A stretch of DNA of 64,000 bases from Candidatus Multivoradales bacterium (lineage in GTDB: Bacteria; Acidobacteriota; Thermoanaerobaculia; Multivoradales; Multivoraceae): assembly GCA_965223325.1 (NCBI GenBank), contig CBDCWI010000002.1, positions 1,568,001 to 1,632,000 on the forward strand, written 5' to 3'. Position 1 is the first letter of the stretch; every line of letters begins with the position of its first letter. Below, piece after piece: positions 1-64,000 of the stretch. The notes beneath the pieces were generated by a model. That model was not told the origin of the DNA and made no database searches. It saw only the letters and a program-made list of their open reading frames with translations. Position numbers and translations under genes: made by a program.

Positions 1-19
1 GGGCTCTATGACTGAGCGA

Positions 20-655
20 TCACTCGACGCCGCGCTCCATGCGGCGAAAGCTCGGCACCCGGCCGAAGGGGCTTTCGTAAGACGACGAGATCAGGGCGGT
101 GACTTCGAAACCGAGCCGTTCGTAGAGGGCCTGGGCTTGCGGGTTCTCGACCGAAACGTCAAGCGCCGCCCGTGTGCACCCTTTCTGGCGACCGACTTCT
201 AGTGCGTGTTCGACCAGCTGGGTCCCGATACCGCGGCCGCGCCACTCGCGTGTCACGCCGAGGTGGCCGATGTAGTGCAACCGCCCCTTCGGGGGCTTGA
301 CGATGCTCTCGGTCTCTAGCCCGCGTCGGATGACGCCCAGGCCTCGCCTGAGACCGTAGTACCCGAGAATCTGGCGCAAGGCCGCAAGCGTATGACCACG
401 CGCGTCTCGACCGTCGAAGCACGTGCCGGCACCGACGACTTCGCTTTCATGCGTCACCACGAAGTGATGGCCGTAGCCGTGCTCGCCGCCCTCTCTGCGA
501 AGCGACGAACGCAGGAAGTCTGCTGCCGTCTGCCCCGGCCGGTCGACGAACACATAGTCGAAGGTTTCGGGACCGGAGCTATGAATGAGCGGAACCAACG
601 CCTCGATGTCTGCCGGAGCCGCCGGGCGAAGTTCGAAGGGAGGCATGGCCGGCAT
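20..655 (-). CDS. GNAT family N-acetyltransferase
   Basis: Acetyl-CoA motif LGVTREWRGRGIG and C-terminal ENPQAQALYERLGF. Confidence 0.85.
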   Translation of the reverse strand: MPAMPPFELRPAAPADIEALVPLIHSSGPETFDYVFVDRPGQTAADFLRSSLRREGGEHGYGHHFVVTHESEVVGAGTCFDGRDARGHTLAALRQILGYYGLRRGLGVIRRGLETESIVKPPKGRLHYIGHLGVTREWRGRGIGTQLVEHALEVGRQKGCTRAALDVSVENPQAQALYERLGFEVTALISSSYESPFGRVPSFRRMERGVE

Positions 656-774
656 CGTACCCTCACCTTCTCACCTTCTCACCCTCTCGGCGCGGAATCC
701 GGGCTTGTTTGCAATGCTCCGGGTTGCCAACGAGAATTGGCACGCGAACCCCGCCCTTCCACGAATGGCAGGCC

Positions 775-1305
775 ATGACCTCTCCCACCTCGACAAACGA
801 ACCCATTCGAATCACCTGGTCGCGCACCGAAGCCGACGCGGTGCGCGCCATCCGCCTGCACTACAACAACTTGAAGTGGCAGAAGCCGCTCTGGTACCTG
901 GTCATTCCTCTGGTCCCCGTGCTGCTGGCGATCTACCTGCTGGCTTTCGGTGTCGATCTCCTCGGCATCGCCTACGTGGTCGCCTACGTCGTGATCGTCG
1001 CGGCTGCGGCGCTCTTTCGCTGGGTCATGCTGCCGCGTCATGCCCGGCAGGTTTTCCGACAGCAGAAGGCGCTCCACCAGCCCTTGACGCAAGAGATCGA
1101 CGAACGGGGTCTCGGGGAACAGCGTGGCGACGACAACCGCACCTTCCTACCGTGGGACGCCGTCCACCGCACGATCGAGGGCCCCGACGAATTCATGATC
1201 TATCAGTCCGAGGCGCTCTACCACATGATCCCCAAGCGTGAACTGACGCCAGAGGAAAGCCAACGCGTGCGCGCGATCCTTTCCAACAGGGCGAAGCTCG
1301 GCTGA
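775..1305 (+). CDS. YcxB-like membrane protein
   Basis: Two TM helices followed by LPWDAVHRTIEGPDEFMIY..YHMIPKREL, typical of YcxB; ATG at 775 preferred over 709. Confidence 0.65.
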   Translation: MTSPTSTNEPIRITWSRTEADAVRAIRLHYNNLKWQKPLWYLVIPLVPVLLAIYLLAFGVDLLGIAYVVAYVVIVAAAALFRWVMLPRHARQVFRQQKALHQPLTQEIDERGLGEQRGDDNRTFLPWDAVHRTIEGPDEFMIYQSEALYHMIPKRELTPEESQRVRAILSNRAKLG

Positions 1306-1896
1306 GTGAGAACCGTGTCTCGGCTGCTCTCTTCGGGTGTATCGCGCGCGATCATGTTTTTCACCGCGGCTACGCATGCGGCCGTGCTTTCGGCCGCCGT
1401 CGCTGAGACGGCGGCCGAAACAACGCACTCTAAAACCGCGAATCCAGGCGCCTCGACAGGCCTCTGGGTACGCGCCGGAGAACTCGCTCGACTTCCCACC
1501 ACGGGTTGCGCCTGGCAAAGCATGCTGGACGCTGCCAACAGCGTCACCCCGGCGAACGCGACCATTTCTGACCAGAACAGCAACCACAACGTCGAGACCC
1601 TGGCAGCCGCGCTGGTCTTCGCACGGACCAGCAATCCGATCTACCAGGACAAGGTCACCGAGGCGCTCGAAACGCTAGTGGCGGCCGGCAAGCCAGGTGA
1701 TCGAACCCTCGCCTGGGCCCGTGAGGTCGGCGCGTACGCTCTCGCCGCGGATCTGGTTGGCTATCGAACCACAACTCTCGAGACCTGGCTTCGCAACGTG
1801 GCCGAGGTCTGGATTGCTGAAGACAACCGCACCCTCCTCGACATGTTCAAGGCACGACCGAACAACTGGGGGGCTCATGGGTTTGGCTCCCTGGCG
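1306..1896 (+). pseudogene. Secreted alginate-lyase-like (alpha/alpha toroid) protein, N-terminal half, interrupted by an insertion
   Basis: Signal-like N-terminus, DQNSNHNVETLAAAL, RTLAWAREVGAYALAADL, RPNNWGAH; sequence after codon 1894-1896 is unrelated. Confidence 0.7.
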
Positions 1897-2066
1897 TTGG
1901 CGAACCATTCCTCTTCAGCGGGGACTTTGCGCAGGGCCTGGAATTGGTCCGAGGTGATGCGGGCCTGCTCGAGGCCACCGGCGGTGGTGTCTCGCGCTGT
2001 GATCGCCTGGGTGGTCTCGACGACTTCTAGCTCCCGCGGCTTCGGGTTGTTGTTCTTCGAGCTCAT
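1897..2066 (-). pseudogene. Tyrosine recombinase/integrase N-terminal fragment
   Basis: GGAGG RBS, MSSKNNN...ITSDQFQALRKVPAEEEWFAN, resembling the FQxLAxVPPExEWFAN start of a plasmid/transposon integrase family; cut at the insert boundary. Confidence 0.6.
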
Positions 2067-2180
2067 GAGAGGTCCTCCGAGAACCATGGTGCTGGCCACA
2101 AACATCCAGGCGCATATTGATCTGATAGTATCGCGTTCAAATCAGGCGAGGCCCCCCCGGCCAGATCTCTCCTCATTGAA

Positions 2181-2236
2181 CTCACACCTTGCGCCGGGAT
2201 CGATCTGTAAATCGACCCAGATCCGGAAGGTGTGAG
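2181..2236 (+). promoter_or_regulatory. Long hairpin covering the Rhs gene RBS region
   Basis: CTCACACCTT (2181-2190) and AAGGTGTGAG (2227-2236) form a perfect 10-bp inverted repeat with an inner stem; ATG at 2239. Confidence 0.45.
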
Positions 2237-2238
2237 AC

Positions 2239-5200
2239 ATGTTCAGAAAAAGACATCGGTGGACCCGTTGCACGGCCTGGCCCCTCCTTGGAGCTTCGAT
2301 CGTTGCTCTCGCGCTCTTCTCGACCGCATCGATGCATGCGCAACAGCAGGCGATGAACCCGCGCGGGATCGCTATCTCTCCGAGGTAACGAGCGGAGTCG
2401 TCCTGGGCGGTTTCGAAGAAGACTTCGACTTCTTCAGTGGTCGCCTCGTCTTCCGGATGACCCCGATTGATCTTCCGGTGCGTGCTGACCAGCGCATGAC
2501 AGTCAGTCTTTACTACAGCTCAGACGTCTGGAACCGCACCGACATTCGCCAGACCCACGTCGCCTCGGCTGACACGACGGACCACCTCGGTGGATCGGGA
2601 TGGCAACTCCACATGGGGAAGGTTCTGAACCCCAACGGCGCTGGGAGTTCCGAATTCAATCCCGACAGCCCGCTCCTGATTCTGCCCGACGGCACCTCAA
2701 AACGCTTCTACAACTCAGACAGCGGCGGATTCATCTCGGCCGACCGTTGGAAGTACGCGAACACCGGCTTCAACCTTTGGGAGGCCACCGGAACCGACGG
2801 AACCGTCTACGAGTTCAGTGGCAACGGTTCAGCGGCGGGCTCCTACCTCCATGACCAGAACGGCATTGCGCAGTGCACTCGGATCACCGATGTGCACGGC
2901 AACGACATCAACATCACCTACACCGGTGCCGGACTGATCGACAAGGTCACCGACGAGCACGGTCGAACCGTCGAGTTCACCTACGTCGGCGGTGCTGACC
3001 GCATCCAGTACATGCGCTTGAAGAACGGCAGCATCACGTTGGCCGAAAGGGAGTTTCGCTACGGCAACTCGGCCCAGCTCACCTTCGTTCACAGCTTCGG
3101 AACCCGCACCGCCTATGCGCTCGAAGAGATCGTGCCGCCTGAGGGCGACAGTTGGTTCTTTAGCTATGTCCCTGCCTCCTCGAACATCGGAGACGGCAAG
3201 CACATGCTCTCGGGCATCACCCTGCCTTCCGGCGGAACCCTCGACTACTCCTGGGACCCTGTGTTCTTCGAGGTCGGGTGCCAGTCCTCGATCGACGTCC
3301 CAAGGCTGGCCCTCGACCAAGAACCATGGGCGGCCGAAACGTCCCCCAGGGTGTTTACAACTACACCTACTCGAATCCCGGGACCGATGGTGCGGTGACC
3401 ACAGTCGATGGCCCGGGAGCCTTCCAGGAGGTCTACACCTTCGACGGTTGGGATGCCTACGATGTCCCTTTCGACAACGAGATCTGGCAGGTCGGCCTTC
3501 TCAAATCCGTAGTGCGAACCGACGGGCTCCAGACAACCACTGAAACTCGGACCTACGTCGAAGGCGACACGCTGTCGACCTCGAACTGGCAACACAGCAG
3601 CTCTTGGGTCAGTTGTGGGTCCTCACGCAAGCGCGCCGCCATCAAGTTCGTTAAGCCCTCACAGATACAGACCGTCACACAACGAGACGGTGGTACCTAC
3701 ACAACCACGCTCTCGAACTTCGACCAGTACGGGAATCCGGACACGATCACGGAGTCCGGCGATGCCACGCGCACCACGACGCTCGACTACTGGTACTCCA
3801 CTCCCGAGAACATCCTCGATGGTCGTCTCGCCCTGCGCGACCAGAACCCAGGCTCCTACGAAACCCACATCTATTCGACCAAAGGCCAGAGAACTAGAAC
3901 TTGCCTCGAAGACACCAACATCAACTGCACCACCGGCCTACGTACCGATTTCACCTACGACGGCTTCGGGCGGCTCACCAAGGAGGTCGTCGAGAACGAC
4001 TCCGAAGACCGGGAACGGTCGTATTTCGACTTCGCGTTTGGCAAGCCCGAGCGCGATGTCATCAATATGAACTCGGTGTCCGATATCGAAATCAACCGCA
4101 ACATCAACGCCCGTGGCCTCGTCGACTGGGAGGAGGACGGGCGCGACGCGGCCACCTAACGCACCTTCTATCAGTACGACGACCTCGGCCGACTCACCCT
4201 CGTCGACCCTCCCCTTGGGGCATCGACCACCTTCTTCTACGAATCTGATAGTTCCGCTATTGAATTGACGAGAGGCACAGGCGCAACCGCCTACAGAACG
4301 GAGTACCTCCTTGACGGCTTTCAGCGTCTCACCGCTTGGCACGACATCGAGCGCAACGACAGACGCGACATCACCTACGACGAGGTCGGGCGTCGGGTCC
4401 AGGAGGACTACATGAAAGGCGGCCTCGTTGCAGATACACACTTCTTTGACGTCGTCGGGCGACTCACGGAGGTCCTGCACCCAGACTCCACGTCCATCCT
4501 CTACACCTTTGGGCGCTCAGCCTTCCCAGCCTCAGCAACAACCACAATCTTTGACGAAGAAGACCACGACACGGTCCTCCCCTACGAGATCTATGGATCA
4601 CCCGACGACGGCCGACTCGCCCAGGTTCGCGACGCCGACAACAAGCTGTGGAAGTACGAGTACCACGCTGACTACGACCTGCTGACGAAGATCGACCCCC
4701 CAAGTGGAGCCAACCGGGAGTTCGTCTACAACGCCAGGCGGCTCCTGGAGCGCGAGAAACACCCGGAAACGGTCGACATCATCTACCGCTACAACCGGGC
4801 CGGGGATCGCGACGAGCGAGAGGCAGCCTCCGAGATTGTGACGTTCGGATACGACCACGCTGGACGGCTGACTTCTCTCGATCCTCCCGGTAGCCCGCCA
4901 GAACGTTCGGCTACGACGGCGCAGGGCTTAGGGTCTCCGCGGGTTCTCCCTCGGGCTCCCACGTCTTCACCTACGACGAAGCACAACGCATCACGCAGCG
5001 ACTCGCCCTTCTGCCGGGCAACACCCGAACGATCCAGATTGGCTACAACGATCTCGACCAGGTGACCAGCATCACCTACCCGAGTGGCCGTATCGTTCGC
5101 TACCTGTACAACAACCAGGGCCGCCCCATCAAGGTCTTCGAAAGCGGCCAGGTCGACTATGCGAGCGACGTGTCCTACAAAGTCCATGGTGGCATTGACA

Positions 5201-5610
5201 CCATCACCTACGGCAACGGAGTCCAGAGCACCTTCACCTACGACAACCGCTTCCGGCCTACCCAGATCGCGGCTACCCATTCGACCCTCAACCTCTCCTG
5301 GGACGACCGCAGCAACCTCTCAACCTGGTCGACGGGTGGCGTCTCGCGCTCCTTCGCTTACGACGAGCTCGGACGCATCACGAGCGCCGGTGGTCCGAAT
5401 GGGGAGAACATCTCCTCCTACCTATACGACGACCACGGCAACCGCACGAGTCGCACGGTCAACGGAACATCCGAGACCTACAACTATTCGAACAACCGAC
5501 TCACCTCGGTCACTGGAGGCTTCTCCGAGTCCTACGACTATGACACCCGGGGACGAATGACGGACCGTGGGTCTGATGACTTCGACTACGACCCACTTTC
5601 CAATCTCACT
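2239..5610 (+). pseudogene. Rhs/YD-repeat protein, frameshifted and C-terminally truncated
   Basis: Many YDxxGRL repeats across ORFs 2232-3398, 3278-4159, 4265-5065 and 5062-5709; signal peptide in another frame from ATG 2239; frameshifts near 2385, 3320 and 4895; in-frame TAA at 4157-4159; no Rhs core or toxin tip. Confidence 0.85.
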
Positions 5611-6042
5611 GCGGGTAGGAGTCGTGAGGTCGAAGGCCTCGGTGTAGGAGACGAACGCGACGTCGAGTTCCTGAAGCTCCTGGAGGGTGCCGACCAGGTC
5701 GGAGAGTGATCGCCCCCAGCGGTCGAGGCGCCAGACGAGGACGATGTCGATCTCGCGTCGCCTGGCCGCTTCGAGGAGCCGATCCCGCTCAGGTCGTCGT
5801 TTCGAGCCTGAAGCGACCTCCTCGACGACGAGGGCTTCCTGCCAGCCGCGGCGCTCGAGAAACTCGCGCAGTTGGTGCAGCTGCATGGCGATGGTGTGCT
5901 GGTGCGGGGTCGAGACCCGCGCATAAAGACCGACCCGAGGCGAGCCCTCGGGTCGGGTGGGGGAGGGGTGGCCAAAAACCCCCTCGTCAGAGGTCGATTT
6001 CAGGCCACTGTTTCCGGGGGGCTTGGAGGACGGTTTCGGCAT
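5611..6042 (-). pseudogene. Serine recombinase (resolvase), C-terminally truncated
   Basis: VGLYARVST, VLVWRLDRWGRS, TEAFDLTTPT, then runs into antisense Rhs sequence; helix E and HTH are missing. Confidence 0.85.
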
Positions 6043-6144
6043 GGTCGAAACCTATACCTTTTGGCCATCTCTCAGTTTGCTTTGTCCTTCGGTCGGGCCT
6101 CCTCCCGTATGCATGCGCTTGAGCGGGAGGGATGAGACACTTGA

Positions 6145-6175
6145 GACACCCCCCACCTTCAAGGTGAGGGGTGTC
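6145..6175 (-). terminator. Near-perfect 31-bp inverted repeat downstream of the Cys-rich peptide gene
   Basis: GACACCCCCCACCTT-C-AAGGTGAGGGGTGTC (1 mismatch in 15 bp), 14 nt after the stop at 6190. Confidence 0.45.
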
Positions 6176-6189
6176 AGGCCTCAGTCACA

Positions 6190-6426
6190 CTAGACGCGGC
6201 AGTCGAAGAAGTCGCAGCAGTAGGTCCATTCTCCGCCCACGTTGCACTGGTACACGGTGCAATAGTCGGTGGAATCAGGGCTCCAAACACAGTTAGAGCC
6301 CTGGCCGCCCCCTGCGCACTCCTGGCAGGCATGTGCAGTCACAGAGGCTGGAGCAACGAGTGCGAGAGCACAAGCCAGGGCCAGTGCGATCCACATGGTT
6401 TTGCGAGCAGTGAACTTTGCAAACAT
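6190..6426 (-). CDS. Small secreted cysteine-rich peptide (78 aa)
   Basis: AAGGAG RBS, Sec signal peptide, mature part with 8 Cys: ACQECAGGGQGSNCVWSPDSTDYCTVYQCNVGGEWTYCCDFFDCRV. Confidence 0.75.
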   Translation of the reverse strand: MFAKFTARKTMWIALALACALALVAPASVTAHACQECAGGGQGSNCVWSPDSTDYCTVYQCNVGGEWTYCCDFFDCRV

Positions 6427-6458
6427 TTCTATCTCCTTGGTTATCGGGGTCAGCAGCG

Positions 6459-7139
6459 TTACGGCTGCCGAGCCCCGTCCTTGTTAGGGGCGACGGGCAT
6501 CACCTCGAAGCGCCCCACTTCGGGTTGGTACTGCCTTCGAATACGCAAGACAGATCCGGGCTTGAGTCGATTGAGATCTTCGCGGACAGGGTTGAACGAG
6601 TTGAGGAACACGGTGAGGCCCTCGCTGGCTTTCGTCCAGCGGCTGTCGCCGCTTCCGGCGGTTCGGACTTCGAGGCCTGTTGTGCCGAGACGGACATCGA
6701 GTTCGTCGTCCACCGAAAACAGGGTGGAGGCTTCTTGAGAGCCTTCTTCAAGAAGCATGTTGCGGCGCATCCGCCGAAAGTCCTGCGTAGCTTCTTGGGG
6801 GCGGTTTCCAAGAGTGACGGTCTTCTCTAGCCGTTCGGTAACCGCATCTGCGATTCGCTCGATGACCACCTTCATGTGGTCTCCAGCTGCGAATCCCTGC
6901 AGCAGGTCGACAAAGTAGCGCCGACTCTTTCCTTCGAGGGAGTGGCCCTCGACCTCAAGCACGAGGTCATTCACAAGGAGCCCAGCGGCTTCAGCGGCCG
7001 ATCCCGACTCCACATCAACGACGAGGACGCCCCGAGGGTCGGGGTGTACGCTGATCCCTAGGTAGCCTTGATTCTGGGCGCTCACCGGAAGCGAGAACAG
7101 AGCGAAAACGAGCATACAAAAGCCCCTGACGATCACCAT
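6459..7139 (-). CDS. Secreted PDZ-domain protein
   Basis: Signal peptide, GYLGISV..GVLVVDVESGSAAEAAGLLVNDLVLEVEG; ATG 7139 overlaps the upstream stop. Confidence 0.75.
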   Translation of the reverse strand: MVIVRGFCMLVFALFSLPVSAQNQGYLGISVHPDPRGVLVVDVESGSAAEAAGLLVNDLVLEVEGHSLEGKSRRYFVDLLQGFAAGDHMKVVIERIADAVTERLEKTVTLGNRPQEATQDFRRMRRNMLLEEGSQEASTLFSVDDELDVRLGTTGLEVRTAGSGDSRWTKASEGLTVFLNSFNPVREDLNRLKPGSVLRIRRQYQPEVGRFEVMPVAPNKDGARQP

Positions 7140-9391
7140 GATGCTTCCACTCCTGCCATGACTTGAGCCTCCTCGCAAGGTGTTGAGTTCTTGGCCAGGT
7201 CTGGGCAGTACCGATAGAGGCCGGGCGCCGCGCCGCGGACAAGAAGAGCGTTGTCGAAAACCTCTACCATCGGTCCGAGTTCCTTTGCCAAGGTGAGCAC
7301 GCTCACCGCTCCGCCGTTCACTGCCACCAGCCAGCTGTCCTGAAGAGAGTCGGGCCTAGGTATCCGTATGGACCCTGTTTCGTGAGGCATAACCACGCGA
7401 AGCCGTTCGCCTTCGCTGCGCTCTGATGATGAGTAGTCCAGCGCGGCAAGTTGAAAGCTGTAGGCGGTTCGCGTGAGGATCGATGCCTGTCTAGGACTCG
7501 GTGGTAGCCGGAGGACGGCGACGCCATCAGGACCAGTCGCTCCATTGACGTAGAAGGCCGCCGCATGTGTGGGCATGGCGACGACTCGAACATCTGGAAT
7601 AGGAGAGCCGCTTGCCGAGACGGTTTCGATCTCGACGGGAATCCGATTCTGAAGAGTGAGATTCAAGGGAGGCTGCTCAAGACCCTCCTGGAGGTGCACG
7701 TCGACCCATTCAGATTGAGAGTCGCCGTCATGTGCTCTTGCGTGGATGCTGAGACGGCCGGGTACCATGCCATCAACTTCGAATCGTCCTTCTTCGTCGA
7801 GGCCAACCTGGAACTCTCGTGTGCCGAGTCGTCCGCTTTCCTGGCCAGGTTCGGAGAACTCACGCGCGGCCCAGACGATCGCTTCGGGCTCAGGGATCAG
7901 CTCTCCGTCAACTTCGCGCCACACGACCCCCTCAAGGTAGGTGTCCGGCAGCTCGATTCGGAGAATGGCTTTCCCGCTAGGACCCCGATCGACTTCAATG
8001 GGCTCGAGCTGCAGGGTGCCTTCGACTACACCGGAAGCGCATGAGCCGCAATGGGCACTGTCGAAAACACGCTCGAGAGGCCATAGACCCTCGTTGGGCA
8101 AGTAGCCCTCGAATCGACCCTCTTCGTCGGAGGCCATCTGAAGACGCTTGGCTCCGGTGTTCGTTCCGAAGAGCAGCTCTGTTTGAACGGGCTCATCTCC
8201 TCGGGAGATCCGCCCTACCACCTCAACGCCTGGAATCTCAACGTACAGCTCGTCACTCACGAGGTCATGATGCTCGGCGTACCAGACGTTTCTATGTTCA
8301 TCCTGAACGGTGACGAGGTACCAGCCGGTGGCAGTTTCTGGGAGGGTGGCATAGCCGAAGTCGTCGAGGTTCGTCTCGCCGCTATCCTCGAAGCGCGATG
8401 TCCCCCCGATGTTCTTTCGAAGGATCACCGTCCAGTGGCCACCCGCCGGTGGCGTTAGTGGGCTAACTGTGACCTCAAGAGAGAGCAACCGTTGGAGTTC
8501 AATTGGTCGCTCTTCCTGTCGGTCTTCCTGCGGTGAGAGACGAACAACGCGCTCAGCAGGCGAGAAGCCCTCCAAGTCGGCGGTAAGGCGGTAGAGGCCA
8601 GCGCGAAGGCCTTGAAATTCGAAGAGACCTCTTGCGAAGGAGGCTGGCCATTCGGCCATCAGAGGGCGAACGAAGCTGGAGGGAGATTCGGCACCACCGT
8701 GCCAGAGGGTGAGGATGGCCTCTTCGGGAACCACTTGCCCGCCAAAGCGAGCCCCGGGTATCGGTGAGACTTCAGTGGATCCAGAAGACCACCCTTCCTT
8801 GGCGACGAAGCTGGGTTCATGCCCCGGGAGCTGGAAGCGAAGCGTCGAGGCATCCTCTGGTACCAAGCACTCATAGTTCCGCTTTTCCGCGAGATTACAG
8901 AGAGCAAGCCGCTCTCCTCGGCGCGTAGAGACTCTCGCGGCTAGCGGGTTTGGGAGGCGGAAGCCTGAGTTATCGGTTTCAAAGCCCTTGACGTTGATAG
9001 TGACCGCAACAGCTGGCACCGCTTCGACAACGCCCTCGGTGGTACTAAGCGGCGTGGTTTCGCCGATCCAAGGAACGTCACCAGGATTGATAGGCGGAAA
9101 CACCAGGAGAGCCCGTGCACGTTCACCCGGGCCGTCGGTCCCGGAGCGAAGAATCGAGATTGGTAAGGAGGCCATGCCGTCGCTGGCCTGGACTTCACCG
9201 AGCTGGTATTCGTTGATGCTCTGAAGAGCCGAGAGTGAGGTGATGCTCGGCGGCTCGGCGATGAGCAGGGCGCGCTCGGAAGGCTCGTCCGAGGATCCGG
9301 TAGAGGCACCGCACCAGCCGCTGAAGACAAGAAAGAGCGCGAAGCCGAAAAGCCGCCGTTCTATTCGCTTCTGAAGGATCTGAGTCCGCAA
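7133..9391 (-). CDS. Secreted protein with carboxypeptidase-regulatory-like (prealbumin-fold) repeats
   Basis: Repeats such as GLFEFQGLRAGLYRLTADLEGFSP, SDEEGRFEG, DEEGRFEVDGMVPG, TGPDGVAVL. Confidence 0.7.
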   Translation of the reverse strand: MRTQILQKRIERRLFGFALFLVFSGWCGASTGSSDEPSERALLIAEPPSITSLSALQSINEYQLGEVQASDGMASLPISILRSGTDGPGERARALLVFPPINPGDVPWIGETTPLSTTEGVVEAVPAVAVTINVKGFETDNSGFRLPNPLAARVSTRRGERLALCNLAEKRNYECLVPEDASTLRFQLPGHEPSFVAKEGWSSGSTEVSPIPGARFGGQVVPEEAILTLWHGGAESPSSFVRPLMAEWPASFARGLFEFQGLRAGLYRLTADLEGFSPAERVVRLSPQEDRQEERPIELQRLLSLEVTVSPLTPPAGGHWTVILRKNIGGTSRFEDSGETNLDDFGYATLPETATGWYLVTVQDEHRNVWYAEHHDLVSDELYVEIPGVEVVGRISRGDEPVQTELLFGTNTGAKRLQMASDEEGRFEGYLPNEGLWPLERVFDSAHCGSCASGVVEGTLQLEPIEVDRGPSGKAILRIELPDTYLEGVVWREVDGELIPEPEAIVWAAREFSEPGQESGRLGTREFQVGLDEEGRFEVDGMVPGRLSIHARAHDGDSQSEWVDVHLQEGLEQPPLNLTLQNRIPVEIETVSASGSPIPDVRVVAMPTHAAAFYVNGATGPDGVAVLRLPPSPRQASILTRTAYSFQLAALDYSSSERSEGERLRVVMPHETGSIRIPRPDSLQDSWLVAVNGGAVSVLTLAKELGPMVEVFDNALLVRGAAPGLYRYCPDLAKNSTPCEEAQVMAGVEASW

Positions 9392-9572
9392 TTCTTAGGC
9401 CCCATGTATGGAACCCGTGTTTGCTCAGGGATGTGTTGACTCGATGTGCTGCAAACCGGGGAGTTCCGATTTGGTAGTGAAAGAGGACTATAGGGACGAC
9501 TTTGGGACCACGTCAAGAGGTCAAGGGCAATCTCGACCGGGCGTTCGGTAAGAAATCGGGCGCTTTATTTGG

Positions 9573-10169
9573 GCCATCTACGGTTACCTTGGTGACACGC
9601 CCCGGCTACTCGAAGTTCGCCAGTACTTCGAACAGTCCGTCCTGGGCCCCAAGCCCGACGAAGCGTCCTACGGTGGCGACCTCAGCTGGCATCTCGACCC
9701 GATGGATCCACTCTGGATCAACCCCCAGGGAGCTACCCGCGGTGGCCTGATCATCGACGGCCTGATACCAGACGACATGCGACGCAACGGCTCCTTTGCG
9801 ACCCCACCTCCCAATCAGAGCCCCTACCACTGGGAAGGCATCCAGGGCCTGGTCATGGCGGCGCGGATTCTCGATCTGGTCGGCCATCCGATCTGGGAGC
9901 TGGCGGACCGTGCGCTCTACCGGGCCGTTCTAGTCCTCCAGGACACCTACGAGCTCACCTACGGTGGCTGGCGGGCAGAGGGCGACGACCAATGGATGCT
10001 GCCGTTTTTCGACCAGGCATATGGCTCGAACTGGAGCGCAGCTTACGACCCATGTACGAGCCGGGTTTTCGAACACGGCAAGAACGCCGGCTGGGGCTGG
10101 GTAACCCTTTCTTCGACCATCTTTGCCGACGGCTTCGAGACCGGCACGACAGCCGCCTGGTCGAGTTGA
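9573..10169 (+). pseudogene. Alginate-lyase-like protein, C-terminal half
   Basis: AIYGYLGD..GDLSWH..INPQGATRGGLIIDGLIPDDMRR..YHWEGIQG..GKNAGW, ending IFADGFETGTTAAWSS; no start of its own. Confidence 0.7.
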
Positions 10170-10185
10170 GAAGCGGACTCCCGCG

Positions 10186-11385
10186 TCAAGGCACGAGCGT
10201 GACCAGGTCGCGGGCGACCTCGAGACCCCGCTCGAGAATCGGGTCGGAGCCGGGAGCGTAGGGTTCTGAGGCTTCGACCGGCACGTCGGGTTCCACGCAG
10301 TGGCCCTCGAGCAGTTTGGAGTAGGTCGCCAGCTCGATAGCTGGAAACATGAGCACCGTCTCAGGCGAAACCTCGGCAAAGCTCGCCGGCAAAACCGCGC
10401 CGGCTGTGCACTCTCCCACCAGCGTCGCCAAGCCGCGCTTCTCGAGCTCGTAGGCCATCATGTCCTTGGCGCTGCGCGAGTTGCGATCGATGAGTGCGAT
10501 GACCGGGCGATCCCACAGCCGATCATCGCCTTCGAGCAGATTGAGCAGGCCGTAAACCACCAGAGGAGTGCCGCCGCGCCCGCGAAGGTCGATCATCAAC
10601 ACGTCGGCCTCGGCAAGCGGGCCAGACAGCGCTTCTTTCACCAGGTCGACCAGGCCATTGATGTGGATGAACCAGAGGTGCACATAGCCGACCTCGAGAC
10701 CCTCCCGCTCGAACACCCGCACGCTTTCTCTTGCGGCCGCGAAGCTACCCCAGGTTGCCACGCGTATCTCGAGCTGCTCCTCACCTGCTGGCGTGTCGAT
10801 GAGTAGTTCGACGGTCTCGCCGCCGTCGGCCAGAACGAGGTGCTTTGGCGGGTCGGGCAAAGCCGAATCGTCGGTGCGCCAGTCGAGGCGCGGCGACTCA
10901 GCTGGCGGTCGCCCGTCGATCGCGAGGACGCGATGGCCACGGCGAAGGCCCGCCTTTGCCGCTGGTCCACCCTCGAGGACCCAGGTTGCATGAAAGTCAT
11001 CGCCGAAGCGTTCGAGTTCAAAGCCCAGAGTGGGTCCCGAGTCACTCCACAGTTCGCGCCAGAAGTGCTCATGCGCCGCCTTTGAGAGTAGACCCAGATG
11101 CGACACCGGCAGCTGCTGTAGGAGGCGGTCTGCCACCTCGCGTTCCTCGTGCAATGTCTCGGCAGCCCTTGCCTCAGGGAGGAGTTCGGCAACCATCGCC
11201 GGGATCTTTCCCCGCAGCTGTTCGTCGAAGAAGCTGGCCTCCAACACTTCGGCGACACGTTCGAGTAGCGTCTCGCCCTCGAGTTCGTACTGCATGAGAG
11301 GCGGCTGAGCCGCGGCAGGGCCGGCGATGATAAGCCCAAACAAGACGACGGCAAACATCCCACCCAATGATCTCGACCTGAACAA
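10186..11385 (-). CDS. S41 family (tail-specific/tricorn-like) peptidase with PDZ domain
   Basis: IDLRGRGG, SRSAKD, LVGECTAGAV, EGHCVEPDV; PDZ GGPAAKAGLRRG. Confidence 0.85.
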   Translation of the reverse strand: MFRSRSLGGMFAVVLFGLIIAGPAAAQPPLMQYELEGETLLERVAEVLEASFFDEQLRGKIPAMVAELLPEARAAETLHEEREVADRLLQQLPVSHLGLLSKAAHEHFWRELWSDSGPTLGFELERFGDDFHATWVLEGGPAAKAGLRRGHRVLAIDGRPPAESPRLDWRTDDSALPDPPKHLVLADGGETVELLIDTPAGEEQLEIRVATWGSFAAARESVRVFEREGLEVGYVHLWFIHINGLVDLVKEALSGPLAEADVLMIDLRGRGGTPLVVYGLLNLLEGDDRLWDRPVIALIDRNSRSAKDMMAYELEKRGLATLVGECTAGAVLPASFAEVSPETVLMFPAIELATYSKLLEGHCVEPDVPVEASEPYAPGSDPILERGLEVARDLVTLVP

Positions 11386-11439
11386 AGCTCGTTCCCCCCT
11401 CGACGTTTAGCCTAAGAACGGTGGGCAGCCACGCGAGTT

Positions 11440-11958
11440 TCAGCGGCTCGGTGACTCGTCGGGAGGCACCTTGATCGGCGCGCCGGCCAGGGGTCGTTCG
11501 AGGAGCACGTAGTCAGCCACAGGCTCTCCACCCAGTAGGTGTTCCTGGAGGATGCGTTCGAGGACCGGTGGATCACAGGAGTGGTACCAGACACCTTCGG
11601 GGTAAACGACCGCCACAGGTCCCGCGCTGCAGACCCTGAGACAGCTCGCGCGGCTCCTCAGAATGCGACCGTCGTCGGCGAGGCCGAGCTCGCGCAGCCG
11701 GGACTTCAGGTACTTCCAAGCGGCGATCGAGCGCTCGGATGTGCAGCATTTCGGCTTGGCCGGATCGACACACAAGAAAATGTGCCGTGCCGCCCTTCGA
11801 GCACCAATGAGCTCGAGTTTCTCGTGAGCCGCCCGAAGCTCAAGCGCGTGCTGCTCGTCGGGCGACTCACCGGTTGGTTCGCCGGCAGGCTCAGTCTCAC
11901 TGGGCGCGGTGCGCCCTCCGGAGGGTTCTCCGGCCGTTTCTGGAGGGGTTTCGGACAC
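11440..11958 (-). CDS. Thioredoxin-like (2Fe-2S) ferredoxin
   Basis: [33 protein letters not shown]. Confidence 0.85.
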
Positions 11959-11978
11959 CGCGCGAGCTGACCTGGGAG

Positions 11979-12530
11979 CTAGCTCGCCAGAGGGTGGTTG
12001 CGGTTCCAGATGTTGCGGTGGATCTTCCAGGAGCCGTCAGGTTGACGCTCCATCAGGTTGAACCATTTGCCGACCTGCTCGACTGCCTCACTGCCATCTG
12101 CAGGGTGTTGGACGACCGCCCAGTCGCCGCGTACCAAGGCCATGTCGCCGGAGATCTCAGTCTCTTCGATGTTGACGGTGATCTCGATATCGGCGGCTTC
12201 GAAGGTCTGTTCGATGTCGACGCGAATCTTGCCGAGCCCCTGAAAGGCCGGCGCATCGGGCGGCATGCGGATCGCGTCGTCCGTGAAAAGCGTCAGGAAC
12301 AAGTCGACGTCTTCGGTGAGGTAGGCCTCGACGAAAGTGCCGACCACAGCGTTGATGGCCTTGATGTTGGCCTCGCGAGAGTAGGCATCGGTCGCAGCCT
12401 GGGCCTCGGACGGAACGTCGACCGCACTGGTTTCGTTGGCGGCCGGTTGGCAGGCAGCCAGGGCAACGAGAACGACAACTGACAGGACGGGCAACAACAT
12501 CCGGATCGTCAAGGTGTGCATACGCTTCAT
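11979..12530 (-). CDS. NTF2-like/DUF4440 (SnoaL-like) lipoprotein
   Basis: Lipobox LAAC; [37 protein letters not shown]. Confidence 0.75.
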
Positions 12531-12662
12531 GGTGCAGCCTCCAAAGTAGTGGAGTGGATCACTCAAATTAGCAGGGAATTGCGGTGCTCTCCGGTATTCC
12601 GACCGGCCGTTCGGATGATCGGTTCCCATGCATGAAGCGGCCAAACGCACCGGTCGACCCGT

Positions 12663-12697
12663 TTTCGCGTAATTTTACGCCTCTCTTACGCTACAAT
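12663..12697 (+). promoter_or_regulatory. dnaE2 promoter with TT(A/T)CGC direct repeats abutting a -10 TACAAT
   Basis: TTTCGC 12663, TTACGC 12675, TTACGC 12686, TACAAT 12692-12697. Confidence 0.4.
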
Positions 12698-12717
12698 GTT
12701 CGACCCTCGAGCAGATC

Positions 12718-15700
12718 ATGTCCGACAACCCCACATCCAAAAGGCCCCCACCCGGGTCCCCACCCGGGTCCGAGGCTGTCGGTACGCCTGCTCGTGACCT
12801 GGGGATCGCCGCCGAGGGGGGCTACGGCTACGGCATGCTGGGTTCAGACGGCAGTGGCCGGGGTTATCTCTCGCCGGGGGCGCGCAAGGAGAAACGGAGA
12901 CAACGCAACTACGAACGCGGTGTTCGGCGGGTGCGCAGCAAACGTCCCTATGTCGAGCTGCGCTCCTGCTCGTCGTTCTCATTTCTGCGCGGTTCTTCCG
13001 AGCCCGAAGACTTGATCGCAGCGGCAGCGGAGCGGGGACTCGAAGCAGCGGCGCTGCTCGATCGCAACGGTGTCTATGGTGCACCACGGTTCTACAAAGC
13101 CGCTCGTCAAGCTGGGGTGCGGGCATTGGTCGGTGCCGAAGTCGTCGTCGAAGGCCCGCCATTCGCACCGGCGTTTTCGGCGCGTCATCTCGAGAAGAAC
13201 CCCGACAGCGAGGTGCGACTGTCGCTTCTGGTTCGCAATCAGGTTGGCTACAAGAACCTCTGCCGGCTGCTCTCTGCCGGAGCTCTCGGCCGCCCTAAAG
13301 GCGAGGCGCGCGTCAGCCTGGTTGACCTGGAAAGGCATGGCGAAGGCCTGCACTGTCTGACTGGTGCACCAGGCGGCACCGTCGCCGCCACCCTGGCTGG
13401 ATCGTCGGGACCCGGTAACTCACACGTCTTGGCGTTCGAGCGCGCCCGCCGGGTCCTCGAGCGCCTGCACGCCATCTACGACGGACGGCTGCACGTTGAG
13501 TTGCAGCGTCATGGCCTGCGTGCCGAAGAACATCGCAACCGTGCGCTCGAGGGGTTGGCGCGCGCCCTCCGCTTGCCGATCGTGGCGACCAATGGAGTGC
13601 GCTACGCCACCCTGGACGACAAACCCCTCCACGATGTCATGACCTGCATTCGCCATCACACGACCCTCGATGCTGCCGGAGCCATTCTGGCCCCCGAGCG
13701 CCAGCGGGCGTTCTGTGACCCGCTCATCATGAACCGGCGCTTCGCTGACCTTCCTCATGCCCTTGACGCCAGCTACGAACTGGCCGCCGAGCTCGATTTC
13801 ACGCTCGCCGACCTCGGCTACCGGTTTCCGGACTACCCGCTGCCGCCCGGCGAGACTCCGGCGTCGTACCTGCGCCATCTGACCTGGAACGGCGCCCGCG
13901 CCCGCTTCCGACCGTTGACTGCCAAGGCCCAGCGTCAGATCGAGAAGGAACTGGCAATGATCGAGAAGCTCGAGCTCGCGGGCTACTTCCTGATCGTCCA
14001 CGACCTGGTCATGTTCTGCAAACGACGAGGCATCCTGGCGCAGGGGCGGGGCTCGGCGGCCAACAGTGCGGTTTGCTATGCGCTCTCGATCACCGCGGTC
14101 GACCCAGTGAAGATGGGGCTTCTTTTCGAGCGATTCCTATCGGAAGAACGCGGCGAGTGGCCGGACATTGACCTCGACCTGCCGTCTGGAGACCAACGCG
14201 AAAGTGTTATCCAGTACGTCTACCAGCGCTACGGCCCGAAGGAGGGCGGCGGCTATGGCGCCGCAATGACCGCTAACGTGATCACCTACCGTGACCGCAT
14301 GGCGGCACGGGAAGTTTCGAAGGCGCTGGGCTACTCGGCCGAACAGGTCGACGCGCTGTCGAAGAAGCTCGGCAGCTGGCACTACGACATCCGACGCGGC
14401 GACCAGAAGGCGCTAGCCGAAGAGTTCACGACATTGGGCTTCGACCCAGAAGAACCACGCCTCCAGCTGTTCGCCCGCATGTGGCTCGAAATCCAGAACC
14501 ACCCGCGCCACCTCGGTCAACACTCGGGTGGCATGGTGATCGCCGCCGGGCGACTCGACGAGATCGTGCCACTCGAACCCGCAGCCATGGAGGATCGCGT
14601 CGTCGTGCAGTGGGACAAGGACGACTGCGCAGACCTCGGCCTCATCAAGGTCGATCTCCTCGGCCTCGGCATGTTGTGTGCGCTCGAAGAAGCCGTGCCG
14701 CTCGTGCGCCTGCACGAGAAGGTCAACCTCGACCTTGCCCATCTCCCACCAGACGACCCCAAGACCTACGCCATGCTGCAGAAGGCCGACACGGTCGGTG
14801 TTTTTCAGGTCGAGAGCCGCGCTCAGATGGCGTCGCTACCACGCAATAAGCCGGAGCGCTTCTACGACCTGGTCATACAGGTCGCGATCATTCGCCCCGG
14901 GCCGATCGTCGGCAAGATGGCCCACCCCTATTTCGAACGTCGCATGGGGCGCGAAAAGGTGACCTACCCCGACCCGAGCCTCGAGCCGGTCCTCGAACGC
15001 ACTCTTGGTGTACCGATTTTCCAGGAGCAGATCTTGCGCATGGCGATGGTCGCAGCCGGCTTCAGCGGCGGCGAGGCCGAAGAGCTACGGCGCGCGATGG
15101 GCTTCAAGCGCTCGATGGAAAAGATGGACGAGATCGAGAAACGTCTACGCAGTGGCATGCAGGAACGTGGCATTCACGGTGAAGCGCAGGACCGTATCGT
15201 GCAGTCGATCACCGCGTTCGCGCTCTACGGCTTCCCCGAGTCCCATGCCGCCAGTTTCGCGCTCATCGCCTACGCCAGCGCCTACTTGAAGTGCCACCAC
15301 CCGACGGCCTTCTTCATGTCGCTACTCAATGCCTGGCCGATGGGCTTCTACCACCCGGCCAGCCTGGTCAAAGAGGCACAGCGCGCCGGTTCGGCGGTGC
15401 TTCCGATCGACGTTGTGCGCTCGGGCTGGCGCTGCCGCTGGGAAAAGGAGCCAGAGAAGGCGAAGCGCGCGGGTGCGATCCGGCTCGGGCTGCGTTACGT
15501 CCAGGGTCTGCGGCAAGAAGCAGGCGAAGCGATCGAGACCGAACAGACCAAGAGGCCTTTCAGGAACGTCGAAGACCTGGTCGACCGGGCCGAGCTGCGC
15601 GCCGAAGAAGCACGCTCACTGGCTCGCCTCGGTGCCCTCGCCAGCCTGGCGTCATCGACGAACGACCAACCCGGAGCCGCAGGCAAACTCACCCGTCGCC

Positions 15701-16203
15701 AGGCCCTCTGGCAAGTCGCCCGCGCGACCCGCCCACAGGGGCCGATGTTTCAGGGTCTCGAAGACAGAGCCGCCTCACCGCTCAGGGAGATGACGCAGTT
15801 CGAAGAGACCCTGGCCGACTTCGAAGTTTCTTCGATCACCACCGGCAAGCACCCGATCACCTACTACCGCGAAGATCTCACCCGCCTGGAGGTCCGCAGA
15901 GCCTCGGAACTCGACGACGTTCCTGCAGGCCAGAGCGTTCGCATCGCGGGCTCGGTGATCGTGCGGCAACGACCGGGAACGGCCAAGGGGCTTCTCTTTC
16001 TCACCCTCGAAGACGAAACCGGCATGATTCAGGCAATCGTCATGCCGGACCTCCTGCGCGAGTACCGCAACATGATCGTGCGCTCGGCGGGCCTCATCGT
16101 CGAAGGCGTGATGCAACGCCTCGACGGTTCCACCTCGGTGAAGGCCGATCGCCTCTGGCCGCTCTCACGGCTGACGGCAATTCCCAGCCACGACTTTCAC
16201 TGA
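12718..16203 (+). CDS. dnaE2: Error-prone DNA polymerase III alpha subunit DnaE2
   Basis: PHP domain FSFLRGSS, GRGSAANS, PDIDLD, YGFPESHAASF, RQRPGTAKG, C-terminal SHDFH (S[R/H]DFH signature). Confidence 0.95.
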   Translation: MSDNPTSKRPPPGSPPGSEAVGTPARDLGIAAEGGYGYGMLGSDGSGRGYLSPGARKEKRRQRNYERGVRRVRSKRPYVELRSCSSFSFLRGSSEPEDLIAAAAERGLEAAALLDRNGVYGAPRFYKAARQAGVRALVGAEVVVEGPPFAPAFSARHLEKNPDSEVRLSLLVRNQVGYKNLCRLLSAGALGRPKGEARVSLVDLERHGEGLHCLTGAPGGTVAATLAGSSGPGNSHVLAFERARRVLERLHAIYDGRLHVELQRHGLRAEEHRNRALEGLARALRLPIVATNGVRYATLDDKPLHDVMTCIRHHTTLDAAGAILAPERQRAFCDPLIMNRRFADLPHALDASYELAAELDFTLADLGYRFPDYPLPPGETPASYLRHLTWNGARARFRPLTAKAQRQIEKELAMIEKLELAGYFLIVHDLVMFCKRRGILAQGRGSAANSAVCYALSITAVDPVKMGLLFERFLSEERGEWPDIDLDLPSGDQRESVIQYVYQRYGPKEGGGYGAAMTANVITYRDRMAAREVSKALGYSAEQVDALSKKLGSWHYDIRRGDQKALAEEFTTLGFDPEEPRLQLFARMWLEIQNHPRHLGQHSGGMVIAAGRLDEIVPLEPAAMEDRVVVQWDKDDCADLGLIKVDLLGLGMLCALEEAVPLVRLHEKVNLDLAHLPPDDPKTYAMLQKADTVGVFQVESRAQMASLPRNKPERFYDLVIQVAIIRPGPIVGKMAHPYFERRMGREKVTYPDPSLEPVLERTLGVPIFQEQILRMAMVAAGFSGGEAEELRRAMGFKRSMEKMDEIEKRLRSGMQERGIHGEAQDRIVQSITAFALYGFPESHAASFALIAYASAYLKCHHPTAFFMSLLNAWPMGFYHPASLVKEAQRAGSAVLPIDVVRSGWRCRWEKEPEKAKRAGAIRLGLRYVQGLRQEAGEAIETEQTKRPFRNVEDLVDRAELRAEEARSLARLGALASLASSTNDQPGAAGKLTRRQALWQVARATRPQGPMFQGLEDRAASPLREMTQFEETLADFEVSSITTGKHPITYYREDLTRLEVRRASELDDVPAGQSVRIAGSVIVRQRPGTAKGLLFLTLEDETGMIQAIVMPDLLREYRNMIVRSAGLIVEGVMQRLDGSTSVKADRLWPLSRLTAIPSHDFH

Positions 16204-16254
16204 GCCGAGTCGTTCAATTCGAGAACCCACCAACGCGCATTCCGAAACGCTGAC

Positions 16255-18267
16255 CTAGATTGCTGGTCGGAAGAAGAACTCGCCGCCCTCGTGCCGACTG
16301 CGACGAATGCCACCGAAGTCGGGTTCCTGAACAAAACCGGGCTGACCCGCACGCTCCATGTAGGCGCGCGTCGACTCAGACACCTGAGCACGGACCTGCC
16401 GGAAGAGCTGCTGCCCCGACAGCGGCTGCTCGCTGCTTCGCAGAACCTCGAGAAAGTACTTTGCAAACACAGAATGCTCGCCGCCGCCCTCATCGAGCAC
16501 CGGCTGAAGCGATCCCGACGACAGCACCAGGCGTGCGGTCTTCCGGTTCAGCGACTCCATCCATGCCGCCTGGGCCTGGAGGTCGTCGCTGTCCGGGCGT
16601 GCTGCAGCCGCTCCCACCAACCACCCCGAGAAGCACGAGTCGGCAACTACCAGGACCCCACGTGCCTCGAGCCGATTGAGATGGCGGGCGATCTCGGATG
16701 TCGGTATCCAGTTCGCGACCCGCTTCTGTTCGCCGTCGACCGGCACCCAGTACATCTCTGGCTCGAGCAGGTTCTCGCCCTTCTCGAGAAAACCGTGTCC
16801 GGCGTAGTAGATCAAGAGGTTGTCGGCTGGCGTGATCTTCTCGGACAGCTCCTCGAGGGCACTCAGGATGTCGAGACGAATGGCATCGTAGACCTCGATG
16901 ACTTCCTTGAAGCCGTAGCGCTCGCGCAGCACCTGCGCCACCGCCCGCGCATCGCCGAGGGCAGTTTCGAGCCGCGGCCAGTACTGATAGTCGTTGCTAC
17001 CAATGACCAGGCCGTAGTACGTACCCCCGAGCAGTCTGGGCGTGCGCACCGCCTCGGCATCACGATCGCCGTAGACGAAGGCGAACTCAAAGGCACTTCT
17101 GTTGCCCACCTGGTCGACCGCAACCAGCTCGACGGGCGTACGCTCGCCGCTGAGCGGGACCTCGACGGAAAAGAGACCTCCGGCGGTGACCCGGCCCGTG
17201 CGATCCTCGCCATTGACCATGAAACTCAGAATGCCGCTCGGCGCACGCAGCTGACCGACGATCAAGCGTTTCTCTTGACCACGTGAGCGCAACACGACCT
17301 CACGCGCGCCACGCGAAACGACCTGCTTGGGCTCGATGAGCTCGATGTCCGGACCGGCAACGGCCACTCCCTCGCGCCCTGCTGCCACCATACGAATGCG
17401 GGCTTCTTCCTGGGCGGCCCCTTGCTTCCTCGCCAGCTCTTCGTCTCGCGCAGCGACTTCGGACTCGAGCGCCGCCAGGCGCTCCTCGAGAGCTGGTCGC
17501 TCCCCGGCCTTGGTTCCAGGTGCAGAGATCCGGCGACGGAGGGCATCGATTTCGGCTTCGGCGCTCTTGGCGGCGGCCTGCTCGAGGAACAGATCAGCCG
17601 ACGACTGGAGCGGCTGGGACCGGGCCAGCTCGACGGTGCCTCCCGACTCGAGGTCGAAGGCCTGCTGGTAGAGCAGGGCGGCACGCTTCTGGTCGGCGGT
17701 CACTCCGAGGCCCTGTTCGTAGAGGAAGGCCAGATTCATCGTTGCGCGGGCGTTTCCCTGGTCGGCGGCACGCTGGTACCACTGTGCCGCCAGCTCGTAG
17801 TTGGGTTCGGTCCCCAGGCCTTCTTCGTAGATCTCGCCGACGATGGTCTGCGCCTCGGCAGAGCCTTTGCGCGCTCCATCCATCCACACCTTGAGTGCGG
17901 TCTGATAGTTCGCCCGGTCGTAGGAGGCGTACTCGCCACCCCGAATCTCGCAGTCACGAGCGGTGGTGCGCAGAGGGCGGCGCGCGGTGACGAAGGTGTT
18001 TCGGCGCCCGATCTTGCGCACCTGGCCGGGCAGCAGGCAGTCGACGATCATCAACTGGTCCGCGTGCAACGGCTTCTTCTTGTTCTTGGCGCGGCGCTGA
18101 ACTGCCGGGACCAGTCCGGGGTGACTGCCCGCTGCGATCTGAGTCACGAGGGGCAGCGGGGAAACCGGAGCCGCCGGGGAGAGCGGCTGGGCGAAAGCGA
18201 CGAGACAAAACACCGCCAGGCTGGCCGCCACCAGCAAGGGGACGGAGATCTGCGGTACACGAACCAT
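16255..18267 (-). CDS. Secreted Sel1-repeat and caspase-like (peptidase C14) protein
   Basis: Signal peptide from ATG 18267; IVDCLLPGQVRK..TARDCEIRGGEY; Sel1 repeats; catalytic YYAGHG and ADSCFSG. Confidence 0.85.
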   Translation of the reverse strand: MVRVPQISVPLLVAASLAVFCLVAFAQPLSPAAPVSPLPLVTQIAAGSHPGLVPAVQRRAKNKKKPLHADQLMIVDCLLPGQVRKIGRRNTFVTARRPLRTTARDCEIRGGEYASYDRANYQTALKVWMDGARKGSAEAQTIVGEIYEEGLGTEPNYELAAQWYQRAADQGNARATMNLAFLYEQGLGVTADQKRAALLYQQAFDLESGGTVELARSQPLQSSADLFLEQAAAKSAEAEIDALRRRISAPGTKAGERPALEERLAALESEVAARDEELARKQGAAQEEARIRMVAAGREGVAVAGPDIELIEPKQVVSRGAREVVLRSRGQEKRLIVGQLRAPSGILSFMVNGEDRTGRVTAGGLFSVEVPLSGERTPVELVAVDQVGNRSAFEFAFVYGDRDAEAVRTPRLLGGTYYGLVIGSNDYQYWPRLETALGDARAVAQVLRERYGFKEVIEVYDAIRLDILSALEELSEKITPADNLLIYYAGHGFLEKGENLLEPEMYWVPVDGEQKRVANWIPTSEIARHLNRLEARGVLVVADSCFSGWLVGAAAARPDSDDLQAQAAWMESLNRKTARLVLSSGSLQPVLDEGGGEHSVFAKYFLEVLRSSEQPLSGQQLFRQVRAQVSESTRAYMERAGQPGFVQEPDFGGIRRSRHEGGEFFFRPAI

Positions 18268-18503
18268 GGGAACCTCGATGGGCGCTAGAGACGGTCGAAA
18301 GTCCATGCTAACGGATGCCTCGACCGGAGAGGCTGCCCCAGGTACCCGGCTTTTCCGCGAAGAGACCTTGACCGCGCACCGTTCAACCTCTACCTTTGGA
18401 TTTTCGCCCAACGCCCCGGTGGGACGGCCAGACAGCCGGAGCGATGCCGAGACCTGGCGGTCGCAACACGGCGCCACAATCGAAGGAACCTCCGTTGATC
18501 CGC

Positions 18504-21500
18504 ATGGCAAAGAATCCGAGGGACCTCTACCCCACCCCTGGAACGCTCGCCACAGCACGACTCGCCGTGCTCGCTGCGGCCTCGCTGACCGTGCCGGCCT
18601 TCGGCCAGGGGGCGACCTTCACCGTCCAGCCAATCACGGGGTCGGTCGAGGAGGGGGGCACGATTCGCGTCGCGGTGACCCTGGACGACGTCGGGTTGTG
18701 CCCCAATGGCCTCGCCGCCACCCAGTCGATCATCGTGACCGGCTTCTACGACCTCGGGACCGCAACCGACACCCTGGCTCTCGATCAAGTCACCAACGCC
18801 GCCAACATCCAGGACTACGGCTTCGTGGACTCTTCCGGCGGCTTCGTCGAGTTTGCGCCGGTCAGCCCGACTTCACCTTCGACCCTACAGAGTGAGGTCC
18901 GAATCAGTGTGGCAGACGACGCGATCCCCATGGGGTCACGTAGCGTCACCTTCGACTTCTACCTACCCTCTGCTGCACCACCGATTCTGCGCGTGCCGGG
19001 CATCGACCAGTTGGACTGTGACGGCGGGGGCGTCGTCCCGGTCCAGCCACCTTCGAGCTCCAGCCTGGCGGTCACCATCACCGACAACGACGCCACCACC
19101 GTTTCGGTGGGTCCAGACTTCTCGGTCGCCGAGGGAGACGCTGGCTCGGTCACGGTCCAGGTGCCGGTGACCGTCGATGGCCCCATCGATCCGACCCTGG
19201 GGGTGGAAGTGAGCTGGAGCATTCGCACCGACGACCCGCTCCCACAGGCAACCCCCAACGTCGATTTCCAGGCGGACCAGGGCACGCTCAACTTCACGAC
19301 CACCTCCGCCAACCCTCAGTTCATCGACGTCACGGTCATCGGAGACACCGAGCCCGAACCTTCGGAGTTCTTCGTTGTCGCCCTCGAGCAGATTCTCTTC
19401 GCCGACCCGGGCCAGGCCATCTCGATCGTCGAGATCATCGACGACGACGCGGTCGCACCCGGTCTACCGATCACGGTCAGCGCCGTGGTCACCAACCCAG
19501 ACGAGGGCGATAAGGGCTCGCTCCTCGTCCCCGTGACCCTGCGCGCCGCGGAGCCTCTCGACAGTGCGGCGACCATCGCCTACCAGACGCGCGACGCCAC
19601 AGCCACCGTCGGCGACCTCGACTATGCGGCTACCCGTGGCGAAGTCGTGATTCCGGCCGGCGCAACAGAGGCCCGCTTCAACCTTTTCGTCGTCGGCGAC
19701 ACCCGGGTCGAAGCGGACGAAGTCTTCCTGGTCGATCTCAGGAATGAAAGCGAACCCGGCCAACCCGGCGACCGTTCCATCCAACTCAGCATCGACCAGC
19801 TGCGGATCACGATCAAGAACGACGACGAGCCGACTGATCTGCCGCAGGTTCAGGTGACCGGCGGCCTCGAGGCCGTCGAGCCCGAGAGCGGCCAGGCAAC
19901 AGCGGCGGTCGTGGTGTCGATCTCCAGTGCCCCCAGCGAAGCCGTCACCATCGGCTGGCAGACTCGGGGCGACACCGCCCTCGCCGGCGTCGACTACCTC
20001 GAGAGCGGCGGCTCCGTTGTCTTCCCGGCAGGGGAAGCAGCAGAGCGCACGCTCGAGATCCAGATCCTCGCCGACACCACCCCAGACAGCGGCGAGACCT
20101 TCTTCGTCGACCTCGCTCTCGAAAGTGGCCCCGCGGCGCTGGTCGACACAACGGCGCAGGTGGTGATCCTCGAGTCCGGTCAGACCTCCAACACGGTCTC
20201 GTTCTCCCAGCCGCGCTTCGAGGCCACCGAAGGCGACTCGCGCGGCACGGTGCGCGTGAGACTCGAGCGCCGCAACGCAATGCGAGTGACCGCGGTCGCG
20301 CGCACGACCGATGGCGGCAGTGCGACGGCGGGAGAAGACTTCCGTCCCGCCTCGTACGAACTGGTCTGGGAACCTGACGACGAGACCGAGAAGGTCCTCG
20401 ACCTGGTGCCACTCGACGACAACCGTCAAGAGGGCTCCGAATCGATTGCCTGGGTCCTCGAGAACGCGAACGGCGCCCAGATCGGGTCGCCGGCGCGTGC
20501 GACCCTCGAACTGAGCGACGACGACACGCCATCCGAAGTGCGCGGCGTTGGCTCGCCAACCGGCGAGACCAACAGCGTCCTCGTCCTCATGGTCGAGGTC
20601 CTCGACGACCAGGGCAACCCGGTTGCAGGAGTGCCGGTCACCTGGGGAATCAGCGGCGGCAACGCCAGCCTCCTCGGCGAGACCGTCACCTTCACCGATG
20701 CCAACGGCCGGGCCACCCAGCAGGTCGACACGGGATCCCAGGTCGGTCCGGTGGTGATCACTGCAGCGGCCCCCGACCGAGCGATCGAACCTGCCGTCTT
20801 CACCCTCCAGATCGGCGGCTTCGCGCCACTCTTCCCCACCGGCACTGCCGCGCACTCAGTCGCTACGGTGCTCGACAACATCTGCGGCGGCGGGACCCTC
20901 GACTACCGTGAGGTCTGCTCCTACCTGAACGGTCTGCCCGACGACGCAACCCGCAGTGCCATCAAAGAGTTGACCCCCACTGAGATCGGCGGGCAAGCTC
21001 TGCACGCCCTCAACCAGCAGTCGGTGCTTCTGCGCCTGTTTGCAGACCGGCTTGCCGCCCTGCGACGCGGTAAGCGTATCCAGATCGACCAGCTCGCCAT
21101 GCGCCTGGGAGACGACACCTTGAACGCCTCCATGCTGGCCGCCGTTCTCGATTCGTCACCCGCCCCTCAGAAGGCCCTCGGCCAGGCGATCGACGACGCC
21201 CTCGAGCGCGCCTTCTGGCGACCGCAGAACCCGGCGCCCGTCGTCGCGTCTGCGGTTGCGACCGGCAATCGCTCGATCGGTGCCGCGCCCCAGGAGCAGG
21301 CCGCCGAAGACCCGCTGGCAACCTACGAGTACAGCGAGAGCTGGGGCTTCTTCTTGCACGGCCGCTACTCAACGGGCGACCGCGACCGCACCGCGCGCGA
21401 GTCGGGCTTCGACTTCGACAGCCTCGGGGTGACAGCCGGTATCGACTATCGCTTCAGCGATCGTTTCCTGGCAGGCATTGCGGTGAACTTCATGAGCACC

Positions 21501-22211
21501 GAAACGCGCCTCGATCAGAACGGCGGCGGTCTCGACGCCGATGGCTTCTCGGTCGCCCTCTACACCTCGTACTGGTGGGATCGGGCCTTTCTAGACGTCA
21601 TCGGGATCGTCGGCAACAGCGACTACGACATGACTCGCATGATCGACCTCCCCGCGGCCTTCCTCTCTCTCGATCCCACCCTCGACGGGCGCACCCGTTT
21701 CCCTGCACTCAGCCAACCCACGAGCGACCAGACCGCGCTCAACGTGGGCACCGGCTATGACTTCGTGACCGGAGTGCTGGCGGTCACCGGCGCCGTCCAT
21801 GGCTATTGGCTCGAGGCAGACGTCGACTCGTTCCGGGAATCCGGCGCCGGCCCCTTCAACCTCGAAGTCGATCGCCAGACCCTCGACTCCTTACTGGGCG
21901 AAGCCAGCGTCGACCTCACCTGGACCCGCAGTATGAGCTGGGGGATTCTGCAACCCGCCCTGCGGACGTCCTACTTCCGAGAATTCGAAGACGGCGAACG
22001 GCTCATCCGCGGCCGATTCGTCAACGCCCTGGCGCTCGGAGACTTTCTGGTGCCGACCGATCGCCCCGACCGCAGCTTCTGGAACCTCGGGGTGTCACTC
22101 AACGCCACGCTCGCGGGCGGTACGGCGATCTTCCTGAGCTGGGACACCGACCTCGACCGCTCTGCGCTCGACATCCAGACCTTGACGGGTGGCTTCCGCA
22201 TGGCCTGGTAG
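18504..22211 (+). CDS. Autotransporter adhesin with Calx-beta repeats and an Ig-like domain
   Basis: Four Calx-beta-like units (ATPNVDF..GDTEPEPSEFF etc.), Big_1-like DDQGNPVAGVPVTW, beta-barrel GVTAGIDYRFSD ending in W. Confidence 0.85.
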   Translation: MAKNPRDLYPTPGTLATARLAVLAAASLTVPAFGQGATFTVQPITGSVEEGGTIRVAVTLDDVGLCPNGLAATQSIIVTGFYDLGTATDTLALDQVTNAANIQDYGFVDSSGGFVEFAPVSPTSPSTLQSEVRISVADDAIPMGSRSVTFDFYLPSAAPPILRVPGIDQLDCDGGGVVPVQPPSSSSLAVTITDNDATTVSVGPDFSVAEGDAGSVTVQVPVTVDGPIDPTLGVEVSWSIRTDDPLPQATPNVDFQADQGTLNFTTTSANPQFIDVTVIGDTEPEPSEFFVVALEQILFADPGQAISIVEIIDDDAVAPGLPITVSAVVTNPDEGDKGSLLVPVTLRAAEPLDSAATIAYQTRDATATVGDLDYAATRGEVVIPAGATEARFNLFVVGDTRVEADEVFLVDLRNESEPGQPGDRSIQLSIDQLRITIKNDDEPTDLPQVQVTGGLEAVEPESGQATAAVVVSISSAPSEAVTIGWQTRGDTALAGVDYLESGGSVVFPAGEAAERTLEIQILADTTPDSGETFFVDLALESGPAALVDTTAQVVILESGQTSNTVSFSQPRFEATEGDSRGTVRVRLERRNAMRVTAVARTTDGGSATAGEDFRPASYELVWEPDDETEKVLDLVPLDDNRQEGSESIAWVLENANGAQIGSPARATLELSDDDTPSEVRGVGSPTGETNSVLVLMVEVLDDQGNPVAGVPVTWGISGGNASLLGETVTFTDANGRATQQVDTGSQVGPVVITAAAPDRAIEPAVFTLQIGGFAPLFPTGTAAHSVATVLDNICGGGTLDYREVCSYLNGLPDDATRSAIKELTPTEIGGQALHALNQQSVLLRLFADRLAALRRGKRIQIDQLAMRLGDDTLNASMLAAVLDSSPAPQKALGQAIDDALERAFWRPQNPAPVVASAVATGNRSIGAAPQEQAAEDPLATYEYSESWGFFLHGRYSTGDRDRTARESGFDFDSLGVTAGIDYRFSDRFLAGIAVNFMSTETRLDQNGGGLDADGFSVALYTSYWWDRAFLDVIGIVGNSDYDMTRMIDLPAAFLSLDPTLDGRTRFPALSQPTSDQTALNVGTGYDFVTGVLAVTGAVHGYWLEADVDSFRESGAGPFNLEVDRQTLDSLLGEASVDLTWTRSMSWGILQPALRTSYFREFEDGERLIRGRFVNALALGDFLVPTDRPDRSFWNLGVSLNATLAGGTAIFLSWDTDLDRSALDIQTLTGGFRMAW

Positions 22212-22250
22212 AGACTCGGAGAGCGCGAGCCCTCAGGTCTGGCTGCGCGA

Positions 22251-22886
22251 TCAGCCGCCTGAAACGATGCCGTAGCCCAGGTTGACGACCTGCACGCGGC
22301 GGTTCTTGCGCCGACCGGCGTCGGTGTCGTTGGTCGCCATCGGCTTGCTCTCGCCGTAGCCCACCGGGTTGAGGCGGTCGGCGCGGATGCGGTAGTTGGC
22401 AACCAGGTAGTCCACCACCGCCCGTGCACGGCGCTCTGACAGGCCCTGGTTGAGCTGATCGGTGCCGGTGTTGTCGGTGTGGCCCTGAATCTCGAAGCAA
22501 CACGGCGAAAGGCTGTTGGACTTGAGCGCGTCACCGAGGATGTCGAGGTTGCGGCGCGCTTCTCGAGTCAACGCATCAGACCCCACCTCGAACAGCACCT
22601 CGACCGCCGCCATCGCCGCGACCGCTCCCCCGCCGCCGCGCGTACGAGCGTTGAAATAGGCTTCGCAGCTCGGCTCCACTCCGCGCATTCGAGGCGGCGC
22701 CTCGCCAGGCGCGGCCAGTGCCTCGACCAGGGACTCGGTCGTCAGTTCCTGGCCGTGGAGGTCTTTCACCTCGGGATCCTGGGCGGTTGCTGGAGCTGCC
22801 AGAAGGCACGCCAGGGCGAGGCCCTGGACGAGGCTGGCGGCGGCGAAGTCGCGGCTGGTGGTCTGGCGGATCATACGAAGGATCAT
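22251..22886 (-). CDS. OmpA-family peptidoglycan-binding protein
   Basis: VLFEVGS, IQGHTDNTG, NQGLSERRA, GYGESKP, NRRV. Confidence 0.9.
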   Translation of the reverse strand: MILRMIRQTTSRDFAAASLVQGLALACLLAAPATAQDPEVKDLHGQELTTESLVEALAAPGEAPPRMRGVEPSCEAYFNARTRGGGGAVAAMAAVEVLFEVGSDALTREARRNLDILGDALKSNSLSPCCFEIQGHTDNTGTDQLNQGLSERRARAVVDYLVANYRIRADRLNPVGYGESKPMATNDTDAGRRKNRRVQVVNLGYGIVSGG

Positions 22887-22964
22887 GACTGGCGAATCTC
22901 CTATGCGAGGTCGACTCCAAAGGATATCGAACCTCCTTCAGGGTCGGAGCGCATTGACGCAGCG

Positions 22965-24848
22965 TCAAGGCACCTCGAGAGCGGCCAGATCGGTCACCGC
23001 AGCCGTCGGCAGGTTGGCCACGAAGTCTTCGGCGATGGTCGCCTCGCGACCCGGAATCGCGACCGTCGACCGGTAGATCATGGCCCCGTCGCTGGGTTGC
23101 GCGCCCGGCAACATGCCTGCTCTCTCGTAGGGCGTCGTCGATGCAAAGAGGTACAGCGTGCCGCGCCACGAATCGCGATCGACGGCCGGACTGGAACGTC
23201 CCTCGGGAATCTCGAACACTCCCGGACCGAATGCCGGGCTCGAACCCACGACCGCATCGTTGGGATGTAGCATTCGAACTTCACCATCCGGAGCGAGAAA
23301 AAAGAGCAGCGGATAGACCACGCGATCCGTGGTCACCCGCACCCTCGGCACTGCGGTGGCGAGGTCGCTCACGACCCAACCCGACGCCTCGAGACTGAGA
23401 CCGAGCACACCCGTCGAAGCGCTCTCGAGTTGCGCGACCAGCGCGTCGTGGAGCTCTCCGTCCGGCGCCTGTTGCCCCGCCGGGGGCGGCTCGGGTCGCC
23501 AGGGCTCGGTCGAGCCGTCGCCGACCACAGACGTCGCCGGATCATCGGTCACCGGGTCGTCGAGACGGTGAGTTGGAGCGTCTGACGACGGCGAATCGGC
23601 CGTGCTCCGTTCCTCGGGATCACCCACCACCTGTCCACCGTTCGCAGCAGCTGTGCTCGGCGGTGGAGCGCTCTCCTCACCCGCCCGCCACATCACAAGG
23701 AGCGCCAGCGAGAGCAACCCGAGACTCGCCATCACCCAGCGACCACGGCGCCGCCGCGCGTTCGGTCTCGGGGCAGCGACTGGCTCTTCGAGTGCGGCGG
23801 GCGTTGCGGCGCCGGGTTCGGGTTCCGAGCGCGCCGAAGCCGGGAGCTTCCTCTTGTTGGCCTCGATGGGTGCGATCGAGGGTTCTGAAACCAACTCTGG
23901 CTCGTCAGGTTCTCGCCCGGGCACCGGTGCGGCGACGGTCGCGTCCCAGGGGCTCCCAGGGACCGAGATCGAGTTCGGGAGCAGAGAACCGCCGGCCGCG
24001 AGCGCTCCGTCGATGGCATCGAGAAGTGCGGGACCCGAGCCCGGTCGTTCCTCGGGATTCTTGGCGGTCATCCACTCGAGCAGACGAACGGTCGCATCGG
24101 AAACATCGGGAGCCGAAGCGCGGACATCGGGTAGCGGATCGCGCATGTGCTTCATCAACATCGCCGCTGGACTCTCGGCGTCATGGGCATGCGAACCGGT
24201 GATCATGCGATAGAGCACCAGCCCGAGCGCATAGATGTCACTCCTGAAATCGCCGCGCTGGCCATCGACTCGCTCGGGAGCGATGTAGCGGATGGTGCCG
24301 ACGACGTTGCCGCTCTGGGTCACGGTGAACCCGCCAGACAACGGGTCGGCACCGCGTGCAAGGCCGAAGTCGACGACCTTGACCACCCCGCCGCGCGAGA
24401 TCAGGAGGTTCTCGGGCTTGACGTCGCGGTGTGTGATGTTGAGGCGCCAGGCCTCGGCAAGACCGCACGCCGCCTGGCGAATGAAATCGAGCGCCTCGCG
24501 TTCGCCGAGCTTCTGGTCCCGCTCGAGCAGGTCGTGAAGACTCTCGCCCTCGACCAGCTCCATGACAATGTACTGCACGTCGCCGACTTCACCGAGGGTG
24601 AAGATCTGCGCCAGATTGGGATGATCGACCTGCGCCATCGTCTGCGCTTCGCGCCGGAAACGCTGCTGCTGCTCTGGACCACTCGCTCCCGAGAGCGGCG
24701 ACTTGTTGAACTTGATCGCCACGCTGCGCCGGAGCTGCACGTCACGACCGACGTACACCGTACCCATTCCTCCCGCACCGATCTGGCGCAGGATCTCGTA
24801 GCCGGGAATCTCAGGCAGGTTTTCGATCGGTTCTACTCCGGCGTGCAA
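22965..24848 (-). CDS. Membrane Ser/Thr protein kinase with extracytoplasmic DUF4384-like domain
   Basis: IGAGGMG, VAIK, HRDVKPEN, DFG, YIAPE; one TM; C-terminal YPLLFFLAPDGEVRMLHPN. Confidence 0.88.
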   Translation of the reverse strand: MHAGVEPIENLPEIPGYEILRQIGAGGMGTVYVGRDVQLRRSVAIKFNKSPLSGASGPEQQQRFRREAQTMAQVDHPNLAQIFTLGEVGDVQYIVMELVEGESLHDLLERDQKLGEREALDFIRQAACGLAEAWRLNITHRDVKPENLLISRGGVVKVVDFGLARGADPLSGGFTVTQSGNVVGTIRYIAPERVDGQRGDFRSDIYALGLVLYRMITGSHAHDAESPAAMLMKHMRDPLPDVRASAPDVSDATVRLLEWMTAKNPEERPGSGPALLDAIDGALAAGGSLLPNSISVPGSPWDATVAAPVPGREPDEPELVSEPSIAPIEANKRKLPASARSEPEPGAATPAALEEPVAAPRPNARRRRGRWVMASLGLLSLALLVMWRAGEESAPPPSTAAANGGQVVGDPEERSTADSPSSDAPTHRLDDPVTDDPATSVVGDGSTEPWRPEPPPAGQQAPDGELHDALVAQLESASTGVLGLSLEASGWVVSDLATAVPRVRVTTDRVVYPLLFFLAPDGEVRMLHPNDAVVGSSPAFGPGVFEIPEGRSSPAVDRDSWRGTLYLFASTTPYERAGMLPGAQPSDGAMIYRSTVAIPGREATIAEDFVANLPTAAVTDLAALEVP

Positions 24849-24996
24849 ATGACAGATCGCCGCCTCCAGAAGCCTCGGTCACGAGGATCCCATGAACCGC
24901 GCGCAACCGTGCCCGCAACAGGCGAAGCTCTGCCAGGCCTTTCGACCTCCACGCCCTGACGAACGGCGAGGGAGGGCGGTGACTGATGGGGAGGAC

Positions 24997-25019
24997 AGCA
25001 AGTCGATTATACGACTGCT
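24997..25019 (-). promoter_or_regulatory. Hairpin/inverted repeat enclosing TATAAT upstream of the kinase gene
   Basis: Minus strand AGCAGTCG-TATAAT-CGACTTGCT. Confidence 0.3.
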
Positions 25020-25039
25020 ATCGGACCAACCTTCGCATG

Positions 25040-25924
25040 TCAGTCGTCGCCGTACCGGACTTCAATAGCCCGCAGCTTCCAGATCGCGACCCCGAGGCCG
25101 AGCGCCGACAGGCCGAGAAGCCCGAGGACCGACATCCAGGCGGGTGGTGGCGACGCCAGGATGGCAAGCGGCCCCTCCGGCAAGGGCACCGGAACCAACC
25201 CCAGGAGGTAGTGGGTGATCGAGAACTTCTTGAGTGCTGCAGGGAGCAAGAACTGAATCGACTCCCAGGCGAGCACTCCGGCGATCGGCAGAATCGGGCT
25301 CTTGAACAACAGCCCGAGAGAGAGAAACACCGCGCCATAGCCCAGGCAGGCCAATGAAGTGGTCGCCAGGTAGGCGAAGAGATGCGACAGACCCGGACCC
25401 GACGTCATGTCCTGCACTGCCCGATCGAGCCCGAACGGTATGTAGAAAAGCAGGTAACAGATCGTCGTGACGCCACAGAACATGGTGAGCGTGACGGCCA
25501 GACCGGAGAGGTATTTGGCCAGCGCCAGAAGCCAGCGCCGCGTTGGAGTGAGGAGGTAGTAGTGCAAGCTGCGATCGAGGACGTCACCACGAAAGAGGTT
25601 GGTGAAAATCACCGCGCAACCGAAGAACACCACGGTGCCGAGAATCAGCGTGTGGTAGATGAACGAAAAAATCGGTCTGCCGCTCCCGACGTTGTCATGG
25701 AACTCGGCCGGGGGTGCGATGAAGGCGATGATGGTGAAGATGAAGAGGGGCAGCGCGCACAGGGCGTAGATGCCCAGCGCACGCCGGCTGAAGGCGGTCT
25801 TCTTGATTTCGATGCGCAAAATGGCGAGCAACTGAGCAATCCACAGGTTCCAGCCCTCGGCCCGCACCGGGCGCGCCACCTGCGGGACCGCCGCCGCACT
25901 GCCTCTCGACTCGGTGGTCGTCAC
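25040..25924 (-). CDS. ABC-2 type transporter permease
   Basis: Six TMs, [22 protein letters not shown]. Confidence 0.8.
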
Positions 25925-26859
25925 GCCGCACCCTCGCCTTCAACCAGGTAGCCGTAGACCGCTTGCACGTCGTCGTCAGCCGGCCCGATGCCGTCAATCG
26001 CCAGACCCTCTTCGAGCACCAGCTGGTTGAACTCGAGAAAGAAGCGCTCGGCGTTCTTGGTCCGCACCATGAGACCGTGGCGATCCTTGTGCATCCGCAC
26101 CTCGACGATGTGGGGGCGCTCGAAGAGGCGCGCGGCAACGCGGTCGGCATGCTCACAGCGCACGAAGACCTGCATGGGATGTTCCGACATCTCGTCGCGC
26201 ACACCCTGGATCTCACCCTCGGCCACGACGTAGCCACTGTTGAGGAGCACGACGCGGTCGGAGAGCATGTCGACCTCGTGCAGGATGTGACTCGACACGA
26301 GCAGGTGTTGCCCCTCTTCGGCGAGATCCCGAAAGAGCGTAATGATCGAAGCGCGTGCCATCGGATCGAGACCGTTCAAGGGCTCGTCGAGAATCATCAC
26401 CCGCGGCTGATGGGCGATCGCCTGCGCCAGGCGAATTCTCTGGCGCATCCCCTTCGAGTACCCGGCAACCTTGCGCCCGGCGACCTCGGAAAGGCCAACC
26501 CGCTCGATCGCGCGATCGGCCATTCTCTTGGCGTCAGCGGCCGAGAAGCCGTGCACCCGCAGAATCGTTCGCAAGAGCTCGCTGCCGGTCATTCCGGCCG
26601 GAAAGGAGTCGTACTGTGTGCAGTAGCCGACTTCACGAAAGAGGCGCTCCGGGTCGCTGGTGTCCATTCCCAGAACCTCGAGCCTCCCACGACTCGGCTG
26701 CAAGAGGCCAGCGAGCAGGTTCATCAAGGTGCTCTTCCCCGAACCGTTGGGGCCAACGAGGCCAGTGATACCCGGCTCGAGCACCATGTCCACACGGTTG
26801 ACCCCCAGGACTTCGCCATAGAACTTCGAGACGTCGTCGAAGACGATCTGGTCGCTCAT
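25921..26859 (-). CDS. ABC transporter ATP-binding protein
   Basis: [22 protein letters not shown]; start ATG 26859 overlaps the upstream stop. Confidence 0.9.
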
Positions 26860-27713
26860 CCAACCACCTCGTAGGCCCGCAAACGGCGAAACAAGAGAAT
26901 CGTCGCTGCCGCCGCGAGCAGTGCGAGGGTGCCAAGGGCCGCAATGAACGGCAGCTCCGAACCAGGCGAAGCGCCAAAGAACCCTTCGACGGCGCGCTGG
27001 TTGAGCATGAACACGTTGACCAGGCTGCCCATCCAGGTGTGGTAGATCGCGTTCCATACCGTGCCCACCGCCGCGCCGACAAACGCCATGGCGAGATAGA
27101 GCGTGCGCGCCCAGGGCTTCCATTTGACCCACGCCGAAACCGCCAGGCTGACGACCGAGATCACGAAACACCAGAGCAGCGACGACAGGCAAAGCGCCAC
27201 GAGGATGCGCAGGTTCTCGAGCATCCAGTCATCAGCGAGCGACGACTGCAGAAAGAACAACAACACGCCCGGCACCAGGGTCACCGACAGCGAGAGCACG
27301 AAGGGAATCGCCAGCTTGCCGAGCACGTAGTCGGTCTTCTCGATCGGCCGCGACAGCATCAAGGCGAGAGCGTTGTTGCGTAGATCAGGCGAGACGGTCG
27401 CCGGCCCCACGATCATCACCAGAAGGAACGCAGCCCACAGCTGGCGACTCAAGAAAAACGTGCGGAAGTACCACTCGTTGATCTGAAGGAACTCGCTCGC
27501 ACCGCTCAGAGCTTCGATCAGCGGCAGGTTGTTGGCGAGGTAGATCCCCAGCCCGGCGAACAGCGGCCAGGCCAGAATGAGGACATAGAACACCAGAAAG
27601 GCTCGCGACCGAAAGGCGTCGGCGAGCGCGTAGCGCGCAAAGACCAGGGCGCGGCTCCAGGGCGGCGTGACGACCCCGTCGTACCCTTTGTAGGTCTGAT
27701 CATGCACTCCCAC
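26856..27713 (-). CDS. ABC-2 type transporter permease
   Basis: Multi-[26 protein letters not shown]. Confidence 0.8.
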
Positions 27714-28780
27714 TAGCTCTTCACCTCGGCAGCTTCGTGGACGACGGGGACGGCGCCGGCTGGGCTTTCTTCCATCGCGCGCAGGAAGATGTCTTCGAGG
27801 GAGTCGCGCTTGTAGTCGAGCCGGCGCAGTTGAACGCCCTGCTCGGCCGCCAACTTGTAGAGGTCGGCGATCTCGACCTGTTCGGGGAGCACGGCGCGCA
27901 TGCGACGCCGGTTGACCGTCGCCAGCTCACAGCCCAGGTCACGCAGCGACTGGGCGTAGGTGCCGTCGTCACCGCGCAGTTCGAGCTGTAGGAACTTCTT
28001 GTTCGAACGCCGCTCCTCTTCGAGGTTGCAGTAGGTCGCGATCTTGCCCGCCTTGAGCACCAGTACTTCTTCGCAGCACTCTTCGACGTCGCGCAGGAGG
28101 TGCGACGAGATCACGATCCGCGCCTGGCCACTGTCTCTGATGTCGCGAATGAGCTGGATCATGCGGCGGCGAGCCGGAGGGTCGAGGCCGTTGGTCGGTT
28201 CATCGAGGAACAAGAGGCGTGGCCCATGCACGATCGCCTGGGCGAGCTTGGCGAGCTGCTTCATACCCAACGAATAGGTCTCGAGCTTGCGGTAGCGCGC
28301 CTCGCCGAGGCCAACGTAGAAGAAGGCCTCGTGCGCCCGCTCGAGGGCAGCCCTGGGCGGCAAGCCCGAAAGCTCGGCCATCATGCGCACGAAACGAACC
28401 CCGGTCATGCCAGAAATGAAGGCATCGCGCTCTGGCATGTACCCCACCAGACGACGCGACTCACGGCGTCGCCGCGCAATGTCGTTGCCGAGAACGCGTG
28501 CGGTCCCGGCGCTGGCCGGGTGAAAACCCAACAGGGTGTGGATGAGGGTCGTCTTGCCCGCACCATTGGGGCCGAGCAGCCCAATGGCGCGCCCTCCGAG
28601 GCTGGCGTTCAGGTCGTCGAGGACCTGGAAACGACCGAAGCGCACGCCCAGGCCTTCGAGCTCGACGACCGGATCGGCCGTGCCGAGAGGAGCCCTGGAC
28701 GGCGACGACCCCGAGCGGCCGGTGCCAACGGCACCACGCAACTCGGGGTCACGCGTCTCCGGGGGAGAATCTATTGCCAC
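27713..28780 (-). CDS. ABC transporter ATP-binding protein
   Basis: [22 protein letters not shown]. Confidence 0.9.
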
Positions 28781-31611
28781 GCATCTCCCTCGTCGTCTGA
28801 CGGTGCATGCGGGTCGACCCCCACGATGCGCGTGCCGGCAACGGCCTGGGCGATGGGAGTCGCCGAGGTGATGCCATCGACCATCGAGCCGAGGCCGAAA
28901 ACACCGCTCAAACCACCCAGGGGCAGGGCCTGGGCCCCGTGGCTGACCAGGCGAATCGCGTCGCGGTCACCGTAGGCGCAGTACAAAGCCGGACCACTGG
29001 CTGCCTTGAGCTCTTCGAGAGCCTGAACCTGCGCCTCGTCGAGTAGGTCCGTCTGCGGCAGCTTGCCGGCGAACTCACCCATCAACTCGCCGAGCCGGTT
29101 CCACACCAGCGCCGAGAAGTCGAGGTAGCCGTCGGGGGGCAGGAGCTCACGGAAGGCGGCCGACTCGACCAGGGAAGCGCCGGAGTCACGCACCTGAATG
29201 GCACGCTCGAGAAGCGGTCGACTGGCGGCGGCGACCATGTAGCCGTCGACGAAGGTGTAGTGAATCTCAGACATCGTCAGTTCCAGACCGGACATTGGGT
29301 CGAGGATACCGTCCTCGGACTCCTCGCTCCCACTTTCTCCCCAGAGCCTGTAGAACGTGCGGCCTGAGACATTGGTTTCAGAAATCCCGATCGAGGCGTC
29401 ACTCGCTTCGGCCGCAATGTGCTCCGCGAGGCGCGCGACCATGGTCTCCAGGCTTGCCTGCAGGGTCGCTTCGTCGTAGACCTCGACGACCGCTTTCCAT
29501 GACGGCTGCGGTAGCGCCGGACCATCCAGGCCAACGGCCATTTCACCGCCGAGAGGCGCCAGCAGGTCATCCACCAGGCGCACGCCGGTCTTGGCTTCGA
29601 AGTCTGCGAGACCGTGCGACACCGCCTCGCCATCTCCATCTTCGTCGGTGCCCGTCGCGCGCGCTGTCGCGAAGCCGAGCATCTCGGCGAACAGTTCCGC
29701 TGGATCGCGAACCACCGTCGCCGCAACGACCGTGGTGTCGGCGGAGAAAAAGTCGAGCGCACCCATTGGGCCCGGCTCGGCTAGCCAGGACATGACGCCG
29801 TGCCGGTCGCCGTCGAACGACAGCGACGCACTCAGCTGGGCGCGTTGACCGTCGGCGCGGCGCTCGACGATGAGGTGGCGAACGTTGTCGAGACCGACCA
29901 TCTCTAACGCCTCGGAGTCGAAGTCTTCGGCGGTCTGGACAGCGGCCATCAGACGCTCGAGATCGACCGCCGCCAGGAACTGCGCACCCTCGACGTAGGA
30001 AGCCGCGAGGCGATCGTAGAACGCCGTCCCAACGAACGGATTGGTGGTGCCATCGGCAAACGCGGTGACCTGCTGCAGGACGCGCGGCTCACTCGAGATC
30101 ACCAACAGATCGTCGCTGATCCAGATCGACAGCTGATCGGGCTGGGCGGCCGCCGGGTCATCCAGGAAGACCACCTCGTCGCCGTCGATGTCCTCGCCGG
30201 CTGCCCGCGCTTCGGCCAACAACTCGTCGACCTTCTCTTCGAGAATCACCCGTAGAGCCGTCCGGTCATAGACCTCAGAGGTCAACAGGAACCATCCATC
30301 ACTGTCGGTCAGGGCATGCCCCGTGCCCACGGCGACCACGGTCTCCTCTCCGAGCTGATCGCTGACATCACCCAACCAACCCATGAAGTCGTCGAGCTCT
30401 GCTCGATCCTCCGACGCCGAGAACTCCTGCCACATCGCACCCAGCTGCTCACTCTCGGTCAGCTTCTCGGTAACTGCCACGTAGGCGTCCGAGATCTTGG
30501 CGGTGGCGTTGGGAACGGCGATGTATACCGTGGCATCGGCCGGGGCAAGGTCGAGCAGGCGGGTCGAGTAGCGCGGCGCGCTGGCCATCGCCTGGGCGAA
30601 CTCCTGCTGCAGACTGCTGAGCTCGCGAAGCATGGCGATGTACTCGTCGGCATCGCGACTCCACGCCACTTCTTCTTCCAACGGAACATGGGCAAGAGCC
30701 GCCCGACTGGCGAGCTGGCCACCCGGCAACAGACTCTGGGAAGCCGAGCCGCTCAGGACCTCGACTTCGCCCTCGATCACCGAAACGCGCGAGCCCTTGG
30801 TGCCGTGGCTGACCCCGAAGATCGTCCCCTTGACGGTTGCGGTGAGCTCCTGGGTCTGGACCTTCAAGGTGCCACGCTTCTGCTTGGCGGCCCGCACGAT
30901 CACCTGCCCACGGTCGACGACCACACGGTCGCCACCGAGGCGGCGGAAGACACGAACCTCCGAGCGCTCGTCGACCTCGACGCGCGAACCGTCGCGCAGT
31001 TCGAGGACGGCCCGAGAGCCCTTGGCGGTGCGGAACTGCCGCTTGCCGTCGAGCAAGGTGCCCACCGGCACCGGCACCAGTTCGTCGTTCTCGACCTCGA
31101 AGAGGTTGCCATCGACGGTCACCACGCTGGCGACCTCGGCTTGTGGCATCGGCACCAGGTCGGGGGCGAAGGCGAACACTGAAAGCGCTCCTGCGAGGAG
31201 TACAACAGCGGCGGCCAACCAGCCACGCCGACTGCCCGCCTCCTCGACCTCGACGGGACCGCTTTCTGCCATTGCCTCAGCCGCGCGCGCCTCGCGGGCG
31301 GCACTGAGCTGCCGTCGAAGCGTCACCGATGAGCGCGCCTCTTCCTCGAACATCAGACGCTGGTTCTCACTCAGCTCGCCATCGAGATACGCCGGAATGC
31401 GAGCGGCGAAGTCGTCGACGGGAGACGTCACCAGGACCTGTTCAGCAGGCGAAGCTTCGCCCAGCGTGCCATCGTCGTAGGCCGCACCCGATTCGAGCAG
31501 CTTCCGGACGCGGTCGACTGCCGCTGTCTCGAGCTCAGCCTCGGGACGCTCGTCGCGCACCGCTTCGATTGCCTCATCCAACAGGTCTTCCATGTTCTCG
31601 TGTTGCTTCAT
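28771..31611 (-). CDS. Large anti-sigma/FecR-domain protein with long periplasmic C-terminal region
   Basis: Anti-sigma-like [13 protein letters not shown], Fec[35 protein letters not shown]; ATG 31611. Confidence 0.8.
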
Positions 31612-31656
31612 CGCTGTCGCTCCGTTGTCTTGCTCACTCCGAAAGGGGGATGTCTG

Positions 31657-31704
31657 GTTTCTGTAGAGAGTTTCTGTAGAGAGTTTCTGTAGAGAGTTTG
31701 TAGA
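31657..31704. repeat. 13-bp tandem repeat (GTTTCTGTAGAGA)x3 plus a partial copy
   Basis: Three exact units at 31657, 31670 and 31683, then GTTTGTAGA. Confidence 0.95.
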
Positions 31705-31727
31705 ACGTCCGAGGGACCGTCGAGCGG

Positions 31728-32327
31728 TCATGCCTCAGCCAGCATTTCCTTGAGCCGGCTGCGAGCGCGGTGGAGGGTGACGGCAACCGTCGATCGGCTG
31801 GTTCCGAGCATGTTGGCGATCTCGGTGTTGCCGTAGCCCTCGAAGTAACGCAAGGCGAACATCTCGGCGGCGTTCTCATTGAGCCTGCCGAGGGCGGAGC
31901 GCAGTCGAGCGCCGAGCTCGCGCCCTTCCGCACGACGATCGGGGCCGGGTGCAGACTCACGATCGACCGCATCGAGGTCGCTGTCTGCCTCTTCGAGGTC
32001 TACCCGTCCAGAGCGCTTGCGCGCCCGCAACAAGTCGAGGCCGGCGTTGATCGCCGCTCGGTGCAGGTAGCTGCCGGCTGTCGACCCGAGGTCGAAGGGT
32101 TCAGCGCGCCGCGCCAGCCGCAGGAAGATCGTCTGCAGGACGTCTTCGGCATCAGAGGCGCTACCGGTGACCCGGTAGGCGACCCGATAGACCCGCTGAT
32201 GATGCTCGTCAAACAACATTTTCAGATACTCCTCCGGGGCCAGGCCCGCTCCACTGCGGGATTGTTCCGGGGTTGGCTCGCTCATGGCTGCTGCACTCAC
32301 TGCGGTTTCGCTCCTCGTCCTTTGCAC
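31728..32327 (-). CDS. ECF RNA polymerase sigma-70 factor
   Basis: Region 2 DAEDVLQTIFL..YLHRAAIN; region 4 EIANMLGTSRSTVAVTLHRARSRL. Confidence 0.92.
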   Translation of the reverse strand: MQRTRSETAVSAAAMSEPTPEQSRSGAGLAPEEYLKMLFDEHHQRVYRVAYRVTGSASDAEDVLQTIFLRLARRAEPFDLGSTAGSYLHRAAINAGLDLLRARKRSGRVDLEEADSDLDAVDRESAPGPDRRAEGRELGARLRSALGRLNENAAEMFALRYFEGYGNTEIANMLGTSRSTVAVTLHRARSRLKEMLAEA

Positions 32328-32387
32328 TTAGGAGAACGGACCAGAAGCGGTTCGATTAACGTTTTCGAAGGGGCTTCGTCCCAGATG

Positions 32388-33341
32388 CTACCCAGGATCC
32401 CCACCCGAGGCTCCTCGGGCATCGAAGGCAGCCTTGGCCAGGCTGCCGGAGAGAATCACCAGCCCGCCCAGCCAGGCGGTCACGCCAGGCGCCTCGCCCT
32501 GGAACCACCACGCCCAGAGCGGCGCCATGACGGGCTCGAGAAGCAGCAGAACCGAGGCCTGAAGAGCCGTCACGGCTCGCATTCCGGTAACGACGAGAAC
32601 GTAGCCCAGCCCCAGTTGCAGGGTCCCGAGGGCGGCAACCAGCAGCCAGTCGCCAGCCACGCCAGAGCTGAGAATCGCTAGCCCAGGCGTCGCCTCGCCG
32701 GCGGCGGACGGGCCGAGCGGTGCTCCACGAAAGAAAGGCACACACATCGCGAAGGCAAACCCGTTGCCCCAGGCCAGAGCGGCAGCACCCTCCCCGGACC
32801 GTGGGTCGTTGGTCGCCCAGGAGCGTTCGAGCGCGCGCAGGCCAAGCACGACCAGCGCGTAGCAAAGCCCACTTCCGGCGGCGATCCAGTTGCCGAGCAG
32901 TGGGTGAGGCGCCGTCTCCTGGATCTGCGAAGCGGTAAACAACTGCGGCCCGACCAGAAGGATCAGAAGGCCGAACATCAGCCAGGCCACCACCCCCCAG
33001 TCTCGACGACGCACCGGTTCCGCCAACCACCAGGGCGAAAGAAGCGCCACCCACAGCGGCGTCGCGGTCTGCAGAAAAATGGCGCTCGCGGCCGTCGTCA
33101 GTTTGTTGGCGTGAACGAACCCGATGACCGTCAGGGCGTAGGCGAGAGCGACCGCCGCGGTCGCGAGGGTCAAGCGCCGCCGGGCTCGAGGCAGCAACAG
33201 AACGACCACCAGTCCAGAGAACACCGAGCGCAGACCGGCGGTCTCCCAGCCGGTGAAATCGGTACCTTTGATGAGGGCACCGCCGGTCGAGAACAGGAGT
33301 GCGCCAGCCGCCAGCGCGACGAACCCCAGCGACCGCTTCAG
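32388..33341 (-). CDS. EamA/DMT family transporter (probable CTG start)
   Basis: LLFSTGGALIK, ANKLTTAASAIFLQ, LLEPVMAPLW; the frame extends upstream of the listed 33224 start to GGAGG-N7-CTG. Confidence 0.8.
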   Translation of the reverse strand: MKRSLGFVALAAGALLFSTGGALIKGTDFTGWETAGLRSVFSGLVVVLLLPRARRRLTLATAAVALAYALTVIGFVHANKLTTAASAIFLQTATPLWVALLSPWWLAEPVRRRDWGVVAWLMFGLLILLVGPQLFTASQIQETAPHPLLGNWIAAGSGLCYALVVLGLRALERSWATNDPRSGEGAAALAWGNGFAFAMCVPFFRGAPLGPSAAGEATPGLAILSSGVAGDWLLVAALGTLQLGLGYVLVVTGMRAVTALQASVLLLLEPVMAPLWAWWFQGEAPGVTAWLGGLVILSGSLAKAAFDARGASGGDPG

Positions 33342-33404
33342 GCCGAGTCCTCCGGGACCACCCGTCTGTCGTCACTCGAGCGGCTCGCCAAGCGGCTCAA
33401 AGCG

Positions 33405-33701
33405 TCAGGCACTCTCGATCCAGCGTTCGAACTCGCGATCGAGCGTTTGGGCGATCTTCTTCTTGAACGGTCTGAACACCCAGGGCAGGTCGAAGTCGAC
33501 CTCGAACGCACCGTCACGAACCCTGACCTCACCGTCTACCCTCCGACCAGTGACCTCAAAGCCCACCCGGGCGGTCTCCTCGTCGACCCAGTCGGTCTCG
33601 ATCGAGTACTCGGCATAGTGCTCGGCGTAGGTCTCGAAGGCCTGTCGGATCATCTTCTTGGCGCGCTTCTCTTCGAGCTGATGCGGCACGCGGTGTTTCA
33701 T
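33405..33701 (-). CDS. Polyhydroxyalkanoic acid system (PHA_gran_rgn)-like small protein
   Basis: VPHQLEEKRAK..VDFDLPWVFRPFKKKI. Confidence 0.6.
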   Translation of the reverse strand: MKHRVPHQLEEKRAKKMIRQAFETYAEHYAEYSIETDWVDEETARVGFEVTGRRVDGEVRVRDGAFEVDFDLPWVFRPFKKKIAQTLDREFERWIESA

Positions 33702-33740
33702 CGGTTGGCTCCCGGGGTGGTCAGCGAAGCTACGTGCAAC

Positions 33741-35414
33741 TTACCTCGAAAGTGAGCCTTCCGCGCCTGCCTCTCGAACCTCACCCGACCTGGAGTTCTC
33801 ACCCCCAAGGGAAGAGCCAACCGCCAAGAGATCCAGCACCGGATGCCGATCGAGAACGACTGGGTGGTTGTCGCCGTCGAGCACAACCAATGGGTAGGGC
33901 GCGAAGCCCGGTGAGGAGAGGTCGACCTGGGGGTCGTAGACACTGGAGTCGTAGAGCTCGGCCAGACCCAAGAGCGTGTGCGATAGCGAGTCCTGGGTGA
34001 GGAGGGTACGGCGGTTCCTTCGGAGGTTGTCGAGATGCTGCGGCCGTGACTCGGCGAACGCCTGGTTGTAGAAAAACAATAGGGGGACGTGGAGTTCGAA
34101 GACCGACAGCCCATTGACCCCGTGGAAGAGGACTCCCTTGCGGAGATTGAAGAACTCCTCGCCGTGGTCGGGCATGAAGGTGACGGTCGCCACGCCAGGG
34201 CTTTCTAGAACCGTTTCGACAATCTGGCCCAGGACACGATCGCCGTAGCGCACCGAGTTGTCGTAGCGATCCTGGTAGGTGGCGGTGCCAAAGACAGCCT
34301 CGGTAGCGGGGTAACGCTCGTCGTAGCGCCAGTGGCTACCGTTGAGGTGTACGACGATGAACTTTTGCTCGGCCGGCTCTGCGAGAAACTCCGTCACCAC
34401 CGGCAGCAAGTCGAGATCGAAGCGCGCTATCCCTTCGTCCGGAAGTCGAATGGTCTTCTGTGCGTCTGCCAGTACCGCAGCCGGAAGGTAGTCCCAGAAT
34501 GTTTCGGACTCCTGGTTCGACGCCACGTAGGTCGAGAACCCCGCCTCCCTGAACACCTTCAGCACCGAGGGAAACTCGTAGTAGCGCTCGAAATCTGCCG
34601 CACCACCAAGCGACAGCATCGAAGGCACTGCCACCCGGGTCAGGCTGGCCACAGACAAGGCACTCTCGAAGACAATCTTCCGGTGCCACTGGTCGATCAA
34701 GGGCGTTGTGTCCCGCTCGTAACCATAGGCCGACAGAGCCGCAGCCCGCAACGACTCCCCGATCACCAGCACATGGGTCTCGGGCTGCTCCGAGGTCCGC
34801 TCGGGTCCCTCGTACTCGTACAGCTGAGCGCGGAACCGGCCGACCTTCCTGCTCTCCTCGAGGTAGTCGGCGTGGCGTACCACAAACGAGAAAGGATAGA
34901 AGTCCGACAGGCTCCGACCGCCATGCAGCACCAGGAGACTGGCCATGCAACCGACGACCGCCACCGCCAGCAGGCTCCGTTCTCTGAGCGTCAGAGCCCG
35001 CTCAGGTCGCACGCGGGCCATGAACCACACCAAGCCGCCTCCTAGAGCTGCAATGCACAATGCGGGCAAAAGCACGAAAGGCGAGCCCGCCAGCTCGAGC
35101 ACCTCACGCGGATTCGTTTCGTACAACGACGCAAAGACCTGAAAGTTAAGGTTGCGGCGGGTGACCACCATGAAGGCGACCAGGGCCAGGGAGAGCAGCT
35201 GAAAGGGCAGAAAGATCCACACCGGAGGGCGCAGGATGCGTCCCAGCGCCGCGATCGCGGTCACCAGCAAGAGGAAGATCAAGAATGCCCGCGGGCTCTG
35301 CCAGACGACAACCTCGGCGAGGCACGGCAAAAGGGCGATCGCCGCCATCAGGGCGTAGAGGCGAAAGCCGCCATCGATCGCCCGGCGCGCCTCGCGCGCC
35401 CATCGATCGATCAA
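33741..35414 (-). CDS. Phosphoethanolamine transferase (EptA/CptA-like sulfatase superfamily); start uncertain
   Basis: N-terminal TMs, ETNPRE, VIGESLR, GYERDTTP, HLNGSH..YP, YDNSVRY, PDHGE. Confidence 0.85.
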   Translation of the reverse strand: MIDRWAREARRAIDGGFRLYALMAAIALLPCLAEVVVWQSPRAFLIFLLLVTAIAALGRILRPPVWIFLPFQLLSLALVAFMVVTRRNLNFQVFASLYETNPREVLELAGSPFVLLPALCIAALGGGLVWFMARVRPERALTLRERSLLAVAVVGCMASLLVLHGGRSLSDFYPFSFVVRHADYLEESRKVGRFRAQLYEYEGPERTSEQPETHVLVIGESLRAAALSAYGYERDTTPLIDQWHRKIVFESALSVASLTRVAVPSMLSLGGAADFERYYEFPSVLKVFREAGFSTYVASNQESETFWDYLPAAVLADAQKTIRLPDEGIARFDLDLLPVVTEFLAEPAEQKFIVVHLNGSHWRYDERYPATEAVFGTATYQDRYDNSVRYGDRVLGQIVETVLESPGVATVTFMPDHGEEFFNLRKGVLFHGVNGLSVFELHVPLLFFYNQAFAESRPQHLDNLRRNRRTLLTQDSLSHTLLGLAELYDSSVYDPQVDLSSPGFAPYPLVVLDGDNHPVVLDRHPVLDLLAVGSSLGGENSRSGEVREAGAEGSLSR

Positions 35415-35665
35415 CGGCCCAGGGTGATCAGAACGGAGTGCATGGGGCTCCCATGAGAGCAGAATCTGTGCCAAAAAGGCAGTCAACTGGCGACTATCCC
35501 GCCTAGAACCCTGAGAAAAGCGCGGTTTTTTAGACTGAGCTGCTAGAATCCAGGCGGGTTTGACCGGCGCCGGCCGGTTGAGGAGGACGTGCATTTCGGC
35601 ACCTTCTGACCCCTCCTCTCGACCAGGGACAAGCCCAACCCTCCCCTCCACAGGCCCTTCCTTCG

Positions 35666-37333
35666 ATGACCACTGAAACGACCGAGAGCTCGACCTCTTC
35701 GAGTACGGAAAAGCCCGCAAGCGGAGACACCGTCTCGTTCCGCATGGGCGCTGCGGTCGGTGCCCCTTACTCGGAGCAGTCGACGTTCCGGCGCGGCGCC
35801 GTCCTCCAGAATCGTTTCAAGATCCTGCGCTTCATCGCCAAAGGCGGAGCCGGCGAGGTCTACGAGGCCCACGATCTCGAGTTGCGCTGTCCCGTGGCGC
35901 TCAAGGTCTCGCGCCCCGAGATCTGCGACAACGAGAATGCCATTGAGCGCTTTCGGCGCGAGATTGCGCTCGCCCGCCAGGTGACGCATCCCAATGTCTG
36001 CCGCATCTTCGACGTCTTCCGCCAGGAGATTCCGTCGTCGCGGCCGGGAGGGTCGCCACGCGAGACGCTGTTTCTCACCATGGAGCTGCTCAACGGCGAG
36101 AGCCTGGCCTCACGCATCCACCGGTTGGGACCGATGGAGCGCGAAGAGGCCCTGCCGCTGATCGAGGGGATGATCGCAGGACTCAATGCGGCCCATCGGG
36201 TCGGCGTCATTCACCGCGACTTCAAATCGGCCAACGTCGTGCTGGTCGAAGAACTCGAAGGAACACGCGCCGTCATTACGGACTTCGGCCTCGCGCGCGG
36301 CCACATTCCAGACCCGGGCGCCGAAGACATCACCATGTCGGGAACCGTCGTCGGAACGCCCAACTACATGTCACCCGAACAGCTCACCGGCGGCGACATC
36401 ACTCCCCAGACCGATATGTACGCCCTGGGAATCGTGATCTACGAGATGATGACCGGCAAACGCCCGTTTACCGGCGAGACCGACCTGTCGACCGCCGTCA
36501 AGCGCCTGACCGAGGCACCGGCCTCACCCAGACTGCACGCGCCGAACCTCGAGTCGATCTGGGAAAACACCATCTTGCGATGCCTCGAGCGCGACCCCGA
36601 GGATCGCTTCCCCACTCTCTCGGACATTCCAAAGGCCCTCTCGGGACACTCTCAAGCCACTCAGGTGCCTTCCCTGCAACGCGAGAGCCGACGGCGCTTT
36701 GCCTGGATCGCCGCCATCGTCCTCCCGGTGGCCGCAGCCCTGCTTCTGCTCTTTTCGATTGCCCGCGGCGGCGAGGACGGAACGTCGTTCGGCCTCGGCG
36801 AAGTGGCGTCGGCGCGCGTGGCGCTGCTCGACCTGCGCAACCTGTCGGGTGCTCCGGAGGGCGCCTGGCTGACCACCGGGATTCCCGAGATGATCGCCGG
36901 CGAGCTGGCCACCTCCGGCGACCTCGAGTTGATTCCACCGGAGAACGTGCGCGCAACGGTTGAGACGATGGCGGTGCAAGCCGGAACAGGACTGGCGAGC
37001 GAGACCGTCGGCGCCCTGCGCGACGCTCTCGGCGCCGAGCTGCTCGTCGAAGGCGGCTTCGTCCGCCTACCCGACGGCAACCTGCGGGTGCAACTGCGCG
37101 TTCACGACCCCCAGGGAGCCATCCTGACCGTCACCGAGCAGGGCACCGAGGATCAGATTTTCGATGTCATCGCGAGGCTGGGAGAGCGCATTCGACGAGA
37201 GGCGTCTCCCCATGCTGGCCGTGCGCGGGGCGAACCGGCACGACCTCTGACTGCACCCGACGCGGCCACAGGCCTTCCCGCCGCTACGACTCCCCTGGAC
37301 AGTGCGGAAGAAACCGTAGCGAGCGACTCCTAG
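35666..37333 (+). CDS. Membrane Ser/Thr protein kinase with TolB-N/FlgO-like domain
   Basis: IAKGGAGEVY, VALK, HRDFKSAN, DFG, GTPNYMSPE; TM; VALLDLRNLSG..WLTTGIPEMI. Confidence 0.88.
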   Translation: MTTETTESSTSSSTEKPASGDTVSFRMGAAVGAPYSEQSTFRRGAVLQNRFKILRFIAKGGAGEVYEAHDLELRCPVALKVSRPEICDNENAIERFRREIALARQVTHPNVCRIFDVFRQEIPSSRPGGSPRETLFLTMELLNGESLASRIHRLGPMEREEALPLIEGMIAGLNAAHRVGVIHRDFKSANVVLVEELEGTRAVITDFGLARGHIPDPGAEDITMSGTVVGTPNYMSPEQLTGGDITPQTDMYALGIVIYEMMTGKRPFTGETDLSTAVKRLTEAPASPRLHAPNLESIWENTILRCLERDPEDRFPTLSDIPKALSGHSQATQVPSLQRESRRRFAWIAAIVLPVAAALLLLFSIARGGEDGTSFGLGEVASARVALLDLRNLSGAPEGAWLTTGIPEMIAGELATSGDLELIPPENVRATVETMAVQAGTGLASETVGALRDALGAELLVEGGFVRLPDGNLRVQLRVHDPQGAILTVTEQGTEDQIFDVIARLGERIRREASPHAGRARGEPARPLTAPDAATGLPAATTPLDSAEETVASDS

Positions 37334-38175
37334 AGGCGACCGGGGCGGCCACTGGAGGCGCGCCGGTTGGCCAGACGCTGCGACGCCAGCAGGATGAGCA
37401 GCAGGCCGAGGAGGGCCAGACCGGCCCCCGACAGGGTCGGAACCTGGATCGCCAGTTGCGAGGTCGTCACCCGAATCAACGCCGCCCGGTGACCGGTGAA
37501 GGTCGGCGCGGCGCTGTCGAGGGCGTTGCCCCAGGTGAAGAAGAGATCTTCGCGCAAGAACAGCGGGATCTCGGGAGTCGTAGGTGTCCAGTCCGCACAC
37601 ACGAAGAAGAAGTCCTCGGCCGAAGGATCCCAGCGCACTCCGATATAGACCGGATCGGTCGCCAACGGGACACTGTCGACGGGCACTTCGTAGAAGGCGC
37701 CCGTGATCCCGGAGGGAACGCCGGTAGCAGAGGCGGCTCGAGAGTAGTAGGGCTGTTCTGCCGGCTTACCTCCGACGTCGGCATAGAACACCAGCTCGAA
37801 GTCGATCTCCTGGTCCGCACGGGTTCGCAGCCAACAAACACAAACCGAGTCGACTCCAGTACGGGGCGCGCCGGAGAACTCCTGCACGTACTCACCCTGG
37901 ACGACGCTCGGAACCCAGCCGTAGCCGTTCTCGACCGTGCCGTCGTCGTTGACGATGCCATCGTCACAAGCGGCGACCGGGGTGAACGATCCGCGCCCCG
38001 GTTCACTGGCGCGAGCAGCGCGCTCCCCGCCCTCTGCCGCCGCGGGCATGACCGAGACCACCATCAGACACATGAGCGAGGCGACGAGGTGGCGTGCTTG
38101 GCACGGGCTGGCAGCCGAAGGAAGGGTCAAAGGTCCGGACTCCGATACTTGAATGAGCTTGATAGAGAGGACCAT
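37330..38175 (-). CDS. Secreted protein with IPTL-CTERM-like sorting signal
   Basis: DDGTVENGYGW; C-terminal QVPTLSGAGLALLGLLLILLASQRLANRR. Confidence 0.7.
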   Translation of the reverse strand: MVLSIKLIQVSESGPLTLPSAASPCQARHLVASLMCLMVVSVMPAAAEGGERAARASEPGRGSFTPVAACDDGIVNDDGTVENGYGWVPSVVQGEYVQEFSGAPRTGVDSVCVCWLRTRADQEIDFELVFYADVGGKPAEQPYYSRAASATGVPSGITGAFYEVPVDSVPLATDPVYIGVRWDPSAEDFFFVCADWTPTTPEIPLFLREDLFFTWGNALDSAAPTFTGHRAALIRVTTSQLAIQVPTLSGAGLALLGLLLILLASQRLANRRASSGRPGRL

Positions 38176-38265
38176 GAGACACGGCCACCGAAGCGAACCA
38201 CGAACCGGTACCCAGAAGAGGCCGAAAAGGCCTAAGCGGAGGTCTACGAAGAATCAGTGCCCACT

Positions 38266-39114
38266 CTACCCCCGCAACGGGGCCACGAGGGAGGCAACCT
38301 CCTTCTCGAGTTTCTTGGCCACCGCAGCGCGACGCTCACCGCTGGCGACGGCGTCCTCGACCAGTCGCACCAGGGCACTGCCAACCACCACCCCATCGGC
38401 CACCTGGCCGACTTGCGCGACTTGTTCGGGGGTCGAGATTCCGAAACCGACCGCGATCGGCCGCTTGATGTCGCGTCGCAGATCCTTGACCTCTCTGTGC
38501 AGCTCGCCGCGCACCTCTTTCTGCTCCCCGGTGACGCCGGCGCGCGAAACGTAGTAGACGAAGCCCCGCGAGACCTCACCGGCCCGTCGAACACGTGTCC
38601 GGGTGCTCGTCGGCGCGACCAGGAAGATCGGGTCGAGCTCCTCGCTGGCGAAGGTCGGCACCACTTCCCGTACTCCCTCCTCGGGCGGCAGATCGACACA
38701 GAGCACACCGTCGACGCCGCTCGCCGCCGCCTGGCTGGCGAAGCGCCCGAGTCCCTTCGCCATCAGGGGGTTCAGGTAGCTGAACAGAACAATCGGGACC
38801 CCCAGCGCATGGCGGCGTCGGGAGATGAGCTCGAGGACCGCATTCAAACGCGTTCCCGCCTCGAGAGCACGGTGGGCAGCGCGCTGATTGACCGGGCCAT
38901 CAGCAATCGGGTCACTGAACGGGATGCCCAGTTCGATGACGTCGGCACCACCGGCAACGAGCGCGTCGAGCAGCACCTCGGTGGCCTGAAGGTCCGGGTC
39001 ACCCGCAACCAGAAAGGGAATGAAGGCCGCCCGACCCTCTGCTCGCGCGCTGGCCATGGCGTCGCCGATCGGCCCTGGGTCGTGGACGAGTTTCTTGCCT
39101 GGCTTGTTGACCAT
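38266..39114 (-). CDS. trpA: Tryptophan synthase alpha chain
   Basis: FLVAGDP, IELGIPFSDPIADGPVNQ, GVTG, VGFGIS. Confidence 0.96.
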   Translation of the reverse strand: MVNKPGKKLVHDPGPIGDAMASARAEGRAAFIPFLVAGDPDLQATEVLLDALVAGGADVIELGIPFSDPIADGPVNQRAAHRALEAGTRLNAVLELISRRRHALGVPIVLFSYLNPLMAKGLGRFASQAAASGVDGVLCVDLPPEEGVREVVPTFASEELDPIFLVAPTSTRTRVRRAGEVSRGFVYYVSRAGVTGEQKEVRGELHREVKDLRRDIKRPIAVGFGISTPEQVAQVGQVADGVVVGSALVRLVEDAVASGERRAAVAKKLEKEVASLVAPLRG

Positions 39115-39134
39115 CTTCCTCTTTTTCGAGCGCT

Positions 39135-40358
39135 TCAAGACACCGCCTCCGAACTCTGCTCCAGCGCCGGGTCCCACGCCAGAACCGACTCGACGTCCTT
39201 GTCTCCGCGGCCCGAGAGGTTGACCAGCACGACCTGCTTGGGCGAGAGCTTTCGGGCCTCGCTGATCGCCTGCGCGACAGCGTGGGCGCTTTCGAGGGCC
39301 GGCAGAATGCCCTCGGTAGCCGCAAGCCGGTGGAAAGCGTCGATTGCCTGTTCATCGGTAACACTCGTGTACTGGACACGGCCGCGCTCGGCGAGTTCGA
39401 CATGCTCCGGACCAACCGCTGGGTAGTCGAGGCCAGCCGAAACCGAGTGCGTCGTCATGACCTGGCCGTCGCCGTCCTGGAGCACCAGGGTGCGTGTTCC
39501 GTGCAGCACTCCGGGCGAACCACCGGCAAAGCGCGCCGCGTGTTCGCCGAGCGCCGAACCGCGGCCGCCAGCTTCGACGCCGAGCAGTCGGACCTTCGAG
39601 TCGCCGAGAAAAGCCGAGAACAGACCGATCGCGTTGCTGCCGCCACCGACGCACGCGACGGCGAGGTCTGGCAGGCGGCGAGCCTGCTGTTTGACCTGCG
39701 CTCGCGCCTCGGCGCCGATCACTCGGTGAAAGTCGCGCACCATACGCGGGAAGGGATCGGGACCGAGCACCGAACCGAGCACATAGTGGGTGCCGCCAAC
39801 CGTCGCGACCCAGTCCCGCATGGCTTCGTTGATGGCATCCTTGAGGGTGCGACTTCCAGCGTCGACTCCGAGAACTTCGGCCCCGAGCAGGCGCATGCGG
39901 TAGACGTTGAGGCGCTGCCGCTGCATGTCCTCGGTACCCATATAGACGACGCACTCCAGCCCCAGGAGAGCCGCAGCAGTGGCGGTCGCCACGCCATGTT
40001 GACCGGCACCGGTTTCGGCGATGACTCTCGTCTTGCCCATCTCTTGAGCGAGCAGACACTGGCCGAGGGCGTTGTTGATCTTGTGCGCACCGGTGTGCAA
40101 CAGGTCTTCACGCTTGAGCCAGATCGCGGCGCCACCGACCTCTTCGCTCAGTCGAGTCGCGCGGTAGAGCGGTGTCGGTCGGCCGACGAAGTCACGCATC
40201 AGCTCATCGAAGCGCTTCTTGAAGCGGCGCGTCTCTGGCACCTTGGCGTAGGCCTGGCGCAGTTCGGCGAGCGGCGCCATCAGGGTTTCGGGCGCAAAGC
40301 ACCCGCCGTAGTCGCCGAAGTAACCCTCTTCGTCCGGCGTGGTCAAACGTCTGGGCAT
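39135..40358 (-). CDS. trpB: Tryptophan synthase beta chain
   Basis: [48 protein letters not shown]. Confidence 0.98.
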
Positions 40359-41062
40359 GTCGCTCCCTGGCCTCCATCGATCTCGATCGTTCCTAGTGCT
40401 TCAAACAAGGCGGCTACCTTCTCCGGGTCTTTGACACCCGGCTCTCTCTCGAGCCCTGAGCACGAGTCCAGGGCATAGACCTCACCGGATCGCAAGAGTG
40501 CCGAGCACACCGTGTCGGGATTGATCCCCCCGGCGAGAAAGACTCGGGGGAGCTGCACCGGCGCAAGCGGCGACGCGCGCGCCAGGGCGAGAACTTCCTG
40601 GACACGATGGTAGTCCCAGGACTCGCCGGTGCCGCCCTGGAGCGTCGCGTGCGGCGTGTCGAAGAGCCACCCGTAGGCATTCGACCACAAGAGCAGCTCG
40701 CCCAGGTCGAGGTTCTCATCAGGCTGGAAGGCCTTGACCACCGCCGCGATCGGAACCGCGATGCCGTCTCTTGCTTCCCCGCCGTGCAGTTGCACCAGAT
40801 CTAGTGGTACCGCCGCTTTGATGGCTGCGATTCCGTTGGGCGGGTGATCGACGAAGACGCCGACCAGGGAAACCGAACCCTCCGCCTCATCGCAGGCGGC
40901 ACGGATCCTGCGGGCGGCAGCCAGGTCGAGCGCCCGCGGGCTCTGGGGGTAGAAGTTCAGCCCCAGGTAGGCGGCCCCGCAGGCCATCGCATGGAGCGCC
41001 TCCTCCGGGGTGCGTACGCCGCACACTTTCACCCTCGGGATGCCCGATGGCGTGCTACTCAC
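40343..41062 (-). CDS. trpF: Phosphoribosylanthranilate isomerase
   Basis: [38 protein letters not shown]; GTG start overlaps the trpC stop. Confidence 0.93.
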
Positions 41063-41852
41063 CGAGCAGCTCCCGCAGGCGCGCCCCGGGGTCCGAGGCC
41101 GTGACCAGCGATTCACCGATGAGAAAGGCATCGAAACCACCGGCTGCGAGGCGCTCGACGTCGGCGCGCGAAAGGATGCCGCTCTCGGCCACCTTGAGTG
41201 CCGACCCTGGAACCCGTGGCGCGAGCTCCAGGGAGTGCTCGAGGTTGACGTCGAAGGTACGGAGGTCACGGTTGTTGATGCCCACCAGCTCGAGCTCGAG
41301 GCCGGCGATCATCTCGAGGTCGCTCGGCTCGTGAGTCTCGACGAGCGGAACGATGTTGCGCGCGCGTGTCTCGGCGACCAGCCGCTCCAACTCGGCGCGC
41401 TCATAGAGCGCCGCGATCAACAGGAGCGCCGATGCGCCAGCCTCCGCGGCCTCGTCGAGTTGCCGGTCGCCGACGACAAAGTCCTTGGCGATCGTCGGCA
41501 GCCCCGAAGCCTCCTGGCAACGGCGAAGCAAGTCGTATGAGCCAAAGAAGAAGTCGGGCTCGACCACCACCGAGAGCGCCGCGGCACCGTTTTGGGCGTA
41601 AGTCTCGGCCTGCTCCTCCGGAACGTAGCGCCCGGTGAGATCGCCAAGTCGTGGCGAGCCCAGTTTGACCTCGGCAATCACTGCGTTGCCGGCTCGTGCC
41701 CTGAGCGCACGCGTGAAAGCGGTCTCGATGAGGCCCGCTGCGGCGGCGGCCTCGGTTCGACCATCACCGGCTCCAACACCCTCGTAACGACGCCGACGCG
41801 CCGCGACGATCTCGAGCAGGATCTCTGCCACCTTGGGCTCGCTCCTGGTCAC
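41055..41852 (-). CDS. trpC: Indole-3-glycerol phosphate synthase
   Basis: IAEVKLGSP, KDFVV, GINNRDLRTF, AESGI, LIGESL. Confidence 0.95.
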   Translation of the reverse strand: MTRSEPKVAEILLEIVAARRRRYEGVGAGDGRTEAAAAAGLIETAFTRALRARAGNAVIAEVKLGSPRLGDLTGRYVPEEQAETYAQNGAAALSVVVEPDFFFGSYDLLRRCQEASGLPTIAKDFVVGDRQLDEAAEAGASALLLIAALYERAELERLVAETRARNIVPLVETHEPSDLEMIAGLELELVGINNRDLRTFDVNLEHSLELAPRVPGSALKVAESGILSRADVERLAAGGFDAFLIGESLVTASDPGARLRELLGE

Positions 41853-42855
41853 GACGAAAAACTCCGCAGGGCCTCGAGCTTTTCTGCCGCCGCTCCGCTC
41901 GCGAGGGCCTCCCGTGCCGCTTCGAAGCCCTCCTCGAGACTCGACGCGACACCGCCCGCCCACAGGGCCGCTGCCGCATTGACGGCGACGACACTCTGGA
42001 GGCGCTCCTCACCACCGGCAAGCAGGCTCTCCATACTGCGAGCATTCTCTTCGGCCGACCCACCAGTCAGTGCGGCGAGCGGCTGTTCTTCGATGCCGAA
42101 GCGCGATGGATCCCAGCGCGTTGTCTGCACCGTGCCGTCTTCGACCACTGCTGCGACCGTCGTGCCGGTCGTCGTGATCTCGTCGAGCCCCTCTCCGTGC
42201 ACCACCAAGGCGCGCTCGGCACCCAGCTGCGCGAGAACCTCGGCAATCGGTTCGACCAGCTCTTCGGCCCACACGCCAATCACCTGCCGCCGGGCACCGG
42301 CCGGGTTGGTGAGCGGACCGAGCAGGTTGAAGATCGTGCGGACCCCGAGGGCGCGACGTACTGGCATGACCTCACGCATTGCCGGATGGAGTCGGGGCGC
42401 GAACAGGAACGCGATGCCGACTTCTTCGAGACAACGAGCGGCTACCTGCGGCTCGAGTTCGAGGCTTACGCCAAGCTCTTCGAGAACGTCGGCGCTCCCC
42501 GAGCGACTCGAAACCGACCGGTTGCCGTGTTTGGCGACCGTCGCACCTGCAGCCGCAGCAACCAGCGCAGCGGCCGTCGAGATGTTGAATGTGCCCGTGC
42601 CGTCGCCACCGGTGCCACAGGTGTCGACGACCTGCGGGAGGGCGTGTGGAATCGGCACCAGACGCGCGCGCATCGCCTGCACCGCACCGACGATCTCGCC
42701 CGGCGACTCTCGCTTGGCGGCCAGCGCAACGAGCAGCGCCGCCTTCTCGATTTCTTCGAGCTCACCGTCCATCAAACGCCCGAACAACGCACGCACTTCG
42801 GCGGTCAGAAGATCTTCGCCGGCGATCAAGCGCTCGAGGGCGGCTCTGGTCTCCA

Positions 42856-42856
<1 letters not shown>
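41849..42856 (-). CDS. trpD: Anthranilate phosphoribosyltransferase
   Basis: DTCGTGGDG, FNIST, KHGNRSVSSRSGSAD, FNLLGPLTNP; start ATG 42856. Confidence 0.96.
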
Positions 42857-43500
<644 letters not shown>

Positions 43501-43509
43501 CGGTGGTCC

Positions 43510-44988
43510 TCAGGCGTCTCGATCTTCGATTGCCGCGGCAAGTGCCAGCGCGGCCAGAAGCGCCGCCGCCTTGTCGCGGGTTTCCTGGGCCTCGGTCAGA
43601 GGATCGCTCTCGGCAACGATCCCCGCGCCGGCGGTAACCGAAGTCGAGTGACCGGCCTGCACCAGGGTGCGAATGGCGATGCAGGTGTCCATATCCCCGC
43701 CCCATGAAAGGTAACCGATGGCGCCACCGTAGGGGCCACGGGCCTCGGGCTCGAGCTCGTCGATAATCTCCATCGCGCGGATCTTGGGAGCGCCCGAGAG
43801 GGTGCCTGCCGGAAAGCACGCCAGCAGAACGTCGAGCGCACTTTGATCGGGCGCCAGGTCGGCGACGACGCTCGAGACGATGTGCATGACGTGCGAGTAG
43901 TGCTCGACCTCCATGAAACTCGCCACCCGCACGCCACCGGGAACCGCGACACGCCCGAGATCGTTGCGCGCCAGGTCGACCAGCATGACGTGCTCGGCGC
44001 ATTCCTTGGGATCTTGAAGGAGCTCCTCAGCCAGAGCCCGATCCTCATCGGCGTTCTGGCCGCGCCGGCGGGTTCCGGCAATCGGTCGCATCTCGGCCTT
44101 GCCAGCAATCGAGCGCACCAGCATCTCAGGAGAGGCCCCAACCAGGGTGAGAGCAGGGTTCTCGAGCAGCACCATGTAGGGACTCGGATTCACCACCCGC
44201 AGGGCGCGATAGAGCAACAGCGGGTCGACTCGCCTCTCCACTTCAAACCGTCGCGCCGGAACCACCTGGAAGATGTCGCCCGCGCGAATGTATTCACGCG
44301 CGGTTTGGACGGCTTCTCCGTAGGCCTCATCTGAGAGCCCGGGAGGAAGCGTCACCGCCGGCGTTGGTTGCTCGGCCGGCAGCGGCACGGCACCACCTTG
44401 GCTCTGCGTAGTCAGGACCTCGGCGAGCCGATCGAGCCCACGGCGGGCGTGCTCGGCGCTCTGCTCGCCGTCGATTTCGTTGGCGATACAGACGACACGC
44501 TGCAGGGCGTGGTCGAAGACCACCACATCGTCGTACCGCGCCAGGGTAGCGATCGGGAGGCCCCACGGATCGGGCGGCCGATCTGGCAGGTGCTCAATGA
44601 GGCGCGAGAGGTCCCACCCGAAGTTGCCCACCAGCCCACCGGCAAAGGGCAAGCCCTCAATGTCGTCGCGCTCCTGTTGAACTCCCTCGCAAACCGCACG
44701 CAGGGCCGCCAGCGGTGCTCCCGGAAGGGTTTCGGATTCCCCGCTCGGGGTGCTCCGTTCGAGGCGATCGGGCCACAGACGGTAGGTCTCGGCCGGCCCG
44801 CTGCCCATGAACGAGAAACGGGAGACCTGTTCTCCCCCGGTCACGCTCTCGAACAGAAAGCCATGCGCGCCCAAGGCGCGCAGGCGGCGGTAGACCTCGA
44901 GAGGAGTCAAGGTATCGGCGAGAAACTCCCGGCGATGGGGCCGGGCCCGTTTGACCTCTGAGGTGCTCGGCGTGCCAGGCTTGTTCAT
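43510..44988 (-). CDS. trpE: Anthranilate synthase component I
   Basis: [48 protein letters not shown]. Confidence 0.95.
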
Positions 44989-46538
44989 GACAGATCTTCC
45001 GACGGCGAACCGGCGGTCGGCAGCCGATGACGGCGTGCAAGCTCACCGGCAACCTCGTCTGGTGAAACGTCGAGCGCTTCGAGGAGCACCATCAGGTGGT
45101 AGCAGAGATCAGCTGCCTCACCGACGAACTCTTCGCGTCCCGAAGCCGCATCGGGCGCTGTGTTTCGCGAGGCGTCGAAGCGTAGGCCAGCAATGATCAC
45201 CTCGGTGGCTTCTTCACCGACCTTCTGGGCAATGCGGTCGACACCCGCCGCCAACAACCGGGAGCTGTACGAAGACTCAGGGGCCGCCTCGCGGCGCGCC
45301 TTGACAACCGCCGCCAACCAACCCAGCTCGAGGCGAGTGGACTCCTCGTCACCGAAGCAGGTGCGGGTACCGAGATGGCATGCCGGGCCGGCGGGTTCGG
45401 CCGTGAGAAGCAAGGTGTCGGCATCGCAGTCAAACCGCAAGTCGACGACTCGCAGAACGTTTCCCGAGGTCTCGCCCTTCTGCCAGAGGCGCTCGCGGCT
45501 GCGGCTGTAAAAGCACGCCAGCCCGGAGTCGAGGGTCTGGGCGACTGCTTCCTGGTTTGCCCACGCAACCATCAGAACCGCCCCGGTCGAGCGGTCTTGA
45601 CAGACCACCGGCACCAGACCGTTGGCGTCGTAGCGGAGGGCTGCGGGGTCGAGGCTCATCTTCGTCATCGTGACCTGTCGCTCATGCGGAGCGCCCTTCC
45701 TGTGTTGCTTCTTCGTGGGAGCAAGCGCCGACGCCGCGCCGTCACCGGCAGCGAGACGCATGGGGAACTCGCCAGCCAGCTGCTCTTTGACCTCGCCCAC
45801 GGTGTACGTTCCGTGATGGAAGATCGAGGCCGCCAGGACCGCGCTGGCGCCCGCACGGAGACCCTCGGCGAGGTGTTCGACCGTGCCAACCCCGCCGGAG
45901 GCGATCACCGGCACCCGCACCGTGGAGGTGACCGCCTCGAGTAGCTCGAGGTCGTAGCCGTGCTGCATGCCGTCAGAGTCGATCGAGGTCAACAGAATCT
46001 CGCCGGCACCGAGAGACACCCCACGCTCGATCCACTCGATCGCATCGAGACCGGTGGCGGTGCGCCCACCGTGGGTTACGACCTCCCAACCCGAGGCGTC
46101 TGGCCGCCGGGCCGCATCGACCGACAGCACCATGCACTGACTGCCGAAGTGCTCCGCGATCTCAGAAAGCAACTCGGGCCGGTTGACGGCTGCGGTGTTG
46201 GTGGCCACCTTGTCGGCACCGGCGAGCAGGAGCTGGCGGGCGTCATCGAGAACCCGCACCCCGCCGCCAACAGTCAGAGGAATGAAGACCTGTCGCGCGG
46301 TTCGGCGAACCCACTCGAGATCCGTGTCGCGCTTCTCCGGGGCGGCCGTGATGTCGAGAAAGACGATCTCGTCGGCTCCCTGGTCGGCGTAGCGCATAGC
46401 CGATTCCGCCGGGTCGCCGAGATCGGTGAGGTTCTTGAAACGCACTCCTTTCACTACCCGACCGGCGCGCACGTCCAGGCAGGGAATGATGCGAAAGGCC
46501 AGCTCGGAGCCCTTCGGAGGATCGTCGAGAAAACTCAT
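44985..46538 (-). CDS. hisF: HisF fused in frame to bifunctional HisIE
   Basis: [15 protein letters not shown], then a linker, then [33 protein letters not shown] and KVGEEATE. Confidence 0.9.
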
Positions 46539-47320
46539 CGCAGAATCTCCGATGCGGTTTCACACCGGCCGCCGGCGAGGGCGACCAGTGCCTCTTCGAG
46601 GGTCATCCGACCGTCCCACAAGGCCCGCCCGACGATCACGCCGAAGATGTGGTCGAGCTCGCCAGTGCGTGCGCGTACCGCGATGCGCTCGAGATCGGCG
46701 ACCGAACCCACTCCGCCCGAGACAATGCCTGGCGCTCCCGCAAGGCGCGCGAGGTGTGCGACCAGATCGACGTTCGGTCCCTCGAGCGTGCCGTCGCGCG
46801 AAACATCGGTCACCAGAACTGCGGCGAGTGGAAGACCTGACAAACCGGCGGCAAACTCATCGAGGGGCGTCTCGGCGGTCTCGGTCCAGCCGGAGACCGC
46901 CAACTGTCCCGCCCGCACATCGAGCGCCGCGACGATGCGCTTCGGGTGAGCCAGGACGAGGTCACGAAAGCCCTCGGGATCACGCACCATCATCGAACCC
47001 ACGACGACCCGTTCGCAGCCCGCGGCGAGCGCCCAGTCGACCCCAGAACGATCGCTGAAGCCACCGCCGACCTGGAGACTGGGGGCCGTGACTTCACCGA
47101 AATTCGTGCGCGCGAGGCTTTCGAGCAGCGGCCTCTGCGGCGCTTCGCCAAAGGCACCGTCAAGGTCGACGATATGAACCCAGCGCACTCCGGCACGTGC
47201 GAACTCGAAGAGAGCCTTTTCGGGAGGTGTCGGGTACTCGGTGCGCGAGTCGTCTTCGCCGCGCAGCAGTCGCACGACTCCCCCCTGGCGGAGATCGATC
47301 GCCGGCAACAGTTCGATCAT
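46535..47320 (-). CDS. hisA: ProFAR isomerase
   Basis: [38 protein letters not shown]; start ATG 47320. Confidence 0.95.
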
Positions 47321-48012
47321 GCCGCGGCCTCCCGCCTTTCGGACACCGCACGGAGGAAGTTGCACAAAAGCCTGAGACCGACGCGCCCACTCTTCTCGGG
47401 ATGAAACTGAGTCCCCACCACCGAGCCATGAGCGACGACGGCAGGAAACCGGCGACCGTGGAGTGCGGTGGCCAACGCTACCGACGCGGGTACGTCGACT
47501 GGTGCATACGAGTGTACGAAGTAGGCGTGCGCGCCTTCGGGCGTATCGGCTAGCAGGTCCGGGAAGTCTGACGTGGTGTTCTCGGTGCCCTCGCGCGGCA
47601 GCAAGCGCAGACGGTTCCAACCGATGTGAGGCAGCGCCACAGAACTCGGCAGGCGCTCGATATGCCCTGGAACCAGACCCAGCCCGTCGGTCTCGCCGAA
47701 CTCTGAGCTCGATTCGAACAGGAGCTGAAACCCGACACAGATCCCAAACAGCGGCACGCCGCGACGGACTGCTCCCTTGATGGCCTCTTCGAGCGCTCCG
47801 CGCAAGGCCTCGCGCGGCGGCCGAAAGGCCCCCACCCCGGGAAGAAAGAGACAGTCCGCGCGCGCTACCCGTGCGGCTTCGGTGGTGCGCTTCGGCACCG
47901 CACCGAGGGCTGCAAGGGCGCGCTCGAGATTGCCCAGGTTACCGACGCCGGCGTCGATCACCACCACTTCGAGCGCACCGGCCTCGAGCTCCTTGTCGCG
48001 AGTTGCCGTCAC
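47317..48012 (-). CDS. hisH: Imidazole glycerol phosphate synthase amidotransferase subunit
   Basis: LPGVGAF, GICVGFQ, PHIGWN, YFVHSY, QFHPEKS. Confidence 0.96.
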   Translation of the reverse strand: MTATRDKELEAGALEVVVIDAGVGNLGNLERALAALGAVPKRTTEAARVARADCLFLPGVGAFRPPREALRGALEEAIKGAVRRGVPLFGICVGFQLLFESSSEFGETDGLGLVPGHIERLPSSVALPHIGWNRLRLLPREGTENTTSDFPDLLADTPEGAHAYFVHSYAPVDVPASVALATALHGRRFPAVVAHGSVVGTQFHPEKSGRVGLRLLCNFLRAVSERREAAA

Positions 48013-48698
48013 GACGTCAGTGTCCCTTTGGTACTCGGAATGCCCGCACCGGTCGCCGCGATCGCAGTCGCTTCCTTGAGAGCGAGAGCCGCAGCCTTGA
48101 AACAGGCCTCGGCGGCGTGGTGTGGATTGCGCGCCCGCAGCACATCGAGATGCAGGGTGAATCTCCCGCGGTCGGCGAAGGCCTGGAAAAAGTCCTCGAC
48201 CAGGGTCATCGGGAAATCGCGCGTCACCCAGGACAGGGCGATCTCGCGGGGGAGCTCATGAACCAGATACCCCCGGCCCGAGAGGTCGACGACCGCCCGC
48301 GCCAGAGCCTCGTCGAGCGGCGCGTAGGCGGAGGCAAACCGCCTGATCCCGCGGCGGGTCCCGAGCGCTTCATGAAGCGCATCGCCGAGGACGATTCCGG
48401 TGTCTTCGACGGTGTGATGCAGGTCAATGTGGGTATCGCCGCGTGTGGAGACCTCGAGCTCCATGCCGCTGTGGCGGCCGAGGGCATCGAGCATGTGGGC
48501 GAAGAACCCGTCGGGCACGTCGATCTCGGGCAGAGCAGGCATCGGCGTATCGAAGGCCAGCTTGACCTCGATCTCGGTCTCGGCAGTCGACCGCGCCTGG
48601 GTGGAAACGCGACGCGCGACCGGCGATCGCTTCTTCTTCTTCTTCTTGGCGGCCTTCTTCGAACGCGACCTGGGAGTCGACTTCTTGCGTGCACTCAT
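48009..48698 (-). CDS. hisB: Imidazoleglycerol-phosphate dehydratase (monofunctional)
   Basis: FFAHML, DLHHTVED, PLDEAL, NPHHAAEACFK, IPSTKG. Confidence 0.96.
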   Translation of the reverse strand: MSARKKSTPRSRSKKAAKKKKKKRSPVARRVSTQARSTAETEIEVKLAFDTPMPALPEIDVPDGFFAHMLDALGRHSGMELEVSTRGDTHIDLHHTVEDTGIVLGDALHEALGTRRGIRRFASAYAPLDEALARAVVDLSGRGYLVHELPREIALSWVTRDFPMTLVEDFFQAFADRGRFTLHLDVLRARNPHHAAEACFKAAALALKEATAIAATGAGIPSTKGTLTS

Positions 48699-49834
48699 GC
48701 CTGTTCTCCTTCGGCGACTGCCGTTCTTCCTCCACCCAGGATCTCGGCGAGGGCAGTGCGGGTGGCGCGAAGCGCCGGGCCATCGCCGACCCCGATGCGC
48801 AGGCAGCCGGCCAGCCCTGGATAGTGCCCCATTTCCCGCACCAGAATGCCGCGCGCGGCGAGGCCCTCGCGCACCACCGCGCTCTCTGCTGGCGAAGCCG
48901 CCCGCACCAGGAGGAAGTTGCCCTCACTGGGAAACACGAACAGCCCCTGGTCGCGCAGCATTTGCGCCCATTGCCCCCGACGCGCACGAGTCACCCGGAC
49001 CGCGCGCTCGGAAAAGTGTGGGTTCTCGACCGCCACCTCGCCGGCGATCGCCGTCGCGTGCGAGATCGTGTACGGCAGGGCGACCTTGCGCAATTCGACC
49101 ACGAAGCGGGCGTCGCCGAGCACGTACCCGAGGCGACTGCCGGCCAGCGACCAGGCCTTCGAGAAGGTACGGAAGATGACCAGGTTGGGATAGCGCAAGA
49201 GAAGCGGCCGATAGTCGTAGCGACAGTACTCGCCGTAGGCGTTGTCGAGGAGAAGCGGCGCATCGAGCCGTTCACAAAGGTCAGCGACCGCTTCGACCGG
49301 CGCCGCTGCGCCGGTCGGATTGTTGGGCGAGCACAGAAGAATCGGGCGCGTCGGATCGTCGCTCGCCAGAGCACGCAGCTCGGCGAGCGGCAGCTGGAGG
49401 TCAGAGCGCGGCTCGACGAACCGAGGCACCCCGCCGGCGCGCTCGATGAAGGCGGGATAGAGACCGAAACTGGGCAGAACGGACACCACCTCGCGAACCG
49501 GCCTGGCTTCGGCGTTGTCCGTTCTGGCCGGCGGCGTCCCAACGATCGCCGAGAGCACCACGCCCAGGAGCTCGTTCGAGCCGTTGCCCACCATCACCGA
49601 GTCGGCCGGGACGCCGTGCCTCTCGGCGAGCAACGCTCGCAGGCGATCGGCAAAGAAGTCCGGGTAACGACCCCAGTGGCGCTCCATCAAACGACGCGCG
49701 ACCTCACGTTTTAGAACCAGGGGCATATCCTGTGGGACCTCGTTCTGGTCCAGCTTGAAGAGGGCGGGCACCTGGTCGAGCGTGTAGGCCGAGAGCGCCC
49801 GCACCTCGGGGCGAATAAAGCGCGTGGGATCCAT
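48695..49834 (-). CDS. hisC: Histidinol-phosphate aminotransferase
   Basis: KLDQNE, GNGSNE, CSPNNPTG, RTFSKAWSLAGSRLG. Confidence 0.95.
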   Translation of the reverse strand: MDPTRFIRPEVRALSAYTLDQVPALFKLDQNEVPQDMPLVLKREVARRLMERHWGRYPDFFADRLRALLAERHGVPADSVMVGNGSNELLGVVLSAIVGTPPARTDNAEARPVREVVSVLPSFGLYPAFIERAGGVPRFVEPRSDLQLPLAELRALASDDPTRPILLCSPNNPTGAAAPVEAVADLCERLDAPLLLDNAYGEYCRYDYRPLLLRYPNLVIFRTFSKAWSLAGSRLGYVLGDARFVVELRKVALPYTISHATAIAGEVAVENPHFSERAVRVTRARRGQWAQMLRDQGLFVFPSEGNFLLVRAASPAESAVVREGLAARGILVREMGHYPGLAGCLRIGVGDGPALRATRTALAEILGGGRTAVAEGEQA

Positions 49835-49843
49835 CGCCAGCCC

Positions 49844-51211
49844 TTACTCTCTGTCCAGGAGATCGGTATGCGCCGACAGCTCGTCTTCGAGCTCATCCGC
49901 ATCGAGGCCACCGGAGCGCAGGAGCGCCGAACGAGCATGTGCCTCGAGACCCTCGACACGTGCAAGGGTCGCAGCGGCTGCCGCCCACGGCACGACCTCG
50001 TTCTCGTCGAACCGTACGACGTGCCAACGACGTTTGAAATCGCCGACTCCGAGACCTGAAGCGTAGCGCGCCGTTCCACCGGTCGGCAGCACGTGACTGG
50101 GGCCGGCGACATAGTCGCCGAGAACGACCGGCGCCGACGGCCCGACGAAGACCGCGCCTGCAGAGCGCATCTGCGGCGCGAGCTCGACAGCGTCGAGACC
50201 GAGCAACTGCAGATGCTCGGGAGCCAACCGTTCGGCGATCGCGGCTGCCTGCTCGAGATCTTTGGTGAGCAGAATCGCACCCCGAGTCTGGAGTGCCAGG
50301 GCGGCAGTCTCGGCGGTGGGCAGCCCTTCGAGCTGTCGATCGACCTCGCGGGCGACGCGACCGGCGAGATCGCGATCGGGCGTCACCAGAACCGCCATCG
50401 CCTCCGGATCGTGCTCGGCCTGGGCCAAGAGGTCGGCGGCGACGAACCCGCACGGCGCATCGGCTGAGGCGACAATCACTACTTCCGACGGGCCGGCGAA
50501 GCGGTCAATGCCCACGACCCCTTTGACCTGCTCTTTGGCGGCCGTCACCCAGACGCCACCCGGGCCAGCGATGAAATCGACCGGGTCGATGGTCTCGGTG
50601 CCGTAGGCGACCGCGGCAATGCCGTGGGCACCGCCCATGCCCCAGATCTCATCGACTTCGAGTCGAGACAGCGCCCAGCGCAGCGCCGGGCTCTCGAGGA
50701 AGGCGCGCGGCGGCGTGACCACCACGATCTCGCGCACGCCGGCGATACGTGCCGGAATGACCGACATGGCGACCGTCGACGGGTAGAGAAAGCGCCCGCC
50801 GGGAACATAAAGCGCCACGCGCTCGAACGCTTCGACTCGCTCCTCGACGTGCTTCCCGTCGGCTTCGAGAACGTATCCCTGGTGGTGGCCTTCTCGGTGA
50901 TAGTGCTCGATCGAAGACACGGCGCGTTCGAAGGCGTTTTGGAAACCCGGCGGCAGATCGCGTGGCCGTAGACTCTCCACGTCGCGCCGGCGGTCCAAGC
51001 GAAGCGCGCGGACTTCGTCCTCTTCGACCCCGTCGTACTGCGCCACCGCCCGCAAGAGCGCGAAGTCGCCCCCTCGCCGAACCGAACGCAGGATCTTCTC
51101 GACCCGGCGCACGGTGCGCCGGTCGATGGCGAGATCGCCGCGGCCTTCCAACGACTCGAGCAGGCGGCGACCACGGCGGGTATTCACCTTGATGGGTTTG
51201 AGGACCGGCAT
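49844..51211 (-). CDS. hisD: Histidinol dehydrogenase
   Basis: YVPGG, AGPSE, LAQAEHD, APEHL, GDYVAGPSHVLPT, EGLEAHA. Confidence 0.96.
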   Translation of the reverse strand: MPVLKPIKVNTRRGRRLLESLEGRGDLAIDRRTVRRVEKILRSVRRGGDFALLRAVAQYDGVEEDEVRALRLDRRRDVESLRPRDLPPGFQNAFERAVSSIEHYHREGHHQGYVLEADGKHVEERVEAFERVALYVPGGRFLYPSTVAMSVIPARIAGVREIVVVTPPRAFLESPALRWALSRLEVDEIWGMGGAHGIAAVAYGTETIDPVDFIAGPGGVWVTAAKEQVKGVVGIDRFAGPSEVVIVASADAPCGFVAADLLAQAEHDPEAMAVLVTPDRDLAGRVAREVDRQLEGLPTAETAALALQTRGAILLTKDLEQAAAIAERLAPEHLQLLGLDAVELAPQMRSAGAVFVGPSAPVVLGDYVAGPSHVLPTGGTARYASGLGVGDFKRRWHVVRFDENEVVPWAAAAATLARVEGLEAHARSALLRSGGLDADELEDELSAHTDLLDRE

Positions 51212-51244
51212 CTAACACCCCCTACGCTGCGAGCGCGACTGATC

Positions 51245-51288
51245 TTCTCGGGTTCTCGGTGTTCTCTGTGTCCTCTGTGTTCTCTGCC
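51245..51288. repeat. Imperfect 9-bp tandem repeat (TTCTCTGTG)x~5 between hisG and hisD
   Basis: TTCTCGGG TTCTCGGTG TTCTCTGTG TCCTCTGTG TTCTCTGCC. Confidence 0.85.
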
Positions 51289-51903
51289 TCATTCGACGAC
51301 TCCTGCGGCCTCGAGGCCACACGTCAATTCTCGCAGGGGCGCCCGCAGGGCCTGCCAGGCCGCTCGGTTGACCACCAGCGTCGGCGCCACCTCAGCCAGG
51401 ACCGTGACCTCGAAGAGTCCGTGCTCGCGGATGGTACGCCCGGTCTGGACGATGTCGCAGGCGATGTCGGCCAGGTCGAGCAGCGGTCCGAGCTCGACCG
51501 ATCCATAGAGCTTGAAGATCTCGGGGCCAAAACCGCGCGCCACCAGCAGCCGGCGACTCCACTCTGGATACTTGGTCGCAACGCGCAACTCGGCGCCCCG
51601 CTCAGGTTCGATGTCGTCCTTCCTGATGATCGAGAAGCGACTGCGGCCCGCCAGGAGGCGCAGGGGTTCGAGCACGTCGGCTCCGACCTCGGCGAGAACA
51701 TCGCTACCGACCACTCCGCAATCGGCAATGCCGTACTCGACGTAAAGCGGCACGTCCCAGTCCTTGAGCAGCAACACTTCGACGCCGCTCCCGAGTCGCT
51801 GCGAAAGACGCTCGGAATCGAGGCCCGCGAGCTCGAGGCCGGCCTCTTCGAAAGCCTGGACCGTCGGGGTGAGGTTGCGACCCTTGGGAAGTGCGATGCG
51901 CAT
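51289..51903 (-). CDS. hisG: ATP phosphoribosyltransferase, short form
   Basis: IALPKGR, DVPLYVEYG, VATKYP, GSVELGP, DIVQTGRT; no ACT domain. Confidence 0.95.
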   Translation of the reverse strand: MRIALPKGRNLTPTVQAFEEAGLELAGLDSERLSQRLGSGVEVLLLKDWDVPLYVEYGIADCGVVGSDVLAEVGADVLEPLRLLAGRSRFSIIRKDDIEPERGAELRVATKYPEWSRRLLVARGFGPEIFKLYGSVELGPLLDLADIACDIVQTGRTIREHGLFEVTVLAEVAPTLVVNRAAWQALRAPLRELTCGLEAAGVVE

Positions 51904-52904
51904 CAGCGCCGCCGTCCGGAGGCCAGCAGTCGATCGACACCGAGTGAAAACCCGATCGCCGGCGTGACACCGCTCTCCATCGGGGCAAGACTCGAGAACA
52001 AAGAGTCGTAGCGACCCCCCTGGCCAAACGGTACGGCAGAGTCGCCGGGGTAGGCGCGAAAGACGATGCCGTCATAGTAGGTGTAGCGCCGGTCGACGAT
52101 TCCGAGTGCGGAGTCGAGAGTGTTGGAGGCGTACTCTGCCAGGTCAACACTGAGACGCAGGCCGCCGCCAGAGAAATCTTCTCCCAACCGGTGCGCCAAG
52201 CCGATGAGCCGCTCGACCCTCGGCGCGCTGTCACCCAGGGCTTCGAGATCGTTGGGCGCCCCCTGTTCGAGGACTTCGAGAAGTACCGGGTGAGCGCGCT
52301 TCACCGCCGCCCGATCACGACGCGCCAGGGCGCCTGCGAGATCAGCCGAAGAGCTCCCAGAAGGCGGCACCGCAAGCAACCCGTCGAGCGCCCCCGCCAC
52401 CCCGAGGACCACCTGGGCCCCATCGCCGCTGGCGACGAGCAGTTCCAGAAAGAGCCGCAGCATGCGCTCGTCATCACTCGCCTCCCCCTCCGGGCCCTGA
52501 GGACTCTCGCGACCCACGAGCTCGGCACCGACTTCGTAGTACTCCCTGAGTCGCCCGGGACGCGGAAGCTCGTGCCGGATGACGTCGCCTCGGTAGAACA
52601 CCTCGATCGGCAGCTCGAAGTTGCACAGCCGCGGCGCGAGCAGTCGGGCGATCATGGCGGTGAAGTCGGAACGCAGGCCGAGCAACTGACCGTCTCGATC
52701 GACGAACCGATACGACGCCTGGCGAACGCGGTCGGCCAGCAGATCCTTGTAGGGCTCCCAGTAGTCGAGCACCGGGAGCAGGATCTCGCCAAAACCAGCC
52801 GCCTCGAGGCGCCCCACCAGACGTTGCTCGAGCGCGCGGCGACGTGCGGCCTCCTCGAACAGGAGCGCCGTCACGCCAGCGGGAAGATCGGTGCGGATTC
52901 TCAT
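51903..52904 (-). CDS. hisZ: ATP phosphoribosyltransferase regulatory subunit
   Basis: HisRS-like LRSDFT, REYYEVGAEL, YYDGIVF, GGRYD, AIGFSLG. Confidence 0.9.
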   Translation of the reverse strand: MRIRTDLPAGVTALLFEEAARRRALEQRLVGRLEAAGFGEILLPVLDYWEPYKDLLADRVRQASYRFVDRDGQLLGLRSDFTAMIARLLAPRLCNFELPIEVFYRGDVIRHELPRPGRLREYYEVGAELVGRESPQGPEGEASDDERMLRLFLELLVASGDGAQVVLGVAGALDGLLAVPPSGSSSADLAGALARRDRAAVKRAHPVLLEVLEQGAPNDLEALGDSAPRVERLIGLAHRLGEDFSGGGLRLSVDLAEYASNTLDSALGIVDRRYTYYDGIVFRAYPGDSAVPFGQGGRYDSLFSSLAPMESGVTPAIGFSLGVDRLLASGRRR

Positions 52905-54481
52905 TGCAGAGCGGCTCCCGGGCGCTTGGCTACGCCGGCGACCGTCTTGCCAGCCAGGAGCTCGGCGGCTATTTCCATCGGCAGGGCTTCACCGGTCATC
53001 AGGCGGAACTGGGTGGCTGCCTGATGGAGTAGCACGTCGCGCCCCGTGATCACCGGACCGAAGGCGCGCGCCTGTTCTTCGAGCGCCGTCGGTTCCTTGC
53101 CGTAGACCATCTCGACCACCGCCGTACCCTCTTTCTGTTGGTTCACCCGCCAGGGTGTCTCGGCGGAGCCGCCGCTTCCAACCGACGTCGCGTTGACCAG
53201 GATCTCGAAACGCGACGGGTCGAAGTCCGCAAGCGCGATGAATGGCACGCCAAGAAGCGTCGCCAACTGCTCGCCTCGCTCCTGGCTGCGGTTCACCACC
53301 ACCAGCTCGGCACCCTGAGCGGCGAGACCAGCCGCGGCGGCACGTCCGGCGCCGCCGCACCCGACGACCGCTGCTCGCCGACCGGCAGGCACAACGCCAG
53401 CGGCGGCCAATCCCCCAAGCACCCCCTCGGGATCGGTTGATTCGGCCTCCCACACCCGCCCGCGGCGATCACAGCCGCTGCGCACGAGGGTATTGGCTGA
53501 ATCGATTCTCTGCGCCAGTGGGCTGGACGCTCCAGCGATCGCGAGAGCCGCTCTCTTGTGCGGCGCGGTGACCGATAGCCCACGCAAGATGGAGGCCTCT
53601 TCGGCACCGCTCCAGAAGTCGCTCTCGACCACCTCGAGCCAGAAGTGGCCGAACTCGGCGGCTTCGAACGGCAGGTAGAGACCAGGCAGCCCGAGCGCCC
53701 GATAGGCACCGTTGTGGAGCCGCGGCGACAGCGAGTGACTGACCGGCGAGCCTACGATGCCGCAAGCCCAGTCGAACTTGGGCAGGTACGGGAAGCCGAA
53801 GTCTGAAACCAGCGCCGAAAGCGCCAGTTGGCCAGGAGCTGCCGGCTGATCTCCGAACGCTGCGAACATCACCGGTGCACCCAGGGTGGGTGCCACGACG
53901 CGAGTCCAGCTCGCGACTGCGCCGGTGGCAAAGGCCAGCACGTCTTGGCGACCGAGTTTTCTGAGCAGCTCGAGGGCCGGCAACTCATGGCCGCTGCGCG
54001 TGGCGCTGGGAATCAGCTTGTAGAGCGCCGCCGGCACCGAGTCCATGGCGCGGAGGCGCTCGTTGAGACCCTCGGCCGTGTCATGTGTACCAGGCGCCGC
54101 ATGCCACGACAGCACCCGGCGCTCGGCCGGAACGGCCGCCAGGACATCGGCGCTCAGATCGCGCTCGGCCTCGAGGTCGACGGCATCGAACTGATCGGCG
54201 GCCTGTTTGAGAAAGAGCGCACGCTCCTCCGCTGAGCGTTCGCAGGCACCACCCTCGGCGCGCGATCGCAGGGTGAAGAGAAGCGGCGACCCGGTGCGCG
54301 CACGCAGCCACTCGACATCGACAGACCCGAGGAGGTCAGCGCGCACCTCGATCCATGGCACGACGCCCGCCGCACCAAACTCGGGCATCTCGAGAGCGGC
54401 AGGCAACGCCTCTTCCAGTGCCGTCAGGCTGGCGATCACCGAGATTCGCCCTTCCGGGTGCGTTTTGTCGTTCAGAATCAA
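52901..54481 (-). CDS. aroDE: Bifunctional type I 3-dehydroquinate dehydratase / shikimate dehydrogenase (AroDE)
   Basis: IEVRAD, FTLRSRAEGG, LSWH, AAPGQ; then GSPVSHSLSPRLHN, SVTAPHK, GCGGAGRA, VNATSVG; TTG start with GGAGG 5 nt upstream. Confidence 0.9.
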   Translation of the reverse strand: MILNDKTHPEGRISVIASLTALEEALPAALEMPEFGAAGVVPWIEVRADLLGSVDVEWLRARTGSPLLFTLRSRAEGGACERSAEERALFLKQAADQFDAVDLEAERDLSADVLAAVPAERRVLSWHAAPGTHDTAEGLNERLRAMDSVPAALYKLIPSATRSGHELPALELLRKLGRQDVLAFATGAVASWTRVVAPTLGAPVMFAAFGDQPAAPGQLALSALVSDFGFPYLPKFDWACGIVGSPVSHSLSPRLHNGAYRALGLPGLYLPFEAAEFGHFWLEVVESDFWSGAEEASILRGLSVTAPHKRAALAIAGASSPLAQRIDSANTLVRSGCDRRGRVWEAESTDPEGVLGGLAAAGVVPAGRRAAVVGCGGAGRAAAAGLAAQGAELVVVNRSQERGEQLATLLGVPFIALADFDPSRFEILVNATSVGSGGSAETPWRVNQQKEGTAVVEMVYGKEPTALEEQARAFGPVITGRDVLLHQAATQFRLMTGEALPMEIAAELLAGKTVAGVAKRPGAALQ

Positions 54482-54513
54482 GAAAGCCTCCGTCCGGTCA
54501 GGGAGGAGGCTCT
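54473..54513 (-). terminator. Attenuator hairpin (terminator-like, sequesters the aroDE RBS)
   Basis: Minus strand AGAGCCTCC-TCC-CTGACC-GGA-C-GGAGGCTTT followed by CTTGATTCT. Confidence 0.75.
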
Positions 54514-54571
54514 ACCGCCGTTGGCTGAACGCTCGACCCGGACCGCGAGTGGACCGGGACGAAGCCCAGTC

Positions 54572-54676
54572 TCACCCTTCAGTATGCACGTGCCACCAAC
54601 CCGAATAGAGCGCCGAGCGCTCGCCGGAGGGCGCGATCCCAAAGGTACGAACTTCGCTAAAGGTGGTTGTAGTCAT
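54572..54676 (-). CDS. Leader peptide MTTTTFSEVRTFGIAPSGERSALYSGWWHVHTEG (34 aa)
   Basis: ATG..TGA ORF with TGG TGG CAC GTG CAT cluster, between a promoter and a terminator hairpin upstream of the his/trp operon. Confidence 0.8.
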   Translation of the reverse strand: MTTTTFSEVRTFGIAPSGERSALYSGWWHVHTEG

Positions 54677-54714
54677 CGTCAGGGTCCCGCGCTCTTTCTG
54701 GCTTCGGGGCAGTG

Positions 54715-54743
54715 ATTACAGCAATCCGGCCAAAACCTGTCAA
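54715..54743 (-). promoter_or_regulatory. Sigma70-type promoter of the aro-his-trp operon
   Basis: TTGACA-N17-TGTAAT on the minus strand. Confidence 0.65.
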
Positions 54744-54865
54744 GCGAGCCTCCTCCAACCGTCGCCGCCCAGAGTCCGACGCGGGCTCGCCCAGTCAACT
54801 GGAACGGGGTACTAGACTGCGGTCCGCCCCAGCTTTCGACCTTCCTCCAACACCCCCGCCGATCC

Positions 54866-55963
54866 ATGCTCAAGAAGCTCGTCCTCCTCGTCGCCTCCAC
54901 CCTGTTCTCGGTCGTTTTGATCGAAGTCGGGGTGCGCGGGTGGTTCTGGTCGAAAGGCATCGGCCGCACCGACGTCCGTGACATTCTCCAGCGCTCGCAG
55001 GGCGACGGCCCGGTACAGCTGGAGGGCGGCAGCGGTCTCTTCGGGATCATTCAGGCGAGCGAGCACGACGACATCGTCTACCAACTCAAACCGCACCTCG
55101 AGGGCGTCTTCAAGGGCGCGCCGGTCGAGATCAACCCCGATGGATTCCGCGGCCCCCAGGTGTCGCTCGAGAAACCCGAGGGGGTGCGGCGCATCGTCGG
55201 CATCGGTGACTCACACATGTTCGGCTGGGGTGTCGGCAACGACGAGACCTATCTCTCCGTTCTCGAGTCGCGACTCAATCGAGAAGACCCCGGAAAGCGC
55301 AAGTGGCAGGTGCTCAACTTCGCCGTCCCCGGCTACAACACCAAGATGGAGGTCGCAACCTTCGAGAAACGAGCGCTGGCCTACGACCCTGACCTGGTGA
55401 TCATTCACTTCATCGGCAATGACTTCGCTCCGCCTCACTTTCTCGACACCAAACGTTCGATCGCTCCCAGCCAGTGGTACTCGGTCGAACTGCTGCGCGG
55501 ACTGCTCTTGGAACCCGAAGAAGACACCGCGATCGCCTTTGACCCCGACACCAACGGCGGCGACACCGACCCGGGCGAGGCAGACGCTCCGCTGCCGGGA
55601 AGTCGTCAGTGGTACGAAAAAGACTTTGGCGGCCGCGAGGTTTTCGTTGCGGCCATGGACCGACTCGCTGGCTTGTCTCGCGAACACGATGTTCCGGTCA
55701 TCACTTTGATCCTCGGCAGCCACGGCCAGGTGCGTCAGTTCGTGCTCGAGACTGCGCGCGAGCGTGGCTTCTATACCCTCGACGCTGCCGAGCACTGGTG
55801 GCGTGCGATTGACGCGATGGGACTCGAACGCACCCAACAGAACTGGAAAGAGCAGCTTGGGCGAGGGGTCGAACGCCACCCCAAAGCCGCCGGACACGCC
55901 GCCTACAGTGACGCTCTTTTCGACGCCGTCGTGGAGGTCTTGCCGCCGCCGGCTGCTCCCTAG
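54866..55963 (+). CDS. SGNH/GDSL hydrolase family protein
   Basis: INPDGFRG, IGDSHMFGWG, NFAVPGYN, GND, HPKAAGH. Confidence 0.85.
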   Translation: MLKKLVLLVASTLFSVVLIEVGVRGWFWSKGIGRTDVRDILQRSQGDGPVQLEGGSGLFGIIQASEHDDIVYQLKPHLEGVFKGAPVEINPDGFRGPQVSLEKPEGVRRIVGIGDSHMFGWGVGNDETYLSVLESRLNREDPGKRKWQVLNFAVPGYNTKMEVATFEKRALAYDPDLVIIHFIGNDFAPPHFLDTKRSIAPSQWYSVELLRGLLLEPEEDTAIAFDPDTNGGDTDPGEADAPLPGSRQWYEKDFGGREVFVAAMDRLAGLSREHDVPVITLILGSHGQVRQFVLETARERGFYTLDAAEHWWRAIDAMGLERTQQNWKEQLGRGVERHPKAAGHAAYSDALFDAVVEVLPPPAAP

Positions 55964-56050
55964 GAGGCGGGGACGGAACAGGGAATCGGCGGGACCGGTG
56001 GTAGCCTTGCCGCCCGTCCTTCCCAGAAAAACTACCCGAACGGTTCCTCG

Positions 56051-57802
56051 GTGAAACAACCGCTGGTGGTCGCCATCCTTGCCGCTTGTGCTCTGGCGGT
56101 GGCCTTCGGGTGCACCGACGGGGAAGATCAAGCCAGCGACTCGACCTCCGCCCCGGACGCCGAAGAGCCGGCGATCTTCGAGCCCTGGAACGCGGGGCTG
56201 GACTTTCTCCATCACACCGGCACAGAGGGCAGTCTTGCGATGCCCGGCATCATGGGCGGCGGAGCTGCGGTCTTCGACTATGACGGTGACGGACACCTCG
56301 ACCTCTACTTCGTCCAGTCCGGTGAGACCTTTCCTGGAGCTTCCGACACGACAGGTCAGCGCTCGCCCAACCGCTTGTACCGCCAGACCGCCGACGGGCA
56401 ATGGCAAGACGTCACCGAGGCCTCAGGCGCGGGAGACACCGGCTACGGCATGGGCGCCGCGGTCGCCGACATCGACAACGACGGCGACCTCGATCTCCTG
56501 GTCACCAACTTCGGTCGCGACACCCTACTGCGCAACGAGGGTGACGGTACCTTCCGTGACGTGACCGCCGAGTACGGAGTCGGTACCACGGGCTGGTCGA
56601 TGTCGGCGGTGTTCTTCGACTACGACCGCGATGGCTGGCTCGACCTCTACGTAACACGCTACGTCCGTTTCGAGACCTCCAAGATCTGTCGCCTCGAGAA
56701 TGGCCGCCCCGAGTACTGTGGCCCGACGGCTTTCCCAGGGGTCCACGACGTGCTCTACCAGAACCTCGCCGGCAGGTCTTTCCGAGACGTGACTGCCGAG
56801 GCAGGAATCGAGGCGGTTGCCGAGGCGGGGCTGGGGGTGGTGGCAGCGGACTGGAACGACGACGGTTGGGTTGATCTCTATGTCGCCAACGACGCCGACC
56901 CCAACAACCTCTGGGTCAACAACCGAAACGGAACCTTCAGCGACCAGGCCATCCTGCTGGGCGTGGCCAACAATCGCTTGGGTGCCGCCGAGGCCGGCAT
57001 GGGTGTTGCGACCGCTGACCTCGACAACAATGGCCACCTCGATCTCTTCGTCACCCACCTGATCGAGGAGTCGAACACCTTTTACGAGAACCTCGGTGGC
57101 GATGGCTTCGTCGACATGAGCGCCGCGGCCGGCCTCGCAGGACCGAGCTTCGACCTCACCGGGTTCGGTACGGCGACGCTCGACTACGACAACGACGGCG
57201 ACCTCGACCTCGCGCTGGTCAACGGCGCGGTCAAGCGGCGCGCGCGCCCGCTCGGCCCCGACTCGAGCTGGTTCCTGCGCGACTACGCCGAGCCGAACCT
57301 GCTGTTCGAGAATCGTGGTGATGGCCGCTTTGATACCCAATGTGACCCCGAGTCGACGCGACCGTTCTGTCGCCGGCACGCGGTCAGTCGCGGTCTGATT
57401 GCCGCCGACCTCGATGCGGACGGCGACCAGGATCTCATCGTCACCAACCTCGAAGGCGAGCCTGAGCTCTATCGAAACGTGGGAGCTCAGGGCAACTGGA
57501 TCGAGCTCCGCCTGGTCCTTCCCGCCCAGCGTCGAGAGGCGTTCGGGGCTCTCGTCGTGATCGAGAGCGAACACTCCTGCCAGACGATGCCGGTCGGACC
57601 TGGCAGTGGCTACCTCACCGTTGGTCCGGCGACGGTTCACGTCGGCCTGGGAGTCGAAACCGCCACCAAGCGTTTCCTGGTCCGCTGGCCGGATGGCTCC
57701 TGGGAGAGTTTCGACGGCACCCGAGCCAATCAGGCGATTGAACTCGCCCGCGCAAGCGGCCAGGCCATCACCCTGGAGAAGGGTGAACGACCATGCGCCT
57801 AG
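56051..57802 (+). CDS. CRTAC1/ASPIC-UnbV FG-GAP repeat lipoprotein
   Basis: Lipobox AFGC; repeated DYDGDGxLDL; C-terminal GSGYL..VHVGLG..VRWPDG. Confidence 0.88.
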   Translation: MKQPLVVAILAACALAVAFGCTDGEDQASDSTSAPDAEEPAIFEPWNAGLDFLHHTGTEGSLAMPGIMGGGAAVFDYDGDGHLDLYFVQSGETFPGASDTTGQRSPNRLYRQTADGQWQDVTEASGAGDTGYGMGAAVADIDNDGDLDLLVTNFGRDTLLRNEGDGTFRDVTAEYGVGTTGWSMSAVFFDYDRDGWLDLYVTRYVRFETSKICRLENGRPEYCGPTAFPGVHDVLYQNLAGRSFRDVTAEAGIEAVAEAGLGVVAADWNDDGWVDLYVANDADPNNLWVNNRNGTFSDQAILLGVANNRLGAAEAGMGVATADLDNNGHLDLFVTHLIEESNTFYENLGGDGFVDMSAAAGLAGPSFDLTGFGTATLDYDNDGDLDLALVNGAVKRRARPLGPDSSWFLRDYAEPNLLFENRGDGRFDTQCDPESTRPFCRRHAVSRGLIAADLDADGDQDLIVTNLEGEPELYRNVGAQGNWIELRLVLPAQRREAFGALVVIESEHSCQTMPVGPGSGYLTVGPATVHVGLGVETATKRFLVRWPDGSWESFDGTRANQAIELARASGQAITLEKGERPCA

Positions 57803-59181
57803 CGTTCCCTAGCGTCTGGATCGTCCTGGCAATGGCGGCGCTCCTCGCCTGCCAGCCGCAAACGCTGCCCCAACCGGTCCCCGAGCCCACCTTGGACGGC
57901 GCCGAAGAGGCGGTCCGCCGTGAGATCCATCGCAAGGTCGAAGCGGTTCGAAACCAGCCCGAAGTGGCCCGGTTGTGGGGTGAGCTCGGCATGGTGCTCG
58001 AAGTCCACGGCTACGACGACGAAGCTCAGGCGGCCTACCGAACGGCCGCCAGCCTCGATCCGACCGAGGTCCGTTGGCCCTACTACCTGGCTGCCCTTCT
58101 CGAGACCAACGTGCCGGCAGAAGCCGTGACCTGGTTCGAGTTGGCCCTCGCCCAGAGACCCGCCTATGCACCGGGCCACATCAGGCTCGCCCAGACGCGA
58201 GAACGCCTTGCCCAGCCCGAAGAAGCTGCCGCCTCCTATCGCCGCGCGATCGAACTCGAACCCCGGAGTGCCTTCGCCCATCTCGGCCTCGGCACGCTCG
58301 CTCTCGATCAGAACCAACTCGGAGAAGCCCTCGGCCACTTGCGCACCGCCTTCGATCTGGCGCCCGACTCGCGGGCGGTGATCTCGGCACTGGCGCGCTG
58401 CCACTTCCGGCGCGGTGAGACCGCCGAAGCCGCTCGGCTCGCCGAGCTCTCGAGCGAGCTTTCCCGCACGACCTATCAGCCCGATCCGCTGCGCGCCGAG
58501 CTCCAGGACACGGCCAAGGACCCGCGGACACGTCTGCGTCGTGCGGTGGCCTACAAGGACCTCGGTCAACTCGAGCGGGCACTCGAGTTCGCGCGCGGTG
58601 CGGCCAGCGAGCTCGAAGGCGATGCGCAACCGCCGTTTGTCCTCGCCGAGATCCTCGAAGCAATGGGGCGCTTCGAGGAGGCGCGCGAGGCGGCCCGGCA
58701 GGCATTTGCTCTGGCTCCGGAACGGGCCGGTCTCGCCGCCCTTCTGGCTCGTTTGAGCGTTGAGCTTCAAGACTTCGACGAGGCCGAGCAGTTCGCAAGT
58801 CGAGCCCTTGCCGATGACCCCAACGATGCCGACATGCACCTGGCGCTCGGCCGCATCGCCTGGGCCCGCGGCGCCATCGGCGAAGCCACCGAGTCGATGC
58901 GAAGGGCCGTCGCGGCAAGGCCACAGGAAGCTAGCTGGTGCCTTTCGTTGGCCGGGCTGCTGATGGAAGGCGGCGGATCGACGCGGGAGGCCCGGGAGCT
59001 GATCGAAGGCGTACTCGAAGTCGAGCCCGACCACCCCGACGCCTGGCTGCAGCTGGGTTACCTCGAACTCCGTAGCGGCGACCTGGGCGGGGCGCGCCTG
59101 GCTTTCGAACGCGTCCTCCGAAGCAGCCCGAACGAGAACCTGCGTGCCGCCGCCAGCGAGGGTCTCAGCCTGACGAAGTGA
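57793..59181 (+). CDS. TPR repeat lipoprotein
   Basis: Lipobox LLAC; multiple TPR units (AAASYRRAIELEPRSAFAHLGLG). Confidence 0.85.
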   Translation: MRLAFPSVWIVLAMAALLACQPQTLPQPVPEPTLDGAEEAVRREIHRKVEAVRNQPEVARLWGELGMVLEVHGYDDEAQAAYRTAASLDPTEVRWPYYLAALLETNVPAEAVTWFELALAQRPAYAPGHIRLAQTRERLAQPEEAAASYRRAIELEPRSAFAHLGLGTLALDQNQLGEALGHLRTAFDLAPDSRAVISALARCHFRRGETAEAARLAELSSELSRTTYQPDPLRAELQDTAKDPRTRLRRAVAYKDLGQLERALEFARGAASELEGDAQPPFVLAEILEAMGRFEEAREAARQAFALAPERAGLAALLARLSVELQDFDEAEQFASRALADDPNDADMHLALGRIAWARGAIGEATESMRRAVAARPQEASWCLSLAGLLMEGGGSTREARELIEGVLEVEPDHPDAWLQLGYLELRSGDLGGARLAFERVLRSSPNENLRAAASEGLSLTK

Positions 59182-61402
59182 GGTCGACCGGAGTCAGGGT
59201 GTCGTCGCCCTCGCGAACGGCGTACGCACGGTCCATCGTCACGTCGCCCCACACCTGTGTGGTGTCGCTGGTCGGCCAGTAGACCTCGAGCTTCAGAATC
59301 CCATCGGCCTTGCCGAGTCCGATGGTCTGGCGCAGCGGGTTGGAGCCGAAGCTCCCACCACTGTTGGTGTGCTTGAAGAACGACTGACCGCCCTTTGTGA
59401 CGACACGAATGCGGGTGCCGATCGCGGCACGATTGCTTCGCGTGCCTTCGAGGTCGAGCGTGATCCAGTGGTTGCCGAACCCCGGGTTTTCATACAGGGC
59501 GTCATTGGCCCGGTCGCCTGGGTACGCTCCGCCCATCTGCGCGAACACGTCCTGGTCGCCGTCGTGATCGAGATCGGCAAAGGCGATCGCGTGCCCCTTC
59601 TGCAGGTGCCCGAAACCACCCCCCAGGGTCACATCGTCGAACCTCGAGCCACGCTGATTGCGATACATGACATTGGGGGCGAGCGCCTCGTAGTCGGGGT
59701 AACCGGTGCCCAGGTAGATGTCCAGGAAGCCGTCGTTGTCGACATCGCCGAAGTTGGCCCCCATCGGCAACAAGAAGAGGTCCAGGCCGACCGCGGAAGC
59801 GACCTCCTCGAAGCCCCCCCTGCCATCACCACGGTAGAGGTGCTGACGCTCGAGCGGTGACTCGAGACCCATGTAGGTGGCTGCTGTGACACCGACGGCG
59901 TCGGTCTCACCCTTGTAGCTCGGCGCGTAGAGGTCGAGCGCACCATCGTTGTCGAAGTCCCAGAACCACACCGCAAAGCTGTCGATCGGACCCACCACAC
60001 CCGCACGCTCGGTCACGTCGCTGAACGTCCCGTCGCCATCGTTGTGGAACAAACGGTTGGCGCCTTGCATGGTCGAAACGTACAGATCGGGGAATCGATC
60101 GTTGTCGTAGTCGCCCCAGATCACACCTTTGACGAACCCTCGGTGATCGACCTCGGCAGCCTTCGCGACCTCGGTGAACGTTCCGTCGCCGTTGTTGTGG
60201 AACAGCTCTGAGGGACCGTCGAAGTGTTGCTCGCCGTGCTCGTTGCCGACGTAGAGGTCGACGAAACCGTCATTGTCATAGTCAGCCCAGGCAGCCGTCT
60301 GGGTTGGAAAGTGCTCTTTGCCGAGTCCAGCCTCGAAGGTCACGTCGGTGAACGTACCGTTGCCGTTGTTGCGCAGGAGGGAGTTCGGATGGCGGCCGCC
60401 ACCTGAGAGCCAGGCGCCGCGCAAGACGAAGAGGTCGAGGTGGCCGTCGTTGTCGTAGTCGGCCTGAATGATGTTGAGACCGCCGTAGAGACCCGCGAGC
60501 CCGGCGGCGTCGGTTTGATTGCTGAACCGGAGCCCGCCTTCGTTCTTCCAGAACTGCATCTGGCCCGCCGTATCGAAGGTGGTCGTGATCAAGTCGAGCC
60601 AGCCATCGCCAGTGAAGTCATCGACCACTGCGCCACCGAACAGGCTGAAGGTCGCGATCCCGAGGTCGGGTGCGCGGTTTTGAAAACGCGGCATCGAACT
60701 CTCACTGCCGAAGACTTCGGGCGGCATACGAAACGGCTCCGGCACGCCCCCGGGGTACTCGCCGAGGGTCATGTACGCGATGTTGTAGAGCCAGAGGGTC
60801 TTGAACGCCATCGGGCTGCCAGCAGGTGCCAGCGCGAGGACCTGCTCGAAGTACTCGATCGCACGCCGCGAACCCTCCTGGTCCAGATGCACGGCCTTTC
60901 CGCGCAGCGGCAAGATGCACGCCTCGGCCGAGTGACGGAGCGCACAGTTCTGGGTCTCCCCGTAGCGCATCCAGGCCAGGCCGGTGCGAAAGATCGAGCG
61001 CCCAACCTCTTCCGGGGAAAGCACCGTCGTCAACTCGGGCAGCAACGCGTAGGCAGCCTCGTAGTGCTCGATCGCTGCACGTTCCTCGCCGTGCTTGATT
61101 TCTTCGCGCGCCAGGGCGGTCAAGACCCGCCAGCGCTCGCGGGCACTGGCAGTCGATGAGAGAGCCGCCAGCGCCTGGCGAGCCTGCAGCAGGGCGCGGT
61201 CGCCCTGGAAGATGTTCTCTTCGGGCGTGCGGCGCCGGATGTCCTCGAGTTCCGCCAGCATGCGCTGGTGTCCCTCGCCGGCGACACTCGGGGCAGCGGG
61301 CGCCGGCTGCCCTGAGGGCTGCTCCGACTCGTTTCCACAACCCGCTGTCAGGAGAGCCAGCAGGAGAGGACCGACGAGCCGCCTGGCCGCAGGGGGATTG
61401 AT
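59165..61402 (-). CDS. CRTAC1/ASPIC-UnbV FG-GAP lipoprotein with helical N-terminal domain (probable ATC start)
   Basis: GETQNC..CILPL, DYDNDG repeats, GFGHLQKGH, NSGGSFG; frame open upstream to lipobox LTAGC and GGGGAGG-N6-ATC. Confidence 0.85.
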   Translation of the reverse strand: MNPPAARRLVGPLLLALLTAGCGNESEQPSGQPAPAAPSVAGEGHQRMLAELEDIRRRTPEENIFQGDRALLQARQALAALSSTASARERWRVLTALAREEIKHGEERAAIEHYEAAYALLPELTTVLSPEEVGRSIFRTGLAWMRYGETQNCALRHSAEACILPLRGKAVHLDQEGSRRAIEYFEQVLALAPAGSPMAFKTLWLYNIAYMTLGEYPGGVPEPFRMPPEVFGSESSMPRFQNRAPDLGIATFSLFGGAVVDDFTGDGWLDLITTTFDTAGQMQFWKNEGGLRFSNQTDAAGLAGLYGGLNIIQADYDNDGHLDLFVLRGAWLSGGGRHPNSLLRNNGNGTFTDVTFEAGLGKEHFPTQTAAWADYDNDGFVDLYVGNEHGEQHFDGPSELFHNNGDGTFTEVAKAAEVDHRGFVKGVIWGDYDNDRFPDLYVSTMQGANRLFHNDGDGTFSDVTERAGVVGPIDSFAVWFWDFDNDGALDLYAPSYKGETDAVGVTAATYMGLESPLERQHLYRGDGRGGFEEVASAVGLDLFLLPMGANFGDVDNDGFLDIYLGTGYPDYEALAPNVMYRNQRGSRFDDVTLGGGFGHLQKGHAIAFADLDHDGDQDVFAQMGGAYPGDRANDALYENPGFGNHWITLDLEGTRSNRAAIGTRIRVVTKGGQSFFKHTNSGGSFGSNPLRQTIGLGKADGILKLEVYWPTSDTTQVWGDVTMDRAYAVREGDDTLTPVDLTSSG

Positions 61403-61423
61403 GGACGACCTCCCCGCTTCGGC

Positions 61424-62689
61424 TCAGGCGACCCGACGCATCACCAGGGTGCCGTTGGTTCCACCGAAACCGAACGAGTTGGTGAGGCCGACCTCGAGAT
61501 CTGTCTTGCGAGGCGTGTTTGGCACGAAGTCCAAATCACAGCCGTCACCCGGTTCGTCGAGGTTGATGGTCGCCGGCAGGAGCTGGTGATAGATCGCCAG
61601 GGCCAGAATGCCACCTTCGAGACCGCCGGCGGCGCCGAGCAGGTGACCGGTGGAAGACTTCGTCGACGACACCGCCAACGAATGGGCGTGCTCGCCGAAG
61701 ACATCGTGCAGGGCCTTGACCTCGGCAACATCGCCGAGTGGCGTTGAGGTGCCGTGAGCGTTGATGTAGCCGATCTCATGCGGCTCGACCGCTGCGTCGA
61801 GGAGCGCAGCCTGCATCGCACGGCGGGCTCCGTCACCCTCGGGGTGTGGTGCCGAGATGTGGAAGGCATCTCCACTCATTCCGTAGCCGATGATCTCGGC
61901 GTAGATTCGCGCCCCGCGGGCCAGGGCCTGCTCGTACTCTTCGAGCACCAGGATGCCGGCCCCTTCGCCGAGGACGAAACCGTCGCGATCTTTGTCGAAC
62001 GGACGCGAGGCCTTTTCGGGACTGTCGTTCCACCCCGTCGACATCGCGCGCATAGCGGAAAAGCCCGACATCGCCAGGGGCGCGATGGCGCCTTCGGTGC
62101 CTCCGGCAAAGGCGAGATCCGCGTAGCCGTGCTGAATCAATCGGAAGGCATCGCCGATGCCATGGAGGCCGGTCGTGCAAGCCGTCGTGGGACAGCTGTT
62201 GGGGCCGCGCGCACCGTGACGAATTGACACCTGACCGGCCGCCATGTTGGCGATCAGCCCGGGTATGAAGAACGGCGACACGCGGCTTGGACCCTTGTCG
62301 CGTAGCACGGTGTGCATGCGCTCGATGAGCGGTAGGCCACCAATGCCGCACCCTATGACGACGGCGAAACGATCGCGGTTGTCGTCGTTGACCGTCGTGC
62401 CCGAATCGGCCAGGGCGAGGTCGCTCGCCGCGATGGCGAACTGCACGAACTTGTCGGTCTTGCGCTCTTCTTTTCGATCAAGCCAGTTGCTGGGCTCGAA
62501 GTCAGACACCTCGCCGGCGATCTGACTGGCGTAGGGCTCGGGATCGATCTTGGTGAGGCGCCCGACCCCGCTCTTCGCCTCGACGAGGCCCTGCCAGGTC
62601 GCCTCGGTTCCGGTGCCGAGCGGCGACACCAGACCGATCCCGGTGACCGCAACTCGACGACGGAACGTGCGTGGATCAACAGTCGTCAT
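61424..62689 (-). CDS. fabF: Beta-ketoacyl-ACP synthase II
   Basis: RRVAVTGIG, TTACTTG, NAHGTSTPLGD, TGHLLGAAG, NSFGFGGTN. Confidence 0.97.
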   Translation of the reverse strand: MTTVDPRTFRRRVAVTGIGLVSPLGTGTEATWQGLVEAKSGVGRLTKIDPEPYASQIAGEVSDFEPSNWLDRKEERKTDKFVQFAIAASDLALADSGTTVNDDNRDRFAVVIGCGIGGLPLIERMHTVLRDKGPSRVSPFFIPGLIANMAAGQVSIRHGARGPNSCPTTACTTGLHGIGDAFRLIQHGYADLAFAGGTEGAIAPLAMSGFSAMRAMSTGWNDSPEKASRPFDKDRDGFVLGEGAGILVLEEYEQALARGARIYAEIIGYGMSGDAFHISAPHPEGDGARRAMQAALLDAAVEPHEIGYINAHGTSTPLGDVAEVKALHDVFGEHAHSLAVSSTKSSTGHLLGAAGGLEGGILALAIYHQLLPATINLDEPGDGCDLDFVPNTPRKTDLEVGLTNSFGFGGTNGTLVMRRVA

Positions 62690-62801
62690 ACCACTGTCCT
62701 CGCTAGCCTCACACCCGGCATGCTGCAGCCCGGCGCGAGAGCGGTCCCGTCACCGTTGGCTGCGTCCCTGGAACGCTTCGGCGGCCACCCGGCCGCGGTC
62801 T

Positions 62802-63035
62802 TCAGGAGGCGTGCGCCTCGATGTAGTTGGTGGCGTCCTGGACGCGACCGATCTTCTCGGCGTCTTCGTCCGGGATTTCGATACCGAACTCTTCTTCGAA
62901 CGCCATCACGAGCTCGACGATGTCGAGGGAATCGGCTCCGAGGTCATCGGTGAAGCTCGCCTCAGCGGTCACCTCGTCGGCATCCACACCGAGCTGATCC
63001 ACGATGATGGTCTTTACCTTGTCTGCAGTGGACAT
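62802..63035 (-). CDS. acpP: Acyl carrier protein
   Basis: [20 protein letters not shown]. Confidence 0.98.
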
Positions 63036-63324
63036 CGTCTCTCCTTGCTTTCCGTCCGCCCCCTCGGGGACCGAATGTTGGACCGGGCCGATGTGGACCG
63101 TGGACCGCGGGGCGGAACTCTCTATTCGCCAAAAGTTGCCTTCGAGCGCACCGATTCTGTAACCGGACCCGAATCAACCACAAAAAGCGTTCTTTTGTTC
63201 CAGGTTTCTTTCGTCGGGGTCACGGGCGTGACCGCTCGAGGGTTTCGTGGACTTCATTCTGTCAGGGTTTCCGGCGGCTGTCATCGGCCGCCTAGAGACC
63301 GTTCCCGGGGGCTTTTTGCTCCCC

Positions 63325-64000
63325 TCAGCCGATGAACAGGCCACCGCTCACGTTGAGCACCTCGCCGGTGACATACGACGCCTCGTCGCTGGCCAGGTAC
63401 ACGATCGCCGGCGCGATGTCGTCCGGCGCCCCCAGTCGGCCGAGGGCGATCCCATCCTCGAGGCGCTCCTGCTGCGCCTGGTCGAGGCCCGCCGTCATGT
63501 CGGTCTCGACGTAGCCCGGCGCTACGACGTTGACGGTGATGCCCCGACTACCCAGCTCCTTGGCCAATGAACGCGCAAACCCCATCAAACCCGCTTTGGA
63601 TGCTGCGTAGTTTGCCTGGCCCGGGTTTCCCATCAGGCCGACCACCGAGGACACGATCACAATGCGACCGAAGCGCCGCTTCATCATGCCGCGCACGAGC
63701 TGGCGGGTGAGCAGAAACGTACCCGTGAGGTTGACCCGCAGAACGTCCTCCCACTGCTCGGGCTTCATCCGGGCGAGCACATTGTCGGCCGTCATGCCGG
63801 CGTTGTGGACGACGATGTCGGGCGCCTCGAAGGGCGCCGCGAGCGAACCGACTGCCTCCTCGATCGACTCGGCGGACCCGAGGTCCATGACCAGGGGTAG
63901 GGCCTCGCCACCGTCGGCACGCAGTTCTTCGGCCAGCCGCTCGAGGGGCTCGAGCGACCTGGCTGCCAACACCACCCGTGCACCCTGCGCCGCCAGACGA
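63325..64000 (-). CDS. fabG: 3-oxoacyl-ACP reductase (5' end outside the window)
   Basis: HNAG, GNPGQANYAASKAG, VAPGYVETDMT, YVTGEVLNVSGG. Confidence 0.95.
   Translation of the reverse strand, partial: RLAAQGARVVLAARSLEPLERLAEELRADGGEALPLVMDLGSAESIEEAVGSLAAPFEAPDIVVHNAGMTADNVLARMKPEQWEDVLRVNLTGTFLLTRQLVRGMMKRRFGRIVIVSSVVGLMGNPGQANYAASKAGLMGFARSLAKELGSRGITVNVVAPGYVETDMTAGLDQAQQERLEDGIALGRLGAPDDIAPAIVYLASDEASYVTGEVLNVSGGLFIG

Follow-up and report, generated by a model that had tools for sequence, protein, structure and literature searches.

The merged aroDE-his-trp operon located on the minus strand of the window, which is the whole 64,000-nucleotide stretch of Candidatus Multivoradales DNA analysed, is preceded by a short element that is very probably a ribosome-mediated leader-peptide attenuator with two inputs, responding to low levels of either charged tRNA-Trp or charged tRNA-His. 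As part of this reading, and with the same high probability, the 17-gene aro-his-trp operon would form a single transcription unit behind one leader. The features of the region are the following.

54715..54743, minus strand: promoter-like site, TTGACA (54743-54738) and TGTAAT (54720-54715) with a 17-nt spacer, read in the sequence
54572..54676, minus strand: leader ORF of 34 codons including the stop, from ATG (54676-54674) to TGA (54574-54572), also present in the ORF listing
54584..54598, minus strand: putative regulatory codons, Trp-Trp (54598-54593), His (54592-54590) and His (54586-54584)
54547..54577, minus strand: hairpin A:B, with the A core (54571-54565) adjoining the stop codon and B at 54558-54552, present in MFE folds
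54532..54544, minus strand: segment C, with two potential partners, either B (54560-54551 with 54544-54535) or the terminator 5' arm (54541-54532 with 54508-54499)
54484..54512, minus strand: putative terminator hairpin, with 5' arm 54512-54502, loop 54501-54496 and 3' arm 54495-54484
54487..54491, minus strand: GGAGG ribosome-binding site of aroDE, within the terminator 3' arm
54474..54485, minus strand: U-rich tail of the putative terminator, including the aroDE TTG start (54481-54479)
52901..54481, minus strand: aroDE, a 526-aa ORF in which a type I dehydroquinase is fused to a shikimate dehydrogenase (Pfam)
44985..52904, minus strand: hisZ, hisG, hisD, hisC, hisB, hisH, hisA and a hisF-hisIE fusion (Pfam)
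38266..44988, minus strand: trpE, trpG, trpD, trpC, trpF, trpB and trpA (Pfam)

Reading of the sequence placed the promoter hexamers, the 34-codon ORF, the hairpin, the GGAGG motif in its 3' arm and the TTG codon in its tail exactly where the original prediction had located them, and the Pfam assignments confirm the aro-his-trp gene content that it had proposed. Gene ends from 54481 to 38266 mostly overlap, by 1-4 nt at most his ends, or nearly abut. A consensus promoter scanner does not call the window promoter, owing to the G at position 2 of the -10 hexamer. TTGACA and TGTAAT hexamers separated by a 17-18 nt spacer are found 5' of the leader at 9 of the 33 aligned loci, as well as in L088. 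The outer helix of hairpin A:B takes in the last sense codon and the stop codon of the leader. The hairpin at 54512-54484 consists of 11 pairs with one bulge and has a folding energy of about -17 kcal/mol, and the U-rich tail that follows it is broken in the window by C, G and A residues.

Of 41 related genomes, 40 contain an aroDE homologue. Among the first 30 loci, 22 have, immediately 5' of the gene, a short frame with Trp codons and then His codons at its end. About 19 kb of context was taken for 39 relatives, and gene order mapped by tblastn revealed the same aro-his-trp operon in most of them. An alignment of 33 leaders, referred to as A2, features a series of conserved blocks corresponding, in order, to Trp codons, His codons, the stop codon, segments A, B and C, the terminator and the T-rich tail. 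CAC and CAT triplets interchange at aligned His positions. In nearly all relatives, an in-frame ATG located 23-38 codons ahead of the stop opens a comparable short frame.

The covariance model R1, built from A2, matches the source genome once (E = 2e-17). Two further rows obtained in the same genome (E = 0.2 and 0.8) were discarded as chance, because one falls within coding sequence and the other behind the end of a gene. R1 matches are present in 114 of the 151 genomes sampled from the same order. Matches were also obtained in 37 of 151 genomes in a sample of the class, including a second order in which the leaders are very short (12-13 codons), and the Thermoanaerobaculia MAG L031 is likewise positive. 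R1 has no match in L032 and L033, which are Terriglobia and Thermoanaerobaculaceae MAGs. A contig search for close relatives returned at least three among the matches listed.

Taken as a whole, the 251-nt leader folds no better than shuffled sequences (z = -0.33), a result which also fits a chance ORF lying beside an ordinary hairpin. It is conservation in relatives, and not the window sequence by itself, that marks the leader as more than a product of chance. The probability of a chance arrangement is practically negligible, as this explanation is refuted by the 114 genomes of the order that conserve the element together with a link between leader codons and operon content.

This link emerged when Trp and His codons were counted over the final 14 codons of the leader in 106 copies of the element and tabulated against the genes found downstream. 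The counts reported below, in which five of the 106 copies are unclassed by downstream genes, should be read as descriptive and not as a statistical test, because related genomes are not independent.

his and trp genes downstream, 66 copies: Trp codon in 66, HH or HxH in 65, three or more His codons in 53
his genes seen, contig ending before trp, 18 copies: Trp codon in 17, HH or HxH in 18, three or more His codons in 17
trp genes without his, 16 copies: Trp codon in 15, HH or HxH in 2, three or more His codons in 1
his genes only (L167, 13 kb seen), 1 copy: Trp codon in 0, HH or HxH in 1, three or more His codons in 1

Leader codons track operon content, as His or Trp codons are lost where his or trp genes are missing. 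The 16 copies associated with trp but not his genes are spread over six families (f4, f5, f6, f9, f10 and f11), and the only one of them devoid of Trp codons is a partial model match in which no ORF was found. In the L167 leader there are four His codons, and Trp is absent. The same composition is found in L185, where the leader precedes his genes and the contig stops after hisA. Within genus g95, four his-containing operons have leaders with 3-4 His codons, versus 0-1 in four operons lacking his genes. Conservation and the codon-operon link together support the view, put forward in the original prediction, that one leader may serve both Trp and His at the head of a merged operon, acting by termination and/or occlusion of the ribosome-binding site. 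Sensing of Phe and Tyr through F6, F12 and Y24, which had been suggested as well, was rejected because these positions lie in N-terminal parts of the leader that are not conserved.

The leader could alternatively have a single input, with the Trp codons (or the His codons) alone being relevant and the others carried as passengers. Such an arrangement would be consistent with the leaders of his-trp operons that contain one Trp codon only (17/66), and with the behaviour of G032 (L076), an exception in which the operon is limited to aroDE and trp genes but the leader still carries three His codons in addition to one Trp codon; G159, a congener of G032, has the full operon. It is nevertheless very unlikely, given that a His pair or run is found in 65/66 leaders of his-trp operons versus 2/16 leaders of his-less ones, that Trp codons are missing in the his-only case, and that in g95 the His run was lost along with the his genes.

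For the two-input attenuator, we infer leader translation, ribosome stalling, termination and the order of helix formation as follows. The promoter near 54715-54743 would initiate transcription, with translation of the 34-codon leader following behind the moving RNA polymerase. When Trp and His are both plentiful, the ribosome would get to the stop codon and cover segment A. With A covered, B:C would form, allowing the terminator hairpin to fold and transcription to stop in the U-rich tail; the same hairpin would also bury the GGAGG of aroDE, the TTG start of which lies in the tail. When either charged tRNA is scarce, the ribosome would stall 12-24 nt ahead of the stop codon. A would then pair with B, leaving C free to bind the terminator 5' arm, and this pairing would both permit polymerase read-through and expose the aroDE ribosome-binding site.

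A2 carries two mutually exclusive sets of helices, in which 86-88% of the cells are pairable. In the read-through set (A:B plus C:terminator 5' arm), 86.2% of the cells are paired, compared to 35-65% in a slide control in which the 3' partner was shifted by 1-3 columns, and 8 pairs changed on both sides. In the termination set (B:C plus terminator), 87.6% of the cells are paired, compared to 37-66% in the slide control, and 11 pairs changed on both sides. The covariation score was reached by 0/500 shuffles in either set, although these shuffle controls overstate the support for the helices, because conserved columns outnumber covarying ones in the helices and the genomes are relatives of one another. 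Among individual helices, paired cells make up 81.4% in A:B (A2 columns 48-55 with 66-73), 93.5% in B:C and 83.6% in the terminator (columns 120-130 with 157-167), the last of these showing 7 pairs with changes on both sides. Conservation of Trp and His codons and hairpin covariation in relatives had been put forward as checks in the original prediction; the codons are conserved, and both helix sets covary above shuffles.

The antiterminator had been proposed to form between the end of the leader, which corresponds to segment A, and the terminator 5' arm. This pairing is possible in 82.6% of the cells, yet it shows no changes on both sides, and 406/500 shuffles pair at least as often. The segment at 54541-54532, within C, is a better supported candidate antiterminator. 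Over the 33 loci, 90.0% of the cells are paired in the helix that it may form with the terminator 5' arm, and both sides have changed in 4 of the pairs. The window's own version of this helix is weak (7/10 pairs).

High conservation of the helix columns is expected, because each segment has two partners, although it also restricts what covariation can prove. The same feature might be ascribed to RNA blocks that a protein or a small ligand binds, with the short ORF playing a secondary role, as B, C and the terminator arms are unusually invariant over the whole order. This explanation is highly improbable. The two pairing partners of each segment already constrain the sequence, and the link between leader codons and operon content would be left unexplained. 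The RNA, moreover, matches no Rfam family: a scan of positions 53500-55500 with E values up to 10 revealed no His_leader, Trp_leader, T-box or riboswitch, and yielded only three unrelated chance rows.

The position of the conserved blocks relative to the leader stop is also informative. Counted from the stop codon, the A core begins at a distance of 0-6 nt and finishes at 5-12 nt at all of the 33 loci, so that a ribosome terminating there could cover it. The distance from the final Trp or His codon to the stop is 6-30 nt across the aligned loci. Conserved Trp-Trp codons followed by His codons near the C terminus of the leader could also be the mark of a nascent peptide which, as in TnaC, arrests the ribosome upon sensing a free amino acid. 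The variable spacing between these codons and the stop argues against peptide arrest, as does the leader length, which ranges from 12 to over 40 codons with the rest of the peptide unconserved, and this mode of action is extremely unlikely.

Folding with the ribosome footprint masked, an approach advocated in the original prediction, gave a divided outcome. In equilibrium folds, the terminator dominates at every ribosome position, and the states are not distinguished. Decision-point folds, in which the RNA was cut before the terminator 3' arm and the ribosome was placed either at the first Trp or His codon or at the stop codon, show a clear switch at a subset of loci. The 5' arm is more sequestered, by at least 0.2, under the stalled ribosome at 11 of 33 loci, the window included (0.41 vs 0.77). 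There is little change at 19 loci, and the direction is opposite at 3.

Control might in principle be purely translational, in that the hairpin at 54512-54484 would hide the ribosome-binding site and start of aroDE and transcription would not be terminated. As originally noted for the window, the 3' arm holds the ribosome-binding site and the tail holds the start codon, and this arrangement is conserved: at 31 of 33 loci, aroDE opens with an in-frame TTG located 2-11 nt past the 3' arm bearing GGAGG. From this conserved layout, the terminator is taken also to sequester the aroDE ribosome-binding site, with the start codon in the tail. An exclusively translational mechanism would also fit the interrupted tail of the window and the 6 of 33 loci that fall short of the U-count rule. 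Against it, a U-rich run follows the hairpin at most loci. Moreover, family f8 keeps both hairpin and tail about 50 nt ahead of hisZ, whose start is elsewhere, and occlusion alone would leave conservation in this family unexplained. Termination-free control is thus improbable, though translational occlusion and transcription termination are compatible rather than mutually exclusive modes.

The attenuator has recognizable relatives among known systems. In the enterobacterial hisL leader, a short ORF with His codons precedes RNA segments, more than four in a row, whose pairings exclude one another and which end with an intrinsic terminator. The principle that ribosome position selects the fold is set out in PMC9413887. 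The element shares with hisL (Rfam His_leader) a short ORF with His codons, a chain of segments and a terminator at the end; it differs in carrying Trp codons as well, in occurring in another phylum, in preceding two pathways plus aroDE, and in having a terminator that would double as a sequester of the ribosome-binding site and start. In the trpL leader of E. coli, tandem Trp codons are located shortly ahead of the stop, and the terminating ribosome covers the segment that follows the stop. This class of attenuators is described in PMC1183508. Tandem Trp codons near the stop and a post-stop segment that a ribosome may cover are common to trpL (Rfam Trp_leader) and to the element described here, in which an additional relay hairpin, His codons and a different operon are found.

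Leaders that respond to several amino acids are known in E. coli, where thr has Thr and Ile codons, and ilv has Ile, Leu and Val codons. In those leaders the amino acids belong to one branched pathway, whereas here two unrelated pathways are merged in the operon. No paper using the term 'multivalent attenuation' was found in the literature searched. As to gene content, aromatic, trp and a his-family gene are co-transcribed in the aromatic supraoperon of Bacillus subtilis. Control of trp by TRAP is covered in PMC4027176. TRAP is an RNA-binding protein, in contrast to the putative translated leader found here, and gene content and order also differ.

Candidate attenuators of Actinobacteria and Firmicutes, consisting of a leader ORF, a terminator and an antiterminator, have been predicted from alignments, according to the available text of PMC1262725 and PMC9413887. 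The former, in the portion available, reports that motifs engaged in multiple interactions stay conserved over large distances, and multi-partner motifs are conserved in the element as well. The leaders described in these portions of the two papers are specific for a single amino acid (Trp, or His with three to five codons); none is from Acidobacteriota and none combines both. Likewise, no combined Trp/His leader is described in the accessible text of PMC1262725, PMC4833913, PMC10138114, PMC9413887 and PMC8632094. Neither a hybrid Trp and His leader nor an attenuation leader from Acidobacteriota was found in the openly accessible full-text literature searched. The principle is thus that of textbook attenuation, and its two-pathway version is without a description in the literature searched.

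To our knowledge, most described cases of leader-peptide attenuation come from Proteobacteria, Actinobacteria and some Firmicutes, and almost all leaders respond to a single amino acid. The leader analysed here apparently reports on two amino acids from unrelated pathways, which would explain how a merged 17-gene aro-his-trp operon may be run from one promoter. The element adds regulatory annotation for a poorly studied phylum, and provides a likely example of a terminator that also serves to gate translation. As leader codons and genes co-vary across more than 100 related genomes, which amount to a natural mutagenesis series, specificity rules can be tested directly. On a broader view, whose chances of being correct or incorrect we regard as evenly balanced, the element may be an attenuator chassis reused across a bacterial class. 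It would respond to either of two unrelated amino acids, in the manner of an OR gate, with a terminator acting at two levels, and would be retargeted by editing leader codons (Trp, His, Trp plus His and, possibly, an aromatic-rich set before chorismate mutase and DAHP synthase genes in G054).

The element accompanies the his-trp block and not aroDE. R1 has no match at any of the three stand-alone aroDE loci (L074, L077 and L081), nor at two aroDE-trp loci of family f5, in which aroDE directly follows another gene. Conversely, the element precedes hisZ in L088, L078, L147 and L167, in which aroDE is located elsewhere or upstream. For instance, in G034 the element lies before hisZ and aroDE is about 5 kb away. 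In G031, it is found between aroDE and hisZ and has its own promoter-like site; a promoter-like site is also associated with the element in G171, immediately ahead of hisZ. G036 has aroDE by itself on a contig distinct from the one where the element lies ahead of hisZ.

The putative Trp/His leader-peptide attenuator is not always followed directly by aroDE, the fused type I dehydroquinase and shikimate dehydrogenase gene. At two loci of family f8, it lies directly upstream of hisZ:

L078:12780-13200, minus strand, attenuator directly 5' of hisZ
L147, reverse strand, nt 1-520, attenuator directly 5' of hisZ

At L078, aroDE immediately precedes the attenuator, and the L147 sequence ends short of that region. 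The TTG that follows the terminator in this family starts a mini-ORF of about 12–16 codons, which ends at the hisZ start or just upstream of it and may be a remnant serving translational coupling.

Within genus g11, a tandem 27-bp repeat, which is found at L105 and likewise at L092, L096, L098 and L100, separates the attenuator's TTG (the aroDE start codon) from the conserved body of aroDE. The length of the repeat stretch varies among g11 species; the repeat period being 27, the reading frame would survive changes in copy number. One g11 genome, G011, additionally carries second copies of both the attenuator and aroDE. The frame of this second aroDE is broken by stop codons (TAG, TAG and TAA), and the whole looks like a decayed duplicate.

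L105:19186-19288, 27-bp tandem repeat, 3.8 copies, 98% match
G011:C1:387599-389249, second attenuator copy and second aroDE copy

A second order of the class also keeps the attenuator layout, at six loci of family f19, genus g40 (L138–L143). Leaders are much shorter there, at 12–13 codons that include a single Trp codon and three to four His codons, and hairpin sequences diverge more (E values of 1e-7 to 1e-4 with R1, the covariance model built from 33 aligned leaders). A weak match to this model was obtained in G054, a member of another family in the class. The corresponding 16-codon leader is rich in aromatic residues, with a single Trp codon, two for Phe and four for Tyr, and lacks His altogether. 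The element, which precedes aromatic biosynthesis genes, may be related to the Trp/His attenuator but retargeted.

L144:1112-1260, minus strand, weak model match, E about 1e-4
L144:835-1128 and L144:3-914, minus strand, type II chorismate mutase and DAHP synthase

At L074 and L077, aroDE stands alone and no attenuator is present upstream. The promoter hexamers are nonetheless kept (TTGACA or TTGACG, 17 nt, TGTAAT), so the lineage may normally use TGTAAT as its -10 hexamer.

Two further genes of the window operon region were annotated by Pfam:

44985-46538, minus strand, hisF-hisI-hisE fusion, single ORF of 517 aa (His_biosynth, PRA-CH and PRA-PH)
37330-38175, minus strand, gene after trpA encoding a 281-aa protein

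The 281-aa protein matches Pfam through an IPTL-CTERM sorting motif alone. Between trpA and this gene, near 38215-38233, lies a weak hairpin.
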